DNA from: Alphaproteobacteria bacterium
GTDB taxonomy: Bacteria > Pseudomonadota > Alphaproteobacteria > Rickettsiales > UBA3002
Length of the DNA stretch: 64,000 bases
Reading direction: 5' to 3'
NCBI GenBank assembly: GCA_031402515.1
Contig: JANNSK010000097.1
Coordinates: 7,429-71,428, forward strand
In this document: piece after piece, positions 1 through 64,000 of the stretch
Numbering within the stretch: position 1 is the stretch's first letter
How the letters are laid out: every line of letters begins with the position of its first letter
Program-made: the position numbers and the translations under genes
The notes under the pieces: generated by a model
Told to the model about the DNA's origin: nothing
Database searches by the model: none
What the model saw: the letters and a program-made list of their open reading frames with translations, nothing else

Positions 1-8290: not shown

Positions 8291-9085
8291 CTAATTACTC
8301 AGCTGCTTAGACCGCTTTGCCGCTGCCTTTGTCGCCTTTTTAACGATGCTACGCAGCCCGTTTTTCTTGAAGCTTTTCAGCGCGGCTTCGGTCGTACCTT
8401 GCGGGCTGGTGACTTGCTTGCGTAACGCGGCGACATCGCCACCCTTAGCATCAGCAAGCAACACCGCACCACGTATCGTTTGTGTAACGAGTGTGCGCGA
8501 AAGCGCCTCGCCAAGCCCTAGCGATTGCGATGCTGCCATCAGCGATTCCATAAAGGCAAAGAGGTAAGCGGGGCCGGAGCCGGAAATCGCCGTCACCGCA
8601 TGCATGTCTTTTTCCCGCTCGAGCATGACAACCGGCCCCACCGCGCTGAATAAAGCCTTCACTGTATTCTGTAGCGCCACCGGGACTTTGGGTGCACAGA
8701 TGGCGCTGATGCCCTCGCCGATAAGCGCCGGTGTATTCGGCATCACCCGCACGGCGTATTTGCCAATACGGTTAAATCGGGAAAGTGGCACACCGGCCAT
8801 GATGGAGATGAGTAGCGAGGTGTTAATCCCACGACGTTTGCGCAATTGGGCCAGCACCTCATCTGCCATCTGTGGTTTGACGGCAAGGATGATCATCTCT
8901 GCCGCGCCGGGAAATGCAGCGAGCGAGGCGTAGATTCTGACACCGGGCGTGCCGAAGGATTTGCGCTTGGGTTCGTTGGGTTCAATGACGGAAATCGTCG
9001 CCGACTTAAAGCGCTCCCGCCAGCGCGCGGCCAGCGCCGCGCCCATATTTCCGCCACCGATGATGAGGATGGATTTCATAGCCAT
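8291..9085 (-). CDS. proC: pyrroline-5-carboxylate reductase
   Basis: N-terminal NAD(P) fold ILIIGGGNMGAALA and the ProC C-terminal dimerisation region (VTSPQGTTEAAL). Confidence 0.9.
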   Translation of the reverse strand: MAMKSILIIGGGNMGAALAARWRERFKSATISVIEPNEPKRKSFGTPGVRIYASLAAFPGAAEMIILAVKPQMADEVLAQLRKRRGINTSLLISIMAGVPLSRFNRIGKYAVRVMPNTPALIGEGISAICAPKVPVALQNTVKALFSAVGPVVMLEREKDMHAVTAISGSGPAYLFAFMESLMAASQSLGLGEALSRTLVTQTIRGAVLLADAKGGDVAALRKQVTSPQGTTEAALKSFKKNGLRSIVKKATKAAAKRSKQLSN

Positions 9086-9090
9086 GAGTG

Positions 9091-9166
9091 GGCAGCCTAG
9101 AGCCTGTAGCTCTACGGCGCAAGAGGCGCAAACATAACTGAAAGCTGTAGGCTCGGCTGTTGGCTA
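9091..9166. repeat. inverted heptamer-array hairpin, unit GCCTASA/GCTGTAG
   Basis: cagcctagagcctgtagctct ... aaagctgtaggctcggctgttggct. It fills the ybjN-stop to proC-start spacer. Confidence 0.8.
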
Positions 9167-9673
9167 TTACGCTTCGCCTACTGTATCGAACATGGCAATA
9201 GAAAGTGCTTCTCCCGCCGTATTGCCACCCCAAAGGACGGACTGGAAGGCCGGGTAAAAGCGATTGCACTCGGTCATGGCGATGTCGATCAAGTCTTCCA
9301 TCTGTTCCGGTGTGGCGCCCAAGCCGCCACGCAGTAGCAGCGCATGGCGGAACATGATAAGGCCGTCCTCGGCACCAATGTCGAAATGGCCCAACCACAT
9401 TTTTTCATTCACCGCGGCGAGCAGCGGATAGATTTTTGTCCGTTCTTTTTTGGGTATCTTGGTGTCGTAGGCACAGGAGAAAATCACCACATTAAGCTCA
9501 GGCTGCCAGGTGAACCAGATGCGGTAATTGCACCAGCCGCCCTGCACTTCGGCGACGAGTTCCTCATCCACCGGCCGGTCGAATAACCATTCGCGGTCCA
9601 TGATGAGTTGTTCGGCGAGATCAAGCGGATTTTTCGGAGTGGAATCAGTGACGATGGGTGAAGTGCTTGTCAT
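9167..9673 (-). CDS. YbjN domain-containing protein
   Basis: 168 aa with a YbjN-like sequence, in the conserved position upstream of proC in alphaproteobacteria. Confidence 0.7.
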   Translation of the reverse strand: MTSTSPIVTDSTPKNPLDLAEQLIMDREWLFDRPVDEELVAEVQGGWCNYRIWFTWQPELNVVIFSCAYDTKIPKKERTKIYPLLAAVNEKMWLGHFDIGAEDGLIMFRHALLLRGGLGATPEQMEDLIDIAMTECNRFYPAFQSVLWGGNTAGEALSIAMFDTVGEA

Positions 9674-9840
9674 TCGGTGAAACTCCCTGAGTGGCTGGAT
9701 GTTATCTCGCCGAGAGGATAGGTGCTCTTATGGGAAGCAAGAATGTGAGTCACGAGAAAAGCAAATCATGCTCAGAGAAAAAAATCTATCAAAATATAGT
9801 ATGCCTGAATCAAAAGCTCCCACAAGTAATAGTAGTGATG

Positions 9841-10086
9841 CTATTCCGCGCGTTTTTTTAACATTTCAAGTTCCTGCGCCAGCCGTTCATTCTCGGTGCG
9901 GGCCTTTTCCGCCATGGCCTTGACAACTTCGAACTCATCGCGGGTAACGAAGCGTTCGCGGGCCACAAGCCGCTCAAGCTTATCGGCGATAGTGGCTTCG
10001 ATCTCGCGCTTCATGTCCATCAGCGCGCCGGCAGCGCCCGATGTCATCCGCGCGAGGTCTTCGAAGAGCTTGGAGTCTTTTTGCAT
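9841..10086 (-). CDS. ubiK: UbiK/YqiC (BMFP) family accessory factor
   Basis: 81-aa coiled-coil protein (LFEDLARMTSGAAG...VTRDEFEVVKAMAEKARTENERL). Confidence 0.75.
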   Translation of the reverse strand: MQKDSKLFEDLARMTSGAAGALMDMKREIEATIADKLERLVARERFVTRDEFEVVKAMAEKARTENERLAQELEMLKKRAE

Positions 10087-10186
10087 AGTCGCTAGTGCTA
10101 GTTGCTAGTTGCTAGTCGAAGAAATGTATAGCAGATTAGTCGCCATGACAATCCTTCCACTAGCAACTAGCACTAGCGACTAGCAC
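10087..10186. repeat. inverted heptamer-array hairpin, unit GCTAGTK
   Basis: agtcgctagtgctagttgctagttgctagtcg ... ccactagcaactagcactagcgactagcac. It fills the divergent ubiK/hldD spacer. Confidence 0.9.
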
Positions 10187-10188
10187 TT

Positions 10189-11181
10189 ATGAAACGCATT
10201 CTCGTCACCGGCGGCGCCGGCTTCATCGGTTCGAATATCGCAGGATCGCTCGCCCGCGGCGGCGCATACCGCATTACCGTGGCCGATGAATTCTCCTCAA
10301 GCGAGAAATGGCGCAACCTTGCCAAACACCCGATTTACGAAATCATATCGCCTGTCGACATATTTCACTGGCTCGAAGGCAATAAGGGCGACCTCGAGGC
10401 GATTATCCATATGGGGGCGACCTCATCGACCACGGAAAAGAACGTTGATCTCATCCTCAAAAATAATTTCTCGCTGTCGCGCGTGCTGTGGAACTGGGCG
10501 GTGATTAACAAAAGACGGCTGATTTATGCCTCTTCCGCTGCTACGTATGGCGACGGCTCGGTTGGATTCAAGGACGACCTTTCGCTCGACTATCAGCGCA
10601 CGCTGCACCCGCTCAACGCCTATGGCTGGAGCAAGCATCTGTTCGACCAGTTTGTCGCCATCGCTGCCGCCGGTGGTGATAAAATGCCAGAGCAATGGGT
10701 AGGGCTCAAATTCTTCAACGTCTACGGGCCGAACGAATATCACAAGGATCACCAGCGCTCCGTCGTCTGCCAGAATTATGCCTACGCGCAGCATGGCCGT
10801 CCGGTGCATCTGTTCAAATCGCTCAATCCGAAATACAAAGATGGCGGACAGTTGCGCGACTTTATCTATGTAAAGGATTGCGTGAAAGTGGTGAACTGGC
10901 TGCTCGCCAACCCGAAGGTGAACGGGCTGTACAATCTGGGTACCGGCAAGGCGCGCAGTTTTGAGGACCTCGCCAAGGCGCTGTTTGCTGCGCTTGGCAA
11001 ACCGCTCGCCATTACCTACGGCGACATGCCCGAAGAGTTACGCGCCAAATACCAATATTTTACCGAGGCTGAAATGGAGCGGTTAAAGGCAGCAGGATAC
11101 ACCGAGCCCTTTACCTCGCTCGAAGACGGCGTGAAAGATTACGTGCAGAACTATCTGGCGAAAGATGATCAGTATTTTTAG
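10189..11181 (+). CDS. hldD: ADP-L-glycero-D-manno-heptose 6-epimerase
   Basis: ILVTGGAGFIGSN, YASSAATYG, LNAYGWSK, FFNVYGPNEYHK, and a C-terminus (YQYFTEAEMERLKAAGY) matching the HldD pattern. Confidence 0.85.
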   Translation: MKRILVTGGAGFIGSNIAGSLARGGAYRITVADEFSSSEKWRNLAKHPIYEIISPVDIFHWLEGNKGDLEAIIHMGATSSTTEKNVDLILKNNFSLSRVLWNWAVINKRRLIYASSAATYGDGSVGFKDDLSLDYQRTLHPLNAYGWSKHLFDQFVAIAAAGGDKMPEQWVGLKFFNVYGPNEYHKDHQRSVVCQNYAYAQHGRPVHLFKSLNPKYKDGGQLRDFIYVKDCVKVVNWLLANPKVNGLYNLGTGKARSFEDLAKALFAALGKPLAITYGDMPEELRAKYQYFTEAEMERLKAAGYTEPFTSLEDGVKDYVQNYLAKDDQYF

Positions 11182-11185
11182 GAAA

Positions 11186-11265
11186 GTTGTTGGTTTTTGG
11201 TTGTTGGTTATTAGAATCAACGAAGTGGCCGTTTGCCAACAACCAACAACCAACAACTAACAACC
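11186..11265. repeat. inverted heptamer-array hairpin, unit GTTGTTG
   Basis: gttgttggtttttggttgttggttattag ... ccaacaaccaacaaccaacaactaacaacc. It ends at the lgt ATG. Confidence 0.9.
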
Positions 11266-12048
11266 ATGCAATTTCCCGGCATCGACCCCATTGCCTTTGC
11301 CATCGGCCCGCTGGTCATACGCTGGTACGCACTTGCCTATGTGGCAGGCATCGTGCTCGGGAATATCTATGTCGTGTGGCTGAATCGCAGGCACGCATTT
11401 TTCAGTAAGGCCGCGTTGGACGATTTGATTCTCTACGCCGTGCTTGGGGTGATTTTGGGCGGGCGTATCGGCTATGTGCTCTTTTATAACCTTCCCTATT
11501 TCATCGACCATCCGGGCGGCATCCTGCAGGTCTGGCGCGGCGGCATGTCGTTCCATGGCGGCTTAGGCGGCGTACTGGTTGCCTTCTACCTGTTCGCGCG
11601 CAAACACAAAATCTCCTACTTGCGTGTGCTGGATTTCCTTGCTGCGGCGACGCCGATCGGATTGTTTCTCGGCAGGCTTGCTAACTTTGTGAACGGTGAG
11701 CTATACGGGCGCGTCACTGCTTCCTCGTTCGGCATGGTGTTCCCCAATGGTGGACCGGAACCACGTTATCCCAGCCAATTATTCGAGGCGGCACTCGAAG
11801 GCGCAGTACTCTTTATTATCTTGTTTCTGCTCGCCACCCGCACCCGCGCGCTCAATTATCGCGGCATACTGGGGGGGGCCTTCATCGCTGGATATGGCAT
11901 CTTCCGTTTCTGCGTCGAATATGTGCGTGAGCCGGATACGCAGCTTGGATTACTGGCGCTTGGGTTTTCCATGGGCCAGTGGCTGTGCATACCGATGATT
12001 GGTTTAGGGGCGTGGCTATTGCTGACGGCGAAGAAGCGAGAAGTTTAA
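11266..12048 (+). CDS. lgt: prolipoprotein diacylglyceryl transferase
   Basis: MQFPGIDPIAF..GPL.IRWYALAY, GGRIGYVLFYN, QVWRGGMSFHGG. The ATG at 11266 is preferred over the ORF-track start at 11233. Confidence 0.9.
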   Translation: MQFPGIDPIAFAIGPLVIRWYALAYVAGIVLGNIYVVWLNRRHAFFSKAALDDLILYAVLGVILGGRIGYVLFYNLPYFIDHPGGILQVWRGGMSFHGGLGGVLVAFYLFARKHKISYLRVLDFLAAATPIGLFLGRLANFVNGELYGRVTASSFGMVFPNGGPEPRYPSQLFEAALEGAVLFIILFLLATRTRALNYRGILGGAFIAGYGIFRFCVEYVREPDTQLGLLALGFSMGQWLCIPMIGLGAWLLLTAKKREV

Positions 12049-12064
12049 TGATTGAAGTGCAACA

Positions 12065-12198
12065 GGCACGGTCGGCCCCCTCCCCCTTGAGGGGGAGGGT
12101 TGAGGTGAGGGCGGCAGCCCATCCGACTTCTGAGCGTGCATCGAACGCCCCCCTCCTAACCTCCCCCCTAGAGGGGGGAGGGATCCCACCACCGTGCC
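12065..12198. repeat. GC-rich MITE-like element, family A
   Basis: Termini GGCACGGT / ACCGTGCC. Internal hairpins ccctcccccttgagggggaggg and cctcccccctagaggggggagg. About 85-90% identical by eye to the inverted copy at 20583-20722. Confidence 0.85.
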
Positions 12199-12223
12199 AT
12201 TATTACGTTTCACGCATCACCCT

Positions 12224-13300
12224 ATGAGCCCGTTAACAGAAATCATCCGTGTGCGCATAAACGCCGATGGCCCGATCTCCATCGCCGATTATATGGCGGT
12301 GGCGCTTGGCCATCCCGAGCACGGCTATTACCGCAAGCAGGATCCGTTCGGCGCCCGCGGCGACTTCATCACCGCCCCGGAAATTTCACAAATCTTCGGC
12401 GAGATGATCGGCGTCTGGTGCGCTGAAGTCTGGCGCCAGTTGGGCGGCGGCCCGATGAATCTGGTCGAGCTGGGGCCGGGGCGCGGCACGCTGATGCACG
12501 ACCTCTTGCGCGCGACTAAAAAAGTCCCGGAGTTCCACAACTCGATCACGATCCATATGGTCGAGACCAGCCCCGTGCTCGCCAACGCGCAATATACGCA
12601 GCTGCGTTACGAACATCCGCGCATCGAGTGGTTGGACAGCTTCGCGCAGTTGGATGACGGACCTGCGATCATCGTCGCCAACGAGTTTTTCGACGCGCTG
12701 CCCATCAAGCAATTCGTCATGACCGACGACGGCGTGCATGAGCGCCGCATCGGCTGGGACGAAAAAGAAAGCGCTTTCTATTTCACGCTGGGGCCGAAAT
12801 CGTTGCAGCTTGCCAAGTCCGGGCAAGTGATTCCGCCCGGTACGGTGATGGAGCAATCGCCGGAATCGCGCAACCTCATGCGCGCCATCACCGCGCGCAT
12901 TACCGGGCAGGGCGGTGCGGCGCTCATCATCGATTACGGCTATCTCGGCGAGGCCCATCGCGACACGTTACAGGCGGTAAAAAACCATACGTTTCATTCC
13001 GTGCTCAAAGACCCTGGTGACGCCGACATCACCGCCCATGTCGACTTCACCGCCTTGATGGACATCGCCACAGATAGCGGCGGCTATGTGTATGGCCTGG
13101 CCAATCAGGGCGAGTTTTTGCAGCGCCTCGGCGCTGATTTGCGCTGCGAAATGTTGCTCAGACAAGCCAGCGCCGAACAAAAAGAGGCCATTGCAAGCGG
13201 TTTGAAGCGACTTACCTCACCTCAGGAAATGGGTGAGCTATTTAAAGTCATGGCGGTGGTCGCCGACCCACGTATCGAACCGCCAGGATTTGTGAGTTAG
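12224..13300 (+). CDS. SAM-dependent methyltransferase, MidA/NDUFAF7 (DUF185) family
   Basis: Signature GDFITAPEISQIFGEMIG and ELGPGRGTLM, in the lgt-DUF185-pgeF synteny. Confidence 0.8.
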   Translation: MSPLTEIIRVRINADGPISIADYMAVALGHPEHGYYRKQDPFGARGDFITAPEISQIFGEMIGVWCAEVWRQLGGGPMNLVELGPGRGTLMHDLLRATKKVPEFHNSITIHMVETSPVLANAQYTQLRYEHPRIEWLDSFAQLDDGPAIIVANEFFDALPIKQFVMTDDGVHERRIGWDEKESAFYFTLGPKSLQLAKSGQVIPPGTVMEQSPESRNLMRAITARITGQGGAALIIDYGYLGEAHRDTLQAVKNHTFHSVLKDPGDADITAHVDFTALMDIATDSGGYVYGLANQGEFLQRLGADLRCEMLLRQASAEQKEAIASGLKRLTSPQEMGELFKVMAVVADPRIEPPGFVS

Positions 13301-13302
13301 GC

Positions 13303-14130
13303 ATGAAGGCTCCGGCTTCAAAGACATCCGCCATAAAGCCCGTTTCGGTGAAACCGCCACATCACCAGAGCGATCTGCTTGTTTCACCCAATCTATCGCA
13401 CGGTTTCTTCACCCGCGAGGGTGGGGTGAGCAAAGATATCTATGCGGGGCTCAATTGCGGTGTCGGCAGCCACGACAATAAACGCGACGTGCGCGAGAAC
13501 CGGCGGCGTGCGGCAGCAGAACTCGGGTTTTCTATCACTCATTTATGCACGCTGCACCAGGTGCACTCTTCGACTGTGCTTACCGTCACCAAGCCGTGGG
13601 AGGAAGCGCCGTTCGATGCTGACGCCATGGTCAGTAAAACCCCCGGCATCCTGCTTGGTATCCTCACCGCCGATTGCGTGCCGGTATTGTTTGTCGAGCC
13701 GGATGCGGTCGTCGTTGGCGCCGCGCATGCGGGCTGGAAAGGCGCCTTCACCGGCATTCTGGAAAACACGATTGAAGTCATGGTGGGCGCTGGTGCCAAA
13801 TTGGAAAATATTCGCGCCGCCATCGGCCCGTGTATTGGCCCGCAAAGCTATGAAGTAGGAGCAGAATTCGTCGCACGCTTTGTCGAGGCGGACTATGAAA
13901 ACCGCAAGTTTTTCGTCGAGTCGGAGCGCAAGGGCCATTCGGTTTTCAACCTCGAAGCCTATGTGATAAAGCGCCTACAGGCCTCGGGCTTGCAGCAGAT
14001 TGAGGCATCCGGTATGGATACCGTCGCCGACGAGAAGCAGTTTTTTAGCTATCGCCGTGCCACGCTCAAAGGCGAAAAAGATTACGGGCGGCAGCTCTCG
14101 GCCATCGGCGTGCTGCCGGATAAGAAGTAA
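13303..14130 (+). CDS. pgeF: peptidoglycan editing factor PgeF (YfiH/laccase-domain protein)
   Basis: HGFFTR.GG.S, QVHS..V, TADC.PVLF, HAGWKG motifs. Confidence 0.85.
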   Translation: MKAPASKTSAIKPVSVKPPHHQSDLLVSPNLSHGFFTREGGVSKDIYAGLNCGVGSHDNKRDVRENRRRAAAELGFSITHLCTLHQVHSSTVLTVTKPWEEAPFDADAMVSKTPGILLGILTADCVPVLFVEPDAVVVGAAHAGWKGAFTGILENTIEVMVGAGAKLENIRAAIGPCIGPQSYEVGAEFVARFVEADYENRKFFVESERKGHSVFNLEAYVIKRLQASGLQQIEASGMDTVADEKQFFSYRRATLKGEKDYGRQLSAIGVLPDKK

Positions 14131-14131
14131 T

Positions 14132-14359
14132 CAGAGTCTGAGAGTCGAGTGAAGAATGCCCTCACCCGAAAATCGTGAAGGACGATTTTCGACCTCTCCC
14201 AAGGGAGAGGTAGGCAAGCCGCTCGCTCCTGTTCTTTCTTCCAATCCGCGCCAGCGGATACCCCTCTCCCTTGGGAGAGGTCAAAATCCACTTCTTGGTG
14301 GATTTTGGGTGAGGGCATGCTGGCAGGAATTTTCACTCGACTCTCGACTCTCGATTCTG
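14132..14359. repeat. inverted heptamer-array hairpin, unit GAGAGTC, with a ~160-bp GC-rich element nested in the loop
   Basis: Arms cagagtctgagagtcgagtgaagaat (14132-14157) and attttcactcgactctcgactctcgattctg (14329-14359). Confidence 0.85.
14158..14317. repeat. GC-rich MITE-like element, family A variant
   Basis: Terminal inverted repeats gccctcacccgaaaatc / gattttgggtgagggc. Internal hairpins cctctcccaagggagagg and cccctctcccttgggagagg. Confidence 0.8.
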
Positions 14360-14398
14360 GTCACTCTATAAATACCCCGTAAATCAAACGAGGAACCT

Positions 14399-15292
14399 AT
14401 GACCCTAATCCCATTCGACGACCGCGACGGATTCATCTGGATGGATGGCAAGCTCATCCCCCATCGCGAGGCGAAAATCCACGTGCTCACCCATGGGCTG
14501 CATTATGCGAGCAGTGTATTCGAGGGCGAGCGCGCCTACTCGGGAAAAATTTTCAAAAGCCGCGAACATACCGAGCGCCTGCATAAATCCGCCGAGATGC
14601 TGGGTTTCAAAATCCCCTTCACCGTCGATGAAATCGAGAAGGCCAAGGAAGAGGTCATCCGCGCCAACAAGTCGGTGGATGCCTATGTGCGCCCCGTTGC
14701 CTGGCGCGGCAGCGAGATGATGGCCGTCTCGGCGCAGCTTTCCAAAATCCATGTGGCGATTGCCTGCTGGCAATGGCCGAGCATGTTCAAGCAAGAAATC
14801 AAGGAGAAGGGCGTGCGTCTGTGTTGGGCGCGCTACAAGCGGCCTTCGCCCGAGACCGAGCCGGTATTCAGTAAAGCGGCGGGGCTTTACATGATTTGTA
14901 CACTCGGCAAGCACGAGGCCGAAGCCAAAGGATTTCAGGACGCGCTGATGCTCGACTGGCGCGGCTACCTCGCCGAGGCGACGGGGGCGAACTTATTCCT
15001 CGTCATCAACGGTGAAATCCATACGCCGACGCCGGATTGTTTCTTGGACGGCATTACCCGGCGCACGGTGATGGAGCTTGCGCGCGCCCGCCAAATCAAA
15101 GTCATCGAGCGCCATATGAAACCGGAAGAACTCGACAAGGCTCAGGAAGTTTTTCTCACCGGCACCGCTGCAGAAATAACTCCCGTCGGCGAAGTTGAGG
15201 GAAAGAAATTCACCGTCGGCGCCGTAACCAAACAGCTGATGGAAGACTACGAAGCGGCTGTCAGGGCGCACGCCAAGAATAAGGCAGCGTAG
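14399..15292 (+). CDS. ilvE: branched-chain amino acid aminotransferase
   Basis: Class IV aminotransferase motifs (HGLHYASSVFEGERAY, KAAGLY, E.TGANLF, TGTAAEI.PV). GAGGAA ribosome-binding site. Confidence 0.9.
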   Translation: MTLIPFDDRDGFIWMDGKLIPHREAKIHVLTHGLHYASSVFEGERAYSGKIFKSREHTERLHKSAEMLGFKIPFTVDEIEKAKEEVIRANKSVDAYVRPVAWRGSEMMAVSAQLSKIHVAIACWQWPSMFKQEIKEKGVRLCWARYKRPSPETEPVFSKAAGLYMICTLGKHEAEAKGFQDALMLDWRGYLAEATGANLFLVINGEIHTPTPDCFLDGITRRTVMELARARQIKVIERHMKPEELDKAQEVFLTGTAAEITPVGEVEGKKFTVGAVTKQLMEDYEAAVRAHAKNKAA

Positions 15293-15421
15293 TTTTGTTG
15301 CGCGCTACCGCGCGGCGCTCAAGCGGCGCGCAGCTCTTTCGGCCTCAATGGCCGTCTCGTCGCAAGTGCGGCTTCGAAGTAAGAGAATGCGCCGCTGCGG
15401 TCAGCAGCACGCCGAAGTGCG

Positions 15422-15970
15422 CTACTTAATGGAAGGCAGCGCCTTCCGCGTATAATCAAACGCTGAATGGAGGGCGAGCGCTGCGGCGGCCCATAGCGCG
15501 ATGCGGCCCAGCATCCAGGCAGGCTGCACGTAATAAGCGAGGCCAAACAGCATGCCGCCCACGGCCAGCATTTGAATCGCGGTTTTCCACTTGCCAATCG
15601 ACGATACGGGAAGCGGCACTTTTTTTAGTGCAAGAAACTCGCGCAAACCGCTGATATAAAGCTCGCGCAGAATGATGAGCGAAACCGGTAGCAGCATCGT
15701 CCATCCGCGATCAAGTTTTAAAAGATAAATCAACATCACCACGATAAGCAATTTGTCGCTGATCTGATCAAGCATGGTGCCGATAGGGGTCACCGCGTTC
15801 CATTTGCGGGCGAGATATCCATCGAAGAAATCGCTGACGGCGGCGACAAAAAAAATCCAGAATAAAAGCTGCTTGGCGTAGGGCATGTGGGTCATGACGA
15901 TGAGCGCCAGCACCACCGCCGCCACGCGACCGTAGGTGAGAAGGTTGGGAATCTGTTGTTTGGTTAGCAT
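15422..15970 (-). CDS. pgsA: CDP-diacylglycerol--glycerol-3-phosphate 3-phosphatidyltransferase
   Basis: CDP-alcohol phosphatidyltransferase motif DFFDGYLAR......G..LD...DK. Confidence 0.85.
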   Translation of the reverse strand: MLTKQQIPNLLTYGRVAAVVLALIVMTHMPYAKQLLFWIFFVAAVSDFFDGYLARKWNAVTPIGTMLDQISDKLLIVVMLIYLLKLDRGWTMLLPVSLIILRELYISGLREFLALKKVPLPVSSIGKWKTAIQMLAVGGMLFGLAYYVQPAWMLGRIALWAAAALALHSAFDYTRKALPSIK

Positions 15971-15987
15971 GCTTCTATTTTAGCGTC

Positions 15988-16078
15988 ATTCTCGTGCTTG
16001 TCACGAGAATCCAGAGATCCTCGCGACGAGCGCGAGGATACTAAAGCTATTTATGAAAGTGATCATAAATAGCTTTAG
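15988..16078. repeat. three consecutive perfect hairpins at the uvrC 3' end
   Basis: attctcgtg/cacgagaat (15988-16010), atcctcgcg/cgcgaggat (16017-16039), and ctaaagctatttatga/tcataaatagctttag (16041-16078). The last one spans the uvrC stop. Confidence 0.8.
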
Positions 16079-17870
16079 CAGTTTTTTTCGAAACGCCAGC
16101 AACATTCTCAAGCTCGGATAAAGACGCGGCAGAAATCGCGTCGCGCGATCCGAAATGATTGAGCAGCGCCCGTTTGCGCGTGGCGCCAACGCCGGGTATA
16201 TCGTCGAGCACCGAAACCGTGAGCGATTTTGAGCGTTTATTACGGTGGCGACCGATAACGAAGCGATGCGCTTCATCACGTAACCGCTCAAGGTAATGCA
16301 GCAGTGGATCGTCCGCAGGCAGCTGGAACGGCGCCCGCCCTTCCATGAAGAACCATTCGCGCCCGGCGTTTCGATTCTCACCCTTGGCGATGGCGACGAG
16401 GGCAACACCACCAACACCCAGCTCTTTGAATACACCGGTGACGGCGGATAATTGTCCCTTGCCGCCATCGATGAGCATGAGGTCGGGAAGCTCGCCCTTC
16501 TTCAGCCGCCTTTTGAACACTTCGCGCATCATGGCGTAATCGTCGTCGCCCGCCGCCTCTTTCATGTTGAAGCTGCGGTAGCTGCGCTTGTCGAATCCTT
16601 CCGAGGTGGCGACAATCATCGCCCCCAGTGCCGAACTTCCCATGATATGCGAATTGTCATAGACTTCGATACGTTCTGGAATTCTTGCCAGGCCGAACAG
16701 CTCTTGCAGTTGCTTCAAATGCACCATCACCTGAGAGCGCTTCTGTTCGTCGCGCCCGAGTGCGGCCTGCGCGTTCGCCTCGGCATTGGTGACCAACGTG
16801 AGCTTATCGCCGCGCTGCGGCTTGCTGATGCTCACATGGCGACCCGCCTTGAGGTGAAGCGCTTCCGCCAGCAATTCGGATTCATCGGGCGCGATATTGA
16901 CGAGGATTTCGTTAGGCGGTGTGTGCGATTGGTAAAACTGCGCCATGAAGGCGGCCATCACTTCGCCGTCGGTGGTCTCCGCTTCATGGCGTGGGAAAAA
17001 AGATTGATGACCGAAATGATTGCCCTGCCGGTAGAAAAACACCTGTACCACGCTTTTGGCGCCGATTTTGGCGAGGGCGATGACATCCGCATCGTGCAGT
17101 CCTCGCGCATAGATGGATTGTTCCTGCTGCACCTGGGTGAGGGCGCGGATACGGTCACGCAAAAGCGCGGCTAATTCATAATCCGTAGACAGGCTGGCTT
17201 TTTCCATTTCCTGCTGTAGCAGTTCCTGCAGCTCGCGATGCTTGCCATGCAGGAAATCCCGCACGCGCTTTACCTGCTCGCCATAGTGCTGCGCGCTGAC
17301 ATAACCCACGCAGGGCGCCGAGCAGCGCTTGATTTGATATTTCAGGCAAGGCCGCGTGCGGTTTTTAAAAAATGTATCGGAGCACGGGCGAATCAAAAAT
17401 ACTTTCTGCAGCAGCGCGAGTGTTTGATTGAGCGCGCCGATGGAAGCAAATGGTCCGAAATACTCACCTTTGATTTTCTGTGCGCCGCGATGTTTGGTGA
17501 TGCGCGGGAACGGGTGGTCTGCCGTCAGCAGCAGATATGGAAAAGATTTGTCGTCCTTCAGGAGAATGTTGTAATAGGGACGGAGCTTTTTTATTTCCGC
17601 CGCTTCCATCAGTAGTGCTTCGGCCTCGCCGTCCGCTACCACCACTTCGACGTGCGCGATCCGCGCTACCATCTTCAGCGTACGGGTATTGGCATTCTTT
17701 CCGTTGGCGTAACTGATGACACGGCTCGCCAGATTTTTGGCCTTGCCGATATAAAGCACATCGCCCTTTGCATCGAGCATGCGATAAATACCGGGCGCGG
17801 ATGGCAGGGTTTTCGCTGCCGTGCGAATTGCCTCTACGCCAGTCAAAAGATGCGAGTGTTTCTGCGTCAT
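16047..17870 (-). CDS. uvrC: excinuclease ABC subunit C
   Basis: 607 aa with an N-terminal GIY-YIG (PGIYRM.D..G.VLYIGKAKNL), a UVR domain, and a C-terminal (HhH)2. Confidence 0.95.
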   Translation of the reverse strand: MTQKHSHLLTGVEAIRTAAKTLPSAPGIYRMLDAKGDVLYIGKAKNLASRVISYANGKNANTRTLKMVARIAHVEVVVADGEAEALLMEAAEIKKLRPYYNILLKDDKSFPYLLLTADHPFPRITKHRGAQKIKGEYFGPFASIGALNQTLALLQKVFLIRPCSDTFFKNRTRPCLKYQIKRCSAPCVGYVSAQHYGEQVKRVRDFLHGKHRELQELLQQEMEKASLSTDYELAALLRDRIRALTQVQQEQSIYARGLHDADVIALAKIGAKSVVQVFFYRQGNHFGHQSFFPRHEAETTDGEVMAAFMAQFYQSHTPPNEILVNIAPDESELLAEALHLKAGRHVSISKPQRGDKLTLVTNAEANAQAALGRDEQKRSQVMVHLKQLQELFGLARIPERIEVYDNSHIMGSSALGAMIVATSEGFDKRSYRSFNMKEAAGDDDYAMMREVFKRRLKKGELPDLMLIDGGKGQLSAVTGVFKELGVGGVALVAIAKGENRNAGREWFFMEGRAPFQLPADDPLLHYLERLRDEAHRFVIGRHRNKRSKSLTVSVLDDIPGVGATRKRALLNHFGSRDAISAASLSELENVAGVSKKTAKAIYDHFHK

Positions 17871-18121
17871 GATTTAAAAGTAGTGGGAAAACAGAGGCAC
17901 ATGAAAGCTGTCCACGGAATGTGTGGATAAGCTTTGGGGTAAAGTCTGGGTAAACGCAACGAACGGCGGAAATGACACAGCGGCTGGGGTTTGCCTATTT
18001 TTCGGGCACACTGTCCAATCGCCTGAAGTTCAACCATGATTCTGCCAGACTTCCCCAAAGCCAGCCATGCTTTAGGCACCGATTGCCTAGGCTGTGCCAA
18101 AGGTAGAAAATGTAGATAAGC

Positions 18122-18877
18122 TCACGCCGAATCCGCCGGAAAACCACGACGGAAGGTGCTGAGGTTAAAGCCACCCGTCAATGAAATCACCTGTCCGGTG
18201 ACACCTGGCGCGTCCAGTAAATAGCCCACCGCCGCGGCGACTTCTTCGGGTTTGCTGGTGCGTTTGAGTGGGGATTTGTCGGCAAGCATCCGGAAGGTTC
18301 TTGTCGTGTCGTGCGGGCCGCGTAGCGTCGGCCCCAGCGCCAACATATTGACCCGCGCTTGTGGCGCTGCGGCTGCCGCAAGAAGGTCGAGCGTGGATTG
18401 CCAGGCATGCTTGCTCACCGCATAGGAAAAGAACGGTGGTGCGATCGACCAGCCGAACGTTCCGTCGCCGAGGAGGATGACATTGCCTGAAACATTCTTT
18501 GGCAATTGTTTGAGGAATCCCTGCGTGAGTAAAAGTGGCGCTTCGAGATGAATGGCGAGATGCTCGCGCAAGGATGCAGGAGTCATCGTTTGCAACGTAT
18601 CGCGTTTGAAAGCGGAGGCGTTATGGATGATGGTCGTACAAGCCGGAAGTTTTTTCCAAAAACGCTCAAGTGATTTCGTATCGGTCAAGTCTGCTTTGAC
18701 CAGCATGATCTTCGTTCCCTTCGCGCGCAATGCTTGGGCGAGTTTTCCTGCCTCGGCTTTACTCTGCGCATAATGCAGCACAAGATCGTAGCCCATTGCG
18801 GCGAGATGCTGCGCCAGATGCGCGCCTATACGTTTCGCGGCACCGGTGATCAAGATCGTCTGTTTATGTTTAGGCAT
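18122..18877 (-). CDS. short-chain dehydrogenase/reductase (SDR) family oxidoreductase
   Basis: TGAAKRIG cofactor motif and YAVSK catalytic motif. Confidence 0.75.
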   Translation of the reverse strand: MPKHKQTILITGAAKRIGAHLAQHLAAMGYDLVLHYAQSKAEAGKLAQALRAKGTKIMLVKADLTDTKSLERFWKKLPACTTIIHNASAFKRDTLQTMTPASLREHLAIHLEAPLLLTQGFLKQLPKNVSGNVILLGDGTFGWSIAPPFFSYAVSKHAWQSTLDLLAAAAAPQARVNMLALGPTLRGPHDTTRTFRMLADKSPLKRTSKPEEVAAAVGYLLDAPGVTGQVISLTGGFNLSTFRRGFPADSA

Positions 18878-18897
18878 TTTTCGTTTATAACGAATTG

Positions 18898-20568
18898 ATG
18901 CACGTCACGCCACTACCAGATGTTGTCATCCTGCTCGCCGCTGCGGTGGTCATCGTCAGCGCCTTCCGTGCCATGGGTTTGAGCCCGGTGCTCGGCTACC
19001 TCGTGGCGGGCGCGCTTATCGGCCCCACCGGCATCGGCTGGATTTCCGACCTCGATACGACCTCCTCGATTGCCGAGCTCGGCATCGTGTTCCTGATGTT
19101 CATGATCGGGCTCGACCTCTCATGGGACCGCTTGAAGTCGATGCGGTTTCAGGTTTTCGGCGTGGGCTCGGCGCAGCTTTTCCTCACCTCGCTGGTGCTG
19201 CTGCTCGCCGCGCTGGCCATGGGCGTCAATTTCACGGATGCATTGATTATCAGCGGCGCCTTGAGCCTTTCCTCCACCGCACTGGTGCTCGAACTGCTGC
19301 GCGGCCACAAGGAGCTTGCCACGCAAACCGGACGGCTATCGCTTGCCATCCTCATCCTGCAGGATCTCGCCGCACTTCCATTGCTCGTGCTTATTACCGT
19401 GCTCGGCAAGGGCGAAGGGTCATTGTGGGAAGCGATGGTTAATGCCGGGATAAATGCACTGGCTGCACTGGTGTTGATCGCCATTGCCGGGCGTCTGCTA
19501 CTGCGCCCGTTATTTCGTATGATTGCCCGTTTCGATATTCACGAACTCTTCGTGGCCACTGTATTGCTGGTGGTATTAGGCATTGCCTGGCTGACCGAAT
19601 CGGCCGGACTGTCGATGGCGATGGGCGCCTTCCTCGCCGGATTGTTCATCGCCGAGACCGAGTTCCAACAACAAATCGAGCTCGATGTGCGCCCCTACAA
19701 ACGCCTGCTCATGGGATTGTTTTTCATGACGGTTGGCATGCGCATGGATCCCGCCTTCATCGTGGACAATCTAACGGAAATGCTATTCTGGGCCGCCGGG
19801 TTGATCGTAATAAAGGCCGGCCTGCTTTACGTTGTGCTCAAAGCTTTCAAATATACGCGGCGCACCTCCGCCCATACGGCGTTGCTGCTCGCCCAGGGCG
19901 GCGAGTTCGGCTTTATTATGTTTGGATTGGCGGCGACCTTGGGCGTGCTCGAAGGCGAAGTGGTACAAAAACTCCTCATCGTCATCACCCTCACCATGGC
20001 GGCCACCCCGCTGCTCGATATGATGGGTTCGCAATTGGAGCGGCGCTGGTGGCGGACGGTGAAACGGAGAAAGCCCGAAGCCATTGCTGAAGAAACGCAG
20101 GATATTTCCGGTCACATTATTATCGCCGGTTACGGGCGCATGGGAAAAATGATCGCGAACCATCTGGCCGAGGAGCGCATCCCCTTCCTCGCCCTTGATT
20201 CGGCGCCGAAGGAAATCTCCGCCGGGCGCAAGGCACACCATCCGGTGTATTTCGGTGATGCCGCGCGGCCCGATGTGCTCGAAGCGCTGGGCATTTCCCG
20301 CGCCATCGCGCTGGTCATCACGCTGCATGACCCCGACGCGGCGGAGAAGCTGGCAGGCCTCATGCGCGACCGCTATCCGGATCTGCCCATCATTGCCCGC
20401 ACCAGCGATGCCAAACACGCCCATCGGCTGGAGGCGCGTGGCGTCAGCGCCGTGCCCGAGCTGCAAGTGGCTGGCATGCGCATGCTTTCCAGCCTGTTTT
20501 CTATCCTCGGGCGCCCGGAGGAAGATATTCACCGGGTCATGGAGCAGGTGCGAAGGGCGGCGGGCTAA
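18898..20568 (+). CDS. CPA2-family cation:proton antiporter with C-terminal TrkA-N (KefB/KefC-like)
   Basis: Multi-TM Na/H-exchanger region followed by IIIAGYGRMG (Rossmann, TrkA-N). Confidence 0.85.
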   Translation: MHVTPLPDVVILLAAAVVIVSAFRAMGLSPVLGYLVAGALIGPTGIGWISDLDTTSSIAELGIVFLMFMIGLDLSWDRLKSMRFQVFGVGSAQLFLTSLVLLLAALAMGVNFTDALIISGALSLSSTALVLELLRGHKELATQTGRLSLAILILQDLAALPLLVLITVLGKGEGSLWEAMVNAGINALAALVLIAIAGRLLLRPLFRMIARFDIHELFVATVLLVVLGIAWLTESAGLSMAMGAFLAGLFIAETEFQQQIELDVRPYKRLLMGLFFMTVGMRMDPAFIVDNLTEMLFWAAGLIVIKAGLLYVVLKAFKYTRRTSAHTALLLAQGGEFGFIMFGLAATLGVLEGEVVQKLLIVITLTMAATPLLDMMGSQLERRWWRTVKRRKPEAIAEETQDISGHIIIAGYGRMGKMIANHLAEERIPFLALDSAPKEISAGRKAHHPVYFGDAARPDVLEALGISRAIALVITLHDPDAAEKLAGLMRDRYPDLPIIARTSDAKHAHRLEARGVSAVPELQVAGMRMLSSLFSILGRPEEDIHRVMEQVRRAAG

Positions 20569-20582
20569 AGTAAGTTTGGCGC

Positions 20583-20722
20583 GGCGGTGAGGTTCCTCCC
20601 CCCTCTAGGGGGGAGGTTAGGAGGAGGGCGTTTTCCGCTTACTCCGAATCCGAGTTTTATGGAGAAGCTGCCGCCCTCACCCCACCCTCCCCCTCAAGGG
20701 GGAGGGAGCCATAGACCGTGCC
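20583..20722. repeat. GC-rich MITE-like element, family A (inverted relative to 12065-12198)
   Basis: cctcccccctctaggggggaggttaggagg ... gccgccctcaccccaccctccccctcaagggggaggg ... gaccgtgcc. Confidence 0.85.
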
Positions 20723-20771
20723 CAACTAACGCTGCCGCTTTTTGTGTTGTCCGCGACGCTCGCACGAAAAA

Positions 20772-20797
20772 CACTCGACTCTCGACTCTCGACTCTG
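20772..20797. repeat. solo heptamer array (GACTCTC x3; complement of the GAGAGTC unit), no partner arm
   Basis: cactcgactctcgactctcgactctg, 15 nt upstream of the prs ATG and about 50 nt downstream of a GC-rich element. Confidence 0.8.
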
Positions 20798-20811
20798 TTA
20801 TCACTCGCCCC

Positions 20812-21747
20812 ATGAAACTCATCGCCGGGAACAGTAACCAGCCGTTAGCGAAAGCGATGGCGGATTATCTGAAGCTGAAGCTGACCGACGCTTCCATCCG
20901 CCGGTTTTCCGATAATGAGATTTTCGTCGAGATACAGGAAAACGTGCGCGGTGAGGATGTATTCGTCATCCAGTCGACGAGCTTTCCCACCAACGACCAT
21001 TTGATGGAATTAATGATCATGCTCGATGCGTTGCGTAGGGCTTCCGCCAGCCGGGTGACGGCGGTGATTCCCTATTTCGGCTATGCGCGTCAGGACAGAA
21101 AGCCCGGTCCGCGCACGCCGATTTCGGCCAAGCTTGTCGCCAACCTCATCACCGAAGCCGGTGCCGACCGCGTGCTCACCGTCGATTTACACGCCGGTCA
21201 GATACAAGGTTTCTTCGACATACCGCTCGACCATCTCTATGCGCGGCCGGTGATCGTCGACGACATCAAGGAACATTTCAAGGACTTGGGCAACCTCATG
21301 ATTGTCTCGCCCGATACGGGCGGCGTGGTGCGCGCCCGCTCGCTCGCCGGCAAGCTCGATGTTGATCTGGCTATCGTCGATAAGCGGCGCGAGAAGGACA
21401 ACCAGTCGGAAGTGATGAACATCATCGGCGAGGTGAAGGGCAGGGACTGTATCCTGTTCGACGATATCGTCGATACGGCAGGCACGCTTTGCAACGCCGC
21501 CAAGGCGATCATGGACGAGGGGGCAAAATCCGTATCGGCCTACGTCACCCACGGCGTGCTTTCGGGACCGGCGCTGGCGCGGGTGGAAAAATCCGTACTG
21601 AAATCCCTCGTCGTTACCGACTCGATCATGGCCACGGAAGCCGCCAAGAAATGTGGCAACTTACGCATCATTTCCATCGCCCCGCTGCTTGCCGAAGCGG
21701 TCAATCGGATTGCTGAGGAAAGCTCGGTTTCTAGCTTATTTGATTAG
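20812..21747 (+). CDS. prs: ribose-phosphate pyrophosphokinase
   Basis: [14 protein letters not shown]..., [19 protein letters not shown]. The ORF-track start at 20587 runs through a repeat element. Confidence 0.95.
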
Positions 21748-21815
21748 GGATTGGGGATTGGGGATTAGGGATTAGGGGAAATTCCCTTAAAACCCAATCC
21801 CTAATCCCCCATCCC
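21745..21815. repeat. inverted heptamer-array hairpin, unit GGGATTR
   Basis: tagggattggggattggggattagggattagggg-aaatt-cccttaaaacccaatccctaatcccccatccc. It starts on the prs stop codon. Confidence 0.9.
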
Positions 21816-21900
21816 TTGAGCATTGACAGGCCCTCACCCCGTCGCTATAGATACGCGCCCTAAAACAACGGCAAAGCAAGCAATCCTTAAGGAGAAGCCC

Positions 21901-22665
21901 ATGAAAGCGGCAGTGGAAATGAACGCGGAAGAGCGCAAAAGCATCGGTAAAGGTGCCGCACGCGCTGCGCGCCGTGATGGCAAAGTGCCAGTTGAGCTTT
22001 ATGCCAACGGCAAAGGCAACGTGTCGCTCAATGTCGAGGCGCGCCAGTTTGCCAACGAATATTTCAAGGGCGGCTTCATGAATAAAGTCGTCGCGCTCAA
22101 GGCAGGCGGCAAAGATTATTTTGCCATCCCGCGCGCCATCCAGCTCAATCCCGTATCGGACAAAATCGAACATGCTGATTTCATCCAGGTCGATGAAAAA
22201 TCGGTGGTGAAAGTCTTCATCCCGCTGCATTTCAAAAACACCGATAAATCGCCCGGCATCAAGCGCGGCGGCGTACTCAACGTGGTCCGTCACTCGATCG
22301 AGCTTCTCTGCCCGGTAAAATCCATCCCCGCCTTCCTTGATGTCGATGTTGGCGCGCTCGAAATCGGCAACTCCATCCATATCAGCAAATTGAAACTCCC
22401 CGAAGGTGTGACCACCGTCATTAAAGGCCGTGACTTCACCATCGCTTCTGTCGCCGGTCGCCAGAAGGAGGAAGAAGAAGTTCCAGTCGCAGCTGCTGCT
22501 GCCGTACCGGGTGCCGATTCCGTCGTTGGTGCCGCTGGCGCTGCGCCGGGCGCTCCGGGCGCTGCTGCCCCCGCTGCTGGCGCCGCGCCGGCTGCAGGTG
22601 GCAAAGGCGCTGCTGCTTCCGCTGCTGGCGGCAAGGCTCCCGCTGCTCCTGCTGGCAAAAAATAA
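21901..22665 (+). CDS. rplY: 50S ribosomal protein L25/general stress protein Ctc
   Basis: L25/Ctc N-terminal and beta-barrel domains with an Ala/Pro/Gly-rich tail. AAGGAG ribosome-binding site before the ATG at 21901. Confidence 0.9.
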   Translation: MKAAVEMNAEERKSIGKGAARAARRDGKVPVELYANGKGNVSLNVEARQFANEYFKGGFMNKVVALKAGGKDYFAIPRAIQLNPVSDKIEHADFIQVDEKSVVKVFIPLHFKNTDKSPGIKRGGVLNVVRHSIELLCPVKSIPAFLDVDVGALEIGNSIHISKLKLPEGVTTVIKGRDFTIASVAGRQKEEEEVPVAAAAAVPGADSVVGAAGAAPGAPGAAAPAAGAAPAAGGKGAAASAAGGKAPAAPAGKK

Positions 22666-22683
22666 ATCTTCCGAGGGTGACCT

Positions 22684-23274
22684 ATGTGGCTCGTGGTAGG
22701 CCTTGGCAATCCCGGGGCCGATTATCGGTCCACGCGCCATAATATTGGCTTCATGGCAATTGACGCGCTGGCGGGTGCTGCAAAGTTCTCAAAAAAATTT
22801 CAGGGCGAAATCGCGCAGGTGGATATCGGCGAGGAGAAGGTCCTTTTACTCAAGCCGCAAACCTTCATGAACAATTCTGGAAGAAGCGTGCAAGCGGCGA
22901 TGGCATTTTACAAATTGCCACTCGAGAATCTCATCGTCCTGCATGATGAGCTCGACTTGCCACTCTTCAAACTGCGCATCAAGCAGGGCGGCGGCAATAA
23001 CGGGCATAACGGCATCAAGGATATCGACGCGAATATTGGCCCCGATTACTGGCGTATCCGCCTCGGCATCGGCCACCCGGGTGACAAGGACGCCGTGCAT
23101 GGTCACGTGCTAAGCAGTTTCGGGAAGGACGAGCGCGAGGGCGCCGATACATTGCTCAATGCGCTGGCCAAGCATTTCCCCCTTTTCTGGCAGCACTCGC
23201 CGGAAGCGTTGATGAGCAAGGTAACGGACACACTCAACCCCCGCGAAAAAAAACCTCAACCGAAGGAAGCATAA
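22684..23274 (+). CDS. pth: peptidyl-tRNA hydrolase
   Basis: VGLGNPG..Y..TRHN.GF, FMN.SG, and GGG..GHNG motifs. Confidence 0.95.
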
Positions 23275-24375
23275 ATGGGATTCAATTGTGGCATCGTTGG
23301 TCTACCCAACGTCGGCAAATCGACCCTGTTCAACGCCCTGCTCTCGCAGCAGGCGGCGGAAGCAGCGAATTACCCGTTCTGTACGATTGAGCCGAATGTG
23401 GGCCGCATTGCTGTGCCCGATGCACGGCTGGATAAACTCGCAGCGATTGCAGGCTCGGCCACCATCATCCCTACCCAGCTTGAATTTGTGGACATCGCAG
23501 GACTCGTGCGCGGGGCGAGCAAGGGCGAAGGCTTGGGTAACCAGTTCCTTGCCCATATCCGCGAGGTGGATGCGGTGATGTATGTGCTGCGCTGCTTTGA
23601 AGATACCGACATTATCCATGTCGAAGGCTCCGTCGACCCGTTACGCGACGCCGAAATCATCGAGCTCGAACTCATCCTCGCCGACATGGAGAGCCTCGAG
23701 AAACGTTTTGATAACCTTAGCAAAAAAGCCAAATCCGGCGATAAGGAAACACTCGCCGGCCTCGCCTTGATGGAGCCAATTTTAGCGCTGCTACGCGACG
23801 GCAAACCCGCGCGTTTGTATAAACCAAAAGATCGCGAGGAAGCCAAACGCGTTCGCGCCTTGCAACTCCTCACCAGCAAACCGGTGATGTATGTATTGAA
23901 TGTCGAGGAGACCGCAGCCGCCACCGGCAACGAGCTCTCGACGAAAGCCGCCGCGATGGCCAAGGAAAAAAATGCTGCTGCGGTGGTCATTTCTGCCAAA
24001 ATCGAATCCGAGATGGCGGGCCTATCCGACGCCGAGAAAACCGAATTCCTGGAGAGTTTAGGGCTGCATGAAACCGGCCTTGCCAATATCGTGCGCACCG
24101 GCTTCACCCTGCTGGATATATTGAGTTTCTTCACTGTCGGTCCCAAAGAGGCCCGCGCCTGGACCGTGCGTCGGGGAGCGCTGGCACCGGAAGCTGCCGG
24201 CGTCATCCATACCGATTTCGAAAAAGGCTTCATACGCGCCGAAACGATTGCCTATGCGGATTATATCGCCTTGGGCGGCGAACACGGTGCGAAAGAAGCC
24301 GGAAAACTCCGGCTTGAGGGCAAGGAATATGTCACCCAAGATGGTGACGTGTTTCATTTCAGATTTAATGTGTAG
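23275..24375 (+). CDS. ychF: redox-regulated ATPase YchF
   Basis: GIVGLPNVGKSTLFNAL, a TGS domain, and a C-terminal DGDV.HFRFNV. Confidence 0.95.
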   Translation: MGFNCGIVGLPNVGKSTLFNALLSQQAAEAANYPFCTIEPNVGRIAVPDARLDKLAAIAGSATIIPTQLEFVDIAGLVRGASKGEGLGNQFLAHIREVDAVMYVLRCFEDTDIIHVEGSVDPLRDAEIIELELILADMESLEKRFDNLSKKAKSGDKETLAGLALMEPILALLRDGKPARLYKPKDREEAKRVRALQLLTSKPVMYVLNVEETAAATGNELSTKAAAMAKEKNAAAVVISAKIESEMAGLSDAEKTEFLESLGLHETGLANIVRTGFTLLDILSFFTVGPKEARAWTVRRGALAPEAAGVIHTDFEKGFIRAETIAYADYIALGGEHGAKEAGKLRLEGKEYVTQDGDVFHFRFNV

Positions 24376-24376
24376 A

Positions 24377-24468
24377 AGGTTCCGGGTGCCAGGTTTCAGG
24401 TTTCAGGAATTTTTCTTTCTGCTATACTCCTCTGGAACCTGAAACCCGGAACCCGGAACCTGAAACCT
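24377..24468. repeat. inverted heptamer-array hairpin, unit GGTTYCR
   Basis: aggttccgggtgccaggtttcaggtttcagg ... ctggaacctgaaacccggaacccggaacctgaaacct. It runs from the ychF stop to the next start. Confidence 0.9.
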
Positions 24469-24472
24469 ATCT

Positions 24473-24994
24473 ATGCTTTTCCCCTCCTCCAATCCCAAAA
24501 CGCCCCGCCTGTTTCCGCGCTGGATCAGCTGGCTGTTTTTAGGCTTCCTCGGCTATATCATGGTGATGGGTAACTTCTCCGGTAGCCCTGAGCCCAATAA
24601 GCAAGTGGAGTCCGGCGGTGCGTCATCCACGCAAAAATACCCGAAACTCGCCGAACTTGCCGATAAGGAACAGTGGAAACATGCGCTCAACCCCGACTAT
24701 GTCGGCTCCGCGCGCTGGCGTGAAATCAAGGAAGGCGATGGCGAAGGTGCCGTCTGTGGTGGCGAACTCACCGTCAAGATTACCGGCATCGCAGGCACGC
24801 CGGACACGCCACAGGCCATCAAGCTCGGCAACGCGCCTTACCCGGTGCTCGATACGGCGCTGATTGGATTAAAGCCCGGCGGCATCCGTGAAATCTCCGC
24901 CCCGCCAGACAAGGTTTACGCCAAACCCGCCAAAAACCAAACCCGCATGGTCGATTTTACCGTGGAGCGGGTGGCAGGGTCTCCAGCGAAATAA
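24473..24994 (+). CDS. membrane-anchored protein with FKBP-type PPIase-like C-terminal domain
   Basis: One N-terminal TM segment. The C-terminal pattern (I.EG.GEGA.CG..L.V...G.......LG......LD.AL.G.KPGG.R.I..PP...Y) is FKBP-like. Confidence 0.4.
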   Translation: MLFPSSNPKTPRLFPRWISWLFLGFLGYIMVMGNFSGSPEPNKQVESGGASSTQKYPKLAELADKEQWKHALNPDYVGSARWREIKEGDGEGAVCGGELTVKITGIAGTPDTPQAIKLGNAPYPVLDTALIGLKPGGIREISAPPDKVYAKPAKNQTRMVDFTVERVAGSPAK

Positions 24995-24996
24995 TC

Positions 24997-25025
24997 AAAA
25001 AAAAGACCGGGCACAAGGCCCGGCC
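24997..25025 (-). terminator. Rho-independent terminator, minus-strand specific
   Basis: On the minus strand: GGCCGGGC-cttgt-GCCCGGTC followed by T8. On the plus strand there is no T-run. It lies about 440 nt downstream of the LysR stop. Confidence 0.7.
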
Positions 25026-25140
25026 AGATTTAAACAGGGAGGCAAGCGCGCCTTGGTCGTTGCACCTTAGCGCGCCTTACGTTTCGCGCGAAACCGCGCC
25101 AAACGAGCCGCGACCATAGAGATGCTGCTTTGCAACACAA

Positions 25141-25180
25141 TTGCGTATAACGCATACGCCATATGCATAAAACGCATAGC
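25141..25180. promoter_or_regulatory. cluster of CTATGCG/TATGCAT half-sites (same motif as upstream of ahpC and the LysR gene)
   Basis: ttgcgtataacgcatacgccatatgcataaaacgcatagc. Its reverse complement contains CTATGCGTTT, identical to the ahpC-upstream site. Confidence 0.4.
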
Positions 25181-25277
25181 TAGTGGGTTATTTAGACTAG
25201 GGAAATCAGTATCTAAGTCGTTTCTCTTATCCACAGGTTTGTGTGGATGGGGTGTGAGTTGTGGCTTCCTCGCACCA

Positions 25278-25441
25278 ACTCACCCTCACCCAGCAAAGCC
25301 TAAGCGCTTAAAGCGCTAAGGCTTTGCGTCCCTCTCCCTCAATGAGGGAGAGGGAGTAGGGGAGATCGCGCCTCATAGTGTTAGGCAGGCACGGTGGTGA
25401 ACTCCCTCTCCCCCATCGGGGGAGAGGGTGGGGTGAGGGGG
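25278..25441. repeat. GC-rich MITE-like element, family A variant
   Basis: Ends actcaccctcaccc / gggtggggtgaggggg. Internal hairpins ccctctccctcaatgagggagaggg and ccctctcccccatcgggggagaggg. It contains a ggcacggtggtga block. Confidence 0.75.
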
Positions 25442-25463
25442 TCGTAGTAAAAGCTATCGGCGA

Positions 25464-26354
25464 CTAAAAATTCGATTCAGCGATCTTCTGCGTGATGAAA
25501 TTCCGAAATACCGCGATGCGTTTGGAGCTTTTGAGCTCCAGCGGATAAATATAATACGCCTCCGTCACCGGCCCGGAAACATCCGGCAGCACGCGGCTGA
25601 CATGGCGCGTGCGGTGCATCAGGTAATCGGGCAGGCTGGCAATCCCCATCCCCTGCTTTACCGCCGTGCGCATCGCCAGCACCGAATTGGCGCGAAAGAA
25701 GGGCGTGAGTTCAAGTCCGCGCGTATGGGCCATTGCAAACAACCAATTGATTTCCGGTGAGGCCAGCGTGCCTGTCGCATCATAGCCAAGCAGCCGATGA
25801 TTCTTGAGGTCGTTGAAGTTTTTCGGAATACCGTGCAGCCGCAAATAATCGTTCGAGGCATATAGCGAGTTGCGCAGTGTCATGATTGATTTCTGTACGA
25901 GGTCGGGATTCTTCGCCGGATAAAAGCGAATCGCCGCATCCGCCTGGCGCAGGGTGAGGTCGAGTTCGCGGTCCTCGCAAATCATCGTCACCTGAATGTC
26001 GGGATAAAGATCGGTGAATTCTTTCATCTGCTGCGCCAGCCAGATATTGCCAAAGGTCGCCGGCACCGCCACCTTGAACGGGCCTTTGGGCCTGCTTGAG
26101 GATTCCGACAGTGTATTTTCCGCCGCCTGCAGCTTGACCACCATATCGGCAACGGTGCGGAATAAAATCTCGCCCTGCTCAGTAAGCATGAGTCCCCGCG
26201 CATGGCGGTGAAAAAGCGGAATGCCGAGCTTTTCCTCGAGCGCTGAAATCTGGCGTGACACTGCCGACTGGCTCAAATTCAGCGCTTCGCCTGCCTTGGT
26301 CAGGCTTTTTGAAAGCGCGACCGTATAAAAAACCCTGAGCTTGTCCCAATCCAT
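25464..26354 (-). CDS. LysR-family transcriptional regulator
   Basis: N-terminal HTH (LR.F..VA...S.T.AGE.L.LSQSAVSRQI..LE..LG..LF.R) followed by a LysR substrate-binding domain. Confidence 0.9.
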   Translation of the reverse strand: MDWDKLRVFYTVALSKSLTKAGEALNLSQSAVSRQISALEEKLGIPLFHRHARGLMLTEQGEILFRTVADMVVKLQAAENTLSESSSRPKGPFKVAVPATFGNIWLAQQMKEFTDLYPDIQVTMICEDRELDLTLRQADAAIRFYPAKNPDLVQKSIMTLRNSLYASNDYLRLHGIPKNFNDLKNHRLLGYDATGTLASPEINWLFAMAHTRGLELTPFFRANSVLAMRTAVKQGMGIASLPDYLMHRTRHVSRVLPDVSGPVTEAYYIYPLELKSSKRIAVFRNFITQKIAESNF

Positions 26355-26356
26355 GA

Positions 26357-26439
26357 GCTATGCGTATAGGGCAATTCACGGGTAATAAAAAGGGGTAAAC
26401 GGCCGCCAGCCATGCAAATTATGCAAGCTGCCTATGCGC
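26357..26439. promoter_or_regulatory. candidate operator sites upstream of the LysR gene
   Basis: ctatgcgtatagggcaattcacgg (26357-26380) and catgcaaattatgcaagctgcctatgcgc (26411-26439). These share AATTATGCAAG, CTATGCG and CCGTGAATT with the ahpC upstream region. Confidence 0.5.
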
Positions 26440-26465
26440 TGTTGCTTGGCTGCGGACAATAAAAG

Positions 26466-28463
26466 CTAGCGTTGGTATAGGGATTTATCCGCGGCATCTC
26501 GGATATCCGCTACGCTGGGAACGGCAATGGAAGTTGCCTGCCCACTCGTTTTAGGTTGAAGCTTAATACCAAGTTTTTTTGCTGTCTCTTGAAAATCTTT
26601 TATATCTTCCTTCGGCAGATTGATGAAAAAGCCCGAAAAACTGCAGGGCTTTATCTCGATTGGCGAGCAAGGCTCCGATAAATAAGATTCTTTCGGCGGC
26701 GGAAGGTTTACAACCGTAAGGTTATCCTTTTTTCCGGGCCGGCGAATACGAAATACAATGCGGTGTTGCTCCGGGTCAGAATCCAAATTCCCCCGCTCAT
26801 CTATGTGCCAGGAAGAAACGGAAAGGGTCTCCTTGCCATTAGTAACAGTGTAAATAGTGCTTTCTTCCTGTGTATCAAGCGTAGTGCCGAAAGTAACAAT
26901 GCTGGGTTGGCCTGCGTCGTTGAGTCCTTTACCAAGTCTGTAAGTAACGGTATCGCCCCCTTGGTCGGCCGTTCGTTGCAGTGTGGAAAGCGTGCCGCCC
27001 GGCCGAACTACCGTGGTGGCGCTGGGGCCCACCGAGAGAACGGGGTCCATGCGCAAGCGCCCTTTGGGAGACTGCATCGCTGTGAGCGTCCAAGAGGTTA
27101 AATCGTGCCATTGCTCAATACGATCCCCCTTGCCATCGAGATTGTCGCGCAGCACCAAATCGCCGCGGTCCGTATGCACCACCAGCACCAATTTCTCGTT
27201 ACCGTTAATATCAAGTGCGGATGCTAAAGAAAGCGCTTCGTCAGGCCAGCGTCTGGAACTAAACAACTCTTGTTGCTTGGTAAGAGCATAATCGCCCGCA
27301 CCATACGGTTCCCCGTTCCATTGTTTCCTGCGGTTAATCTCACGATGCACATCATGCAGGTGCCGCCAGAGCTCATCGGTGAGCGTCACACGACGCTGAT
27401 GTTGCGGTGTCCAGTTAAGACCACTAGGGTACATCTTCTCGCGATGTCTTCTAAGTCCATTATCTTCTGGCAGATGAACTGCAGAAGATGGGGCGAGCGC
27501 TATGTAACGGGTGCTTTTAGTTGGCAGTGGCGGGTAGGGCAATGTTCTGGGTGCTGGGGGAAGGGCTTCTGTATCCACTCTCCAATCCGTATCGTGCCAT
27601 TGTTTGATTTCTTTGCTGCCGGTTTTGCCGACGGAGTCCCTCAGTACAAGATCGCCGCGGTCGGTGCGCAGCACCAACGCAAACTGCTCTTGGCCTCGGC
27701 CATCACGCCCGCTTACCACCTTGATACAGTCTTTCGGGTTGAACGGTCTCTGTGGATCCTGCAGCCGCTCAAGAACATCTTCCGTAAATAAACTTTTCTG
27801 TTTCTTCTCCGCGTATTCTTTGGCCGAGAATACTGTGCCGTAAGGGCTTTTAAGGTTATTGATCCGTTCGTTGATCGTGAGCAACAAACGCCATTTGTCA
27901 TCCGTCAGCGGCATGCGATTAACCGGGCGCTCGTGGGTGCCATCAATTCTTAAGTAGTTAATGCTTTTAGACGGCATCGGGGTTGATCTATCCACGGTCC
28001 AGTCCGTATCGTGCCATTGCTTGATCTCATCGCTACCCGTTTCGCCGATCGAATCGCGCAATATCAGATCCCCGAGATCAGTGCGCACCAGAAGTGCCAC
28101 TTGCTCATTTCCATTCTTATCGGCCTTAGTAATCACTTTTATGCATTCTTTCGGGTCAAACGGCCGACGCGGATTTTGCAATTTAGCGATCGCCTCTAAT
28201 AATCGCCCCTGTTTTAATGCCGCATATTCTCTTGGCGACAGCGTAGTGCGGAAGTCAGTCGCCGTTTCTTTATTTATTTCCTTGTTCGCCTTGAGCAGCA
28301 GTTTCCATTTATCGTCGGTAAGCTGGATACGTGTAAATATGTGATTGTCGCCAAAAATAAACTGGCTGCTCTTCTTCGGAAGCGGCACAGAAACTCCCTG
28401 ATCATTGATAATCTCAAAGTCATTTATATCGGTACCGTCAGTAGACATAACCACTCGCTCCAT
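26466..28463 (-). CDS. hypothetical 665-aa protein with three tandem ~110-aa internal repeats
   Basis: The repeats are aa 48-156, 186-295 and 360-459 (LTDDKW.LLL..N..IN ... EYA..KQ ... ALLVRTD.GDL.LRDS.G..GS.EIKQWHDTDW). No signal peptide is seen. An alternative ATG lies at 28448, with GGAG upstream. Confidence 0.7.
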   Translation of the reverse strand: MERVVMSTDGTDINDFEIINDQGVSVPLPKKSSQFIFGDNHIFTRIQLTDDKWKLLLKANKEINKETATDFRTTLSPREYAALKQGRLLEAIAKLQNPRRPFDPKECIKVITKADKNGNEQVALLVRTDLGDLILRDSIGETGSDEIKQWHDTDWTVDRSTPMPSKSINYLRIDGTHERPVNRMPLTDDKWRLLLTINERINNLKSPYGTVFSAKEYAEKKQKSLFTEDVLERLQDPQRPFNPKDCIKVVSGRDGRGQEQFALVLRTDRGDLVLRDSVGKTGSKEIKQWHDTDWRVDTEALPPAPRTLPYPPLPTKSTRYIALAPSSAVHLPEDNGLRRHREKMYPSGLNWTPQHQRRVTLTDELWRHLHDVHREINRRKQWNGEPYGAGDYALTKQQELFSSRRWPDEALSLASALDINGNEKLVLVVHTDRGDLVLRDNLDGKGDRIEQWHDLTSWTLTAMQSPKGRLRMDPVLSVGPSATTVVRPGGTLSTLQRTADQGGDTVTYRLGKGLNDAGQPSIVTFGTTLDTQEESTIYTVTNGKETLSVSSWHIDERGNLDSDPEQHRIVFRIRRPGKKDNLTVVNLPPPKESYLSEPCSPIEIKPCSFSGFFINLPKEDIKDFQETAKKLGIKLQPKTSGQATSIAVPSVADIRDAADKSLYQR

Positions 28464-28508
28464 GATGCGTTAGTTCGTCCATCCTAGTGGATATATGTTA
28501 CAGAATGA

Positions 28509-28547
28509 TGACAGTTTTGTGACAATTTGATGACATTTCGCCTGTCA
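28509..28547. promoter_or_regulatory. helically phased TGACA repeats upstream of the 665-aa gene
   Basis: TGACA at 28509, 28520 and 28531 (11-nt spacing), and an inverted TGTCA at 28543. Confidence 0.45.
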
Positions 28548-28564
28548 CGGCGTGGGGCTAGGCT

Positions 28565-29506
28565 TTATCCCTGATGTTCTAGGAACTTCTGCGCCTCGAG
28601 GGCGGCCATGCAACCGGTGCCGGCGGCGGTAACGGCCTGGCGGAAGATTTTATCCTGCACATCGCCCGCAGCGAATACGCCCGCGATATTGGTCTTGGTC
28701 GAGCCGGGGGTGGTTTTGAGGTAGCGATCCGCATCCATGTCGAGCTGGCCAGTGAAAAGTTGCGTGTTGGGCTCATGGCCGATGGCGACGAAGGCGCCGT
28801 CCACTTTGAGTTCGCTGATCGCACCAGTTTTGACGTTCTTGAGTTTGAGTCCGGTGAGCGAAGGCGGGTTGTCCGTGCCTAAGAATTCTTCAACCGTAGA
28901 GTCCCAGATCACCTTCACGTTGGGCGTTTTGAACAGGCGCTCCTGGCCGATTTTCTCGGCACGCAGCGAATCCCGCCGATGCACCAGCGTCACCGACTTG
29001 GCGATTTTGGCAAGGTAGAGCGCTTCTTCGACGGCAGAGTTTCCACCGCCCAGCACGGCGACATCTTTGCCTTTGAAGAAGAACCCGTCGCAGGTGGCGC
29101 AGGCCGATACGCCAAAATTCTGGAATTTCTTTTCCGATTCAAGCCCCAGCCAGCGTGCCGAGGCGCCGGTGGCGATGATGAGTGTATCGCCCACATACGT
29201 ATCGCCCGAATCACCGATGGCGACGAAGGGGCGCTTGGAGAAATCCACCGACACGATCGTATCGGAGAAAATCTGCGTGCCGACATGGGCGGCCTGCGCC
29301 TCCATTTGCTCCATCAACCACGGGCCTTTGATGGCGTCGGCGAAGCCGGGATAATTCTCGACATCGGAGGTAATCGTCATTTGTCCCCCTGGCTGCATGC
29401 CGCGTACCATGATGGGCTTAAGCGCGGCGCGTGACGCGTAAATTGCCGCCGTGCAGCCCGCCGCGCCGGAACCGATAATCAAAACTGGAGTTCTGTGTTC
29501 TGCCAT
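28565..29506 (-). CDS. trxB: thioredoxin-disulfide reductase
   Basis: VLIIGSGAAG, redox centre CATCDG, GGGNSAVEEA, and FAAGDV. Confidence 0.95.
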   Translation of the reverse strand: MAEHRTPVLIIGSGAAGCTAAIYASRAALKPIMVRGMQPGGQMTITSDVENYPGFADAIKGPWLMEQMEAQAAHVGTQIFSDTIVSVDFSKRPFVAIGDSGDTYVGDTLIIATGASARWLGLESEKKFQNFGVSACATCDGFFFKGKDVAVLGGGNSAVEEALYLAKIAKSVTLVHRRDSLRAEKIGQERLFKTPNVKVIWDSTVEEFLGTDNPPSLTGLKLKNVKTGAISELKVDGAFVAIGHEPNTQLFTGQLDMDADRYLKTTPGSTKTNIAGVFAAGDVQDKIFRQAVTAAGTGCMAALEAQKFLEHQG

Positions 29507-29509
29507 AGG

Positions 29510-29571
29510 AAGCCTACAGCCAACAGCTTACAGCCTACAGCTAAGAGCTGTCGGCTGTCGGCTGTAGGCTT
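29510..29571. repeat. inverted heptamer-array hairpin, unit GCCTACA/GCTGTAG
   Basis: aagcctacagccaacagcttacagcctacagct-aag-agctgtcggctgtcggctgtaggctt. It occupies essentially the entire ahpC-trxB spacer. Confidence 0.9.
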
Positions 29572-30174
29572 TTACAGAGCCTTTGCGTTTTCTTTGAGGT
29601 AGGAAGCCACGCCATCAGCGGTGGCCTTCATACCTTTTTCGCCTTTTTTCCAGTTAGCCGGGCAGACTTCGCCATGCTCTTCGTGGAAGTTCAGCGCTTC
29701 GATCATGCGCAGCGTTTCATCGACATTGCGGCCGAGCGGCAGGTCGTTGACGACCTGGTGGCGCACGATGCCTTTCTTGTCGATCATGAAAGTGCCGCGG
29801 AAGGCAACCGCGTCATTCACCAGCACGTCATACGAGCGGGCGATGGATTTGGTGAGGTCGGCCACCAGCGGGAAGCGGATATTGCCGATACCGCCTTTAT
29901 CAACCGGCGTATTTTTCCACGCATAATGGGTGTATTGCGAATCGACCGAGACACCGATCAGTTCGGCGCCCAGTTTTTTGAATGCATCGACCCGGTTATC
30001 GAAGGCGATGATTTCCGACGGGCAGACGAAGGTGAAGTCGAGCGGGTAGAAAAATACGATGCCCACTTTGCCCTTGATAAAGGATTTCAGGTTGAAATCC
30101 GCCTTGATGGAATTGTCGCCCATCACCGCATTGGCGGTGAAATCTGGGGCTTCTTTGCCGACGAGTACGCTCAT
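29572..30174 (-). CDS. ahpC: typical 2-Cys peroxiredoxin (AhpC/Prx1 family)
   Basis: [15 protein letters not shown] peroxidatic-Cys motif and a resolving Cys in HGEVCPANW. Confidence 0.9.
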
Positions 30175-30218
30175 AAAATCTCCTTAAGTTAACGTGACGC
30201 TTGTTGCGAACGATTCTC

Positions 30219-30298
30219 AATATAGCCGATTTTTGAACGATGGCAACTCAGCATACCAAGAAAAGGGGAAACTATGCGTTTCCGTGAATTATGCAAGG
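30219..30298 (-). promoter_or_regulatory. ahpC promoter (TTGCCA-N16-TATATT in sense) with an upstream operator-like site
   Basis: On the forward strand: aatata at 30219-30224 and tggcaa at 30241-30246. The site ctatgcgtttccgtgaattatgcaagg lies at 30272-30298. Confidence 0.5.
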
Positions 30299-30338
30299 GT
30301 ATTGAACGGTAAAAAATCCCCAGCCTAGAATGGGACAT

Positions 30339-30414
30339 CGCGTAGCCGCGGCCAGCGGCGAGCCTTTAGAGGGGGAACGGAGTGGGGGCGTCTTCGCCCC
30401 CCGCGCTTTAGCGC
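30339..30414. repeat. GC-rich repeat, family B
   Basis: cgcgtagccgcggccagcggcgagcctttagagggggaacggagtgggggcg... It shares a ~50-nt near-identical block with 43382-43459. Confidence 0.85.
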
Positions 30415-31367
30415 TAACTTAAAGCCTGCGGAAAGCGTGCGCGGATTTCATACGCCACCTTGCCCGCATCGTCCAGCGCTGCTTTAGGGGTCCAATCGAG
30501 GGTGGTATTGGCGTCCAATGGTCTTGCCAGCCCTTCGGCGTAGAGTTTGGCATGAAACCGCGTGTATTTCTCCGGCAGCACGCGCGGCACGGTGTAGATG
30601 GACACGGGTTTACCCGAAGCGCAGGTCTCCGATACCATCGACAGCGAATCGCCGGTGACGATGATGGCGTCCGCACAACCGAGAATGCCGAGATAGGGGC
30701 TGTCCTTATCGGTATGGAAACGGTGGAGCAGGTGCGGTCCTTGTACCAACGTGCCGGCAAACGCGATGGCCTCCTGCGGCGTGCGGCGGCTGGTGGTGAT
30801 GAGCAGTGAGCCTTGACCCGCAAGTCGCTGTGCCTGCTGGAGCACATCGCGCCAGTCGGTGGCGGTGTAGCGCCCATACCGCGTGTCACCGCCCAAAACC
30901 AGCGCCACCCATGGCCGCGGCAGATGGGCGAATTGACCTGCCCAGCTACGTTTCGCTACCTCAAGTGCTTCCGGCGTGACCGCATGCAGCGGTGCCAGTG
31001 TGGTGAGCACATTATCCCGCTTTAACGGCAGGTCATGTTCCGGCATGGCGATCAGGTCAATGTCCTGCGCGATATCCGGCCGCATCAGGTAAACAGTTGT
31101 CGTCGTCGGTGATTTTCTCTTGATAAAACGCAGGACGGGAATGGTCCGTCGACCGGCAGCAATAACCAGCTTGGGCCATGGCGGAGCAATCGGGGCAGAC
31201 ATGCTGCGGTCGGTGCCGATGAGGCTTGTCCCGCGCAGAAAATTCGGCAAGTTAACAAGCGCGTTATAGTCGAGCTTCTTGAGCGTGAAGGGTTGGCCGA
31301 GCTTGGCAATCACCCCGAGCACCTGCCCAGTGGCGGCATCGTCGACCAGTCCCCAGACGTTACTCAT
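30414..31367 (-). CDS. ELM1/mitochondrial-fission-like family protein (DUF1022)
   Basis: 317 aa with an ELM1-like sequence. Its start overlaps the greA stop. Confidence 0.6.
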   Translation of the reverse strand: MSNVWGLVDDAATGQVLGVIAKLGQPFTLKKLDYNALVNLPNFLRGTSLIGTDRSMSAPIAPPWPKLVIAAGRRTIPVLRFIKRKSPTTTTVYLMRPDIAQDIDLIAMPEHDLPLKRDNVLTTLAPLHAVTPEALEVAKRSWAGQFAHLPRPWVALVLGGDTRYGRYTATDWRDVLQQAQRLAGQGSLLITTSRRTPQEAIAFAGTLVQGPHLLHRFHTDKDSPYLGILGCADAIIVTGDSLSMVSETCASGKPVSIYTVPRVLPEKYTRFHAKLYAEGLARPLDANTTLDWTPKAALDDAGKVAYEIRARFPQALS

Positions 31368-31840
31368 CCCTTGTATTCGACAGTGAGGATTTCATAAAAT
31401 CGTGCGCCCTTCGGCGTGGACACTTCAACCGATGCACCTACGGCCTTGCCAATCAGTGCGCGGCCAATGGGGGCGGAAGTGGAGATAAGCTTGCGGTTAA
31501 TATCGGCCTCGTAATCGCCGACGATTTGATAGGTGATTTTTTCCTCGGTTTCCTCGTCGACGACACAGACGGTGGCACCGAATTTCACCGTGCTGCTGGA
31601 CAGGCTTTGAATATCGATCACATCGGCACGACTGATCACCGCGGTGAGTTCCTGAATACGACCCTCGATGAAGCTCTGCTTTTCTTTCGCCGAATGATAT
31701 TCGGCGTTTTCCTTGAGGTCGCCATGGCCGCGCGCTTCCGCAATCGCCGCGATGACTGTCGGGCGTTCGACGGTCTTTAGTTGCTTCAATTCCTTCTCAA
31801 GCCGCTGGTAGCCCACCGCGGTCATCGGTATTTTTTCCAT
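31364..31840 (-). CDS. greA: transcription elongation factor GreA
   Basis: MEKIPMTAVGYQRLEKELKQLK...GDLKENAEYH. The ATG at 31840 is preferred over 31873. Confidence 0.9.
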   Translation of the reverse strand: MEKIPMTAVGYQRLEKELKQLKTVERPTVIAAIAEARGHGDLKENAEYHSAKEKQSFIEGRIQELTAVISRADVIDIQSLSSSTVKFGATVCVVDEETEEKITYQIVGDYEADINRKLISTSAPIGRALIGKAVGASVEVSTPKGARFYEILTVEYKG

Positions 31841-31997
31841 AGGATTAAGGCTCTTAAGATGAGTGAGGAGCAAAATGCCCGCCTACCATAGCCCGCCTGT
31901 CAGAAACTTCAAGTGCCGGGAGCACTCCTCAAAATTCATGAGAATGTCACATTCGGCCATGGCTGTTTCGGCTATACTTATCGTGAAAGAGGCACTT

Positions 31998-32606
31998 ATG
32001 GCCGATAGATACGACCTACCAAGAATTCCGGTAACCGACAAGCCGACCATCTTCAATCGTGAAGCGGGCGGGTGGGGCCTGCTTGGCAGCATGATCGGCA
32101 GTATGATACCTTTTGGTAGCCTGATTGGTGCCGCTGTGGGGATTGCGTATGGCGGCAGCAAGGGCATGCGGCGCATGGAGCGTGAGCTGGTCGAAGGCCG
32201 CGCTGTCAAAGACCCGACTTATTGGAACAGTGGCGTCTGGAGCGGCTGGCTCATTGGCATCCTGCTGGTAATGCCGGTGCTTCTCCTTAGCTTTGTTACC
32301 GGCGGTCTGTTGATTGGCGTTGCCCTTGCGGCCCCGCTCATCGGCGCCGTCATCGGCAGCAATATCCGCTATAACAGCATGAAACAGGATATAGGCATGG
32401 CTGTCGCCCTGCGCAATCAGGAACATAACCTCGCCAAAGAAGCCGCGCTAGAACATGAAATGGGCCGCGCACCCACCGTCTACAAAGATTCCGTGAGTCG
32501 TGAAGAGGCGGCAGCCCTCGAGCAGAAATCCTCAAAACCGCGCAACCATCTCGACGAAATGCTCACCCACCGCACCCAGCTTTCCGAGCTTGAAGCCAAG
32601 CGCTAG
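31998..32606 (+). CDS. hypothetical membrane protein with glycine-zipper helices and a charged C-terminal tail
   Basis: GAAAGAGG ribosome-binding site before the ATG at 31998. Gly-zipper [27 protein letters not shown]. The 3' end overlaps the carB stop by 4 nt (convergent). Confidence 0.5.
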
Positions 32607-35600
32607 GCGGCGTTGCGCTTACTCATTTTCGCTACGTAATATTGTAACGGTTGCACGTCGAGCCCCTTGGGCGCTTTGGCAATGGCGGCGATGGCCTTGG
32701 TCATCGCGTGCGCACCGGAGATCGTCGTTGAGTAAGGAATCTTGCCGAAGAGTGCGGTTTTGCGGATGGAGGCCGAGTCGGCAATTGAGCGGGCGCCTTC
32801 GGTGGTGTTGAAGACGAGCGCGATTTTTCCATCCTTCATCAGATCGACGATATGCGGCCTGCCTTCGCGTACTTTATTGACGATAGTCACCCCATGCTTT
32901 TGCGATTGCAGATATTCGCCCGTGCCGCGCGTACAGACAATCGTGAAACCAAGCGCAATGAGTTCACCAGCGATTCTCGCCGCCATTTCTTTATCGCGGT
33001 CTTTGACCGACAGGAACACCGCGCCCTTTTTCGGCAAGGTGGAGCCCGAACCGATATAGCCCTTGGCAAAGGCGTGGGCGAAGTCGCGATCGATGCCCAT
33101 GGTCTCGCCGGTGGATTTCATTTCCGGTCCCAAAATAATATCGACACCGGGGAAACGGGCGAAGGGGAACACGACTTCTTTCACGGCCACGTGTTTCAGC
33201 GACTTCATATGGGTGCGATCATCCGGAAGGTTGAAGGTTTTGAGCATTTCACCCGCCATCAATCGCGCCGCGATTTTGGCGATGGGAATGCCGGTGGCTT
33301 TGGCGACGAAAGGCACGGTGCGCGAGGCGCGCGGGTTGACTTCAATGATATAGATTTCGCCGCCCTTAATCGCGAACTGCACATTCATCAGCCCGCGGAC
33401 TTTCAGCGCCAGCGCCATGGCCTTAGTTTGTTTCTGCACTTCTTCAATGAGCGCGTCGCTTAGCGAGTAAGGGGGCAAGCTGCAGGCTGAGTCACCCGAA
33501 TGGATGCCAGCCTCCTCGATATGCTCCATCACGCCCGCGACATAGGTATCTTTACCATCGCACAGGCAGTCGACATCGAGTTCGATGGCGTCGCTCAGGT
33601 AGGAATCAAGCAGTACCGGCCCGTCGCCGAACATGCTGAGCAGTTCTTTCACGTAATTCTTTAGCGTATCGGGTTCATGGATAATCTTCATGGCGCGGCC
33701 ACCCAGCACATAGGAGGGGCGCACCACCACCGGGTAGCCAATTTTCTCGGCTTGTTCGATGACATCATCCGCGTGTTTGCAGATGGCGTTTTTCGGCTGC
33801 TTGAGTTTGAGTTTATGCAGCAGTTGCTGGAAGCGCTCGCGATCCTCAGCCAAATCAATCGAATCGACCGAGGTACCGATAATCGGAATGCCTGCCTGCT
33901 CCAGCGCGTGGGCAAGTTTGAGCGGCGTTTGGCCCCCGAACTGCACGATGCAGCCTACGATTTCACCATTTTTCGCCTCGGCCTCGATAATCTCAATCAC
34001 ATCCTCAGCGGTGAGCGGTTCGAAATAAAGCCGGTCGGAAGTATCATAATCTGTCGACACCGTTTCCGGGTTGCAGTTGATCATGATGGTTTCGTAGTTT
34101 TCTCTTGAAGGGGGGCTTGCCCCCCCTTCGCTTCGCTGACCCCTGCCGCTTCGCGGCTCGCCTTCGGCTACGCGCGCGCCATTTCCGCGCAGAGCGTAGG
34201 CGGCGTGCACGCAGCAATAATCAAATTCGATACCCTGGCCGATGCGATTCGGCCCGCCGCCCAGGATAAAGATCTTTTTGGCCGACGAAGGCGCAACCTC
34301 CGATTCGGCCGCGGTTTCACCATCCCCCTCATAGGTCGAGTACATATACGGGGTGAGGGAAGAGAATTCCGCCGCACAGGTATCGACGCGTTTGAACACG
34401 GGACGGATGTTATGTTTATGGCGCAGTGCGCGGATTTTTAGCTCGTCCGTTTTCGTAAGCCGCGCCAATTGCCGATCCGAGAAGCCGAGTTTTTTGAGAT
34501 GCTGTAACTCGCGCGCATCTTTCGGCAGGCCGTTTTCTTTTACCCAATTCTCTGCATCGACGATGGTTTTCAACTGGTGAATAAACCACGGATCGTATTT
34601 GGCGATGCTACAGATTTCTTCGACCGACATGCCGAAGCGCAGCGCCTGCGCCGCTTTCAGAATCCGGTCAGGCGAGGGAATAGAAAGCGCCGAGCGCACG
34701 GGATCGAGATTATCCGCCGATGCACCTTCGATTTCCACTTCATCCAGCCCAGTCAAGCCGGTCTCCAGCGAACGCAGCGCCTTTTGCAGTGACTCGGGGA
34801 AGCTGCGCGCCATCGCCATTGCCTCGCCGACGGATTTCATCGCCGTGGTCAGTGTGGCCTCGGAGCCGGGGAATTTCTCGAACGTAAAGCGCGGTATTTT
34901 GGTGACGATGTAATCAATCGTCGGTTCGAACGAGGCCGGCGTGGCTTTCGTCACATCGTTCATCACTTCGTCGAGCGTATAGCCCACCGCGAGTTTCGCC
35001 GCGACCTTGGCAATGGGAAATCCCGTCGCTTTCGAGGCCAGCGCGGAGGAGCGCGACACGCGTGGGTTCATTTCGATGACGACCATGCGGCCATCCGCCG
35101 GGTTCACCGCGAACTGCACGTTGGAGCCGCCGGTATCGACACCGATTTCGCGCAGCACGGCGATCGACGCATCGCGCATGATCTGGAATTCTTTGTCCGT
35201 CAACGTGAGCGCCGGGGCGACGGTGATGGAGTCGCCGGTATGAATCCCCATCGGGTCGACATTTTCAATCGAGCAGACGATAATGCAGTTGTCCGCCTTG
35301 TCGCGCACCACTTCCATCTCGTATTCTTTCCAGCCGAGAACCGACTCGTCGATCATCACTTCGCCGACGGGAGATGCATCAAGGCCCGAGGCCACGATTT
35401 GCTCGAACTCCTCGCGGTTGTAGGCGATGCCGCCGCCGGCGCCGCCCATGGTAAAGCTGGGGCGGATGATGACAGTGGGCCCGACGATTTTGTAGGCTTC
35501 GCGCGCTTCTTCCAGCGATTTCACCACCACATTTTTGGGAACCGCAAGCCCGATGCGCGCCATCGCCTGGCCGAAGAGCAGGCGATCTTCCGCCTTGTTG

Positions 35601-35968
35601 ATGGCCTCGAGCGATGCGCCAATTAACTCTACTCCGTATTTTTTCAGCACGCCGGATTCAGCCAGCGCTTTGGCACAGTTGAGCGCCGTTTGGCCGCCCA
35701 TGGTGGGCAACAGCGCGTCCGGCTTCTCCTTGGCGATGATTTTCTCGACGAACTCTGGCGTAATCGGTTCGATATAGGTCGCATCCGCCAATTCCGGATC
35801 GGTCATGATCGTCGCCGGGTTGGAATTCACCAGAATCACCCGGTAGCCTTCTTTCTTGAGCGTTGTCACCGCCTGCGTGCCCGAATAATCAAACTCGCAG
35901 GCCTGGCCGATCACAATCGGCCCGGCGCCGATGATGAGGATGGATTTTATGTCAGTGCGGCGGGGCAT
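32603..35968 (-). CDS. carB: carbamoyl-phosphate synthase large subunit, with a 28-codon in-frame repeat insertion
   Basis: Full-length CarB with two ATP-grasp halves and an MGS-like C-terminus. An insertion lies at aa 595-622, between ..[10 protein letters not shown] and [15 protein letters not shown]. Confidence 0.95.
34103..34186 (-). repeat. 84-nt family-B-like repeat inserted in frame in carB
   Basis: The carB-sense sequence contains cgcgtagccg and gcgagcc blocks and a G7-caa-C6 hairpin. It encodes [28 protein letters not shown]. Confidence 0.75.
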
Positions 35969-37158
35969 CAGGCCACCCTCTTCTTGTGCGCGTCGATCAT
36001 TTCGACGAAGCGCTTGAACATATAGTGCGAATCATGCGGGCCGGGGGAGGCTTCGGGGTGGCCTTGCACCGAAAACACCGGCGCGGATTTCATTTCGATG
36101 CCTTGGATGGTGCCATCGAACAGCGAACGGTGGGTGACTTCGATTTCTGCAGGCAATCCCGAATCGCTAATGGCGAAGCCATGATTCTGCGAGGTGATAG
36201 ACACCTTACCCGTACGCAAATCCTTCACCGGATGGTTAGCGCCGCGATGGCCCTGTTTCATTTTCTCGGTTTTGGCATTGAGTGCGATGCCCAGCATCTG
36301 GTGGCCGAGGCATATGCCGAATAGCGGGATGCCCGAGGCGATTAGTTTTTTAATGACAGGCACTGCGTATGTACCCGTCGCCGCCGGATCGCCGGGCCCG
36401 TTGGATAAAAATATGCCGTCGGGCTTCAGCGCTAACACATCCTCGGCGCTCGTAGTGGCAGGCACCACGGTGATGCGGCAACCGGCTGAGGCAATGCAGC
36501 GCAGGATGTTCAGCTTCACGCCGTAATCGATGGCTACCACATGGTAAGAGGTGGCAGGTGGCAGGTGGCAGGTGGCAAGCGAGTCATAGCCTTTGCCAAG
36601 CTTCCACTTGGTCTGATCCCAGATGTGGGATTTCTTGGTGGTGACCGTGGCCGCCAATTCCAGTCCAGCCATATTGGGCGCCGCGGCCAGCCGCTGCTTC
36701 GCCTGTTCGCTTGCCACCTGCCACTTGCCACCTGCCACATAAGCAATCGCCGCATTCTGCGCACCCTTGGTGCGGATATGTCGGGTCAGTGCGCGCGTAT
36801 CGACACCGGTAATGCCGGTGAGTTTGTTTTTCTTCAGCCATGCATCGAGATGCAAAGTAGAGCGGAAATTCGATGGGTCGGTAATCGCCTCGCGAAGGAC
36901 AAGACCCGCTACGACGGGTGTCGCGGATTCGATATCCTCGTCGTTGGTGCCTACATTGCCAATATGGGGGAAGGTGAAGGTGATAATCTGGCCGCAATAG
37001 GAGGGATCAGTGAGCACTTCCTGGTAGCCGGTCATCGCGGTATTAAAACAGATTTCACCAGAGGTGGCACCTTCATGCCCGATGCCATATCCGGAAAACA
37101 CCGCCCCGTCCGCGAGTACCAGCGCGGCGTTCGGGGGTTTTACCAGCGACACGACCAT
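35968..37158 (-). CDS. carA: carbamoyl-phosphate synthase small subunit (glutaminase)
   Basis: CarA N-terminal domain followed by a class-I GATase (GICLGHQ, HRG.NHPV, QGHPE). The stop overlaps the carB start. Confidence 0.95.
36548..36738. repeat. inverted heptamer arrays (unit GTGGCAG) inside carA, arms 128 nt apart
   Basis: gaggtggcaggtggcaggtggcaggtggcaagc (36548-36580) and gcttgccacctgccacttgccacctgccac (36709-36738). Confidence 0.9.
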
Positions 37159-37252
37159 CTAATTTCCACCTTTCAGGCAAACGCGGGAGATTTACGCACC
37201 CACGCCGCGCTAGTCAAGGAGTAATGTCAGAACGCCTGTGCCGTCTTCTTAG

Positions 37253-37272
37253 CTCCCCCCTCAAGTGGGGAG
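37253..37272. repeat. single CTCCCC...GGGGAG hairpin module between pilin-like gene 1 and carA
   Basis: ctcccccctcaagtggggag. Confidence 0.6.
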
Positions 37273-37286
37273 TTAAAGAAAGTGCG

Positions 37287-38072
37287 TTAAAACGCCTTCC
37301 TGAAATACAGCGCGCACTGGCTGGTCTGGTCGGTCGTGCGGTAGCTGGCGGCGAGATCATCATCGGCGGAGCCCGCATCATCAGCCGAGGCGCAGGCATC
37401 GTCCCAGAAACGAGCGATGACGGAACCCGAGGCGGGCTTGCCGTCATCCAGTTTGGAGTCGAGATCGTATGCATCCTGTGGCGAGATGGCGGCGGCATGG
37501 GTGAGGTCGTTCGTCGTTTTATGGCCGATGACAAGATAATTGCCGTAATCCAGTGCATAGGCTGACGCATCGCCCGCGAAATCCGGCGCCAGCCAACTCA
37601 CTGACCAGCCAGCCCCGCTGAGTTTGGAATCCGGCACGTTGGTGCCAATCATGCTGTCGTAGGCACCGCCTGCGCCCGCAAGGCCCGTGAAATAGCCGCC
37701 GATAAAATCGGCCAAACCCAGCTGTTTCCAGAATTGGTAGAGTTCCGATGTGTCGCCTGCGGCGCCCACGGTCATCATCACGTCGTTGTTGCCGTTGCAA
37801 GTGCCGGGGCTGCCGTTGGTGATAGCAGCGTCGGCGCAGGTGGCGTTATCGTCGCCCCACACCGTCGTCGCATTTTTCATATCGCCGGGGAGTGCAGAGT
37901 ATTTGGCACGGAAGTTCTGAACGGCGGCGATAGTGCGTTGATGCTCGGTCGTAATGGCGCGCAACTCGCCGGAACGGATGAGCGCTGCGCCGCCCACTAT
38001 CCCGCCCACGATGAGGCCGATGATGACGAGCACAATGGCGAGTTCGACAAGGGTGAATGCTAAGCGAGCCAT
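37287..38072 (-). CDS. type IV pilin-like protein (prepilin-type N-terminal cleavage/methylation domain), paralogue 1
   Basis: MARLA|FTLVELAIVLVIIGLIVGG and a C-terminal Cys pair. It is a paralogue of 59116-59874 (shared LPGDMKNAT..WG, NVP...GAG, D.KLD.G.P.SG). Confidence 0.75.
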   Translation of the reverse strand: MARLAFTLVELAIVLVIIGLIVGGIVGGAALIRSGELRAITTEHQRTIAAVQNFRAKYSALPGDMKNATTVWGDDNATCADAAITNGSPGTCNGNNDVMMTVGAAGDTSELYQFWKQLGLADFIGGYFTGLAGAGGAYDSMIGTNVPDSKLSGAGWSVSWLAPDFAGDASAYALDYGNYLVIGHKTTNDLTHAAAISPQDAYDLDSKLDDGKPASGSVIARFWDDACASADDAGSADDDLAASYRTTDQTSQCALYFRKAF

Positions 38073-38073
38073 A

Positions 38074-38153
38074 AGCCCACAGCCTACAGCCCACAGCACT
38101 TCCGAGCAAGCGTCTCGGCCAAGCTAAAAGCTGTAGGCTGTTAGCTGTTGGCT
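38074..38153. repeat. inverted heptamer-array hairpin, unit GCCYACA/GCTGTWG
   Basis: agcccacagcctacagcccacagc ... aagctgtaggctgttagctgttggct. It lies between the phaZ stop and the pilin-like start. Confidence 0.9.
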
Positions 38154-39414
38154 AATCGTGATTACGAATCCATCCCGTAATCACCGGGCGCACGAGCTCG
38201 CGGTATTTGCGGCCGTTGAAAATCCCGTAATGGCCGACATCTTTCTGCAGGTGGTATTTCTTTTTGTCCGGCGCAAGGCTGGTGGCAATATCAACCGCCG
38301 CCTTGGTTTGGCCGACGCCGGAGATGTCATCAAGCTCACCCTCGATGGCGAGAATGGCCGTCTTGGTGATGGCTTTGGGATTCACTCGCTGCTCGTAGTG
38401 GTAAAGTGTGCCCTCGGGCAACGCGTGTTTGTGGAATACTTCCTCGATGGTTTGTAGGTAGAATTCCGCAGGCAAATCAGCCACCGAGAGATATTCGTTA
38501 TAGAAGGTACGGTGGGAGGCGGCGCCGTCGCCGTCGCCCTGCACGAGATGCTGGAACAGCTTCACATGCTCGCCCACATGGCGCTCGAGATTCATGCTCA
38601 TGAAGCCAGTGAGCTGCAAAAAGCCCGGATAGACCCGGCGCATGAAGCCCGGATAGTTGAGCGGTACGCGGGTGACCACGTTGGCCTCGTACCACTCAAT
38701 TGGGTGCTCCTTGGCAAAGGTATTTACCTTCGTGGGCGCCTTGCGCGTATCGACCGGTCCGCCGATCAGCGTCATCGTTGCCGGCGCGCACGGATCCTTC
38801 ATTTCGTTCATCAAGGCCACGGCCGCCATCACCGGCACCGATGGCTGGCATACGCCCATCACATGGGCGTTAGGCCCGATATGGCGCAGGAAATCCATCA
38901 CATAGTCGATGTAGGTATTGAGGTCGAACTCACCTTTATAAAGCGGCACTTCGCGCCCATCGATCCAGTCGGTGATGTAAACATCGTGATGTGGGATCAG
39001 CGCTTCCACCGTGCCGCGCAGCAGTGTTGCATGGTGGCCGGACATGGGGGCGACGATTAAAAGTTTTTCGTTATTTTCTTTTTGTTTTCCGCTGCGGGCA
39101 AAGTGGCGAAGGTTACAGAAGGGTTTGTTCAACACCACTTCGTCCCACACATCGACATGCTTGCCGTCGATTTTCGTGTGTTTGATGCCGAATTCAGGTT
39201 TGGGATAGGATTGCGTCAGCCGCTCGACGAGCTCGCCCGCCGCTGCGATATGCCTACCGAGGCCGGTATAGGACATCGGGTGCATGGGGTTCGAAAACAT
39301 ATGTTTGGCGGCATTCGCCATCATGCGCACCGGAGCCATGCCCGCGTGATGCATCTCTTTCAGCGAGTAAAGACCACTATTTTCAAAATACGCCATTATT
39401 TCCTGCCTACTCAT
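38152..39414 (-). CDS. phaZ: intracellular polyhydroxyalkanoate depolymerase
   Basis: 420 aa with PhaZ-type sequence (KPEFGI..T.IDGK.V.V.EEVV...PFC.L.HF, LLIVAPMSGH.ATLLR, GVCQP). Confidence 0.85.
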   Translation of the reverse strand: MSRQEIMAYFENSGLYSLKEMHHAGMAPVRMMANAAKHMFSNPMHPMSYTGLGRHIAAAGELVERLTQSYPKPEFGIKHTKIDGKHVDVWDEVVLNKPFCNLRHFARSGKQKENNEKLLIVAPMSGHHATLLRGTVEALIPHHDVYITDWIDGREVPLYKGEFDLNTYIDYVMDFLRHIGPNAHVMGVCQPSVPVMAAVALMNEMKDPCAPATMTLIGGPVDTRKAPTKVNTFAKEHPIEWYEANVVTRVPLNYPGFMRRVYPGFLQLTGFMSMNLERHVGEHVKLFQHLVQGDGDGAASHRTFYNEYLSVADLPAEFYLQTIEEVFHKHALPEGTLYHYEQRVNPKAITKTAILAIEGELDDISGVGQTKAAVDIATSLAPDKKKYHLQKDVGHYGIFNGRKYRELVRPVITGWIRNHD

Positions 39415-39542
39415 GGACCCCCCATTGCGGAAGGCCGGATCGCCTAAGCCCCAGAATACACGAGAAGGTTGAATAAACCGTTAAGGGGACAAAATCCCTA
39501 GCCATGGTGTTCATAATAGCTAACTACCACAAGCCATGGATG

Positions 39543-39553
39543 GTGCAAAGCAC
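39543..39553. promoter_or_regulatory. GTGC-N3-GCAC palindrome upstream of phaZ (PhaR-operator-like)
   Basis: GTGCAAAGCAC, about 130 nt upstream of the phaZ start. Confidence 0.35.
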
Positions 39554-39596
39554 AATCGCCAATATCTCCCATAGTTAATGGGCCGGGAAGACCAGG

Positions 39597-41264
39597 CTAG
39601 GCCGAGCGTTTTTCTTTATCCCTGATTTTACCGAGCTCTTCGCCGACGCGCTTCAAGGGGACGCTGGCGTCGTTGCGCGGCAGCATGACCTCAATCAGCG
39701 TCAGCGAGTCGGAGGCGACGGCTTTTTTGATTGCCACCTCCAATTCGCCGTTGGTTTTCACTTTATACGCCGTGCCACGGCCCAGCATATCGACCAGCTT
39801 GGTGTAATTCCATTGCAGGATTTCGTTGAACGGCCCGTCGAGAATATAGCGCTGGGTGCCGTAACCGTCGTTATTGAGCACGAACACGATGGGGTTCATG
39901 CCGAATTTGCCGGCGGTCGAGAGTTCGATACCGGTCATCTGGAAGGCGCCGTCGCCGACAATGGCGAATACGCGGTTGCCCGGTTGCGCCGCCATGGCGC
40001 CGATGGCGGCGGGTACGGCAAAGCCCATCGACAGGTAATAAGCGTCGGCCAGAAAGTTGCTGGGTTTTTTCGTGCGTAATTGCATGGCACCGAACAGCGC
40101 GTCGCCGGTGTCGCTGATGATGGTGTCGTTCTCGCCGACATTGAGGCCGAGGATGCGGAAGAAATTCGCCATCGACAAATCGTCGGATTTTTCTGATTCG
40201 GAAAGTGGCTTGGGCTCCGGCGCCGGTGCGGGCAGCTTGCCCAGCGTGTGCGGCTTGATGTCCGCCTTGCGCAATTGCTCGAGGAATTCCTTGAGCACGA
40301 CATGGTCGTACGTGCGGTAACCAATTTGCATTTTCTCGGTGGTGGTCATGATGGTGCGTTTGCGGCTCAAGCGCTCCGCCGTGCCCATGAAGCCGAACCA
40401 GACATCGGTGATAAACGCGCCGAGCATGATGAGACAATCCGACTCCTCGACATATTTCTGTACCGACGGCTCCGATAGTGGGCCCGAATACACCCCAATG
40501 AATAGCGGGTGGGTTTCGCTGATGATGGATTTGGAAAGCAACGTCGATGCCATCGGGATATTGAACTTGGTGGCGATTTCGACTGCCAAATCGGTCAGCC
40601 CATGCCGATGTAGTTCAATGTCGGCGATGATGACCGGCTGTTTGGCTTTTCTGATGACTTCCACCGCATCCTCGAGCATGGCGGCGAGATTCTCCGCGTC
40701 GGATGTTACCGGCGGACGATTGACTGCTTTGGGCACGGTGATTTCCATATCGACCACATCGAACGGCACTTCGATATAGCCGGGGCGCGAATGCTCGAGC
40801 ACCGCATCGACCACGCGCATGATCTCCTGCGCCGCCGTTTCCGGATCGAGCAGCACGGCGGTGGCGACGGTGACTTCCTCGTAAATGCGCCGTTGGGTGT
40901 CGAAGGTGCGAACCTTGTGGTGCATCAGCACGTCTTTCTTACGGTCGAGCGGCGAGGGGCCGCCGGAGATGACGAGCATTGGCGATTTTTCCGCATAGGC
41001 GCAGGCGACGGGGTTCAGCATGTTAAGCCCGCCCACGCAGTAGGTGACCATGGCCACACCCAGTCCGTTGATGCGCGCATAGGCGTCAGCAGCAAAGCCG
41101 ACGGAGGGCTCGTGGGTGAGCGTAATGATTTTGAGTTTGGATTTCTGCAGCCAGCGAAAGGTCGGCAGCGCGAAGTCGCCCGGCAAGCCGAACACATGCG
41201 TCACGCCCTTGGCGGCGAGATAATCGAACAGGAAGGAACCGACGGTTGGAATCTCTTTACTCAT
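39597..41264 (-). CDS. TPP-dependent alpha-keto-acid decarboxylase (indolepyruvate/phenylpyruvate decarboxylase-like)
   Basis: 555 aa with an N-terminal TPP-pyrimidine domain (VG.FL...L...GV.H.FG.PGD) and a C-terminal GDGAFQMT TPP-binding motif. Confidence 0.75.
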   Translation of the reverse strand: MSKEIPTVGSFLFDYLAAKGVTHVFGLPGDFALPTFRWLQKSKLKIITLTHEPSVGFAADAYARINGLGVAMVTYCVGGLNMLNPVACAYAEKSPMLVISGGPSPLDRKKDVLMHHKVRTFDTQRRIYEEVTVATAVLLDPETAAQEIMRVVDAVLEHSRPGYIEVPFDVVDMEITVPKAVNRPPVTSDAENLAAMLEDAVEVIRKAKQPVIIADIELHRHGLTDLAVEIATKFNIPMASTLLSKSIISETHPLFIGVYSGPLSEPSVQKYVEESDCLIMLGAFITDVWFGFMGTAERLSRKRTIMTTTEKMQIGYRTYDHVVLKEFLEQLRKADIKPHTLGKLPAPAPEPKPLSESEKSDDLSMANFFRILGLNVGENDTIISDTGDALFGAMQLRTKKPSNFLADAYYLSMGFAVPAAIGAMAAQPGNRVFAIVGDGAFQMTGIELSTAGKFGMNPIVFVLNNDGYGTQRYILDGPFNEILQWNYTKLVDMLGRGTAYKVKTNGELEVAIKKAVASDSLTLIEVMLPRNDASVPLKRVGEELGKIRDKEKRSA

Positions 41265-41295
41265 GTGCGGCTAATAGCCTGAGTACTCACCGACT

Positions 41296-43332
41296 TCAAG
41301 CCCGTTTCTGCTTATTTGGCTTTGGTTTGTGCGGTGCGGGAGCGCCGCCGCCGGGCAGTTCCATTAATAGTTTCTCGGCGCGGTGGATGTCGTCGCGCAA
41401 GCGTGCGGCCTCCTCGAATTCCAAATCATCGGCGGCTTTGAGCATGGCTTTGCGCAGGCGCTCGATATGTTTATCGAGTGAGTCATCCGTAAACTCGGCG
41501 AAGGATGCATCGCTTGCGGTCCGGATGGATTTCACCTGCTCGATTTCCATTTGCGAGAGTTTGGCTTTCACCGATTGCGGCGTGATGCCGTGCTTTTCGT
41601 TATAGGCTTGCTGGATGGCGCGCCTACGGTCGGTCTCGGCGAGCGCGCCTTTGATCGAATCGGTCATTTTATCGGCATAGAGAATAACTTTGGAATCCAC
41701 GTTGCGCGCGGCGCGGCCGATGGTTTGAATCAGCGCGGTTTTGCTGCGCAGGAAACCTTCCTTGTCGGCATCCAGAATCGCCATCAACCCGCATTCGGGA
41801 ATATCGAGACCCTCGCGCAGCAGGTTGACGCCAATCAGCACGTCGAACGTGCCGAGCCTAAGATCGCGGATAATCTGCACGCGCTCCAGCGTGTCGATAT
41901 CCGAATGCAGGTAACGGACTTTAATCCCCGCCTCGTCCATATATTCAGCGAGCTCTTCCGCCATGCGTTTGGTCAGCGTGGTGACCAGCGTGCGCTGGTT
42001 GCGCTTCAAGGTGATGTGGACTTCGGCGAGCAAATCATCCACCTGCGTGGTCACTGGCCGAATGAAGCAAGGTGGATCGACAAGGAAGGTGGGGCGAATG
42101 ACTTGTTCGGCATAAAGCCCGTTCGTCCAGCCGAGTTCAAGCGCGCCGGGTGTGGCGGAAACAAACACCGAAAGCGGGCGTAGCCCGTCCCACTCCTCGA
42201 ATTTAAGCGGGCGATTATCGAGCGCAGCGGGCAGACGAAAACCGTAATCGGCGAGGGTTTTTTTGCGCGAATAGTCACCTTTATACATGCCGCGCAGTTG
42301 CGGCAGGGTGACGTGCGATTCGTCGACGAAAAGGATGGCATCCTTGGGCACATATTGAAAGAGGGTCGGAGGAGGATCGCCCGCTCGGCCTCCGGACAAA
42401 TAGCGCGAATAATTCTCGATACCTTTGCACATGCCGGTTTCGACCAGCATTTCGAGATCGTACGAGGTGCGCTGCATGAGGCGCTGTGACTCGAGCAATT
42501 TACCCGTCCGTTCGAACCATGCCACGCGCTCTTTGAGGTCGATTTTGATTTGCTTGATCGCCTGTTCTATCGTCGGTTTCGGCGTTACGTAATGGCTGTT
42601 GGCGTAGATGGTGACGGCATCGAAATACTGGCCTTTCTCGCCAGTGAGTGGATCAAATTCATAGATGGTTTCGATCTCATCGCCGAAGAAACCCAAACGC
42701 CAGGCGCGGTCCTCCATGTGGGCGGGGAAGATATCAACATTGTCGCCCGCGGCGCGGAAGCTGCCGCGCACAAAGCCGATATCGTTGCGTTTGTAGTGAA
42801 GTTCAGTGAGGGTTTTGAGCAGCCCTTGGCGCGCCATACTCTCGCCCTTGCGGAGGGTTTTGGTCATCGCCATGTAGGTTTCGACCGAACCGATACCGTA
42901 GATGCAGGAGACGGAGGCGACGACAATCACATCGCGCCGCTCGAGCAGCGAACGGGTGGCGGAATGGCGCATACGATCGATCTGTTCGTTGATCGCCGAG
43001 TCTTTCTCGATGAATGTGTCGGTTTTGGCGACATAGGCTTCCGGTTGGTAATAATCGTAATAGGAAACGAAATACTCGACCGCGTTATCCGGAAAAAAAT
43101 GCTGCATCTCGCTGTATAGCTGCGCAGCCAAGGTTTTGTTATGCGCCAGTATCAGCGCCGGGCGCTGGGTGATGTCAATCACCTGCGCCATCGTGTAGGT
43201 TTTTCCCGAGCCGGTAACGCCGAGCAGCACCTGATTCTTTTGATGGGCCCCGATGCCCTTCACCAATTGCGCGATTGCCTCAGGCTGGTCGCCAGCCGGT
43301 TGGTAGTCGGAAGTGAGTTTGAATCTTGACAT
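41296..43332 (-). CDS. uvrB: excinuclease ABC subunit B
   Basis: [29 protein letters not shown], helicase motifs and a C-terminal UVR domain. The ORF-track start at 43461 runs through a repeat. Confidence 0.95.
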
Positions 43333-43381
43333 CCGGCCTATATAGCGCAGACCACGCGTATTCTGCAATGTATGGGTACGC

Positions 43382-43459
43382 CGCGTAGCTGCGATCAGCA
43401 GCGAGCCTTTAGAGGGGGAACGGAGTGGGGGCGGGACGCCCCCTGCGCGCTTGCGCGCC
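43382..43459. repeat. GC-rich repeat, family B
   Basis: cgcgtagctgcgatcagcagcgagcctttagagggggaacggagtgggggcg... It lies just upstream of the uvrB start. Confidence 0.85.
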
Positions 43460-43466
43460 AAACAAA

Positions 43467-44414
43467 TTACTTCCCGGTCACCGGCCCGCCGCTATGGACG
43501 AAGCTGACGATGGCAGGGCCGAGGACGATGAGAAGGAACGCCGGCATCAGCAGGAAGATCAGGGGGATGGTGAGCAGCACCGGCAGGCGAGCCGCTTTGG
43601 CTTCGGCATGCGATAAACGCTGCAAGCGGAAATCTTCGGACAGGACACGCAGCGTGTCGGTGAGTGAAGTGCCAAAGCGCTCGGACTGAATGAGTGCGGC
43701 GACCAGCGAGCGGAAGGCGACCATGTTGGTACGCTCGCCCAGGTTCATCAGGGCGCGCACGCGGTCGTTAATGAGGGCGAGCTCAAGCCGTGTGCGGTTA
43801 AGCTCGGCGGTCATTTCAGGATAAGCGCGGCCAAGTTCGGTGCAGACGCGGTTGAGCGCCGCATCGAGAGCAAGGCCCGATTCCACGCAGATCAGCAGCA
43901 AGTCGAGCGTATCGGGAAAGGCGCGTTGCAGCAGCTTAGCGCGGTGATCGACCCGGTTTTTCAGCCACAGATGTGGGCCACACAGCGCGGCAGCACCCAC
44001 AAACACGCCGCAGGCCTTATGGAACATAGCTTGTTCTGAATTGCTGCTCATCAGCAGCACAAGCGCGATGAAGAACAGGAAAATAGAAGCAATGCGCTGG
44101 AAGAACAGATATTGGATTGGGGCGTCGGGCGAGTTGATGCCAGCCTGGCCGAATTTCGGCTCGAGTTTACGCACCGCCTCGTCGACATTCACCCCGAGCA
44201 GCTTGAGCAGGCGGCTTAGGGCCTTCACGCCAGCGCTCGGTTCGGCTTCGAGCGTTACCAGCGCTTCGGTGCTGTCGCCGCTGCGTGACGAACCATCCGG
44301 TGCGATGCGCAGTTTCAACGAAGCGCGGCGTCTCTTCTCCTCCATATAGCGGTCGAACAGCAGGTAGCTGAAGAACACCATGGCGGCGACGAGAAGTGCT
44401 GCGAGGATTTTCAT
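43467..44414 (-). CDS. tadC: Tad pilus inner-membrane platform protein TadC (T2SS-F family)
   Basis: GspF-like domain and TM topology. It is the last gene of the cpa/tad operon. Confidence 0.8.
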
Positions 44415-44436
44415 GGTAACACCCGCAGCAAGCCAT

Positions 44437-44518
44437 GAGCCGACAGCCTGTAGCCGACAGCTTTAGAAACAATGCAGATGGTTAAAAGCTCTAGGCTGTA
44501 GGCTGTAAGCTGTAGGCC
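44437..44518. repeat. inverted heptamer-array hairpin, unit GCCGACA/GCTGTAG
   Basis: gagccgacagcctgtagccgacagcttt ... aaagctctaggctgtaggctgtaagctgtaggcc. It lies between tadB and tadC inside the operon. Confidence 0.9.
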
Positions 44519-44520
44519 CA

Positions 44521-45486
44521 TTAAATATCCACGTTGATCATTTGTTTGACCACGAAGGCGCACAGCACCACCAGCCCCACGGCGCTGGCGAAGAAAATTC
44601 TTCCCAAGGGGTCCGTCCAGAACGGTTCGAGATAGCCGCGCTGCAGGAAATAAAGCGCGGCAAACACGCCCACCGGCAGCAGGCTTAGTACCCAGGCGGT
44701 GGCACGACCTTCGGCAGTCATGGCATGAATTTTATGGCGCAGTTGCTTGCGTTTCCGAATGACGCTCGACAGGTTACCGATAATCTCAGCAAGGTTGCCG
44801 CCAGTTTCCTGCTGCACCGAAAGCACCACCACAAAAAACCGGATATCCGGCTCGTTAATGCGCGAGGCAAGGCGGGCGAGCGCCTGCGGCAGGCTGCGGC
44901 CTAGGGCGATTTCGTCCACCACCTGACGGAATTCGCCCTTCACCGGCTCCTCGACATTTTCCGCCAACATTTGCAAGGCGACCGACAGCGGAAAACCCGA
45001 ACGCACCGAGCGCACGATCATGTCGAGCGCATCGGGGAACTGGTTGATGAATTGGCGATTGCGCTTCTTCACGCGTTTCCTGCAATGGCGGTAGGGAGCA
45101 AGATACGCGACAATCGGGGCAAGGATAAATGCCAGCGGCCCCATGCCGATGTTGAGGGCGATGAGCAGGGCAAGAATAAAGACGACGCCCACCGCCATGA
45201 CGACCTTTGGAAGATCGCGTTGATAGCCCGCTTGCAATGCGGCTTCGTACAAGGGGGCAAACGGCTTAGAGCCCAAAATAGTGCGGACGAGAAGCGGTTC
45301 TTCCTTAAGCTGATCACGCATGATGGCGATCTGCTCGCTCTGTGCCTGGCGGTTTTCCTCATAGATGCGGTCCAGTGCCTGACGCACGTAATCGCCGCCA
45401 TCTTCGGGCACTGCCTTGGGAAAGAGCAGGACAAAGCCGACGTAACAGAAAACACCAACTCCGAGTGCTGCGAGTAGAATACCCAT
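44521..45486 (-). CDS. tadB: Tad pilus inner-membrane platform protein TadB (T2SS-F family)
   Basis: GspF-like domain, immediately downstream of cpaF. Confidence 0.8.
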   Translation of the reverse strand: MGILLAALGVGVFCYVGFVLLFPKAVPEDGGDYVRQALDRIYEENRQAQSEQIAIMRDQLKEEPLLVRTILGSKPFAPLYEAALQAGYQRDLPKVVMAVGVVFILALLIALNIGMGPLAFILAPIVAYLAPYRHCRKRVKKRNRQFINQFPDALDMIVRSVRSGFPLSVALQMLAENVEEPVKGEFRQVVDEIALGRSLPQALARLASRINEPDIRFFVVVLSVQQETGGNLAEIIGNLSSVIRKRKQLRHKIHAMTAEGRATAWVLSLLPVGVFAALYFLQRGYLEPFWTDPLGRIFFASAVGLVVLCAFVVKQMINVDI

Positions 45487-45537
45487 AAGGTCTCATTCGT
45501 TGCCCATCCTTCTCAGAGAGGAGGGGCCAGCGAAACC

Positions 45538-46986
45538 CTACTTAGCGCTGACGAAACATGCAAGCACGTCCTCGGTGCGGCCGAAATACTCGGCGCGCTC
45601 CAGAAGTGCTGGACGTATGGGGTGTGCGACGAATTCGCCGCTAAGCGTGCCGTCCGCTTTCATCCCATGCACCCGGTAGGAAAATAGCGTCTGTGTGGTA
45701 ATCATGCCATCGACGCAGCCGGTGATTTCCTCGATTTGCACAATACGGCGCTTGCCGTCGCGCATCCGCTGGATCTGGATGATGAGCTGAATGGCGCTGG
45801 CTATCTGGTAGCGCAAGGATGAATTACCCACATTGACCGACGACATCGCCACCAGGTTTTCCACCCGGCTTAGGCAGTCCTTCGGGCTGTTGGAGTGGAT
45901 GGTGGCCATCGAGCCGTCATGGCCGGTATTCATCGCCGAGAGCACGTCGATTACTTCCTCGCCGCGCATCTCGCCGAGGATAATGCGGTCAGGCCGCATC
46001 CTGAGTGCGTTTTTTACCAATGCGCGCTGGGTAATCTCACCCTTGCCCTCGGTCGAGGAAGGTCTGGTTTCAAGCCTGAGTACGTGCGGCTGGTCGAGTT
46101 TTAACTCGGCGGCGTCCTCAATGGTGATAATCCGTTCGCCCGCATCGATATGACTGGATAGCGCGTTGAGCAGTGTGGTCTTTCCCGAGCCCGTGCCGCC
46201 AGAGACGACCATATTGAGGCGGATAGCGCTGCAGATGGAAAGAAATTTCACCATATCTGCGTTCATCGAATCATGTTCGATATAGGCCGCAAGCGACAGC
46301 TTGTTTTTCTTGAATTTACGAATGGAGACCAGACAGCCATCGAGCGCCAGCGGCGGGATAATGGCGTTGAAACGCGAGCCGTCGGGCATCCGCGCATCGA
46401 CCATCGGGTTGGCTTCATCGATGCGCCTGCCGACGCGCGACACAATGCGCTGTACGACGCCGATCAAATGCGCCTCATTGTTGAACTGGACGTCGGTGAG
46501 GAGGATTTTCCCAAAACGCTCGACGAACACGCGCTTGCTCGTGTTAATCATGATGTCGTTGATGTCGGGATCGGCGAGCAGCGGCTCGATGGGGCCGAAG
46601 CCCAGAATTTCGTTGATCGCCTGCTCTTTAATCAATCGGATTTGCTGGTCGGTCAGCGGCACCAGGATGGAGGGGATGACTTTGTCGCACGCCTCGAGCA
46701 CGCGCAGGCGTTTGGGTTCCGCAGCGAATTGCTCGAGCGCCTGAAAATCGAGTTGGTCGAGCAACTCGCCGATCAGCAGGCGTTTGGCCTCACGATATTC
46801 CCCCGTTTCGAGATTTCTGTCGAGATAGCTGATACGCTCCATATCGGCGTGTATGCCGCCGTTGACGGAAGGGGCGGCTACATGGCTTGAAATGGAGCCT
46901 GCGATAATGCCACCGCGCTGCGCTACCGCTGCGGCGGCAACTGCCGGGGAAGGCGTGGGTGACTCAACCGGTTTTTTACCGAACAT
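45538..46986 (-). CDS. cpaF: Tad/Cpa pilus secretion ATPase CpaF/TadA
   Basis: VirB11/GspE-like ATPase: Walker A GGTGSGKTT, Asp box, Walker B, and His box (GHDGSM.T.H). Confidence 0.9.
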   Translation of the reverse strand: MFGKKPVESPTPSPAVAAAAVAQRGGIIAGSISSHVAAPSVNGGIHADMERISYLDRNLETGEYREAKRLLIGELLDQLDFQALEQFAAEPKRLRVLEACDKVIPSILVPLTDQQIRLIKEQAINEILGFGPIEPLLADPDINDIMINTSKRVFVERFGKILLTDVQFNNEAHLIGVVQRIVSRVGRRIDEANPMVDARMPDGSRFNAIIPPLALDGCLVSIRKFKKNKLSLAAYIEHDSMNADMVKFLSICSAIRLNMVVSGGTGSGKTTLLNALSSHIDAGERIITIEDAAELKLDQPHVLRLETRPSSTEGKGEITQRALVKNALRMRPDRIILGEMRGEEVIDVLSAMNTGHDGSMATIHSNSPKDCLSRVENLVAMSSVNVGNSSLRYQIASAIQLIIQIQRMRDGKRRIVQIEEITGCVDGMITTQTLFSYRVHGMKADGTLSGEFVAHPIRPALLERAEYFGRTEDVLACFVSAK

Positions 46987-47022
46987 ACCGTGGACTCGTT
47001 TCCTCGTGGGTTCTGTTCTACT

Positions 47023-48231
47023 CTACTCTTTTTTGAGGCGGGAGAAAAGCCCGCCGCGCTGGCCGCCCTCGGCAGGTTTTGCCGCAAGCCCTACAAGCCC
47101 ATGGGCGAGTTGGGTAATATCTTCCGCCAGCGCGCTGCTATCGAGTTCCATGACGGTCTTGGCCGAGCCTTCAGCGCTGGTGATGGTTTTAATATCGTTG
47201 GCCAGCGTGTAACGGATGGTGGTGCCGCATACCCGTTCGAAATCCTTAGGGTCGATCGCCTCTTTAAACTTGGCGCCCGAGCGGTTGATGACGGTAATAA
47301 TACGTTCCGCTGGGATGTTAAGGTCGCGGAACACCCGCATCATGCGCGCCGCGTGCGATACCGATTTCAGCCAGAGCTGGGCGACGACGACCATGGTCGT
47401 CGATTGCTGACAGGCCGCGGCCACCCAGGGTAACCAGACATGCGGCAGGTCGAGGATGATATTATCGTAGCTCATTTTGAGTGTATTGAGCAGTTCGCGG
47501 ATAGCATCGGCGGAAACTGAGGGCAGGTAGCGCAGTTCCGCCGGAGCGGTGATGACATGCAGCTTACCGTAATTGACCACCATGCGTTTAATCAGCGTGG
47601 CGTCGATTCCGCGCTCAGGATGGTCGAACAAATCGCGGATGCCGTACTGGTTCTGCAAATCGAGATGTTTGGCGACCATGCCGAACTGGTAATCCATATC
47701 CACAAGCACTGTGGCGCCGTTATACATGCGGCTTAAGCAGTAGGCGGTGTTGAGTGCAGCGGTGGAAGCGCCATCGCCGCTGGCGGCGCTCATGAAGGTA
47801 ATGATGCGCTTTTCACCGTAGGAAGCGGGCATTTGTGCGGGCGCAGCCTGCGCGGCGAGGCGGGCGGAGGGCGCGGTCAGCGCGCCGGCGACATCCTTCG
47901 GGTTGGCGGGCATCGGTAAGTAATCGAGCACGCCGCGCGCCAGCAGGCCACGATAAAGTTGAATATCATTGGTGTCGCCAACCGCGATAACGCGCGTGCC
48001 CGGCTCACATTGCTGGGCAAGCTGATCTACCTCAGCAAGGGCTTCTTCGCGGCCTTTGCCGATATCGAGTACGAGATGTGAGGGCGACAGGCTATGTTGG
48101 GCGAGCTGCTGCGCTGCCTGACCTAAAGTGCCCACGAATATCTGTGGATTGCTGATACCGCAGGCGGCGGCCAGGGCTTCCGCCCAGCCCTGACGTGTCG
48201 TATCCGAGATGACAATAAATAATAGGCGCAT
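47023..48231 (-). CDS. cpaE: pilus assembly protein CpaE/TadZ (REC-like N-domain plus ParA/MinD-like ATPase)
   Basis: Domain order and operon position. The ATG at 48231 has a GAAGGA ribosome-binding site. Confidence 0.8.
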   Translation of the reverse strand: MRLLFIVISDTTRQGWAEALAAACGISNPQIFVGTLGQAAQQLAQHSLSPSHLVLDIGKGREEALAEVDQLAQQCEPGTRVIAVGDTNDIQLYRGLLARGVLDYLPMPANPKDVAGALTAPSARLAAQAAPAQMPASYGEKRIITFMSAASGDGASTAALNTAYCLSRMYNGATVLVDMDYQFGMVAKHLDLQNQYGIRDLFDHPERGIDATLIKRMVVNYGKLHVITAPAELRYLPSVSADAIRELLNTLKMSYDNIILDLPHVWLPWVAAACQQSTTMVVVAQLWLKSVSHAARMMRVFRDLNIPAERIITVINRSGAKFKEAIDPKDFERVCGTTIRYTLANDIKTITSAEGSAKTVMELDSSALAEDITQLAHGLVGLAAKPAEGGQRGGLFSRLKKE

Positions 48232-48319
48232 GGATCCTTCAGGTTTCAGATTACAGCCAGTCCGAATATGAGGCAATGAAATGCTGCAGGCAAGAGAGAG
48301 CTGGAAGGGCTATAAACCT

Positions 48320-48922
48320 TTACTGACCGCCAGAACTTTTCGCCTGACTGAGCGTAGATTGATCGAGGGTATACGGCTGCGATGCGGCTTGCTGTGGCTT
48401 ATAAGCGCCCTGATAGGCGCCGACCGCGCCAGTTGCTGGCGGCGCATCCATGATATTCGGGCTCACGAATTGCTGTTTGTCGGAAACATGCTGCACCATA
48501 TTACCGGCGACTGCGCAACCATAGTCGGCATTCGTGGTCCAGTATTGGTCGTGGGTATGGTTAAGGTAGGTTGGGCGGCAGTCACGCGCCAGAATGCGTT
48601 CATATACCAGTGCCACTGAATTATCGCCGGAAGGGACGGCCATCACCGGTACGCCGTGCAACTCAAGCACCTGACGGGCCTCTTTGCAGCTTTTGGCGGC
48701 GGCGCTGCAATAGAGTTCGGCGCGAGTGGGCTGATCCTGATTCACCCAGCGCGAAAGTTCGGCAAGTTCACCCGATCCGGCGACGCTCAGATTCACCACC
48801 TCGGACGAAACATCGAGTAATTGTTCTGGCCCGCCACGGTTATAGTAGGCGTCACTTGACACCCGCGTGTCGCAGGCGGTGAGGGCGAGGACGGCGAAGA
48901 CAAATACGATACGGCTGTGCAT
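48320..48922 (-). CDS. cpaD: pilus assembly lipoprotein CpaD
   Basis: Lipoprotein signal FAVLALTAC and a CpaD-like C-terminal region (NADYGCAVAGNMV..V). Confidence 0.7.
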   Translation of the reverse strand: MHSRIVFVFAVLALTACDTRVSSDAYYNRGGPEQLLDVSSEVVNLSVAGSGELAELSRWVNQDQPTRAELYCSAAAKSCKEARQVLELHGVPVMAVPSGDNSVALVYERILARDCRPTYLNHTHDQYWTTNADYGCAVAGNMVQHVSDKQQFVSPNIMDAPPATGAVGAYQGAYKPQQAASQPYTLDQSTLSQAKSSGGQ

Positions 48923-48934
48923 AGTCTGCTGCTC

Positions 48935-50389
48935 CTAATCCGTCATGAACCCGGCGGGTCCTTCAACGCTGCCGCCCTTGTTACCGCCCAGCGCGCCGAA
49001 GAAAATACTTTCGGTGAAACTGGCGGGTTTAAAGTCATCCGTCGGCATTTTAACATCCGAACCCTTGATGGGATCGACAAGGTACGGCGTCACTGCGATG
49101 ACGAGTTCAGACTGGTTTCGCTGGAAGTCGGTCGAGCGAAACAGCGCGCCGAGTATCGGCACTTCGCCCACACCCGGCAATTGGCTGATTTGCGAGGTCA
49201 TGTCGTCCTGAATCAATCCAGCGAGCATGAAGCTTTCGCCCGGCGCCAGTTCCAGTGTTGTCGAGGCGCGGCGGGTGGTGAAGGACGGCGCTGAAACGCT
49301 GCTGATGGTGATGGCGTTGGAATTACTAATCGAGGAAACCTCGGGCTGCACTTTAATGCGCAGGCGGTTCTGCGACAATACATACGGCGTGAATTTAAGG
49401 GCCACACCGAAGGGTTTATATTCGATCGTGGTGGTATTGCCTTGCTGCGGTACGGGAATCGGGAATTCGCCACCGGCAAGGAATTGGGCCTCTTCGCCAG
49501 AAAGTGCGGTCAGGTTTGGCTCGGCGAGGGTTTTGAGCAATCCGTCGCGTTCAAGCGCGTCGATCATGCCGCCCACACTATATTTCCCACCGGTATGAGA
49601 GGCGCCAATACTACCGAAGGAATTGGTTCCGCTGGTGCCGAAGAACTGGTTGAAACCGAAGGTCGGGATGTCGCCGCTATGATTGCCAAATTGTCCGGTG
49701 CCGGTACCGATGGTAAAGCCGAAGTCGCCGGTTTTAACCGCTGTCAGGTTAACGCCGAAATTTTTAAGCGCACTGCGCTGTACTTCGCCAATTTTAATGC
49801 GCAGCATAACCTGCTGGCCGGAGCTAATTTTCATGAGGTTGATGATGGGAGAATTCGTCGGATCATCTACCCGCTGGCGCGCTTCGGCCAGTTCTTTCGG
49901 CAACTTGTTGTGCACAAATTCTTCGGCGATTTCAATCGCGCTGGCCGCCGACTCGGCGCTCGACACATTGCCGGTCAGCGCCATGCGCAGATTAACCATG
50001 CTTACCCCGATACGCTCATTGGGCAGAAATTCGCGCATGGCTTTTCTCACTGCCGGGAGGTCGTAGGTGACATAGACATCAACACTGCGAATGATGTTGC
50101 GGCTATTGTCGAAGATGCGGAGTGTGGTCTGGCCGATTTGTTTGCCGATGACCGAAACGCGACGCTTGCCGTGAACATAGACGTCTGCCACTTCAGGGTC
50201 GGTGATAATCACCTCACCCATATCGGTTTTGGAAGTGATGAGTTCGGCGCGATTGAGCGGTACGTAAAAGACCGGGGTGGCAGCCTGGCTGGCGGCTTTT
50301 GCCTCTGCCGCAGTAAAGGCGCCAACGATCAACACGAGGCTTAACACCGCCATGCCATGTTTAATCCAAACTGAAATACGTGCGCTCAT
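48935..50389 (-). CDS. cpaC: Tad pilus secretin CpaC/RcpA
   Basis: Signal peptide from MSARISVWIKHGMAVLSLVLIVGAFTAAEA, a BON/N-domain, and a secretin C-domain (PGVGEVPILGALFRS). The ORF-track start at 50542 is an extension. Confidence 0.85.
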   Translation of the reverse strand: MSARISVWIKHGMAVLSLVLIVGAFTAAEAKAASQAATPVFYVPLNRAELITSKTDMGEVIITDPEVADVYVHGKRRVSVIGKQIGQTTLRIFDNSRNIIRSVDVYVTYDLPAVRKAMREFLPNERIGVSMVNLRMALTGNVSSAESAASAIEIAEEFVHNKLPKELAEARQRVDDPTNSPIINLMKISSGQQVMLRIKIGEVQRSALKNFGVNLTAVKTGDFGFTIGTGTGQFGNHSGDIPTFGFNQFFGTSGTNSFGSIGASHTGGKYSVGGMIDALERDGLLKTLAEPNLTALSGEEAQFLAGGEFPIPVPQQGNTTTIEYKPFGVALKFTPYVLSQNRLRIKVQPEVSSISNSNAITISSVSAPSFTTRRASTTLELAPGESFMLAGLIQDDMTSQISQLPGVGEVPILGALFRSTDFQRNQSELVIAVTPYLVDPIKGSDVKMPTDDFKPASFTESIFFGALGGNKGGSVEGPAGFMTD

Positions 50390-50390
50390 A

Positions 50391-51419
50391 TTAGGGTGCC
50401 GGTGCTGATTCGGGTGGTAACTGGGGCGTTGCTTCGGATGTTGCCGGAGCGGGCATAGGCACTGCCGGCGCTGGGGTGGCGGTAGTGGAGCGCACAACCT
50501 GCGCTGGCTGCTGTCCGGCATTCGGTGACAGTGCCGGGTCATCGCGGTATGGGGCTTCCGTCATATCGACGCCGCGCACCACCATGATAGCACCGCCGCC
50601 ACCCGCGGCTCCGGCGAATTCTTCAACCGAAGAAATATCGGCCGGTCCCGTGACAATCAGTGGATCGGATGATTCTTTATCCTGTAGCGAACGCAGGGCG
50701 AGGGTAAGCGTGCCTTTTTGCGCAGCCAGACGCAGGCGCTGCGCATCGGTCGGCGATACCATGAGCGATAAGGAGCGCGGGATAATGAGATTGCCGTTTT
50801 TATCCGTGGTGTTGCTCGAGGAAACCCGCTGGTCAGTAGCGAGCACCATGACATTGGTCAGCAGGCTTTCAGTGATCGTCGTTGCCTGCTCGCGCGGTTG
50901 GACAACGGCGCTGCTATTCGAGGTTGACGGGGGCGTTACCCAGCGCGTGATCTGGTGGGTGAACATGATATCCACGTGATCGCCCGGGAAAACGAACCCG
51001 CCGACGCCTTCAATCTCATTCGTTTGCAGCGTGATCACCCGCATGCCTTTGGGCAGTGCGCCGGCGAGGAAATTAGGATCGTTCGGATTAGCCAGCTTGC
51101 TGGCAAGGAACGGCTCCTGTACCTGAAACGGCCCGCGCGCCACCATGCCCACGATGCTTGTGCCCGAATCGGTACGGATGAAGCCCTCAGGCACCAGATG
51201 TTCCGGCCATGGCTGGACAGCAATCATTTCCTGAGCGAGTGTGGAGCCGATGGGAACCGGCGTCGCGGCGACATAAACATTCACGGCTTTCAGTGCGGGC
51301 TGGCTCTCGCCCATGATTTGTTGCTGCGGTGTCGGTTCCTCGTTGGCGGACATGCGCAGCACGATAACAGCCGCCACGGCAGCAAACACAATCGCGGCAA
51401 TCAAACCACCAAAACGCAT
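50391..51419 (-). CDS. cpaB: Flp pilus assembly protein CpaB/RcpC
   Basis: N-terminal TM, SAF-like domain, RcpC region, and a Pro-rich C-terminal tail. Confidence 0.8.
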
Positions 51420-51593
51420 TACGTCACCCTATGCTCAACATCAGCCCGCAGACAGGTACACTTGCAGCCCATCCGCGCGACACCTGTTTACGAATTAGCA
51501 AGCGGCGTCAAACATCGTCAAGCGAATACGACCATACACAGGGCTGTTGATAAGCTTCTTGGTAACACTGAACGAATTTTGTCGCAGATGGGA

Positions 51594-51653
51594 GTGTGGC
51601 AGGTGACAAGTGACAGGTGGCATGTGGCCCCTATCGCCTGCCACTTGCCACCA
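51594..51653. repeat. inverted heptamer-array hairpin, unit GTGRCAR (asymmetric arms)
   Basis: gtgtggcaggtgacaagtgacaggtggcatgtggc ... gcctgccacttgccacc, in the divergent cpaB/guaA spacer. Confidence 0.8.
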
Positions 51654-51698
51654 AAAAACCATTGCGGACGGGCGGGCACAGCCCTAAGACCAAGCCTC

Positions 51699-53252
51699 AT
51701 GACCGAACACGAACGCATATTGATTCTCGATTTCGGCTCGCAGGTGACACAACTCATCGCGCGGCGGGTGCGCGAGGCGGGGGTGTATAGCGAAATCCGG
51801 CCCTTCACCGTGTCGATGGCGGAGATAAAAAAATTCAGCCCGCGCGGGATTATCCTTTCCGGCGGCCCGGCCTCGGTGCATGAGGGCGCCTCGCCCAAAA
51901 TTGAGCGCGAGATATTCGCACTCGGCGTGCCCGTGCTCGGGATCTGCTACGGCGAGCAACTCATTTGCGATTTGCTCGGCGGCGAAGTCGTCCCCGGCCA
52001 TAAGCGCGAGTTTGGCCGCGCCGAAGTAGAAATTGTTGCTGGCAACTCACTGTTCGAAAATGTCTGGCAGGCGAATAATAAGTATCAGGTATGGATGAGC
52101 CATGGCGATGAAATCACCCGCCTGCCGCCAGGATTTGTCGTCACTGCCCGCACCGGTAGTGCGCCCTTCGCTGCCATCGCCAACGAAATGCGGCGCATAT
52201 ACGGTGTACAGTTCCACCCCGAAGTCGCCCATACGCCGGATGGCGCGCACCTCATTCGCAACTTCGTGCGGAACATCTGCAAATGCGCTGGCGACTGGAA
52301 CATGCGTGCCTTTAAGGACGAGGAAATCGCCAAGGTGCGCGCGCAAGTAGGCAAGGCCCGCGTGATTTGCGGCGTATCGGGCGGGGTGGATTCCTCTGTG
52401 GTGGCAAAACTGCTGCATGAGGCCCTGGGCGAGCAGCTCACCTGCATCTTTGTCGATACCGGGATGCTGAGGTTAAACGAAGGCAAAGAAGTCCATGTGC
52501 GCTTTACCGAAGCTTACGGCATCAACCTCACTTATGTCGATGCGGGGCCGATGTTCCTTTCCCGCCTTGCCGGCGTCACCGACCCCGAGCGCAAGCGCAA
52601 GATTATCGGCGAAACGTTTATTGAAGTGTTCGACGAGGAAGCCAAACGCGTCGGCGGCGCCGAGTTTCTGGCCCAAGGTACGCTGTACCCGGATGTTATC
52701 GAGTCGGTTTCCTTCACCGGCGGGCCCTCGGTCACCATCAAATCCCACCATAATGTTGGCGGATTGCCGGCGCATATGAAGCTCAAGCTCATCGAACCCT
52801 TACGCGAATTGTTCAAGGATGAAGTGCGCGCGCTGGGTATGGAGCTGGGCTTGCCGCGCGACCTTGTGTACCGCCACCCATTCCCCGGCCCCGGCCTTGC
52901 CATCCGAATCCCCGGCGACATTACGTTCGAGAAGCTCGAAATTCTGCGCCGCGCCGATGCGATTTATATCGAGGAGTTGCGCAAACATGATCTCTATGAT
53001 GACATTTGGCAGGCTTTCGCCGTGTTGTTGCCGGTGAAAACCGTCGGTGTGATGGGCGATGCGCGCACCTACGAATTTGTCTGCGGCCTGCGCGCCGTAA
53101 CCTCGAGCGACGGCATGACGGCGGATGTTTATCCGTTCCCGCCCACCATCCTGCATCATATCGCCGCGCGGATTGTCAACGAAGTGCGTGGCATCAACCG
53201 TGTGGTCTATGATATCACCAGCAAACCGCCGGCAACGATTGAGTGGGAGTAG
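51699..53252 (+). CDS. guaA: GMP synthase (glutamine-hydrolysing)
   Basis: [18 protein letters not shown], an ATP-PPase SGGVDSSV motif, and a C-terminal KPPATIEWE. The ORF-track start at 50955 is a read-through extension. Confidence 0.95.
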
Positions 53253-53255
53253 GCT

Positions 53256-53891
53256 ATGGTCGACCTGTTAGTGAGTGAAGTAAATCAGGCGCTGCGCGCC
53301 GACAAACTTGCCGCATTTTGGCAGCGCGGTCGCAAGCCAATATTCTACGCCTGTATCGCGGCCATACTGTTCACCGCCGCCTCAAGCGTCCGCGACCATT
53401 TCCGCGAGCAAAAGGCTGAGAAGGCGATGGAGCAGTTAGCCAGCGCGCGCGACGCTTACCGCAAAGGTGATTACGCGGCGGCGGTGCCTTTGTTTCATAC
53501 GCTCGTCGAGGAAACCAGTGGTGACCTCAACGATATGGCGCGGCTATGGGAAGCGCGGGCGCTCACCGGCCAGGGCAAGAAGGAAGAGGCGGCGGTGTTG
53601 CTGGTTGCCATTGCTTCCGATCCATCCGGGCATGATTTGCTCTGGCGCGACCTTGCCTGCCTGCGACTGGAGGGGCTTAAGCCAGCCACGGTACCCGCAT
53701 CCTGCAGCGATACGAAAGACTCGCCCTTGCGCATGCAGCGCCACGAATGGCGCGTTGCCGAAATGGTTGAGCAGGGCAAGCTGGATGAGGCACGCAAGCT
53801 GCTGAAATCCATCATCGTCCAGTCGGAAAATAACGCGAGCGAACGCGCCCGGGCGCAGGCGCTGCTGGCGTCGCTGGGGGAGGGGAAGTAG
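53256..53891 (+). CDS. YfgM-like TPR membrane protein
   Basis: One TM followed by TPR-like helices, in the conserved yfgM-bamB-der order. Confidence 0.5.
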   Translation: MVDLLVSEVNQALRADKLAAFWQRGRKPIFYACIAAILFTAASSVRDHFREQKAEKAMEQLASARDAYRKGDYAAAVPLFHTLVEETSGDLNDMARLWEARALTGQGKKEEAAVLLVAIASDPSGHDLLWRDLACLRLEGLKPATVPASCSDTKDSPLRMQRHEWRVAEMVEQGKLDEARKLLKSIIVQSENNASERARAQALLASLGEGK

Positions 53892-53893
53892 CC

Positions 53894-55258
53894 GTGAATC
53901 AGGAATCAGGAATCAGGACTCAGGAATTAAGGACGTTTCGTTTCTTGATTCCTTTCATCTTTTCATCCTGCCTCCTCCTTTCTGCCTGTGACCTGCCCGA
54001 CTGGATTGGTGGACCCAAAAAAGAAATCAAACGCGCGCCGGGCGAGCGTATCGATATCGTCGCTCCTTCCTCCGGCCTTAAGGCGGACCCGGCGGCGCAA
54101 AGCACCGAAATCGAATTTCCCGACCAGCAAGGGCTCACCGACTGGACAAGCCGCAACAATGCGCTCGGTGGTGCCCATATCGGCCTGACCGGGATTGAGC
54201 ATACGCAGTCCGAGCGCATCGGTGACGGCAACGCATTTTCGCATCCGCACGCGCCGCAGCCTATCGTCACCGGTGGGCTGGTCGTGGCGATGGATGCGGC
54301 GGGATTTGTCTCGGCGCATGATGCGGCGGACATCGATAATGTACGCTGGGTAAGTGCGGCGGGCGAAGAAGAGGATGGGGACGATGTGCTGGGCGGCGGT
54401 CTTGCTACCGACGGGCAGGTTATCTTCGCTACTACCGGCTTCGGTCGTCTGTTCGCCCTCGATCTTAAAACCGGCAAGAAACTATGGAAAACAAGCGTCG
54501 GCGCTCCGGTGCGCGGCGCCCCTGCGGTAAGTGCTGGCACCGTCGTTGTCCTCACCGCCGATGGCCAGACGCTGGGTTTCGATGCGGCAACCGGTGCGCC
54601 GCGCTGGAGCCATCGCGGCATCCGCGAATCGGCGGGTTACTTCTCCTCCACCGCGCCGGTTATCAGCGAAGACGGTATCGTCATGGCCGCCTATGCTTCG
54701 GGCGAAATCTTCGCCATGCGTGCCGAATCGGGCGACGTGTTGTGGTCCGACACGTTGGTTGCCGGTGATAAAACCAGCGCTTCGGCTGTATTCAGCGGGA
54801 TTGATGCCGACCCTATCGTACAGGATGGGGCAGTAGTCGTGGTCTCCGCTGCGGGCGCCATGCAGGCCTCATCCCTGCCCAATGGCCGGCCCCTCTGGCA
54901 GCAGCGCATCGGTGCCCATGTCACACCATGGCCTGCGGGCAATGCCGTATTTATGTTGACCACAGGGCATGACCTTGCTGCCCTCCTTAAAGCCGATGGG
55001 TCGGTGCGCTGGGCCGTATCGCTCGCTGAGAAAGACGATCGCGGCAAGGATATCACCCCGCCATTATACGGCCCCATCCTTGCCGGCAACGCCATCATGG
55101 TAGTAAAGGGAGATGGCACACTCGTCACCTACCGCCCCCAGGACGGCAAACATTTACGCGACTATGAGCTCGATAGCGGCATCGTTTCCGACCCCGTCAT
55201 CGCTGGCGGGGCGCTGTATCTGGTCGATAAAAGCGCAAGGCTGCATAAGTATTATTAG
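53894..55258 (+). CDS. bamB: outer membrane protein assembly factor BamB (PQQ-like beta-propeller lipoprotein)
   Basis: Lipobox LLSAC and repeated PQQ-like blades. GTG start; the exact start is uncertain. Confidence 0.8.
   Translation: MNQESGIRTQELRTFRFLIPFIFSSCLLLSACDLPDWIGGPKKEIKRAPGERIDIVAPSSGLKADPAAQSTEIEFPDQQGLTDWTSRNNALGGAHIGLTGIEHTQSERIGDGNAFSHPHAPQPIVTGGLVVAMDAAGFVSAHDAADIDNVRWVSAAGEEEDGDDVLGGGLATDGQVIFATTGFGRLFALDLKTGKKLWKTSVGAPVRGAPAVSAGTVVVLTADGQTLGFDAATGAPRWSHRGIRESAGYFSSTAPVISEDGIVMAAYASGEIFAMRAESGDVLWSDTLVAGDKTSASAVFSGIDADPIVQDGAVVVVSAAGAMQASSLPNGRPLWQQRIGAHVTPWPAGNAVFMLTTGHDLAALLKADGSVRWAVSLAEKDDRGKDITPPLYGPILAGNAIMVVKGDGTLVTYRPQDGKHLRDYELDSGIVSDPVIAGGALYLVDKSARLHKYY
53896..53932. 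repeat. heptamer array GAATCAG x4 at the bamB 5' end, with a degenerate partner downstream
   Basis: gaatcaggaatcaggaatcaggactcaggaattaagg. The possible eroded complement is cttgattcctttcatcttttcatcctg, about 15 nt downstream. Confidence 0.7.
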
Positions 55259-55259
55259 A

Positions 55260-55332
55260 ATGTGACAAGTGACAGGTGGCAGGTGACATGTTACGCCTCG
55301 GCCCTTGTCACCTGTCACCTGTCACATGTCAC
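55260..55332. repeat. inverted heptamer-array hairpin, unit GTGACAG
   Basis: atgtgacaagtgacaggtggcaggtgacatg ... cttgtcacctgtcacctgtcacatgtcac. It runs from the bamB stop to 5 nt before the der ATG. Confidence 0.9.
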
Positions 55333-55336
55333 TCTT

Positions 55337-56689
55337 ATGAGCGCAGCGAAAATCATCGCCATTATCGGCCGGCCGAACGTGGGTAAATCCACGCTCTTTA
55401 ACCGGCTTGTGGGCAAAAAAATGGCGCTGGTCGACGACCAGCCCGGTGTCACGCGCGATCGCCGCTACGCGAAAGCCGAGCTCGCCGGGATGAAATTCGA
55501 CATTATCGATACGGCGGGGATGGAAGAAAAAGCGCCCGACACACTCACCGCGCGCATGATGAATCAAACACGCGAAGCCATCAAAGAAGCCGACATCATT
55601 TTGTTCATGGTCGATGCGCGCGCGGGCGTGACTCCGGCGGATGAATCGTTCGCCCGCCTGCTGCACCAAAGCGGCAAACCCATCGTGCTCACCGTCAACA
55701 AGGCCAAAGGCCGCGCCGGGACCAACGTCATGGGTGAAATCTATGCCTTGGGCTTTGAAAATCTTGCGCTCATCTCCGCCGAGCATGGCGAAGGCATGGG
55801 CGATTTGTTCGATGCGCTTTCGCCATTGATTGGCCAGGATCAGGCCGACATCGACGAAGGCGAGAAGCCGCTAAAAATCACGATTCTAGGAAGGCCCAAC
55901 GCCGGCAAGTCCACGCTGGTCAACGCGCTGCTCGGTGAGGATCGCTTGCTGACCAGCCCGGAGGCGCACACCACGCGCGACGCCATCGCCGTGCGGTTCG
56001 AGCATAACGGCAAGCCGGTCGAAATCGTCGATACCGCAGGCATGCGCAAACGCGCCAATATGCAAGGCAAGGTGGAGCATCTGGCCGTCGCCGATTCCAT
56101 CCGCGCCATGCAATTCGCCGAAATCGTCATCGTGCTGATCGACGCCACCGCGCCGCTCGAGAAGCAGGACGCGAACATTGCATCGCTGGTGGAGCGCGAA
56201 GGCCGCGCCTGTGTGATCGGCGTGAATAAATGGGATCTCGTCACCGGCGATAAAAAAGTCTGGATGGAGGAATTCAAATACCAGCTAAGCAAACATTTGT
56301 TCCAGATGGCGGGCGTCACCGTGGTGCCGATCTCCGCCTCGCGGGGCAAGGGCCTCGACACACTCATCGACGCCTGTTTTGCCGCGCGCGATGTGTGGGA
56401 ATCGCGCGTATCGACGCCGGACCTCAATAACTGGCTGGAGGGTATGCTGGGCGCCCACACCACGCCGATGATCCGTGGCCGTCGCCTCAAAATCAAATAC
56501 ATGACGCAGGTGAAAACGCGGCCGCCGACATTCCAACTTTTCTGCAATATGTCGCGCGAATTCCCCGATGCCTATCTGCGCTACCTCGTCGCCGGCATCC
56601 GCAAAACCTTCGCCATGGAAGGCACACCGATTCGCACTATCCTCAAAGTCAGCAACAACCCGTTCGAGAAGAAAAAGAAGAAAAAATGA
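55337..56689 (+). CDS. der: ribosome-biogenesis GTPase Der (EngA)
   Basis: Two tandem GTPase domains (GRPNVGKST twice, DTAG twice, NK.D) plus a KH-like C-terminus. The ATG at 55337 is preferred. Confidence 0.95.
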   Translation: MSAAKIIAIIGRPNVGKSTLFNRLVGKKMALVDDQPGVTRDRRYAKAELAGMKFDIIDTAGMEEKAPDTLTARMMNQTREAIKEADIILFMVDARAGVTPADESFARLLHQSGKPIVLTVNKAKGRAGTNVMGEIYALGFENLALISAEHGEGMGDLFDALSPLIGQDQADIDEGEKPLKITILGRPNAGKSTLVNALLGEDRLLTSPEAHTTRDAIAVRFEHNGKPVEIVDTAGMRKRANMQGKVEHLAVADSIRAMQFAEIVIVLIDATAPLEKQDANIASLVEREGRACVIGVNKWDLVTGDKKVWMEEFKYQLSKHLFQMAGVTVVPISASRGKGLDTLIDACFAARDVWESRVSTPDLNNWLEGMLGAHTTPMIRGRRLKIKYMTQVKTRPPTFQLFCNMSREFPDAYLRYLVAGIRKTFAMEGTPIRTILKVSNNPFEKKKKKK

Positions 56690-57621
56690 CCGCCGCCGCC
56701 ATTCGCATATCGCAACTGAAGAAAACCTATCAGGACCGCAAAACCGGTGAGGCGAAGGTGGCGCTCAAGGGCGTTGATCTTACCATTCCCAAAGGCTCGT
56801 TCTTTGGCCTGCTGGGGCCGAACGGTGCGGGCAAATCGACGATGATTAACGTCATGGCGGGGACGGTGGTAAAAACGTCCGGCACCGTCGAGATCATGGG
56901 CCACGATATCGATACGGAAAACCGCAGCGCCAAACTGTCGATCGGTGTGGTGCCGCAGGAGCTGATTCTCGATACGTTCTTCACCGTGCGTCAGGCGCTC
57001 GAAATTACCGCGGGTTATTACGGCATTCCCAAAGCCAAACGCCGCACGGACGAAATCATCACCGTCATGGGCCTCGCCGATAAGGCGGACGTGCCCTCGC
57101 GCCGTTTATCGGGCGGGATGCGGCGCAGGCTGCTCATCGGTAAAGCCCTTGTCCATAACCCGCCGGTGCTGATTCTCGATGAGCCGACTGCGGGGGTCGA
57201 TGTCGAACTCCGCCGCTCGCTTTGGGAATATGTGAAAAAGCTCAACAAACAAGGCACGACGATTCTGCTCACCACCCATTACCTCGAGGAAGCTGAGGAA
57301 TTGTGCGACGAAATCGCCATCATCAACCACGGCGACATCATTGCCCGCGACAAAAAACGCGCCCTCATGCGCGGCATCGACAGCAAGGAAGTCTTCTTCA
57401 CCTTCGACAAACCGCTTTCGGAAGTGCCCACTGGCCTTGCCGATATGCAGGCATCCGTCCGCGACGGCTATTTGGTTGTGAAATACCAGCCGAGCTTAGC
57501 TGCGATGGAGGAAATCCTCGCCCGCGTGAAAGCCGCCGGCCTCACCATCCACGACATCTCGACCAAAGAAGTCGACCTCGAGGATTTGTTTGTGTCGCTT
57601 ACGTCGGGCAAGGCGGCTTAG
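56686..57621 (+). CDS. ABC transporter ATP-binding protein (ABC-2/DrrA-like)
   Basis: Walker A GPNGAGKST, signature LSGGMRRR, and Walker B ILDEPT. No permease gene is adjacent. Confidence 0.85.
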   Translation: MTAAAIRISQLKKTYQDRKTGEAKVALKGVDLTIPKGSFFGLLGPNGAGKSTMINVMAGTVVKTSGTVEIMGHDIDTENRSAKLSIGVVPQELILDTFFTVRQALEITAGYYGIPKAKRRTDEIITVMGLADKADVPSRRLSGGMRRRLLIGKALVHNPPVLILDEPTAGVDVELRRSLWEYVKKLNKQGTTILLTTHYLEEAEELCDEIAIINHGDIIARDKKRALMRGIDSKEVFFTFDKPLSEVPTGLADMQASVRDGYLVVKYQPSLAAMEEILARVKAAGLTIHDISTKEVDLEDLFVSLTSGKAA

Positions 57622-57656
57622 AACCGCTAATTGTCATCAAATCTTCACACAAAGCA

Positions 57657-57678
57657 CCCCCCCCCCCCGTGGTATACT
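57657..57678 (+). promoter_or_regulatory. poly-C(12) tract abutting an extended -10 (TGgTATACT)
   Basis: C12 at 57657-57668, TG at 57670-57671, and TATACT at 57673-57678. This is about 55 nt upstream of the ATG at 57733. Confidence 0.5.
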
Positions 57679-57732
57679 GAGCTTGTTGGTAGTAGAGCCG
57701 ACAAGCGTTTTAACAAAACAGGGAGCAAGCCA

Positions 57733-58137
57733 ATGGCTAATATAAAAACTGACGAAACCAATCAACCGAACATGCAAGAAGCAATTCGGAATTTTTCGAT
57801 TTCCAAACAGGATGCGGTGACAAATGGTCAAAAAATGATTGATGAACTCGATGCGCTCGACGGTGCCAAGGATGAAGTTATCAGGCCAGCATTGGCCGTT
57901 GACGCTTTGCATAAGCGATACGGTGTGCCGAAAGACCCAAACGAAAAGACTATACCGGCGAATGTTGTGATACCAGTTGCGCTTGCGACGGATGTGATGC
58001 GTAAAGTAATAGACCTTCTTGACCATGATAAGGACGAAAAAATCAGTGGCGATGAGATGCTAAATCCGCCGCCATCCGTGGTGAAGTCGCTCGAAGAACT
58101 CAAAAAAACCGTTCCAGGCTCGGAATACCTGAAATAA
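57733..58137 (+). CDS. hypothetical protein with a canonical EF-hand calcium-binding loop
   Basis: GGGAG ribosome-binding site. The loop DHDKDEKISGDE fits D-x-D-x-D-x-x-I-x-x-x-E. The gene is AT-richer than its flanks. Confidence 0.55.
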   Translation: MANIKTDETNQPNMQEAIRNFSISKQDAVTNGQKMIDELDALDGAKDEVIRPALAVDALHKRYGVPKDPNEKTIPANVVIPVALATDVMRKVIDLLDHDKDEKISGDEMLNPPPSVVKSLEELKKTVPGSEYLK

Positions 58138-58146
58138 AGGGACGAC

Positions 58147-58788
58147 TTACCCTCCGATTTCCACCATCACCTCGTTGCGGCGGAAGAAAGGTAATGTCCA
58201 TGGCGGGTTGTAAAAGGCCAGCGTCGGGCTGCCGCGCGGGCGCAGTTTATTGACCTTCACATACTCCGCCAACGCTTCCATATTTTTGGCAATACGCGCT
58301 TCATTTGCGGTACCGGAGAAGCGAATCACGGCAAATCGATGCGCGGGAATTGTCTTCAGCTTCACCGCTGTATTGTTCGGCTTCGGCAGGGTTTTCAGGG
58401 TGTAGCTTGAAGGCATCACGAAGCGCACCTTCCACTCGCCCTCAGCGCTTGCTTGTTGGATAACCGGTGCCGTCATCGCGATTTTCTCGGACTGCTGGGT
58501 AACGGGTGCGGTCATTGCCACTTTTGCTGACGCGGTATTGTCGCCGAAAATGTAACCGGCAATGGTGCGGAACCCTTCCTTGATGGCAATCTCGCGCTCA
58601 CCTTTCACGGTTGTCTCAGCGATAATCGCGGGCTCATAGCGGCGCAACTCGATATTGCCCTCCGCCTTCTCGACGGTGTATTTCGCCTGCTCCACGCGGC
58701 TGGCAAGTGGCCCCCAGGCGATGATGGCAATCAGCGCGACGGCAACAACGATCCAGATCATTTTTTTGTTTCCTTTGGCAGTCTTCAT
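58147..58788 (-). CDS. SOUL heme-binding family protein
   Basis: N-terminal TM or signal segment followed by SOUL/HBP-like sequence (YEPAIIAET.V.G....A...GFR.IAGYIFG.N). The ATG at 58788 is used because the longer ORF would overlap the tRNA. Confidence 0.7.
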   Translation of the reverse strand: MKTAKGNKKMIWIVVAVALIAIIAWGPLASRVEQAKYTVEKAEGNIELRRYEPAIIAETTVKGEREIAIKEGFRTIAGYIFGDNTASAKVAMTAPVTQQSEKIAMTAPVIQQASAEGEWKVRFVMPSSYTLKTLPKPNNTAVKLKTIPAHRFAVIRFSGTANEARIAKNMEALAEYVKVNKLRPRGSPTLAFYNPPWTLPFFRRNEVMVEIGG

Positions 58789-58911
58789 GTGGGTCTCCAT
58801 CCTAAGTTTTACCAGTCCCCCTACGCTAAAGCTTCGGGCGACACTCCTTCGCTCTAACGGTTTCAGGTGTCTGACTGGCGTCAGCCACCCGAAGCCCGTA
58901 AGGGCGAAGGG

Positions 58912-58988
58912 TGGCGCACCCGATTGGAGTCGAACCAACAACCTTTGCCTTCGGAGGGCAACACTCTATCCAGTTGAGCTACGGGTGC
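58912..58988 (-). tRNA. tRNA-Arg (anticodon CCG)
   Basis: 77 nt folded by hand: acceptor GCACCCG/CGGGTGC, D-arm GCTC..GAGT, anticodon stem TTGCC/GGCAA with loop CTCCGAA, T-arm GTTGG-TTCGACT-CCAAT, discriminator G, encoded CCA. Confidence 0.9.
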
Positions 58989-59038
58989 GCGCGAGGAGCG
59001 TCATACAGGGCCACGGGGGGCTTGGCCAAGTTTTTTCA

Positions 59039-59115
59039 ACCAGCCAACAGCCAACAGCTTATAGCCGGGCTGAGCCACTTGCACGGCGGAGCTATAGGCT
59101 GTAGGCTCAAGGCCC
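59039..59115. repeat. inverted heptamer-array hairpin, unit GCCAACA/GCTGTAG
   Basis: accagccaacagccaacagcttatagcc ... ggagctataggctgtaggctcaaggcc. It ends at the ATG of pilin-like paralogue 2. Confidence 0.85.
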
Positions 59116-59874
59116 ATGAATTCCCGCTCCGCCTTTACCCTAGTCGAACTCGCCATCGTGCTGACGGTGATTGGTTTGCTCATCGGCGGGATTATGGCGG
59201 GAAGGGCGCTTTTATCCAACGCGGGCACTTCCGCGGTGATTTCGGATATCGAAAAATACTCCTCGGCGGTGAATGGCTTTTTCACCAAATACGAGGTGCT
59301 CCCCGGTGACATGAAAAACGCCACTGATTACTGGGGCACCGATAGCAATGGCTGCCCGACCAGCGCCGTTTATACGCCGCGCACCGATACCTGCAACGGC
59401 GACGGCAACGGCCAGCTGGGCAATAGCAATCCCGAACTCTTCCACGCCTGGCAACATCTCGCCAATGCGGGTTTTGTCAGCGGCGCCTTCAGCGGGGTGA
59501 CGGGGGCGGATGGCGCGACGGATGCTTCCGTCGGTGAAAACGTGCCGCCGGCGCGCGTGGAGGGGGCAGGGTTCGCCTTCGCGCCCTATCTCGGCAACGG
59601 CTATGCGGGCGATGCCAACCGCTATGCGGGCGATTACGGCAATGCCACGCTCGTCTATGGCGGCGAAGACGGCACGAACTCGCTGACGAACAACGTGCTC
59701 ACCCCGCCTGAAGCATGGAATATCGACACCAAGCTCGATAACGGGCTGCCGGGCTCGGGCCGCATCATGCCCTTCATCGGCGCCGGTCACACGAACTGCG
59801 CGGCTTCCGCCACCGCGTATAATATCGACTATGACAGCGCCGCCTGTGCACTGCTGGTGAATATCACCAATTAA
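59116..59874 (+). CDS. type IV pilin-like protein (prepilin-type N-terminal cleavage/methylation domain), paralogue 2
   Basis: MNSRSA|FTLVELAIVLTVIGLLIGG and a C-terminal Cys pair. It is a paralogue of 37287-38072. Confidence 0.75.
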   Translation: MNSRSAFTLVELAIVLTVIGLLIGGIMAGRALLSNAGTSAVISDIEKYSSAVNGFFTKYEVLPGDMKNATDYWGTDSNGCPTSAVYTPRTDTCNGDGNGQLGNSNPELFHAWQHLANAGFVSGAFSGVTGADGATDASVGENVPPARVEGAGFAFAPYLGNGYAGDANRYAGDYGNATLVYGGEDGTNSLTNNVLTPPEAWNIDTKLDNGLPGSGRIMPFIGAGHTNCAASATAYNIDYDSAACALLVNITN

Positions 59875-59924
59875 GCTCTGCCAAGCGCGCTTGCCTGATA
59901 AAATGTTCTCTGTCAGGTTGAGGC

Positions 59925-61172
59925 ATGCGTCGTGAGTCACAGCTAACACCTGTTATCCTCGCCGGTGGCGAGGGCAGGCGATTGGCGCCGATTACCAGCC
60001 CCGACCGCGCCAAACCCTTTATTCCGTTGCCCGACGGCAGGAGCCTGCTCACCAAGACCTGCGAACGGGTGAATGCGCCCGGTATATTCGCGCCGCCTGT
60101 CATCGTCGGGCAGGAATCCGCGAGGTTTTCACTACTGAACCATGCGCGCGATGCCGGCGTTACGCCGCAACCCATTCTGCTTGAGCCAAAGGTCAATAAT
60201 ACGGCGATGGCGGTCGCTGTAGCGGCCGCTTACGCCCTGCAAACCAACCCCGATGCCGTGCTCGCCATCCTGCCCGCCGATCACGCGATTGAGCCTGCCG
60301 AGCGTTGGCGCGACACGGTGGCGCGCGCGGCTGAGGCTTCCGTCACGGCCCAGAAAATCTGCCTGCTGGCGGTGAAACCGGAGCATCCCAGCCCCGAATA
60401 CGGCTATATGGCGCTTAAAAACGAAGGTTTGTGGTATCGGGTCGAGCGCTTCATCGAAAAACCCAAAGAGCCGGAAATGCTGCTTGCCGCCAATGGTGGC
60501 GCGTTGCGTTGGGCATGGAACGCGGGCCAGTTCGTCGCACCCGCGCGCGTCTTTGCGGAAGCATTCGCGGTGCAGGCAGCGGCGATTTGGTTGGCGGCGC
60601 AAAATGCGGTCGTGCGGGCGCGGTCGGAGTGGGAATTTACCCTGCTTGATGCAGGCGCTTACATAGGGCTAGAGCCAATTTCCTTCGATCGTGCCGTCCT
60701 CGAAAAAATCCCATCCATCGCCTGCACGCTTGAAACATCCTGGCGTGATTTAGGCACGATTGCCGCATGGGAGTCCTACACCGGCATGTTGGCTGCAGCC
60801 TTCACACAATCGCCCCTGCGTAACGATCGCCCATGGGGATATTTTGAACTCATCGCTCGCGACGCCCACCGCGTAGAAAAACAGCTTGTCATCTATCCTG
60901 GATGCCGTCTTTCCCGCCAATGCCATCGGTTGCGTAGCGAGCAATGGGAAATTATCGGTGGCATTGCCCATATAGAGCTTGATGATGAGCAGATTATTTT
61001 ACAAGCGGGCGATACCATTACCATCTCACCCTATCGCTGGCATCGGCTGGCCAATAAAGAAGAAAAACTATTAATTATTAATGAGGTACAGTGGGGCGCT
61101 CCCGACGAAAATGACATAGAACGCAGTGATGATGATTATGGAAGATTAAAATATCTTATAACAGTGCTGTAA
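59925..61172 (+). CDS. mannose-1-phosphate guanylyltransferase-like protein with C-terminal cupin
   Basis: N-terminal ILAGGEGRRL.P.T....KPF (nucleotidyltransferase) and a C-terminal cupin (W..I.G.A......I.L..GD...I....WHRL.N). The last ~110 nt are AT-rich. Confidence 0.7.
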   Translation: MRRESQLTPVILAGGEGRRLAPITSPDRAKPFIPLPDGRSLLTKTCERVNAPGIFAPPVIVGQESARFSLLNHARDAGVTPQPILLEPKVNNTAMAVAVAAAYALQTNPDAVLAILPADHAIEPAERWRDTVARAAEASVTAQKICLLAVKPEHPSPEYGYMALKNEGLWYRVERFIEKPKEPEMLLAANGGALRWAWNAGQFVAPARVFAEAFAVQAAAIWLAAQNAVVRARSEWEFTLLDAGAYIGLEPISFDRAVLEKIPSIACTLETSWRDLGTIAAWESYTGMLAAAFTQSPLRNDRPWGYFELIARDAHRVEKQLVIYPGCRLSRQCHRLRSEQWEIIGGIAHIELDDEQIILQAGDTITISPYRWHRLANKEEKLLIINEVQWGAPDENDIERSDDDYGRLKYLITVL

Positions 61173-61681
61173 ACAAAGATTAATTATAAATATCGTAAAA
61201 GAGGAAAATATTGCCTAATTATTGTATTATATATATTTATTAGTTTGTTCATGCTAATTTATACAAAGACTTTCTGTTATATTGATCTGCTGTTCTATAG
61301 CGATCGTTATTAGAGGAAAATATAGGCAAGATAAATAAGGAAATGCCCACCAGTCTCCTCTCGAAAGAACAAAAATCATCCCCCTGATTTTATATTTCGT
61401 GCCCGATAGATTGGGGTTTCACGCGGCGCGTCGGAGAAAAAACGAAGCGTGGGATAACTTTGTGCGTGAGCTGTGCATAGTTGAATAATCCGCGCATTTG
61501 CTTGATTTGTACGCGTTATTCGGTTCGGCTAATCCACCGAGATTTCCTCATTGACGCCACGCACTAAAAGACTAGCCTCGGCGCCTGTTTTAAATCTTGC
61601 GGGGATGTCTGGGCATGCGGTCAGGCGGGTTGTCGGATGGCCTGACCGTCCCGATTTGTCGTCGCATGGCTTAGATTAGGA

Positions 61682-61697
61682 CTACTATATATAGTGA
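61682..61697. promoter_or_regulatory. NrdR-box-like palindrome upstream of nrdA
   Basis: ctaCTATATATAGtga against the consensus acaCwAtATaTwGtgt. The core ACTATATATAGT is a perfect palindrome. It lies about 245 nt upstream of the nrdA ATG. Confidence 0.4.
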
Positions 61698-61940
61698 TAG
61701 CGCGGAATCGGCAAATAGGGGGTGTAGGGCAGGGGTGTTCACGTAAGGTTATTTGTTTAATGGGCTGTAATTTAACAATTAAAATCATTTCAAGAAATTT
61801 TTTATGATGATTCTGCAATTTTGCCACTGGACAGCGATACCACAAGATGTAGTATCGGCTCCCTGCACGCCGAAAACTACGAATTTCTCTCCTCGCGCGT
61901 GCCAAACAGGGTTCAACATAAAAAAATTAAGGGGTGTGCG

Positions 61941-64000: not shown

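Follow-up and report, generated by a model that had tools for sequence, protein, structure and literature searches.

Inverted tandem-heptanucleotide arrays build the ahpC-trxB hairpin and further hairpins in an uncultured alphaproteobacterial clade

The hairpin of the ahpC-trxB spacer

The genes ahpC (peroxiredoxin) and trxB (thioredoxin-disulfide reductase) lie one behind the other on the reverse strand of the window, by which we mean the whole stretch of DNA analysed here (64 kb), and a single hairpin fills the spacer between them, as had been predicted: positions 29507-29571 are the exact interval from stop to start codon (Table 1). The sense 5' arm reads AAGCCTAC-AGCCGAC-AGCCGAC-AGC, the loop is TCTTA, and the 3' arm is (GCTGTAG/GCTGTAA/GCTGTTG/GCTGTAG)GCTT, followed by CCT and the ATG, such that the fold in the transcript is UAA-AAGCCUACAGCC...GGCUGUAGGCUU-CCU-AUG. 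Its minimum free energy (MFE) is -44.2 kcal/mol (z = -8.2), and none of 200 dinucleotide shuffles was as stable. The trxB product matches profile TIGR01292 (residues 8-309 against profile positions 3-300). Upstream of ahpC there is a promoter-like site at 30246-30219, and a promoter scan of the ahpC-trxB spacer detected no such site within it.

Table 1. Genes of the ahpC-trxB junction and heptamer hairpins and arrays of the 64-kb window
Feature	Positions	Strand	Location and remarks
trxB (thioredoxin-disulfide reductase)	28565..29506	-	ATG 29506; no Shine-Dalgarno (SD) sequence (dG -2.8)
Hairpin of the ahpC-trxB spacer	29507..29571	-	exact interval from ahpC stop (29572-74) to trxB ATG (29506)
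ahpC (peroxiredoxin)	29572..30174	-	strong SD TAAGGAG
Hairpin, GTGACA / TGTCACC family	2842..2915	+	follows tim44-like stop
Hairpin (TTGCTAG)n / (CTAGCAA)n	10087..10188	.	whole divergent spacer, BMFP-family gene (ATG 10086, -) and hldD (ATG 10189)
Hairpin (GTTGTTG)n / (CCAACAA)n	11185..11265	+	hldD stop (11179-81) to lgt ATG 11266
Direct array (CTCGACT)3.3	14336..14358	+	40 nt upstream of ilvE, which has SD GAGGAA
Direct array (CTCGACT)3.3	20774..20796	+	15 nt upstream of prs ATG (20812)
Hairpin (GGGATTG/GGGATTA)n / (CCAATCC)n	21742..21815	+	begins on prs stop codon
Hairpin (AGGTTTC/GGGTTCC)n / (CTGAAAC/CCGGAAC)n	24376..24472	+	ychF stop to ATG 24473; array end 24468
Complementary arrays (AGGTGGC)4 36549-36577 and (TGCCACC)4 36712-36738	36549..36738	-	within carA CDS
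Hairpin, AGCCNAC / GCTGTNG family	38073..38151	-	PHB-depolymerase gene stop to pilin-like gene ATG 38072
Hairpin, AGCCNAC family	44431..44519	-	between two T2SSF (tadB/tadC-like) genes
Direct degenerate array (GCAGGTG/GTGACAG)6	51584..51628	+	divergent cpaB-guaA spacer
Direct array (GAATCAG)4.6	53896..53927	+	right after bamB GTG start (53894)
Hairpin (GTGACAG/GTGGCAG)n / (TGTCACC)n	55259..55336	+	bamB stop (55256-58) to der ATG 55337; stem end 55332
Hairpin, AGCCAAC / GCTGTAG family	59041..59115	+	divergent: tRNA (58915-58988, -) and second pilin-like gene (ATG 59116)

Orthologous hairpins of the AGCCNAC family occupy the ahpC-trxB spacer in the window and in two relatives (L084 and L087); in L086 the hairpin is built from another family, GGGATTA/CCAATCC, and in L085 it contains no heptamers. 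The spacer was strongly folded in 13 of the 13 loci of relatives examined (z from -2.4 to -9.8), and in the distant relatives L091, L134 and L127 a U-tract follows the hairpin. Relatives recovered in a metagenome scan with TrxB, at no more than 79% identity, served as the outgroup for this spacer, and the enrichment of period 7 described below is absent in them. Since the spacer is folded in all 13 relatives, in some of them with U-tracts, it seems to be an old hairpin between cistrons, rebuilt from heptamers in this clade; from these sequences, it appears to predate the heptamers and to be terminator- or attenuator-like in distant relatives.

Rho-independent termination or attenuation at the hairpins of the window, with the downstream genes transcribed from promoters of their own, would agree with the U-tracts found in those three spacers and with the near-consensus rplY promoter behind the prs hairpin (TTGACA at 21823, TTGACA-17-TATAGA). 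However, as had been stated originally, no U-tract follows any of the window stems (the tails are CCTATG, TCTTATG and the like), none of them was flagged in a terminator scan, and the filled spacers leave 0-5 nt from hairpin to ATG, too little for a promoter. We consider this explanation very unlikely in general, and for the window hairpins it was dropped because their stems lack U-tracts.

The ancestral role of the ahpC-trxB hairpin was probably the attenuation of readthrough, the protection of the abundant ahpC mRNA at its 3' end, or both, in the manner of selective-stabilisation operons. A high expression of ahpC and a low expression of trxB set by a stabiliser stem-loop is a plausible working analogy, as REP/BIME elements and stabiliser stem-loops are extragenic palindromes that separate co-transcribed genes and can give them different mRNA levels (PMC4423207, PMC8219983). 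REP sequences follow a single consensus throughout a genome and owe their mobility to RAYT transposases, whereas the window hairpins share no consensus and have arms built of heptads; no RAYT (IS200/IS605-like) transposase was found among the genes annotated in the 64-kb window.

The stems might likewise act as REP-like or T7 intercistronic-like elements that are cleaved by RNase III or block 3'-exonucleases, which would uncouple the stabilities of the cistrons; cleavage would take away the 5' arm and leave the downstream start exposed behind a short leader. RNase III is known to unmask an occluded ribosome-binding site in E. coli adhE and in T7 early mRNAs. Consistent with such a role are stems of about 18-28 bp and -34 to -51 kcal/mol placed exactly between cistrons, a strong promoter and SD on ahpC and none on trxB, which fit an unequal stoichiometry, and a structured spacer kept across 13 relatives; moreover, stem-loop-controlled operon stoichiometry has precedents (PMC4423207, PMC8219983). 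However, the periodicity of the heptads and their copies in coding regions and divergent spacers are left unexplained, and cleavage here is hypothetical. As an explanation of the hairpins we hold it to be rather unlikely, while it is compatible with the one we favour below and does not exclude translational coupling.

Heptamer arrays in the window and among relatives

The arms of every hairpin are tandem heptanucleotide arrays (TRF period 7 for all arms, with the sequences read directly), and ten hairpins and the carA pair of the 64-kb window are paired convergent arrays able to form stem-loops. The main stems have about 18-28 bp with few mismatches (about two helical turns), and the MFE of the other hairpins cited in the original prediction ranges from -34 to -51 kcal/mol. 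At least eight unit families, unrelated to one another and with unrelated loops, are found within the 64 kb. With at least eight unrelated units, it is implausible that one DNA-binding protein (SARP-like) reads the heptads, and the G-quadruplex explanation (Rehm 2015) fits the GGGATTG family at most, since most of the families are not G-rich and it cannot be general. Rfam gave four matches in the window at the gathering threshold, none over a heptamer hairpin. An assembly artefact was ruled out by orthologous hairpins in independent NCBI, ENA, JGI and Logan assemblies.

The hairpins had been placed in stop-to-start spacers; this holds for the co-directional cases but not for hldD and the second pilin-like gene (pilinB), whose spacers are divergent, with the BMFP gene and a tRNA, respectively, on the opposite strand. 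The loop of the BMFP-hldD hairpin contains a promoter-like site (10151-10123) directed at the BMFP gene, and both arms have changed between the window, with TTGCTAG, and L082 and L081, with TTGCCAG/CTGGCAA. The hldD-lgt spacer has an SD-like AGGA at the 5' foot of its hairpin and is just 6, 36 and 1 nt long in L081, L082 and L083, respectively. Behind the prs hairpin and the rplY promoter, the true start of rplY is at 21901 (SD TAAGGAG). Downstream of ychF, direct-only, weak and full hairpin states occur across genomes, L086 having only a direct (AAACCTG)4 array and L084 a weak hairpin; the 173-aa protein that starts there (ATG 24473) has no family match in Pfam or NCBIfam, and the label FKBP-like once given to it finds no support in either. 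The hairpin before the pilin-like gene with ATG 38072 is missing in L084 and L085, and that between the T2SSF genes has its 3' foot 15-25 nt ahead of ATG 44414. The bamB-der site is degenerate in L088, and in L090 it is reduced to a single GTGACAG followed by an SD.

Arrays also occur in direct form and inside the coding loops of carA, bamB and mltA. The carA arrays are translated as two variable loops, and relatives carry other heptamer families at both; the bamB array encodes an N-terminal extension of the signal peptide, and the sole plausible start of mltA (ATG 2861) lies, together with its lipoprotein signal peptide, inside the hairpin at 2842-2915. In L086, a hairpin between carA and carB has a coding first arm. 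The direct array upstream of prs precedes a start without SD, and L083 has one CTCGACT copy at the matching place.

The window holds 14 arrays of period 7, three of period 6 and none of periods 5, 8, 9, 10 or 11. Period-7 arrays numbered 23 in 167 kb of close relatives and 16 in 2.3 Mb of distant loci, or 2.2 per 10 kb for the window compared with 1.4 for close relatives and 0.06-0.08 for the distant loci, a density 25-40 times higher in the window and its close relatives than in more distant relatives. In distant relatives obtained from a genome-collection scan with a KefC-like protein (best 61%), heptamers were absent. Of the nine intergenic hairpins, six sit in spacers with no more than 15 nt left outside the hairpin, a kind of spacer that accounts for 1.3% of the intergenic target (binomial p = 4e-10). 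The arrays turn over quickly, with a fixed site changing its unit family, and the repeats crowd very short gene junctions and settle in tolerant coding loops. The junction preference and the persistence of the ahpC-trxB hairpin despite replacement of its sequence could equally reflect a selected function rather than tolerance. A test for selection on one RNA strand was negative: fold stability was 5 vs 5 for sense and antisense, MFE and G-U counts showed no bias, and both strands fold equally well, which leaves no RNA-strand-specific signal.

Unit families recur, AGCCNAC at four loci and GTGACAG at four, and their presence at several loci could point to mobility rather than to an origin in place. 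With regard to MITEs, which have terminal inverted repeats around a conserved core, target-site duplications and many near-identical copies, the four AGCCNAC hairpins have AGC-T(T/C)TTA in common at the arm-loop junction, with loops otherwise unrelated, and no target-site duplication is evident at them. Single-copy units at orthologous sites favour expansion in place.

The copy number varies among orthologous sites of close relatives, as might be expected of contingency loci in which heptamer changes switch neighbouring genes, and three sites flank pilus or pilin-like genes; in H. influenzae, phase variation of the HMW adhesins is driven by heptameric repeats (PMC12721329). However, housekeeping genes (der, lgt, trxB, hldD, prs, carA) make up most of the neighbours here, and the arrays, many of them imperfect, are only 3-5 units long, so we regard phase variation as highly improbable.

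Start codons, Shine-Dalgarno sequences and coupling

The seven genes for which it was predicted start 0-5 nt past a long hairpin (at most 11 nt by strict MFE) and lack an SD, and their starts are confirmed by homology. NCBIfam profiles begin at residues 1-5 for hldD, lgt, trxB and der, the boundaries of ortholog alignments agree with the assigned start codons, and the pilin-like genes encode prepilin leaders (M..AFTLVEL). These profile coordinates and N-terminal motifs fix the starts and exclude the alternative, raised in the original prediction, that translation begins further downstream with an SD and a normal ribosome-binding site. Automatic assignment by conservation boundary went wrong for der and pilinA, where similar hairpins occur in relatives, and for this reason the starts were curated by hand.

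An SD sequence, scored at -4.5 kcal/mol against ACCUCCUUA, was present in none of the eight hairpin-abutted genes and in 22 of the 44 others (Fisher p = 0.008) in a census of 52 genes with hand-curated starts and the canonical anti-SD assumed. The contrast that had been drawn with hairpin-free genes is therefore borne out in direction but was overstated, for half of these (22/44) lack an SD as well. The absence of SD has a geometric component, as the 3' arm of the hairpin occupies positions -4 to -30 and leaves no room for an SD there, and it is in part also a trait of the lineage, which starts half of its genes without one in any case; in Caulobacter 75% of the genes have none (PMC4117421). 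The computed cost of opening the region from -15 to +12 has a median of 19.7 kcal/mol in hairpin genes vs 9.6 kcal/mol in the others (p = 1e-4).

In a readthrough mRNA, a stem of about -45 kcal/mol would hide the start at its base. With a buried start and no SD, trxB, lgt, der and other co-directional genes are most likely translated only by coupling: the ribosome finishing the upstream cistron would melt the base of the stem, and the start would then be used via unfolding or re-initiation coupling. In five co-directional cases, no more than 0-5 nt separate the upstream stop codon from the 5' foot. Coupling by RNA unfolding is known for phage f1 genes VII/IX, MS2 coat-lysis and rpmI-rplT (review PMC12548453), where the start is similarly occluded by a long hairpin that an upstream ribosome can open and independent initiation is weak. 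However, the upstream ORF of the classical cases enters the hairpin, whereas here its stop is usually at the 5' foot, such that a terminating ribosome would open only the stem base (about 10-12 bp); the carA-carB hairpin of L086 is the exception. In the account of Chemla et al. given by the same review (PMC12548453), structure right after the stop codon is reported to lower coupling efficiency. Two hairpins lie in divergent spacers without an upstream ORF; there, the promoter is probably in the loop, and with this position each mRNA would carry one arm only. We infer coupling, attenuation and the promoter positions from geometry and energetics, and consider that the hairpins probably attenuate or stabilise transcripts.

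Of the structure-dependent initiation, coupling or translational brake that had been proposed, SD-less and occluded starts with a stop near the 5' foot stand, an arrangement that suits unfolding by ribosomes, re-initiation coupling or a brake; a dedicated translation device is disfavoured by the direct arrays, the prs hairpin placed ahead of the rplY promoter, the divergent spacers, the coding copies, the lack of strand asymmetry, the SD-less half of the genes, and the age of the ahpC-trxB hairpin with its terminator- or attenuator-like look in distant relatives. Such an initiation module, in which a heptad array replaces the SD and recruits or positions ribosomes (as a standby site or through contact with a factor or rRNA) while the hairpin regulates, would explain why arrays abut true starts at 0-5 nt in eight genes here and in several of the relatives, why the ATG-proximal array downstream of ychF is kept in three genomes and its complementary arm is not, and how the essential genes der and lgt rely on these starts. 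It also gains from the units with CAG/CTG, whose ATG-proximal sense arm is of the CTG type at 9 loci vs 0 (a partly manual reading), the same sense that forward TAACTGA arrays have in Beggiatoaceae. However, the units differ completely between loci (at least eight families), which leaves no evident single binding partner; arrays are also found far from starts, after genes and inside CDS; the polarity of the hairpins is symmetric between the strands and may stem from the way in which the repeats arise; the CTG pattern, spotted post hoc, comes from families that are not independent; and half of the hairpin-free genes do without an SD too. For these reasons we judge a dedicated module unlikely.

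All clade palindromes with CAG or CTG units are built as (N4CAG)n-loop-(CTGN4)n, and by this build the mRNA just upstream of the start always carries CUG-phased heptads. The heptad arrays might be a signal for SD-independent initiation or coupling across phyla, with a trans-acting partner (a protein or a ribosomal site) that reads phased heptads and a complementary arm that serves as a switch to make initiation dependent on upstream translation, a proposal to which we assign a distinctly low probability.

A discontinuous ribosome-binding site of the T4 gene 38/25 type, with an SD 5' of the hairpin that folding brings beside the start, is suggested by TAGGAAAG (AGGA), which adjoins the 5' foot of the hairpin that precedes lgt in the window, by an AGGA motif also before trxB in L085 and L086, and by the hairpin-less L081, which has TAAGG 4 nt ahead of the lgt ATG. 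An SD at the 5' foot is absent for trxB (window and L084), der, both pilin-like genes and tadC, and with so many loci missing it, it is not a general rule; we give this arrangement very little credence as the explanation of the hairpins.

Known heptanucleotide repeats and the origin of the hairpins

The ahpC-trxB hairpin is a member of a population of clade-specific palindromes whose arms are inverted tandem-heptanucleotide arrays, and this population is a lineage-specific case of the known STRR-like class of heptanucleotide repeats. In Xanthomonas (GGGAATC) and Nostoc (GGGGA(T/C)T), tandem heptamers with a strongly over-represented period lie mostly between co-directional ORFs, within 50 bp after stop codons on the sense strand, where the G-rich strand sometimes overlaps the stop, and before starts on the antisense strand, with the C-rich strand just upstream of the next ORF; Xanthomonas has 70-75 convergent, stem-loop-capable pairs per genome, at positions not conserved between species (Rehm et al. 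2015, PMC4692102). The window resembles them in the excess of period 7, the co-directional junctions, the convergent pairs and the instability of positions between relatives, and it differs in its at least eight unit families, in hairpins 0-5 nt from the start, in coding-loop copies and in its host, an uncultured alphaproteobacterial clade. The prs hairpin (GGGATTG/GGGATTA) and the trxB hairpin of L086 use almost the GGGGATT unit of Nostoc. Against the published units GGGAATC, GGGGATT, TAACTGA and STRR1-3 no identity was found, with only the prs unit resembling GGGGATT and seven other families differing; unit identity names sub-families only, hence non-identity leaves the class membership intact. 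Neither the tandem heptanucleotide structure nor the published repeat class had been noticed in the original prediction.

The TAACTGA arrays of marine Beggiatoaceae end a few nucleotides before the start (modal distance 1 nt) in genes where SD is rare, and they consist of one dominant unit that is nearly always direct, with one indirect repeat in 170 sets (MacGregor 2015, PMC4679880). The window shares with them arrays near starts, rare SD, housekeeping neighbours and CTG on the sense strand upstream of ATG, but most of its arrays are paired in inverted orientation, and the pairs, drawn from many unit families, fold into hairpins of -34 to -51 kcal/mol. In Geobacter metallireducens, four to five tandem heptanucleotides occur in intergenic and intragenic positions, some paired and inverted (Aklujkar et al. 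2009, PMC2700814); those elements, however, have a fixed length and a conserved consensus (GGACCGG, MTYCTGA) and were read as regulator-binding sites or RNA elements. Cyanobacterial STRR of Calothrix and Nostoc (cited in PMC4692102) comprise several heptamer families per genome, with a regulatory role suggested, and heptamers are also described at Nostoc recF/recO (bioRxiv 10.1101/2022.06.06.494920). Like those of the window, these cyanobacterial repeats are intergenic and often 30-100 nt from starts or overlapping them, while the STRR are mostly direct arrays and belong to a different phylum. We know of no unit sequence common to cyanobacterial STRR and the window apart from the GGGGATT-like unit.

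We slightly favour an overall reading in which the hairpins are STRR-like heptamer palindromes that arose at the DNA level, with the occlusion of starts and coupled translation as a consequence and no dedicated initiation device. The arrays would originate by slippage-type amplification of heptamers together with inverted duplication or template switching, and selection would then filter where the repeats persist.

Heptanucleotide repeats have been catalogued for decades in cyanobacteria, Xanthomonas, Geobacter and giant sulfur bacteria. This clade offers clean natural comparisons, in which one junction has a full hairpin, a direct array only, another family or nothing, as well as copies inside essential coding regions and SD-less starts beneath stems of about -45 kcal/mol in the essential der, lgt and trxB. 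If coupling is true, the hairpins would amount to a widespread hard-wiring of translational coupling that evolved naturally, and would show how a selfish or mutational repeat is absorbed into operon architecture. The hairpins also mislead gene callers, since open reading frames run through them, as seen in the GTG start at 55262 called for der, the false ORF at 21787-22740 and the uncertain start of mltA, and they likely break assemblies.

Heptanucleotide palindromes at gene starts

The hairpins originally predicted between stop and start codons are real, and every arm of them is a tandem array of period 7 whose unit varies by locus (see the table), a composition that had been overlooked. At the ahpC-trxB junction the focal interval is the entire 65-nt spacer; folded as RNA, the spacer forms one hairpin whose first base lies right behind the UAA and whose last base is 3 nt short of the AUG (MFE -44.2 kcal/mol, z = -8.2; 0 of 200 shuffles equally stable), and folded as DNA it gives z = -7.0. 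At the other cited genes, including the 173-aa gene (an ORF without family match downstream of ychF), the array or stem comes within 0-5 nt of the ATG (7-11 nt for lgt and the 173-aa gene when the MFE fold is applied strictly), with stem energies from -34 to -51 kcal/mol. The NCBIfam profiles of HldD, Lgt, TrxB and Der begin at residues 1-5, ortholog alignments open at identical start codons and both pilin-like proteins open with a prepilin leader, M..AFTLVEL, so the true starts do not lie further downstream behind a normal ribosome-binding site. The stop-to-start setting applies to five co-directional cases, but hldD and the pilin-like gene at 59116 sit in divergent spacers without an upstream ORF. 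Two gene calls were rejected as artefacts: a GTG start for der, reading through the hairpin, would make Der 25 residues too long, and the minus-strand ORF at 21787-22740 is a shadow of rplY, whose true start is 21901 on the plus strand.

Period-7 arrays, hairpin-abutted starts and other features (window positions unless a relative's contig is named)
Feature	Position	Strand	Unit	Remark
ahpC-trxB hairpin	29507-29571	minus	AGCCNAC / GCTGTNG	ahpC stop 29572-74; trxB ATG 29506
lgt	ATG 11266		GTTGTTG / CCAACAA	start beside array/stem
hldD	ATG 10189		TTGCTAG / CTAGCAA	start beside array/stem
der	ATG 55337		GTGACAG / TGTCACC	start beside array/stem; rejected GTG 55262, read-through stretch 55262-55336
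173-aa gene	ATG 24473		AGGTTTC / CTGAAAC	start beside array/stem
Pilin-like genes (two)	ATG 38072 and 59116		AGCCNAC / GCTGTNG	start beside array/stem
tadB-tadC			AGCCNAC / GCTGTNG
mltA hairpin	2842-2915		GTGACAG / TGTCACC	ATG 2861, GTG 2849
carA arrays	36549-36577, 36712-36738	minus	GTGACAG / TGTCACC
guaA, upstream			GTGACAG / TGTCACC
After prs			GGGATTG / CCAATCC
Upstream of prs and ilvE			CTCGACT	direct only
Inside bamB	53894-53927		GAATCAG	direct only; 4.6 copies; start GTG 53894
CarA loop arrays, L084	1877-1907, 2023-2054
CarA loop arrays, L086	3098-3128, 3255-3285
CarA loop array, L085	3837-3861
der-linker hairpin	L088 10490-10621; L089 10487-10605		GGGGATT / CCAATCC	in frame
carB hairpins or arrays, L086	4947-5007, 5505-5535, 6648-6721		GGGGATT / CCAATCC type
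5'-foot motif	11179-11186; L085 9941-9948; L086 9931-9938			TAGGAAAG
Palindrome	16041-16078			CTAAAGCTATTTATGA / TCATAAATAGCTTTAG
whalefall-1 RNA (Rfam)	14158-14213	minus		41.8 bits
whalefall-1 RNA (Rfam)	14260-14316	plus		39.1 bits
Similar palindromes	~20590-20720, ~25329-25439			GGGAGAGG/CCTCTCCC type
SorX sRNA (Rfam)	24999-25084	minus		47.3 bits; terminator 25025-25005 + T-run
tRNA gene	58915-58988	minus
Region of tRNA gene and Sbt_1-transporter-related ORF	58147-58988
greA-carB insert	31841-32602			ORF 31863-32606
KefC-like gene	18895-20568

The window holds 14 strict period-7 arrays, and a repeat scan of its 64 kb found none of period 5, 8, 9, 10 or 11. The phenomenon is clade-specific, because array density is 2.2 per 10 kb in the window and 1.4 in close relatives, as against 0.06 in 0.86 Mb around more distant trxB genes and 0.08 in 1.4 Mb of unrelated loci. 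The relatives sampled were syntenic contigs with HldD at 80-86% identity (L081-L083), TrxB at 88-93% (L084-L087) or Der at 71-74% (L088-L090), and the closest named relatives of the source genome are MAGs labelled 'Rickettsiales / Alphaproteobacteria bacterium'.

Shine-Dalgarno usage and translation

We took a Shine-Dalgarno (SD) sequence as present when a duplex of <= -4.5 kcal/mol with ACCUCCUUA formed within -20..-1, in a census of 52 genes with curated starts that excluded mltA, whose start is within its hairpin, and prs, which has a direct array 15 nt upstream. Of the eight hairpin-abutted genes none reached -4.5 kcal/mol, against 22 of the 44 others (Fisher p = 0.008). The SD sequences cited for contrast were correct (rplY TAAGGAG, ilvE GAGGAA, nrdA AAGGGG), but an SD is also missing from half of the hairpin-free genes, among them prs, uvrC, guaA, kefC and the gene at 26354; the same holds for prs in three relatives. 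Genes without SD are normal for Alphaproteobacteria, and in Caulobacter they make up 75% and are translated equally well (PMC4117421). The absence of SD at the hairpins is thus partly geometric, because the 3' arm covers the place of an SD, and in part a feature of the lineage, given these hairpin-free genes and the Caulobacter figure.

If the hairpins form in mRNA, de novo 30S binding at the abutted starts should be very inefficient, the computed energy to open -15..+12 having a median of 19.7 kcal/mol there and 9.6 at other genes (p = 1e-4). Where the genes are co-directional (five cases), 0-5 nt separate the upstream stop from the 5' foot of the hairpin, such that a terminating ribosome would melt the stem base and expose the sequence immediately preceding the ATG. 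This geometry matches models of RNA unfolding and re-initiation coupling (PMC12548453); the same review reports that structure directly behind a stop codon reduces coupling. For the divergent spacers, a promoter-like site in the loop of the hldD hairpin, directed at the BMFP-family gene (ATG 10086, minus strand), suggests that each mRNA bears one arm only. Sense and antisense strands folded equally well (5 against 5), and this comparison yielded no marker of RNA-specific selection. Start occlusion and possible coupling survive from the original interpretation, but a dedicated device replacing the SD does not. Three hairpins carry TAGGAAAG directly at the 5' foot, with a stop codon and an SD-like AGGA sharing bases; such a layout recalls a split ribosome-binding site, but the motif is missing from other hairpins.

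ahpC lies immediately upstream of trxB at 13 loci (TrxB identity 69-100%), and at several distant ones (L091, L134, L127) the spacer is a hairpin followed by a U-tract. Because all 13 spacers fold better than shuffles (z from -2.4 to -9.8), the structured intercistronic element appears to be old; in this clade it looks rebuilt from heptamers. The feature in the window is a lineage-specific population of heptanucleotide-repeat palindromes, in which the ahpC-trxB member is superimposed on an older intercistronic hairpin. ahpC has a good promoter and an SD described as the strongest in the window; trxB has no SD, and a promoter scan of the spacer found none. The likeliest function, we infer, would be unequal expression of the two cistrons via attenuation and/or protection of the 3' end of the ahpC message, with trxB presumably translated by coupling from readthrough transcripts, an arrangement resembling operon stoichiometry controlled by stem-loops (PMC4423207, PMC8219983).

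Turnover, polarity and placement of the arrays

In all close relatives a hairpin fills the ahpC-trxB spacer, but its sequence varies: the window, L084 and L087 have AGCCNAC units, L086 has GGGATTA/CCAATCC units flush to the ATG, and L085 has a G/C-rich, non-heptamer hairpin. Between BMFP gene and hldD, (TTGCTAG)n in the window stands against (TTGCCAG)n in L082 and L081, a single-base change in both arms. Copy number changes in place: CTCGACT upstream of prs has 3.3 copies in the window and one in L083, and before der the window has four GTGACAG copies and an inverted arm where L090 has one copy and then an SD. Downstream of ychF, L086 has a direct (AAACCTG)4 array alone, L084 a weak hairpin and the window a full one, the conserved portion being the ATG-proximal array. 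Junctions that are tiny in some genomes are hairpin-filled in others: hldD and lgt are separated by 84 nt in the window but by 6 (L081), 36 (L082) or 1 nt (L083), and carA and carB, overlapping by 1 nt in the window, have in L086 a hairpin of ~87 nt whose first arm is the carA 3' end.

Within the close clade (window, L081-L089), every CAG/CTG-containing palindrome is (N4CAG)n-loop-(CTGN4)n, at 13 loci and in 5 families, a pattern spotted post hoc among non-independent families; other families have N4TAG or N4TGG as first arm. Direct arrays read in the coding sense belong to the CAG type; by scan and manual reading, arrays next to true starts have CTG-type units on the sense strand (9 loci versus 0), as in forward TAACTGA arrays; distant relatives L091 and L097 show reversed polarity. 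Hairpin polarity is strand-symmetric and therefore may stem either from the way palindromes arise or from selection acting on the ATG-proximal arm; the pattern bears on the idea of a phased-heptad initiation signal, an improbable reading.

When repeats were removed and the spacers carrying hairpins were identified by remaining length, 6 of 9 intergenic hairpins fell in spacers of <=15 nt; these account for 1.3% of the intergenic sequence available as target (binomial p = 4e-10). Possibly repeats are preferentially generated at gene junctions, lengthen until coding constraints stop them, or are retained there by selection.

The palindromes belong to an already published kind of repeat. Rehm et al. 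(PMC4692102) found heptameric GGGAATC in Xanthomonas and GGGGA(T/C)T in Nostoc over-represented among repeats, chiefly between co-directional ORFs, with the G-rich strand <=50 bp behind or overlapping the stop and the C-rich strand shortly ahead of the following ORF, an architecture identical to that of the window hairpins; each Xanthomonas genome has 70-75 convergent pairs at positions unconserved across species. TAACTGA arrays, which stop 1 nt short of start codons where SD is rare (MacGregor, PMC4679880), parallel the original observation in another lineage, but without hairpins. Heptanucleotide elements are inter- and intragenic in Geobacter metallireducens (PMC2700814), and in a Nostoc preprint (bioRxiv 10.1101/2022.06.06.494920) heptamers lie <=30 nt from or overlap start codons, with modest reporter effects. 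Unlike these four cases, the host here is an uncultured alphaproteobacterial clade with many unit families that are not G-rich, hairpins tightly bridging stop and start codons, documented unit turnover and copies in coding loops.

Arrays inside genes and neighbouring features

The two carA arrays, mutually complementary and separated by 135 nt of conserved coding sequence, are translated in two variable CarA loops, whose unit families differ across four genomes (window, L084-L086). In L088 and L089 a hairpin in der adds ~27 residues to the linker between both GTPase domains, its arms encoding GNGEWGSGIGE and QSPIPDPQSP; window Der has no such hairpin. Three hairpins or arrays of the same type lie in L086 carB. 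Right behind the bamB GTG, whose SD is also called the strongest in the window, the array encodes an NQESGIRTQE extension ahead of the lipoprotein signal peptide. For mltA, in-frame start candidates upstream of the lipobox (LLAGC) occur only within or before the hairpin, and the signal peptide is therefore partly encoded by heptamer arms.

A perfect, non-heptameric 16-bp palindrome overlaps the uvrC stop codon. The window, L081 and L084 carry the KefC-like gene, which L082/L086 and L083 lack between the SDR gene and prs; compared with relatives, the window has a 760-nt insert between greA and carB, holding an ORF without family match. The tRNA gene overlaps the 5' part of the Sbt_1-related ORF, which aligns with its L088 ortholog from residue 69 onward only and so may be a truncated gene. 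Two inverted whalefall-1 copies (gathering 37) sit in the 268-nt spacer before ilvE, and palindromes similar to them occur twice. A borderline SorX match (gathering 46.6) terminates in a canonical terminator and adjoins the 3' end of the 173-aa gene on the opposite strand.

Follow-up and report, generated by a model that had tools for sequence, protein, structure and literature searches.

The carB gene and its insertion

The window, the whole 64-kb stretch of DNA analysed here, carries on its minus strand an intact carB gene (32603..35968), an ORF of 1121 aa encoding the large subunit of carbamoyl-phosphate synthase. The Pfam domains CPSase_L_D1, D2 and D3 and MGS were found on P0001, a protein identical to the window CarB, and a test segment of CarB matches 1BXR at 1e-110 with phmmer. 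Within the gene lies an extra segment of 84 nt or 28 codons (34103..34186, minus strand; aa 595-622), delimited by alignment to CarB from E. coli and from relatives of the source genome. Its G+C content is 70% against 56% for the window. The registers 34097-34180, 34100-34183 and 34103-34186 describe it equally well, as no target-site duplication fixes the boundaries and a shift of 3 or 6 nt is allowed.

The first-pass annotation had described these 28 codons as an insertion that preserves the reading frame, and this holds against both kinds of comparison. The HMMER alignment to E. coli CarB (1BXR and others) is interrupted precisely at the insert, ALRGNG corresponding to E. coli 589-593 and ENYETIM restarting at 592-598, so that the extra codons coincide exactly with the tight turn R590-G593 of the E. 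coli protein. Relatives that lack the insertion read ALK-DAG-YETIM or ALR-S/G-N/D/Q-YETIM, and the closest syntenic relatives have just two or three residues at the site. The best matching of the relative loci compared share 75-82% nucleotide identity with the window, and none of the loci is from the same species.

The 28 residues are absent from the closest relatives. In L123 and L122 the carB site is empty and the locus as a whole gives no match to a covariance model of the element described below. On a CarB tree, sequences with and without the insert are intermingled. Relative L087 has a partial remnant at the site: its megablast alignment to the window is interrupted at 34188/34093, and it retains only the last of the four hairpins of the element, with the frame kept. 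Comparison of the carB junctions with empty sites shows no target-site duplication. The insertion is thus a derived state, acquired in the lineage leading to the source genome.

Architecture of the element

The inserted DNA is a directional structure, GCGTAG-H1-GCGAGCC-H2-GGGGTCAG-H3-G(A/T)AGG-H4-TTC, followed by an A-rich tail. The four-hairpin core occupies 34104..34177 on the minus strand (71 bits with the covariance model in cmsearch; leave-one-out nhmmer match 34105-34174), and all the positions that follow are on this strand. The 5' head, GCGTAG at 34168..34173, ends in a GTAG tag that adjoins hairpin H1. It is invariant in 74 of 74 aligned copies, an invariance built into the search pattern, and the flanking positions are conserved as well. 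H1 (34160..34168) is GCC-GAA-GGC, and its stem covaries among copies with CG and GC exchanged at 29:29. The linker GCGAGCC follows at 34155-34161, its last two bases being overlapped by hairpin H2 (CCGC-GAA-GCGG; 34146..34156). A second, invariant linker, GGGGTCA(G) (34137..34143), leads to the mini-hairpin H3 (GCGAAGC; 34130..34136), which in other copies is longer and covarying (GCGGC/GCCGC, GCACC/GGTGC, GTCGC/GCGAC). The terminal hairpin H4, GAAGGGGGG-GCAAG-CCCCCCTTC at 34107..34129, is the G7/C6 hairpin already picked out in the first-pass annotation; covariation is seen at its pairs 80/94 (28 sequences) and 81/93 (14 sequences). The tail, AAGAGAAAA (34098..34106), is translated within ...SRE(N) and is seen in coding and non-coding copies alike. 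Overall, the unit is 66-89 nt long, with four different hairpins in direct order separated by invariant linkers.

The stems are upheld by covariation across the family. Paired cells make up 86.9% of the element alignment against 43-55% when the partners are slid, and 96 double-sided changes were observed in the stems against 39.8 +/- 4.4 after shuffling, with none of 500 shuffles reaching 96. The predicted RNA fold of the insert is modestly more stable than that of shuffled sequences (z = -1.8). A search of the element with Rfam covariance models returned no family at its gathering score, the best E-value being 0.43, well below the gathering score of the model concerned. A long-range pairing between the invariant GAGCC and GGGTC linkers, suggested by RNAalifold on a MAFFT alignment, was not adopted, invariant columns being uninformative either way. 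A design with terminal inverted repeats (5' GCGTAGC ... GCTACGC 3') was rejected: the reverse complement of the 5' end, GCTACGC, is present in just two of 48 3' flanks. The combination of conserved linkers and covarying stems leaves room for a function that may lie at the level of RNA or of DNA.

Copies in the window and in related genomes

The insert belongs to the 'GGGGTCAG' four-hairpin subfamily, which is abundant in related metagenome-assembled genomes (MAGs). An nhmmer profile trained on 73 copies, all of them from other genomes, has a single match in the 64 kb of the window, at 34105-34174 on the minus strand (E = 3.1e-12). This significant match and the 71 bits of the covariance model bear out the earlier view of the segment as a repeat.

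The kinship first proposed was to two intergenic repeats of the window, at 30339-30414 and 43382-43459. These are real relatives, but more distant ones than had been claimed. Plain BLAST of the insert against the window gives 10-11-mers only, a three-way MAFFT alignment is unconvincing, and the sequence-only profile of 73 copies fails to reach either of them. The covariance model, whose training set included neither, finds both on the plus strand, at 30336..30404 (25.9 bits, E = 6e-5) and at 43379..43446 (25.8 bits, E = 7e-5). They share with the insert the head module GCGTAGC-hairpin-GCGAGCC and the terminal hairpin with its run of G and C, a kinship that emerges once a structure-aware model and the copies of other genomes are brought in. 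The insert and these 'family B' copies are therefore related through shared modules as sister subfamilies, and do not form one and the same subfamily as first supposed. The first family B copy adjoins the TAG stop (CTA 30414-30416) of a convergent Elm1-like gene (30414-31367, minus strand), and at the second the convergent ORF 43467-44414 (minus strand) ends at TTA 43467-43469. The family B subfamily also occupies the same carB site in L001 and L002.

A scan of a genome collection gave at least 118 loci, with about 85 true elements among the matches listed, all of these 85 in related alphaproteobacterial MAGs. These MAGs have a G+C content of 56% and contigs of >2 Mb, and carry the labels Rickettsiales, Azospirillum or Alphaproteobacteria; CANEUT01, JBIIAV01, CAZGXX01, CAZOFC01, QFOX01 and JAMHWA01 are among those identified. 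Density varies: L002 has ten element matches in 23.7 kb, while the source genome has one canonical and two sister copies within the 64-kb window. The 68-aa concatenation of insert peptides, used as a query against a protein collection, drew six candidates and no match, the word index being ill-suited to short low-complexity peptides.

Of 75 strict copies, 24 (about 32%), selected as ORF-spanning, are internal to long ORFs that extend for 40 codons or more in both directions, and 51 are not internal, 26 of them with a convergent ORF ending 2-17 nt away; these counts are inflated by copies at orthologous sites of related genomes, which do not represent independent events. NCBIfam confirms as hosts HisN, PriA, LeuRS, RadA, PurH, MutY, DapE, MnmC, MurA and KdsB; UvrC is a further host, and in CarB the element family is found at three sites. 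In LeuRS and in HisN copies are present at the same site in two genomes, with differing frames.

Junctions and orientation

At the 3' junction of the carB copy the host sequence is CTAC (34094..34097, minus strand; GTAG on the plus strand), a putative target within which lies the codon for the conserved Tyr of YETIM (E. coli Y594). This codon is present at empty carB sites. Across the family, CTA occurs within +5 to +19 of the element end in 43 of 68 copies (63%), against 4 of 68 (6%) in a control window; for coding copies taken by themselves the figures are 14/24 and 3/24. This enrichment suggests that insertion is target-specific, next to CTA/TAG. The distance from element to CTA varies from 3 to 19 nt, and the empty site of L122 reads AAT TAC, giving TTAC instead of CTAC. 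Therefore CTA may instead belong to the element as its final three bases, or the preference may be for TA or a micro-homology.

The copies within genes are biased in orientation, 20 being sense and four antisense, although the antisense direction offers more open frames (P = 7e-5). Availability of open frames (128 antisense, 98 sense) was accordingly rejected as the cause of the bias. On the coding strands of the hosts CTA and TAG occur at 253:93, which predicts a sense fraction of 0.73, compared with 0.83 observed (P = 0.19). Both the adjacency of copies to stop codons and their sense bias would follow from a preference for CTA at the 3' junction.

Effect on CarB and alternative explanations

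An AlphaFold2 (AF2) model of the monomer (pTM 0.82) has a helix at 578-594, coil at 597-621 with pLDDT <50 and a strand at 626-631. The 28-residue peptide, rich in Gly, Glu, Pro, Ser and Arg, is thus predicted to form a disordered surface loop at the position of the E. coli turn R590-G593, leaving the host fold intact; the model is of the monomer, and clashes with CarA or within the tetramer are outside its reach. Since the length is a multiple of three and the frame is one of the two sense frames free of stops, the element would be read through as a loop of 28 residues, and we infer that the loop is translated and tolerated by the enzyme. It probably does nothing useful for CarB.

The opposite view, that the 28 residues are an adaptive, lineage-specific loop for regulation or interaction and resemble a repeat by composition only, is very unlikely. 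It would accord with purifying selection on carB and with the filling of the site in many relatives, but the manner of filling speaks against it. Among relatives CarB has ~6 recurrent insertion sites; at one of them, site 598, inserts of at least 11 aa are present in 21 of 50 relatives and come from at least five repeat families, unrelated to one another and read in differing frames, and no conserved residues are seen across the independent occupants. The closest relatives do without an insert, scars and partial remnants point to decay rather than maintenance, and the segment is predicted to be disordered. Furthermore, at the DNA level it belongs, with significance, to a family whose copies are mostly non-coding.

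It is similarly improbable that the element is removed before or during expression, by intron-like or other excision at the RNA level or by translational bypass, leaving CarB without the loop. A conserved, covarying multi-hairpin structure with invariant linkers is what one would find in a structured RNA, and T-G pairs in H1 fit folding of RNA from the sense strand. However, all 24 of the in-gene copies, chosen as ORF-spanning, keep the frame and avoid the frame that contains stops, which would be needless were they excised, and four of them are antisense. Remnants such as that in L087 also keep the frame. In size, too, the element falls far short of the known self-splicing ones, and the Rfam search, which included self-splicing introns, found no match.

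Nor does the gene appear to be decaying. As the source genome is represented by 64 kb, a second carB is possible, and the copy in the window might then be a pseudogene or redundant paralogue carrying unselected junk; we regard this as extremely unlikely. The ORF is full length and retains every column that is invariant across 50 relatives, and its dN/dS of 0.11-0.12 equals the value between uninserted relatives. Its predicted fold is intact, matching the E. coli CarB structures 1M6V and 1BXR in Foldseek with TM of 0.89 and 0.94 and 58-59% identity. The gene order carA-carB-greA is shared with L123, and comparable insertions occur in the single-copy essential genes leuS, priA and murA of relatives. 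The window carB is under purifying selection and is not decaying, which speaks against the possibility raised in the first-pass annotation that this copy might be degenerating. A local origin (replication slippage, de novo expansion) or an artefact of assembly or binning has next to no probability: the window is probably metagenome-assembled and the exact CarB protein is recorded just once, but the insert is present once, without tandem repetition, keeps the frame of an uninterrupted gene and is matched over its whole length by a profile from other genomes. Moreover, MAGs and metagenome contigs assembled independently (JGI, ENA, NCBI) carry the family both at this site and elsewhere.

Relationship to known elements

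The Rickettsia palindromic elements (RPEs), reportedly described by Ogata and co-workers in 2000 and in later work, are said to be hairpin repeats found both between genes and in frame within conserved genes. The element in carB has much in common with them in behaviour: short multi-copy hairpin repeats occupy intergenic and in-frame positions in conserved genes with preservation of the ORF, the extra peptide is placed in a loop, the load varies among related genomes, and copies decay to remnants. It differs in being G+C-rich (~70%), ~70-90 nt long and resident in genomes of 56% G+C with contigs of >2 Mb. Whereas an RPE is a single long palindrome, the element is directional, with four hairpins, invariant linkers and a CTA/TAG signature at the junction. 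Because of these hosts, and as the comparison is one of behaviour and not of sequence, we call the element RPE-like and do not file it as an RPE.

A second group with clear similarities comprises the GTAG-tagged REPs and BIMEs, reportedly (Nunvar 2010; Ton-Hoang 2012) mobilized by RAYT transposases of the Y1 HUH class. In both groups a G+C-rich stem-loop is immediately preceded by GTAG (every copy of the element has GCGTAG-H1, and often GTAGG-H4) and the stems contain G-T pairs. In both, the usual position is shortly after the 3' end of a gene, with the neighbouring ORFs convergent or co-directional, and a minority lie inside ORFs. Those of the REPs add 20-30 aa, often in genes for repair or replication or for tRNA synthetases; PriA, RadA, MutY, UvrC and LeuRS are hosts of this kind for the element. 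In contrast to the single stem-loop of 20-40 nt or inverted pair (BIME/REPIN) of the REPs, the element is a fixed composite of four hairpins, and its share inside ORFs, ~32% of strict copies, is far above that of classical REPs.

GTAG/CGTC REPs have been reported within ORFs of several species [Di Nocera et al. 2013; PMC3733652], and the same paper cites RPE-1, RPE-4 and RPE-6. Events of this kind, then, are already known. The first reading of the carB insert as RPE-like holds for its frame, for the fold and for its membership of a repeat family; its companion claim, that such insertions are rare outside Rickettsia, needs correcting in that they are not limited to that genus (PMC3733652). A search of the literature on RPE-like elements in other alphaproteobacteria, on the four-hairpin family and on the clade found no report. 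A kinship of the clade with Micavibrio was considered and dropped for lack of support.

The IS200/IS605-derived PATEs resemble the element in lacking terminal inverted repeats and target-site duplications, in having hairpins at both ends and, apparently, in adjoining a fixed short sequence. They differ in that the apparent target of the element is just 3 nt (TAG/CTA) at a variable distance, and no tnpA/tnpB partner with the same ends was seen; the likeness serves as a working analogy. MITEs inserted in coding regions of Coxiella burnetii (PMC5896051) are likewise small non-autonomous repeats that supply in-frame peptide segments, but they are classical, gammaproteobacterial elements bearing terminal inverted repeats. 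A classical MITE, with such repeats and a target-site duplication, was rejected for the carB insert, which shows neither. An intein was also rejected, 28 aa being far too short and splicing motifs absent.

Proposed origin and mechanism

The 84 nt are very probably one copy of a small, non-autonomous structured repeat, inserted in frame and tolerated by an intact carB. The copy would have entered the turn of two or three residues that, in the carbamoyl-phosphate half of CarB, joins the first helix to the second strand. Insertion would be directed to a short target, with the element placed directly before CTA (equivalently, directly after TAG when the other strand is read). Most copies would then stand right behind the TAG stop of a convergent gene, and those within genes would be mostly in sense, placed before ...C-TAY (Tyr) codons, the Y of YETIM being an example. 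The carB copy would then have survived because purifying selection purges only those insertions that break the frame or the fold. The repeated filling of a few loops, in CarB and in many other core proteins of related genomes, by this family and by unrelated ones, would have the same cause.

GTAG-tagged hairpins, an apparently fixed short target and the lack of terminal inverted repeats and target-site duplications together point to mobilization as single-stranded DNA. The mobilizing enzyme may be a Y1 HUH transposase (RAYT or IS200/IS605 type) whose gene lies outside the window, a suggestion that we make with some doubt, as the least secure step of the model. A tblastn search for a RAYT gene, with an approximate query for E. 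coli YafM against 0.96 Mb of fragments of incomplete genomes, gave nothing below E = 2.

A broader reading is that of an undescribed, clade-wide family of four-hairpin elements in uncultured alphaproteobacteria, directed to TAG/CTA and probably mobilized by a Y1 enzyme, which together with unrelated families has repeatedly colonized permissive loops in dozens of essential proteins. We hold this reading tentatively, as not quite an even call. CarB alone, with its ~6 recurrent sites, would have gained up to ~130 extra residues.

Significance

Most of what is known of selfish hairpin repeats colonizing essential proteins in frame comes from Rickettsia, together with scattered cases of REPs. The four-hairpin family adds a second system from another alphaproteobacterial lineage, set apart from the RPEs by its architecture and its host. 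Its practical side concerns annotation: such inserts lengthen proteins, split HMM matches, as seen in the alignment to E. coli CarB, and can mislead both the annotation of MAGs and phylogenetics. The many insertions at the same loops of CarB, LeuRS, PriA, MurA and other well-studied enzymes amount to a natural map of tolerance to inserts of 20-40 residues. The TAG/CTA rule would link the biology of the element to stop codons and Tyr codons, and it is testable. If the clade-wide reading is true, the RPE phenomenon would have an independent parallel, possibly on a larger scale, in a G+C-rich genome that has not undergone reduction.

The CarB insert and its host gene

The carB gene is a 1121-codon ORF (32603-35968, minus strand) with carA (35968-37158, minus strand) directly upstream and greA downstream. 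Within it, 34103-34186 reads in the carB frame as 28 residues and has a G+C content of 70%, against 56% for the window. The HMMER match to the solved E. coli CarB structures is broken exactly at this insert: ALRGNG closes the stretch aligned with E. coli 589-593 (ALREDG), and ENYETIM opens the next one, at E. coli 592-598 (DGYETIM). Since the alignment splits here, the contiguous E. coli sequence given in the first-pass annotation was right. The insert takes the place of the tight turn R590-G593, where the carbamoyl-phosphate half of CarB begins.

The insertion is a derived state. Most of 50 aligned relatives (72-84% identity) read ALK-(D/E)AG-YETIM or ALR-(S/G/D)-(N/D/Q/T)-YETIM, with 2-3 residues where the window CarB has 30. 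The closest relative for which DNA was obtained, locus L123, is ~84% identical in CarB, matches the window in gene order (pseudopilins-carA-carB-greA-Elm1) and is without an insert at every carB site; at L122 the empty site reads CGC AGC AAT TAC GAG. Filled and empty states are intermixed on a neighbour-joining tree of CarB proteins, filled P0053 lying beside empty P0038 and filled P0015 beside empty P0026. At this position (site 598) locus L087 has kept the terminal hairpin H4 alone (~2267-2303; GAAGGGGAC-AAAAA-GTCCCCTTC, translated ...EGDKKSPS...), so either the other modules were lost through internal deletion or H4 is mobile by itself. Several 'scars' of 5-9 residues elsewhere among the relatives may likewise be remnants.

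The window CarB retains all columns invariant across the 50 relatives. Its dN/dS is 0.11-0.12 against L123, L122 and L003, which among themselves give 0.10-0.15, all values being approximate at such high dS; that this copy is a decaying paralogue is given low weight. In an AlphaFold2 model of CarB (pTM 0.82; TM 0.89/0.94 on E. coli CarB) the insert (residues 597-621) is devoid of secondary structure at pLDDT ~24, and is flanked by a helix (578-594) and a strand (626-631) that are both modelled with confidence; little weight is placed on an adaptive CarB loop, or on removal of the insert at the RNA level.

A family of four-hairpin elements

The insert is one copy of a repeat family. Exact-word BLAST within the window finds nothing longer than 10-11-mers, and the insert's initial 22 nt (GCGCGTAGCCGAAGGCGAGCCG) recur identically in carB of L001, where the flanking codons differ and CarB is only ~73% identical. 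A motif scan of the first relatives' loci found intergenic and intragenic copies with the blocks in the same order. In a collection of species-representative genomes, a pattern spanning three conserved linkers matched at least 118 loci. Of the matches listed, ~85 are genuine copies, and every one of these comes from an uncultured alphaproteobacterial MAG with the label 'Rickettsiales bacterium', 'Azospirillum' or 'Alphaproteobacteria bacterium'; the remainder, from high-G+C actinomycetes and others, lack the 3' half and are chance or gene matches. A profile built from 73 distinct copies in other genomes has a single match in the window, 34105-34174 (minus strand; E = 3.1e-12), and we rate an artefact as improbable.

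In carB sense the order is (T)GCGTAG - H1 - GCGAGCC - H2 - (A/G)GGGGTCAG - H3 - G(A/T)AGG...H4...CC(T/A)TC, then ~9 A-rich bases. In the window, all on the minus strand, the GCGTAG head lies at 34168-34173, H1 at 34160-34168, H2 at 34146-34156, the GGGGTCA linker at 34137-34143, H3 at 34130-34136, H4 at 34107-34129 and the A-rich tail at 34098-34106. The linkers are invariant, and the stem sequences vary among copies with complementarity kept: for example, H1 is CGCT/GGCG, CC/GG or CCC/GGG; H3 is GCGGC/GCCGC, GCACC/GGTGC or GTCGC/GCGAC; and H4 is GGGGAC/GTCCCC, GGGGGC/GCCCCC, GGGGGT/ACCCCC or GGGGCC/GGCCCC. Standard pairs occupy 86.9% of cells in a 74-sequence alignment, a share that falls to 43-55% once the 3' partners are shifted by 1-3 columns, and both-sided changes number 96 cells against 39.8 +/- 4.4 in column shuffles (none of 500 reaching 96). 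No Rfam family matches the element.

The first-pass annotation had tied the insert to two intergenic repeats, its 'family B'. A covariance model from 74 copies, neither repeat being in its training set, scores them (30336-30404 and 43379-43446) at 26 bits each (E ~6e-5) and, the carB insert apart, nothing else in the window. They have in common with the insert the GCGTAGC-H1-GCGAGCC head and a terminal G/C hairpin; the middle (...GAGGGGGAACGGAGTGGGGGCG...) is different. The kinship thus holds in kind, although its degree was put too high: these repeats form a sister subfamily, which includes the site-598 inserts of L001 and L002 (peptides ...GEPERSERGGAVAGAG...).

Recurrent sites within genes

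Taking as in-gene any copy within a stop-free stretch with at least 40 codons on either side, 24 of 75 strict copies qualify. NCBIfam confirms HisN, PriA, LeuRS, RadA, PurH, MutY, DapE, MnmC, MurA and KdsB as hosts; CarB holds copies at three sites (~339, 598 and 870), and the CarA linker of L090, at the locus edge, a canonical one. In LeuRS and HisN, copies occupy the same position in two genomes in different reading frames, which speaks for independent events or, failing that, for tolerance regardless of frame. CarB has about six recurrent sites (near residues 339, 418, 507, 550, 598 and 870), where the peptides of different relatives stem from five or more repeat families, and reaches 1242 aa. 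Relatives contrast strongly in element load, the model search finding ten copies in 23.7 kb of L002 and none in 23 kb of L123. In L002, uvrC (20384-22378, minus strand) contains two antisense copies (20850-20932 and 21376-21439, plus strand), with three more bunched just outside it (20206-20373).

The inter-domain linker of the window's own CarA carries an in-frame (GTGGCAG)n heptamer run (36551-36587), which belongs to a different one of the window's repeat families; the linker reads ELRGDEKTLP in L123 and is filled by a complete sister-subfamily element in L002.

Junctions and orientation

For 26 of the 51 copies that do not sit within an ORF, an opposite-strand ORF ends 2-17 nt past the element's 3' end, and the window's two intergenic copies are alike, with convergent-gene stops at CTA 30414-30416 and TTA 43467-43469. 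In 43 of 68 copies CTA lies 5-19 nt past the terminal TTC, whereas a control window shifted by another 30 nt contains it in 4 of 68; the coding copies give 14/24 and 3/24 (mode +9). Beyond CTA the flanks hold no conserved sequence. In carB, CTA is the C+TA of AAC-TAC, TAC encoding the conserved Tyr of YETIM, and it also overlaps a conserved Tyr at CarB site 870 and in LeuRS (motif (V/I)YTTRPDT). Coding copies are sense in 20 cases and antisense in 4, against stop-free frames of 98 sense and 128 antisense (P = 7e-5, orthologous copies being non-independent). Host-gene coding strands hold 253 CTA and 93 TAG; an element always 5' of CTA predicts a sense fraction of 0.73, compatible with the observed 0.83 (P = 0.19).

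A single rule, the element lying 5' of CTA, would explain at once the motif at the junction, the closeness to TAG stops and the excess of sense copies. We infer it with caution, because the distance to CTA is not constant, the sequence at one empty site is TTAC and CTA could be the last bases of the element itself. Terminal inverted repeats were lacking (2 of 48 flanks), as was any target duplication at the carB junctions relative to empty sites.

Other repeats and neighbouring features

In two further intergenic families, arrays of heptamers precede their own reverse complements (e.g. ACAGCCT.../...AGGCTGT and GTGACAG.../...CTGTCAC), at 29518-29569, 38067-38152, 44431-44517, 2849-2922, 51603-51639 and 55262-55338; repeats of this style make in-frame 'SHQSPVTS...GDWRLET' inserts in CarB, LeuRS and PriA of L002, L096, L082 and L012. 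The 990-aa PriA of L046 appears to carry a candidate extra domain resembling a DUF559/Vsr-type endonuclease (...RKNLTEAEKKLWRLLR...IIELDGGQH...), bordered by proline/glycine-rich repeat-derived peptides, besides several small repeat inserts.

Rfam gathering scores are met by two Whalefall-1 RNAs in opposite orientation ~50 nt apart (14158-14213, minus; 14260-14316, plus) and by a SorX sRNA (24999-25084, minus; 47.3 bits against 46.6). The carB-greA gap (31873-32603, ~730 nt) holds an opposite-strand ORF (31863-32606; 247 aa, membrane-like), is only ~80 nt in L123 and contains a chemoreceptor gene in L002, so that two conserved genes here enclose a point of variable insertion. An extra ORF of 118-187 aa without a Pfam match separates carA from carB in L001 (283-846), L002 (9508-9999) and L122 (1092-1448), and in some such relatives carA is called as two pieces; the window has no such ORF, the carA stop overlapping the carB start at 35968.

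Origin and relation to known elements

The best-supported explanation is a selfish, non-autonomous, structured repeat, inserted in frame in a permissive CarB turn and carried as a predicted disordered loop. On this account, reuse of the same loops reflects filtering by selection, perhaps aided by a target preference for CTA/Tyr codons. With GTAG tags beside hairpins, a short, apparently fixed junction and neither terminal inverted repeats nor target duplications, the elements resemble, by analogy, single-strand elements moved by Y1 HUH transposases (RAYT/REP, IS200/IS605); a search of 0.96 Mb of fragments with an approximate E. coli RAYT query, a weak test, gave no match to such an enzyme.

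GTAG/CGTC REPs that encode 20-30 aa occur within ORFs of Opitutus, Thauera, Xanthomonas and Rickettsia, the host often being a tRNA synthetase or a gene for repair or replication (Di Nocera et al. 2013, PMC3733652). The carB family behaves in the same way as these and as the Rickettsia palindromic elements. It differs in being a fixed four-hairpin composite with invariant linkers, in its high in-ORF fraction (about a third), in its apparent CTA/TAG junction and in its hosts, an uncultured G+C-rich alphaproteobacterial lineage with contigs >2 Mb. No description of this family was found in the literature on RPE-like elements of other alphaproteobacteria or on the clade. We rate the kind of event as already known and the family itself as new, noteworthy for its scale and for the recurrence of its insertion sites.

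Follow-up and report, generated by a model that had tools for sequence, protein, structure and literature searches.

A split heptamer-repeat hairpin embedded in the coding sequence of carA recurs at the same two loops in a clade of uncultured Alphaproteobacteria

The carA gene in the 64,000-nt stretch of alphaproteobacterial DNA analyzed here (the window) contains a long hairpin whose two heptamer-repeat arms are translated in frame on either side of native carA codons, and a split heptamer hairpin occupies the same two CarA loops in 10 further genomes, all from one deep clade of uncultured Alphaproteobacteria. We favor, with somewhat better than even confidence, the interpretation that it is one split, coding-embedded copy from a family of heptamer hairpins found throughout the genome, written over carA codons in individual lineages and kept complementary by a concerted process acting on DNA. 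The gene and the parts of its hairpin are as follows.

35968..37158, minus strand: carA, carbamoyl-phosphate synthase small subunit, 396 aa, reading frame unbroken
36707..36738, minus strand: 5′ arm of the hairpin (carA sense), GTGGCAG GTGGCAA GTGGCAG GTGGCAA GCGA, CarA residues ~141-151
36583..36706, minus strand: loop of the hairpin, 124 nt of native carA linker codons, residues ~152-192
36551..36582, minus strand: 3′ arm of the hairpin (carA sense), TCGC TTGCCAC CTGCCAC CTGCCAC CTGCCAC, CarA residues ~193-203

The stop codon of carA overlaps the start codon of carB, which flanks it together with ORFs for a pilin-like protein and a PHB depolymerase. Each arm is 32 nt long and is composed of about four GTGGCAG heptamers; the arms lie 124 nt apart and are complementary at 31/32 positions (97%), with pairing that runs 4-5 nt past the arrays (AGCGA/TCGCT). 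An earlier note on this sequence had located the inverted repeat correctly, with a stem of about 28 bp and a gap of 128 nt in place of the values given here. Tandem arrays of period 7 span 36549-36577 (4.1 copies, 100% match) and 36712-36738 (3.9 copies), and the peptides that the note had assigned to the arms are indeed read in carA sense from the intact 396-aa ORF, so that the gene is not the pseudogene it had considered. The sequence GTGGCAGGTGGCA, allowing at most one mismatch, has 11 occurrences in the window where 0.02 would be expected, and the best inverted repeat in this region of carA scores 29 in the window compared with no more than 10 in about 120 arm-less orthologues; a chance origin of the inverted repeat is excluded. 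Misassembly, also raised earlier, is ruled out by an independent assembly: L177, from the Logan assembly of run SRR20217205, matches the window at 100% identity over 5,227 nt that take in the two arms and the loop, and it ends exactly past the second carA arm.

At the protein level, the arm-encoded residues fall between the Pfam CPSase_sm_chain (13-138) and GATase (209-386) domains, which places them at both ends of the inter-domain linker, as had been proposed. In an AF2 model of CarA, residues ~141-151 make up the turn following strand 135-140 and the onset of helix 146-159, and residues ~193-203 fall in the lowest-confidence loop (190-198, pLDDT <50), ahead of the first GATase strand (205-211). 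The loop encoded by the 3′ arm is likely flexible. The sequence between the arms aligns to the E. coli CarA linker FPGLNGMDLAKEVTT (PDB 1t36_B), in agreement with the homology proposed in the earlier note, and to the near-invariant APDMNGLELAAHVTT in close orthologues. This linker is homologous across all orthologues; the hairpin is not one inserted block, and because the loop consists of native carA codons with homologues elsewhere, we take both arms to have been written in place. The GTGGCAG unit contains no stop codon in either orientation, and GTGGCAG/CTGCCAC is stop-free in all frames, a property that the intergenic variant GTGACAG lacks; in carriers whose heptamer units contain stops, the in-frame positions are mutated. 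CarA probably tolerates the arms because they encode a turn with a helix start and a low-confidence loop, and because their units are stop-free, and the hairpin may well be neutral for carA.

The closest orthologue, P0002/L161, has 79% amino acid identity and conserved synteny, is placed sister to the window gene in 99/100 bootstraps, and lacks the arms. At the two sites it reads 'SGKVDMDKAKAAL' and 'PELRGDEKTLP', loop motifs that are common to many relatives at 70-75% identity. CarA measures 396 aa in the window and 391 aa in the sister, a net difference of +15 nt for two 32-nt arms (+2 and +3 aa per arm). Since the net gain is just 5 residues for 64 nt of arm sequence, the arms mostly replace ancestral loop codons, and they cover the sole two weakly constrained stretches bordering the inter-domain linker. 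The wider orthologue comparison that the note had called for likewise shows the arm segments to be lineage-specific, with other residues in P0002/L161 and most relatives. Because the sister and many relatives keep the ancestral loop motifs, the hairpin in the window is a lineage-specific gain, and such gains are recurrent; it was acquired in the lineage of the window after the split from its closest known relative.

Split carA hairpins are carried by 11 genomes, namely the window together with L002, L006, L015, L018, L026, L056, L090, L124, L164 and L165, and none was found in the remaining ~85 alphaproteobacterial carA genes. At least seven distinct heptamer units are represented among the carriers.

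L002 and L164: carA unit AGTGRCC
L006 and L165: carA unit AGTCRCC
L015: carA unit AGTTGCC
L018: carA unit CGGATGA
L026: carA unit GGTGGAC
L056: carA unit GGATTCA
L090: carA unit AGAGTTC
L124: carA unit AGTCGCC

Arms in the carriers are 26-32 nt long and loops 108-146 nt. Within each of the 11 genomes the two arms agree in unit, length and register, units differ between genomes, and arms of two different units were combined in 0/11 carriers. What had looked like an isolated oddity is therefore a recurrent, site-specific feature of the clade, with a different heptamer from genome to genome. Single-arm states occur in L016 and L027 and decayed arm pairs in L113 and L163, and a decayed remnant is also suggested for L009. 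A compact hairpin was seen in the carA of L041, giving a split-to-compact ratio of 11 to 1, although CarA site 2 in other genomes takes insertions of +15 to +35 aa and carB takes compact hairpins; neutral tolerance alone is insufficient to account for the split form over a compact in-frame form.

These observations bear on the suggestion of two complementary in-frame insertions, made in the earlier note. On one version of it, two unrelated insertions of a mobile palindromic repeat, in the style of a Rickettsia palindromic element, would have entered in opposite orientations and be complementary merely through their shared repeat family. The presence of the GTGGCAG unit family at three other window loci, the in-frame entry of other repeat types into CarA site 2 and carB, and the single arms of L016 and L027 would all fit such a history, but we regard it as highly improbable: the arms added merely +2 and +3 aa and mostly replaced ancestral codons, they match in unit, length and register in 11/11 genomes (31/32 here) with no mixed units, and their complementarity continues beyond the arrays themselves.

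The distribution could alternatively descend from one ancient hairpin that arose in the clade ancestor, changed its unit in the two arms over time and disappeared on many occasions, the copy in the window being inherited. All members of the subclade (L090,(L124,(L018,L026))) have the hairpin, with four different units among them; the AGTCGCC unit appears in carA of the distant branches L006/L165, L124 and L113; the remnants in L113, L163 and L009 suggest loss through erosion; and arm 1 of L002 mixes AGTGRCC with AGAGTTC units. However, the sister and both sides of the root within the 70-80% identity group share 'GK.D…KAK.AL' and 'ELRGDEK.LP', and a single origin without later gains is disfavored because overwritten loop motifs are not plausibly regained. 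We consider this explanation improbable as stated, and to fit the data, the hairpin must have been gained several times independently as well as inherited inside subclades.

The preferred reading places the carA hairpin in a wider family. Heptamer-array hairpins occupy most intergenic gaps of this genome and its relatives, and the window contains about 15 of them abutting start and stop codons. There are at least eight heptamer unit families within 64 kb, the unit being locus-specific, and the hairpins nearest to carA use other units. Period-7 arrays are confined to certain genomes, and arrays of periods 5, 6, 8 and 10 are essentially missing. Different loci have the heptamer unit alone in common, with variable loops and lengths; no conserved head was found among the arm sequences across window loci, and arms differ from locus to locus. 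Between the divergent genes at 9841-10086 (minus strand) and 10189-11181 (plus strand), a hairpin complementary at 24/24 positions lies in a 102-nt spacer. The three window loci other than carA that use the GTGGCAG unit family are the following.

55262..55332, no strand assigned: intergenic hairpin of GTGACAG/GTGGCAG units, 27-nt arms and 17-nt loop, filling the gap from the stop codon of the upstream gene to the der start
51584..51660, no strand assigned: intergenic hairpin of GTGGCAG/GTGACAG units in the divergent spacer upstream of guaA
2843..2904, no strand assigned: weaker hairpin of the related units TGGCATG / GTGACAG, its second arm read in the MltA lipoprotein signal peptide (…VTCHLPLVALILLAGC)

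Complementarity could be kept at the level of RNA or of DNA. The earlier note had proposed a long-range stem in the mRNA, and the predicted fold agrees with it: a 211-nt carA segment folded as RNA reaches -110.9 kcal/mol compared with -77.7 +/- 4.5 for shuffles (z = -7.4), and the MFE structure contains the entire 32-bp stem. This stem could have been selected for a function in carA(B) mRNA, either as an RNase III entry site linking carAB mRNA half-life to translation rate or as a ribosome pause at the domain boundary. Such a function would be in keeping with the strength of the prediction, with the carA stem being the best-paired hairpin of the window, with the split stem at two identical sites in 11 genomes despite differing units, and with the rarity of a compact form that site 2 would tolerate; the perfection of the carA hairpin and its recurrence at the same sites are equally compatible with selection for pairing. 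A stem with both arms coding, on the other hand, would be melted by translating ribosomes. The heptamer-repeat stems of Coxiella intervening sequences (IVS) are RNase III substrates (PMC4990558), which also lends the idea weight.

Against a selected RNA stand the sister lineage and most close relatives, which lack the stem and keep ordinary loops, as well as the single-arm and decayed states. Arm mismatches are not enriched for G-U pairs in the sense strand: the window's co-directional hairpins have GU 9, AC 6 and other 10, and the carA hairpins of nine carriers have GU 5, AC 14 and other 5, tending rather to A-C (14 vs 5), although both sets of counts are small and non-independent. Moreover, the divergent hairpin of the same family is perfectly complementary where its arms would lie in different transcripts. 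These tests do not support selection on the sense RNA, and we judge an RNA function unlikely. RNAalifold returned no consensus structure for the 11 carriers, whose arms are not alignable in sequence; every carrier has complementary arms despite the differing units, and the gains are partly independent. No Rfam family matched the window hairpins at gathering thresholds. The sole candidates for the carA stem, two models of plant miRNA precursors that scored far under the threshold, were dismissed as a generic long-stem artefact.

In L006, a G-to-A change has spread over three units of one carA arm only. Together with the missing sense-strand G-U bias and the 24/24 divergent hairpin, this one-arm spread leads us to prefer DNA-level over RNA-level maintenance. 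Under DNA-level maintenance, the two arms would have been written over CarA loop codons, replacing ancestral codons at nearly unchanged length, and comparable overwriting events would have been repeated within the clade. Replication slippage could homogenize units inside one arm, and hairpin- or array-templated copying, by template switching or short-patch conversion, could couple both arms and sometimes neighboring hairpins. The stem itself would be unnecessary to carA, complementarity resulting from the concerted process on DNA; as a by-product, the 32-bp mRNA stem may be an RNase III substrate whenever ribosomes fail to hold it open. Arm-to-arm copying of this kind resembles quasipalindrome template-switch mutagenesis, in which imperfect inverted repeats are perfected by copying one arm from the other at the DNA level. 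That process classically involves short, close arms with flanking complementarity, whereas the carA sites have no native seed. A native proto-stem was considered as a template-switch seed and rejected as a general explanation, the best complementarity between the two sites in 26 arm-less relatives being no greater than shuffling predicts (5.38 compared with 5.08 nt). The sister carA has a 6-mer pair, CGGCAA/TTGCCG, between the two sites (Gly-Lys and Leu-Pro codons).

Each heptamer array may also be a frameshift hotspot. A one-unit slip shifts the frame of carA. A genetic switch could be built on this property, or on inversion of the linker as an intragenic inverton, a coding segment flanked by inverted repeats being the expected layout, and heptamer copy number does vary among Coxiella strains (PMC4990558). 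However, in silico inversion introduces two stop codons, no recombinase gene lies beside carA, hairpins of the same family are mostly intergenic with no switch apparent there, two assemblies show the identical state in one orientation, and carA is a housekeeping biosynthetic gene; toggling of carA in either manner is extremely unlikely.

We next compared the carA hairpin with known repeat systems. Heptamer repeats in cyanobacteria are known as STRR. Xanthomonas carries convergent inverted pairs of GGGAATC heptamer arrays and Nostoc carries GGGGAYT arrays (Rehm et al. 2015, PMC4692102). The hairpins described here share with these arrays the tandem 7-nt units, the nearby inverted pairs, the capacity to form stem-loops, the mostly intergenic location and the variable length between close relatives. 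At carA, at least three tandem 7-nt units are present as a convergent inverted pair, but neither the intergenic location nor a single dominant unit applies: Xanthomonas and Nostoc use essentially one unit genome-wide, in contrast to the at least eight locus-specific families in 64 kb here. We know of no conserved intragenic split heptamer hairpin described for arrays of that type. Rickettsia palindromic elements and Wolbachia protein-coding palindromic repeats, the subject of work by Ogata et al., reportedly lie in frame in conserved genes, where they are expected in surface loops. They resemble the present case in that palindromic repeats are tolerated in frame and add lineage-specific peptides, and the carA arms do lie in a tolerant region of a conserved protein, between the Pfam domains of an intact CarA. 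The Rickettsia elements, however, insert as one contiguous stretch of ~100-150 bp and follow a family consensus, whereas the carA halves are split by 124 nt of homologous sequence, form no contiguous block missing from orthologues, replace codons rather than add them, and share the heptamer unit alone with other copies; a dispersed family with a full-length consensus was not found. REP/BIME and REPIN elements are short dispersed palindromes that fill intergenic gaps in operons, with known intragenic copies (PMC3733652, PMC3116915); unlike them, the carA hairpin family lacks a GTAG/CGTC head and a 20-40-nt consensus, its arms being tandem heptamers, and no RAYT gene was seen within the 64-kb window. 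Marine Beggiatoaceae have TAACTGA direct heptamer repeats upstream of start codons (MacGregor 2015, PMC4679880). There, too, arrays end a few bases from the start codons of genes without Shine-Dalgarno sequences, and rare copies inside ORFs are limited by stops in the repeat, but these are direct repeats of a single unit and almost never inverted pairs. Full-text literature, mostly from outside subscription journals, yielded no locus-specific heptamer hairpins in Alphaproteobacteria, no carA hairpin, and no general link between PF05635 and heptamer arrays beyond rRNA.

The closest architectural parallel is the IVS of 23S rRNA, for which helix 25 is one insertion site. In Coxiella burnetii the IVS sits at helix 45 and comprises an S23p ORF within a 28-bp inverted-repeat stem that is cut by RNase III; the stem contains 3-4 tandem GACAGAT heptamers whose copy number varies between strains, and 23S rRNA IVS are reported for Leptospira and Brucella as well (PMC4990558). 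The carA hairpin shares with the Coxiella-type IVS a stem of ~28-32 bp, terminal inverted repeats and tandem heptamers. It differs in lying outside rRNA (Rfam found no rRNA in the window), in having native carA codons and no S23p ORF in its loop, and in the translation of both arms. In relatives, elements of identical architecture with a PF05635/TIGR02436 ORF in the loop directly follow carA. PF05635 was found in the loop of the element neighboring carA in L026, L020, L041, L053 and L090, and in the loop of an element in L007; L056 retains a decaying remnant of such an element. The carA hairpin belongs to a hairpin family that shares the architecture of IVS and four-helix-bundle elements, and whose full-length version is a four-helix-bundle gene (S23p/Avd-like, PF05635) with an inverted heptamer array on either side. 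Among the fetched loci, full-length PF05635/TIGR02436 genes were bordered by inverted heptamer arrays in 6/6 cases, with loops of 363-408 nt. The carA hairpin has the unit of the adjacent four-helix-bundle element in L090 and L056, where its arms are split, and in L041, where it is compact. A four-helix-bundle gene within a heptamer hairpin was also present in 8/10 sampled plasmids (Cyanobacteriota, Gemmatimonadota, Bacteroidota, Azospirillum), and no PF05635 gene occurs in the 64-kb window. Co-evolution of the protein with its flanking heptamer was considered and set aside, as pairwise identities (50-61%) show no relation to the unit.

Of the long simple-sequence repeats, those of seven nucleotides are reportedly the commonest in most of the bacterial genomes that have been surveyed, and proteins of the S23p/four-helix-bundle 'IVS protein' family occur widely; to our knowledge, both have gone unexplained for decades, and the carA locus links them. 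It is unusually informative because the coding sequence in its loop is conserved and can be compared with many arm-less orthologues, which makes visible the replacement of codons, the matched pairs of arms, the turnover of units with complementarity kept, and the repeated use of the same two sites. Hairpin origin and maintenance thereby become directly testable through comparative genomics, population data, RNase III and protein binding. As a tentative possibility, a process of 'hairpin-writing' may be active on the DNA of this clade where conserved blocks meet, between genes and, in carA, between domains. By extension, other bacteria with S23p/four-helix-bundle genes flanked by heptamer arrays might share it, with arrays installed complementary and kept in register; if so, the split hairpin of carA would report on the process more clearly than any other natural case, and one candidate component would be the Avd-like four-helix-bundle protein.

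The arrays also leave a signature in predicted proteins. The N-terminus of the MltA ORF contains a TCHLP/CHLPP-type peptide, 'RVTCHLPLVALILLAGC', and reading through ahead of the der and guaA start codons gives peptides of this type as well, as the earlier note had observed; the recurring TCHLP peptide is the in-frame translation of the CTGCCAC array. Annotation of these genomes should allow for repeat-derived peptides, which occur not only within essential enzymes but also as parts of signal peptides and of spurious N-terminal extensions.

The carA hairpin is real and significant. The gene is intact, its stop codon overlaps the carB start, and its product carries Pfam CPSase small-chain (residues 13-138) and GATase (residues 209-386) domains. 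The relevant features are:

35968-37158, minus strand: carA, intact ORF of 396 aa
36551-36582 and 36707-36738: inverted-repeat arms within carA, 32 nt each with 1 mismatch

Each arm consists of ~4 GTGGCAG units in period-7 tandem, and pairing continues 4-5 bases past the arrays (AGCGA/TCGCT). In the carA sense, the arms encode residues ~141-151 (site 1) and ~193-203 (site 2), and the 124 nt separating them are conserved linker that aligns with all orthologues, its peptide matching FPGLNGMDLAKEVTT of E. coli CarA (PDB 1t36_B). The description in the earlier note of reverse-complementary arms around native linker was borne out in every particular, as was the presence of TCHLP peptides at mltA, der and guaA. 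Together, the count of the arm motif in the window (11 observed versus 0.02 expected), the predicted RNA fold of the segment (z = -7.4, with the entire stem in the MFE structure) and an inverted-repeat background score of <=10 in arm-less carA orthologues rule out chance. A misassembly, which the note had entertained, is contradicted by a second assembly (L177, run SRR20217205) that matches the window exactly over 5,227 nt, both arms included, before its contig stops right past the second arm; the structure is thus no assembly artefact.

We then compared the window CarA with its closest orthologue (P0002, from L161), which shares 79% identity and the gene order with it and groups as its sister in 99/100 bootstraps. 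L161 has neither arm in carA and no period-7 arrays across its 2.3-kb contig. Its motifs at sites 1 and 2, SGKVDMDKAKAAL and PELRGDEKTLP, are common to many relatives (70-75% identity) and are ancestral, since they occur on both sides of that group's root. The earlier interpretation, either a long-range mRNA stem or two complementary in-frame insertions, was partly supported: the arm residues are lineage-specific, L161 having other residues at both sites, but simple insertion does not fit. The window protein is 5 residues longer (+2 and +3), a net gain of 15 nt against 64 nt of arms, so the arrays mostly overwrote old loop codons. The arms are a recent gain in the window lineage that replaced existing sequence. 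In an AlphaFold model (pLDDT 81), arm 1 falls in the turn following strand 135-140 and the beginning of helix 146-159, and arm 2 in the protein's least confident loop (190-198), just ahead of the first GATase strand.

When carA was scanned in 160 related loci and in five more obtained by protein, ten further genomes proved to have paired inverted heptamer arrays at these two sites, with arms of 26-32 nt and loops of 108-146 nt of native linker. Their units are:

AGTGRCC: L002 and L164
AGTCRCC: L006 and L165
AGTTGCC: L015
CGGATGA: L018
GGTGGAC: L026
GGATTCA: L056
AGAGTTC: L090
AGTCGCC: L124

The arrays are read in different frames from genome to genome, and the arm peptides are therefore not conserved. 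The carriers are all uncultured Alphaproteobacteria from a single deep clade, represented by MAGs labelled as Rickettsiales, Alphaproteobacteria or Pseudomonadota, and nothing comparable was found in ~85 other alphaproteobacterial carA genes. Every member of one four-member subclade has the hairpin, each with a different unit, indicating inheritance with unit turnover; outside it, carriers are mixed among arm-less genes that retain the ancestral motifs, a distribution for which several independent gains are needed. Single arms occur in L016 (site 1) and L027 (site 2), eroded pairs in L113 and L163, and one compact in-frame hairpin in L041 (site 2). Related genomes have more heptamer arrays in carB and at a third variable CarA loop, residues ~85-95 (L163 8407-8437 / 8637-8656; L164 6232-6262, 9266-9440, 10417-10518; L026 14317-14342), including a possible split pair with a ~200-nt loop in L163 carB.

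The window contains ~15 hairpins, each with a heptamer array and its complement on either side of a loop; together they use at least 8 different units, and they typically span the whole gap from stop codon to next start codon. Period-7 arrays are confined to certain genomes, and the same scan returned essentially none of period 5, 6, 8 or 10. The arms of the 2843/2890 hairpin partly encode the N-terminus of the MltA ORF (2861-2935; …MWHAVRFITRVTCHLPLVALILLAGC, lipobox), so that part of the signal peptide appears to come from a repeat arm. Two CTCGACT arrays (14336-14358 and 20774-20796), 6.4 kb apart in the same orientation and each ~20-40 nt upstream of a start codon, lack the inverted partner that other window arrays have. 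Adjoining the first are two matches to the Rfam whalefall-1 RNA motif above gathering score (14158-14213, minus; 14260-14316, plus), inverted to each other and ~50 nt apart. An Rfam SorX sRNA match lies at 24999-25084, minus strand (47.3 versus a gathering score of 46.6 bits).

In five relatives (L026, L020, L041, L053, L090), carA is directly followed by a hairpin with a ~380-410-nt loop, whose ORF matches Pfam 23S_rRNA_IVP (PF05635, E = 4e-42) and TIGR02436 'four helix bundle protein', and weakly DGR Avd. Inverted heptamer arrays flank 6/6 full-length PF05635/TIGR02436 genes in the fetched loci, and a 47-aa remnant between arrays in L056, with a shortened loop, suggests decay towards ORF-less hairpins. 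In 8/10 sampled plasmids (Nostoc, Calothrix, Anabaena, Picosynechococcus, Geminocystis, Gemmatirosa, Azospirillum, Riemerella), a homologous gene has inverted tandem arrays on either side that exceed shuffle controls, and this gene often separates the partners of an operon (RNR beta/alpha, cas6/cas4, cas10/cmr3). In Anabaena sp. 90 the unit is GTGACAG, as in the window der hairpin. The Coxiella 23S rRNA intervening sequence (IVS) has the same architecture, an S23p ORF inside a 28-bp inverted-repeat stem of 3-4 tandem GACAGAT heptamers, strain-variable in copy number and cut by RNase III (PMC4990558). Xanthomonas has been reported to carry a single heptamer in convergent inverted pairs (PMC4692102). 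IVS-type and Xanthomonas-type inverted arrays and in-frame palindromic repeats are known kinds; the carA hairpin is new in being split, intragenic, recurrent and substituted for native codons. Our literature search, incomplete in coverage, found no paper linking these heptamer and S23p observations and no description of locus-specific units or an intragenic split copy. Among cyanobacterial plasmids with S23p genes between the above partners (L166, L168, L169, L170), inverted heptamer or near-heptamer arrays flank the gene in all but L170. This pattern suggests that a widespread element, related to rRNA IVSs and perhaps also to cyanobacterial STRR repeats, invades operons. Several relatives have other small genes at the carA-carB junction (L162 2148-2666; L164 7221-7682; L165 7203-8194), namely an unknown 172-aa ORF, a secreted-looking 153-aa ORF and a YCII plus nucleotidyltransferase pair, making it a general insertion hotspot in the clade.

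The carA arms match each other within a genome and differ between genomes. Adjoining hairpins often have the same unit: in L090 and L056 the split arms of carA, and in L041 its compact hairpin, have the unit of the adjacent four-helix-bundle element. Every module boundary in L056 and L090 is marked by arrays of this one unit, four in all, in alternating orientation (+ - + -). Three units of arm 1 in L006 have a G-to-A change that is absent from arm 2, so units can homogenise in one arm without the partner following. Coding constraint on the carA arrays can be read from their sequence: GTGGCAG has no stops in either orientation, its intergenic variant GTGACAG is not stop-free, and where other carriers have units that contain stops, the in-frame positions are mutated. 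Complementarity of the arms is most likely maintained by a concerted process at the DNA level, in which slippage would make the units of an array uniform and copying from a hairpin or array template would tie the two arms together. Purifying selection on the protein would restrict arrays to unconstrained codons and fix loop length, which may account for their replacement-like appearance. Maintenance at the DNA level is favoured over maintenance through the sense RNA because arm mismatches in the window and carA hairpins have no sense-strand G-U bias, and because a GCTAGTT-type hairpin filling the 102-nt spacer (10084-10187) between divergent genes 9841-10086 (minus) and 10189-11181 (plus) has a perfect 24-bp stem (24/24), though its arms would fall in different transcripts. 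Its arms abut both start codons, leaving no space outside the hairpin for conventional promoters or Shine-Dalgarno sequences. As by-products, DNA-level maintenance would leave a housekeeping gene with two arrays prone to frameshifts and its mRNA with a predicted stem of sufficient length for RNase III.

Alternatively, pairing across the CarA linker may itself be under selection. Tolerance alone does not explain why carA has the split form 11 times and the compact hairpin once; insertions of +15 to +35 aa from other repeats are tolerated at site 2, and compact hairpins occur in carB. Of all window hairpins, the one in carA is the best paired, and we found no native complementarity between the two sites that could seed template switching. 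On these grounds, both selected pairing and an active process writing matched arrays at block boundaries are kept alive alongside DNA-level maintenance.

Other repeats were also observed. The window carB (minus strand) has a 28-aa in-frame insertion (34090-34175), at what we take to be the position of E. coli 'LREDGYETIM', holding a perfect hairpin (34107-34129; GAAGGGGGG-GCAAG-CCCCCCTTC) that is single-copy in the window. Similar-looking peptides inserted at CarA site 2 in L084, L085 and L010 suggest a second, unrelated in-frame repeat family. Upstream of carA, L161 has a different REP-like GC-rich palindromic repeat (955-1030; GTCATTCCCGCGCAGGCGGGAATC…), and the L026 carB peptide …IPAKAGIQRAAS…LDSRFRGNDE… appears to derive from a similar repeat in frame.

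Follow-up and report, generated by a model that had tools for sequence, protein, structure and literature searches.

The ABC transporter–SOUL interval and its orphan gene

The window analysed here is the whole stretch of DNA under study, 64,000 nucleotides (64 kb) from an uncultured alphaproteobacterium. The interval described below contains, in order, genes for BamB, Der, an ABC transporter ATPase, a 134-residue orphan protein (ORF134), a SOUL family protein and tRNA-Arg(CCG), followed by a prepilin-like gene and the gene for ManC, with the SOUL and tRNA genes on the minus strand; other parts of the window contain housekeeping genes and a Tad pilus locus. The ABC transporter ATPase gene (56686–57621, plus strand; Pfam ABC_tran, 2.3e-32) is the conserved left border of the slot in which ORF134 lies, and the SOUL haem-binding family gene (58147–58791, minus strand; Pfam SOUL, 8.6e-50) is its conserved right border. 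The tRNA-Arg(CCG) gene (58912–58988, minus strand; ARAGORN, and 65 bits in Rfam) lies upstream of the SOUL gene on the same strand.

ORF134 occupies 57733–58137 on the plus strand, with its ATG at 57733 and its stop codon at 58135–58137, and a Shine-Dalgarno sequence, GGGAG (57721–57725, plus strand), is located 7 nt before the ATG. A prior sequence-only reading of this DNA had called a 134-residue ORF with a good ribosome-binding site, and that call holds. It had also described the ORF as AT-richer, at about 42% GC; ORF134 is indeed AT-richer than the neighbouring genes (55–58% GC), although its GC content is 45.4%. The values for the three codon positions (GC1/2/3) are 0.59/0.31/0.46, against a GC3 of 0.60–0.75 in the neighbours, whose GC1 is similar to that of ORF134. 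This composition fits a real coding sequence recently acquired from a lower-GC donor, and a 129-residue ORF antisense to ORF134 looks non-coding. The ORF134 and SOUL genes are convergent and 9 nt apart, and a terminator-like hairpin and T-run belonging to the SOUL gene (58102–58134, minus strand; terminator scan) sits within the last 12 codons of ORF134.

We found no homologue of ORF134 among 5.8 billion proteins, and a full phmmer scan of 1.84 billion representatives returned a single match (P0003), a eukaryotic coiled-coil repeat protein that we dismissed as a case of repeat inflation. There was no match in JGI metagenome proteins, or in plasmids and phages. The product is predicted to be helical, and its residues 97–109 form an EF-hand loop (DHDKDEKISGDEM) that satisfies all positions of PROSITE PS00018, the pattern for a 12-residue loop with ligands at positions 1, 3, 5 and 12, except loop position 6 (E), with D97, D99, D101, I104 and E108 in place. 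The Pfam EF-hand models score below their cut-offs (EF-hand_7, 17.7 vs 30; EF-hand_6, 13.9 vs 25; EF-hand_1, 13.5 vs 25.4). A single-sequence AF2 model (pLDDT 64) has units of helix, short strand and helix in a helix-loop-helix arrangement, which in EF-hand proteins commonly comes in pairs; a Foldseek search of this model against the PDB gave no match with an E-value below 0.9, and the weak top matches, CDPK, calcineurin B, calmodulin and ALG-2, are EF-hand proteins. The loop is thus present and near-canonical, as had been proposed, but the word canonical slightly overstated it, given the failure at PS00018 position 6 and the Pfam scores, and the product is EF-hand-like, not an established EF-hand protein. 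The loop had further been presented as uncommon in bacteria, but bacterial EF-hand proteins are not especially rare.

The third EF-hand loop of CHP1/p22 (DLDKDEKISRDEL; PDB 2e30, 7dsv) is identical to the ORF134 loop at 10 of 13 positions, and the two share an unusual Glu at loop position 6. The match between the whole proteins is not significant (E 0.32), ORF134 has one recognisable EF-hand loop only, and membership of the family is not established. Neither a signal peptide nor a hydrophobic N-terminus or hydrophobic segment was found in ORF134, in agreement with the lack of a signal peptide already remarked on, and the product looks cytoplasmic. The Foldseek list also includes a human complex of an EF-hand protein with a SOUL protein, ALG-2/HEBP2 (5gqq). 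A link between ORF134 and its SOUL neighbour by this analogy is doubtful, because the SOUL neighbour carries a membrane or signal segment at its N-terminus and ORF134 does not.

Orthologues of the ABC ATPase with 64–86% identity are found in uncultured Alphaproteobacteria labelled as Rickettsiales or Rhodospirillales MAGs. The best syntenic relative, L057, matches the window in the ABC ATPase (82%), Der (74%), the pilin-like protein (66%) and SOUL (66%), and has the gene order Der, ABC, SnoaL-like(-), Sbt_1(-), SOUL(-), tRNA-Arg(-), pilin-like, ManC. Since L057 has the SnoaL-like and Sbt_1 genes at this position, ORF134 and its leader take the place of two other genes; in both L057 and L059, the Sbt_1 gene follows SOUL on the same strand where the window has ORF134. 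We considered whether ORF134 is a decayed remnant of Sbt_1 or the SnoaL-like gene and rejected this, as it has no similarity to the L057 genes. In other relatives the ABC gene is followed by a tRNA (L006), a hydrolase gene (L060), a TfoX gene (L062) or a repeat-rich gap (L061), and comparison of window positions 57622–58146 with L003–L009, L028, L057 and L060–L062 shows a different ABC-downstream gene in each relative. This position appears to be a gene-turnover hot spot, and in three genomes it lies close to tRNA-Arg(CCG). These comparisons show ORF134 and its leader to be a lineage-specific, low-GC3 and, by its composition, apparently foreign insert in a hypervariable slot.

The C12 tract

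Direct reading places an uninterrupted run of 12 C at 57657–57668 (plus strand), a single G at 57669 and the sequence TGgTATACT (TGGTATACT) at 57670–57678, which confirms the coordinates given in the sequence-only reading for a C12 tract 1 nt before that motif. The tract ends 64 nt before the ATG of ORF134 and spans the positions 64–76 nt upstream of it. No other homopolymer in the window exceeds 8 nt, the next longest being A8 (n = 3) and G8 (n = 1). A C run of at least 12 is expected about 0.01 times in the window under an iid model, and C10 is expected 0.17 times in dinucleotide shuffles, against three overlapping matches observed. Uninterrupted and 12 nt long, the tract falls in the range for high-rate slippage (about 8 nt or more). 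Several such tracts per genome are typical of phase-variable systems, although not strictly defining, and there is a single long homopolymer in these 64 kb.

A search for the two flanks of the tract separated by a gap of 4–30 nt gave no match, and no further copies of the locus were found in protein databases or JGI metagenomes. In the ABC-downstream spacers of the relatives examined, there is no C or G run longer than 6 nt, which argues that the tract is young and specific to this genome. The distant alphaproteobacterial MAG L025 (Lab288P3bin233) offers a parallel, a C12 run of its own (7180–7191), located in AT-rich DNA directly after the ABC ATPase orthologue and 58 nt upstream of the ATG of a roughly 600-residue protein that has a signal peptide; the run is followed 17 nt downstream by TGGTATTTT.

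The 10-mer CCCCCCGTGG has exactly two copies in the window, against 0.18 expected. The first is at the 3' end of the C12 run; the second, at 59011–59020 on the minus strand, is inverted, 1.35 kb away and within the spacer of the probable tRNA-Arg promoter (TTGGCC-N18-TATGAC, whose discriminator is GC-rich), and the ORF134, SOUL and tRNA genes are bracketed by two inward-facing predicted promoters. A wider alignment around the two copies is not significant. L057 lacks CCCCCCGTGG and has GCGCGCGG at the tRNA-Arg promoter position. An inversion of the ORF134–SOUL–tRNA segment between the two copies was rejected, since L057 keeps the minus-strand orientation of SOUL and tRNA and the flanks of the copies do not align. 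We also considered whether the tract derives from a tRNA relic: the L006 tRNA-Arg begins GCACCCG 41 nt after the ABC stop codon, and the window has GCAC12G 33 nt after it. This idea is unsupported, as only a post hoc collapse of the tract makes the alignment significant (42 of 1000 shuffles), and a second tRNA was not found with Rfam.

Promoter geometry and comparison with known promoter tracts

The extended -10-like element TGgTATACT (57670–57678, plus strand) is predicted from motif enrichment. TGNTATACT is present in four copies in the window vs 0.40 expected, a 10-fold excess reached in none of 100 shuffles, and all four copies are on the plus strand. Three of the four end 44–79 nt before a start codon on their own strand (P of about 4e-5 to 3e-4), namely 79 nt before a Tim44-like gene, 44 nt before an orphan ORF at 24473–24994 and 54 nt before ORF134; the fourth is inside the MltA gene. 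The extended -10 claimed earlier is strengthened by this distribution, and the distance of about 55 nt given from promoter to ATG agrees with the 54 nt that separate the end of the -10 hexamer from the ATG. There is fair evidence that TGgTATACT acts as a functional extended -10, and the tract, 1 nt away, lies next to the predicted core promoter of a real gene. The putative transcription start of ORF134 would be near 57685.

The TGNTATACT site at 2010, upstream of the Tim44-like gene, is within secB, a divergent gene that begins only 9 nt from the start of the Tim44-like gene. The copy before the orphan 173-residue ORF at 24473–24994, which has no Pfam match, is in the loop of a very stable palindrome between that ORF and ychF (24370–24470; -53.8 kcal/mol, z -8.2). 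The palindrome is built of CAGGTTT and GGAACCT heptamers, with TGCTATACT in its loop.

The only good -35-like hexamer at ORF134 is TTCACA (57644–57649, plus strand), a 5/6 match to TTGACA that is located 23 nt upstream of TATACT. The spacer between the two consists of CAAAGCA, the C12 run and GTGG, and a tract of C5–C7 would give 16–18 nt. At the other two TGNTATACT sites at promoter distance, TTTTCA or GTTTCA is found 16–17 nt upstream of TATACT. A consensus scan of the 111-nt ABC–ORF134 spacer found no canonical sigma-70 promoter at C12. Two other promoter classes were assessed by eye and set aside: the GG and GC elements of a sigma-54 promoter would be 8 nt apart, not 10, and no EcfG-type match is seen. 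C12 is probably a weak allele in which the -35 is not used.

The reading that we put forward, with a little less than an even chance of being right, is that the C run is a hypermutable promoter tract that tunes the transcription of ORF134, at C12 probably weakening it. Replication slippage would change the length of the tract at high frequency, and each change would alter the distance and helical phase between the -10 and the upstream TTCACA or an activator site, making the tract a heritable and reversible control of ORF134 transcription like those of the opc and fim promoters. At C12, with 23 nt between them, TTCACA and the -10 are out of register by about 6 nt, and because of this the C12 allele would be either a weak extended -10 promoter without a -35 or one that depends on an activator; contraction to C5–C7 would create a canonical promoter.

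Known systems resemble this arrangement in part. A Bordetella survey singled out tracts located 21–80 nt before a start codon as those with the highest likelihood of promoter overlap, and 74% of the unusually long tracts varied among three species of the genus (PMC1891110); at 64–76 nt, the C12 run falls in the 21–80 nt class. For opc of Neisseria meningitidis, PMC3447861 and PMC6389960, citing Sarkari et al. 1994, describe an uninterrupted poly-C of about 11–14 nt immediately upstream of the -10 of a single gene, an arrangement like that of C12, and variants that arise spontaneously; according to the former, a change from 11C to 12C raises expression. The opc product is an adhesin on the surface of a host-restricted pathogen that has many loci of this kind, whereas ORF134 encodes a cytoplasmic-looking protein of an uncultured environmental alphaproteobacterium. 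In B. pertussis fim3, 13C is off and 14C is on, and poly-C tracts of 11–16 nt coexist within single cultures (PMC10172299). Like ORF134, the fim2, fim3 and fimX promoters lack a normally spaced -35 and have instead a C-stretch that separates the -10 from an upstream element, and in the fim model the activator region and the -10 must be more than 22 bases apart, a distance reminiscent of the 23 nt at ORF134 (PMC1891110, PMC10172299, PMC9708447). Activity of the fim promoters requires BvgA~P bound over the -35 region, and they share a conserved 'fim box' (PMC1891110, PMC10172299, PMC9708447). Unlike at fim, no activator or binding site is identifiable at the ORF134 promoter, and the fim genes encode fimbrial subunits. 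In the porA promoter of N. meningitidis, the length of a poly-G homopolymer sets the spacer between the -35 and the -10. Tracts of that type are within one step of the optimal 17 nt, whereas the ORF134 tract would need to lose 5–7 nt.

The phase-variable switch proposed by the sequence-only reading survives in its promoter anatomy, but the geometry is not that of a one-step ON/OFF switch, there is no surface product and 64 kb contain one tract. To align TTCACA the tract would have to be 5–7 nt shorter, so slippage by single steps would not switch a canonical promoter on and off. No difference in tract length was seen between the two assemblies that span it, the MAG window and the Logan contig L001 described below. 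The ORF134 product, which has no signal peptide, is not a typical contingency-gene product; surface or host-interaction functions are typical of such genes, although not strictly defining. The hairpin at 57681–57706, described below, overlaps the predicted transcription start and fits better with a transcript from upstream. A slipped-strand promoter tract of the opc or fim type is plausible but unproven.

Alternative readings and implications

The main rival is that the tract is a neutral passenger, which came with the foreign DNA or grew by slippage and which may be hypermutable with no regulatory effect; we regard this as a real possibility, if on the unlikely side. Extended -10 promoters can function without a -35, and for this reason the length of the spacer may not matter: the TGn extended -10 seen here would need no correctly spaced -35, and none is usable at 16–18 nt. 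The youth of the tract, which is absent from all relatives, fits this rival as well, as does a C10 run in the relative L005 (1085–1094), located in a GC-rich coding region that reads ...DLGGGSMEL... on the opposite strand, with three GGG glycine codons; because this run is in a coding region, long G/C runs are evidently tolerated in the coding DNA of this group. On the other side, it would be an unlikely coincidence for the sole 12-nt run in 64 kb to abut a core promoter element, and the -35-less opc and fim promoters are still controlled by tract length (PMC3447861, PMC10172299, PMC1891110).

A strong slippage habit of the genome also favours the neutral rival. We found 23 heptamer tandem arrays in the window vs 1.5 in Markov simulations, of 2.6–6.3 copies and with a different unit at each locus; examples are at 10081–10187, 11186–11266, 21742–21779, 29511–29570, 38074–38153, 44488–44517, 51584–51628, 53896–53927, 55262–55332 and 59041–59058. 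Many are inverted pairs that form long hairpins at gene boundaries, and the BamB and Der ORFs owe their long N-terminal extensions to read-through of arrays of this kind. They are found in the relatives L003, L004, L007 and L057 too. Over-representation of heptamers is a known phenomenon in some bacteria, and one unit of the window (GGGGATT) is the Nostoc heptamer repeat of PMC4692102. The arrays show that repeats of the slippage type build up in this genome, a slight point in favour of a neutral origin of the tract, and the tract could be a by-product of the same mutational bias.

Several further repeats were observed. The minus-strand carA gene contains an inverted heptamer pair, AGGTGGC x4 and TGCCACC x4, at 36549–36577 and 36712–36738. 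These arrays encode 11-residue stretches in poorly conserved segments, and since alignment with E. coli CarA reveals no large insertion, the repeats have overwritten coding sequence in frame. A similar inverted pair is present in L057 at 6357–6488, within the range of the Der gene. Most other C6 or G6 runs of the window are the arms of CCCCCC-loop-GGGGGG hairpins at gene ends (4148–4257, 12148–12178, 20598–20613, 37255–37260), which may be terminators or REP-like elements; L004 has a similar C/G-run hairpin after its ABC gene. The segment 61000–61800, between ManC and a ribonucleotide reductase gene, has about 33% GC vs a window mean of 56% and no long ORF.

Next, and improbable in our view, is that the tract belongs to the 3' UTR of the ABC ATPase transcript, past the stop codon (57621) and ahead of a terminator hairpin (57681–57706, followed by UUUU). 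The tract would then be inert, or a C-rich Rho-loading stretch, and ORF134 would be transcribed by read-through or from another promoter. The hairpin (plus strand; centroid fold) has a 10-bp stem and a 6-nt loop, starts 3 nt after the -10 and is followed by GTTTTA. It is stable (-14.3 kcal/mol) as a transcript from upstream, ending in GUUUUA, and a start near 57685 would remove 4 of its 10 pairs and leave 6 bp (-7.5 kcal/mol); palindromes are found directly after the ABC gene in relatives as well. Against this, only four U follow and the terminator scan did not call the site, and the enrichment of TGNTATACT at promoter distance would be left unexplained. The hairpin may serve as the terminator of the ABC gene, as a stem at the 5' end of the ORF134 mRNA or as an operator-like palindrome, and a 3' UTR role and a promoter role of the tract are not mutually exclusive.

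That the C12 is a sequencing or assembly artefact, whether a poly-G/C read artefact or a miscalled length, is very improbable. Homopolymers are error-prone, and of the two Logan contigs that we found by exact-protein look-up, one does not cross the tract: L002 (run SRR20217196) covers 57708–58842 and begins 40 nt past it. The other, L001 (57193–58842), an independent Logan assembly of run SRR20217205, matches the window over 1650 nt, C12 included. The tract is also shorter than all assembly k-mers and is bordered on either side by unique sequence, and the break in L002 is 40 nt from the tract, not at it, a position that is uninformative about the tract. The assemblies spanning the tract are the MAG window and L001, and their C12 readings are probably not independent. 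L001 and L002, from different runs, share their right-hand end at 58842, 70 nt short of the tRNA gene, which suggests a common branch point in the assembly graphs. We take the run to be real and to be an expected mutational hot spot, and by analogy we infer that it is hypermutable in this organism.

Translational phase variation, in which an in-frame TTG at 57631 starts a 168-residue form with the C12 read as Pro-Pro-Pro-Pro and one C gained or lost shifts the frame, is scarcely credible, for although the frame is open from 57631 through the tract into ORF134, 34 open codons are expected by chance about one time in five, the TTG is without a ribosome-binding site (the GGGAG is 7 nt before the ATG at 57733), and a frameshift leaves that ATG and Shine-Dalgarno sequence for the 134-residue protein.

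With an inert tract, the locus would amount to a small foreign insert of odd sequence and of little consequence. If instead the tract acts as a hypermutable promoter tract, a more specific and unlikely version is that, in an apparently non-pathogenic environmental alphaproteobacterium, expansion of the C run from about C6 to C12 reversibly silenced an acquired orphan gene for a cytoplasmic EF-hand protein; about C6 would give the canonical 17-nt spacer. Were this the case, slipped-strand bet-hedging would be a means to tame new genes and not one of immune evasion. Stochastic promoter homopolymers are known almost only from host-adapted pathogens and from surface structures, and a working tract here would widen the range of this strategy to an uncultured environmental alphaproteobacterium and to an acquired orphan gene with a calcium-binding-like product. 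The spectrum of tract lengths across samples would then provide a read-level test for bet-hedging in metagenomes.
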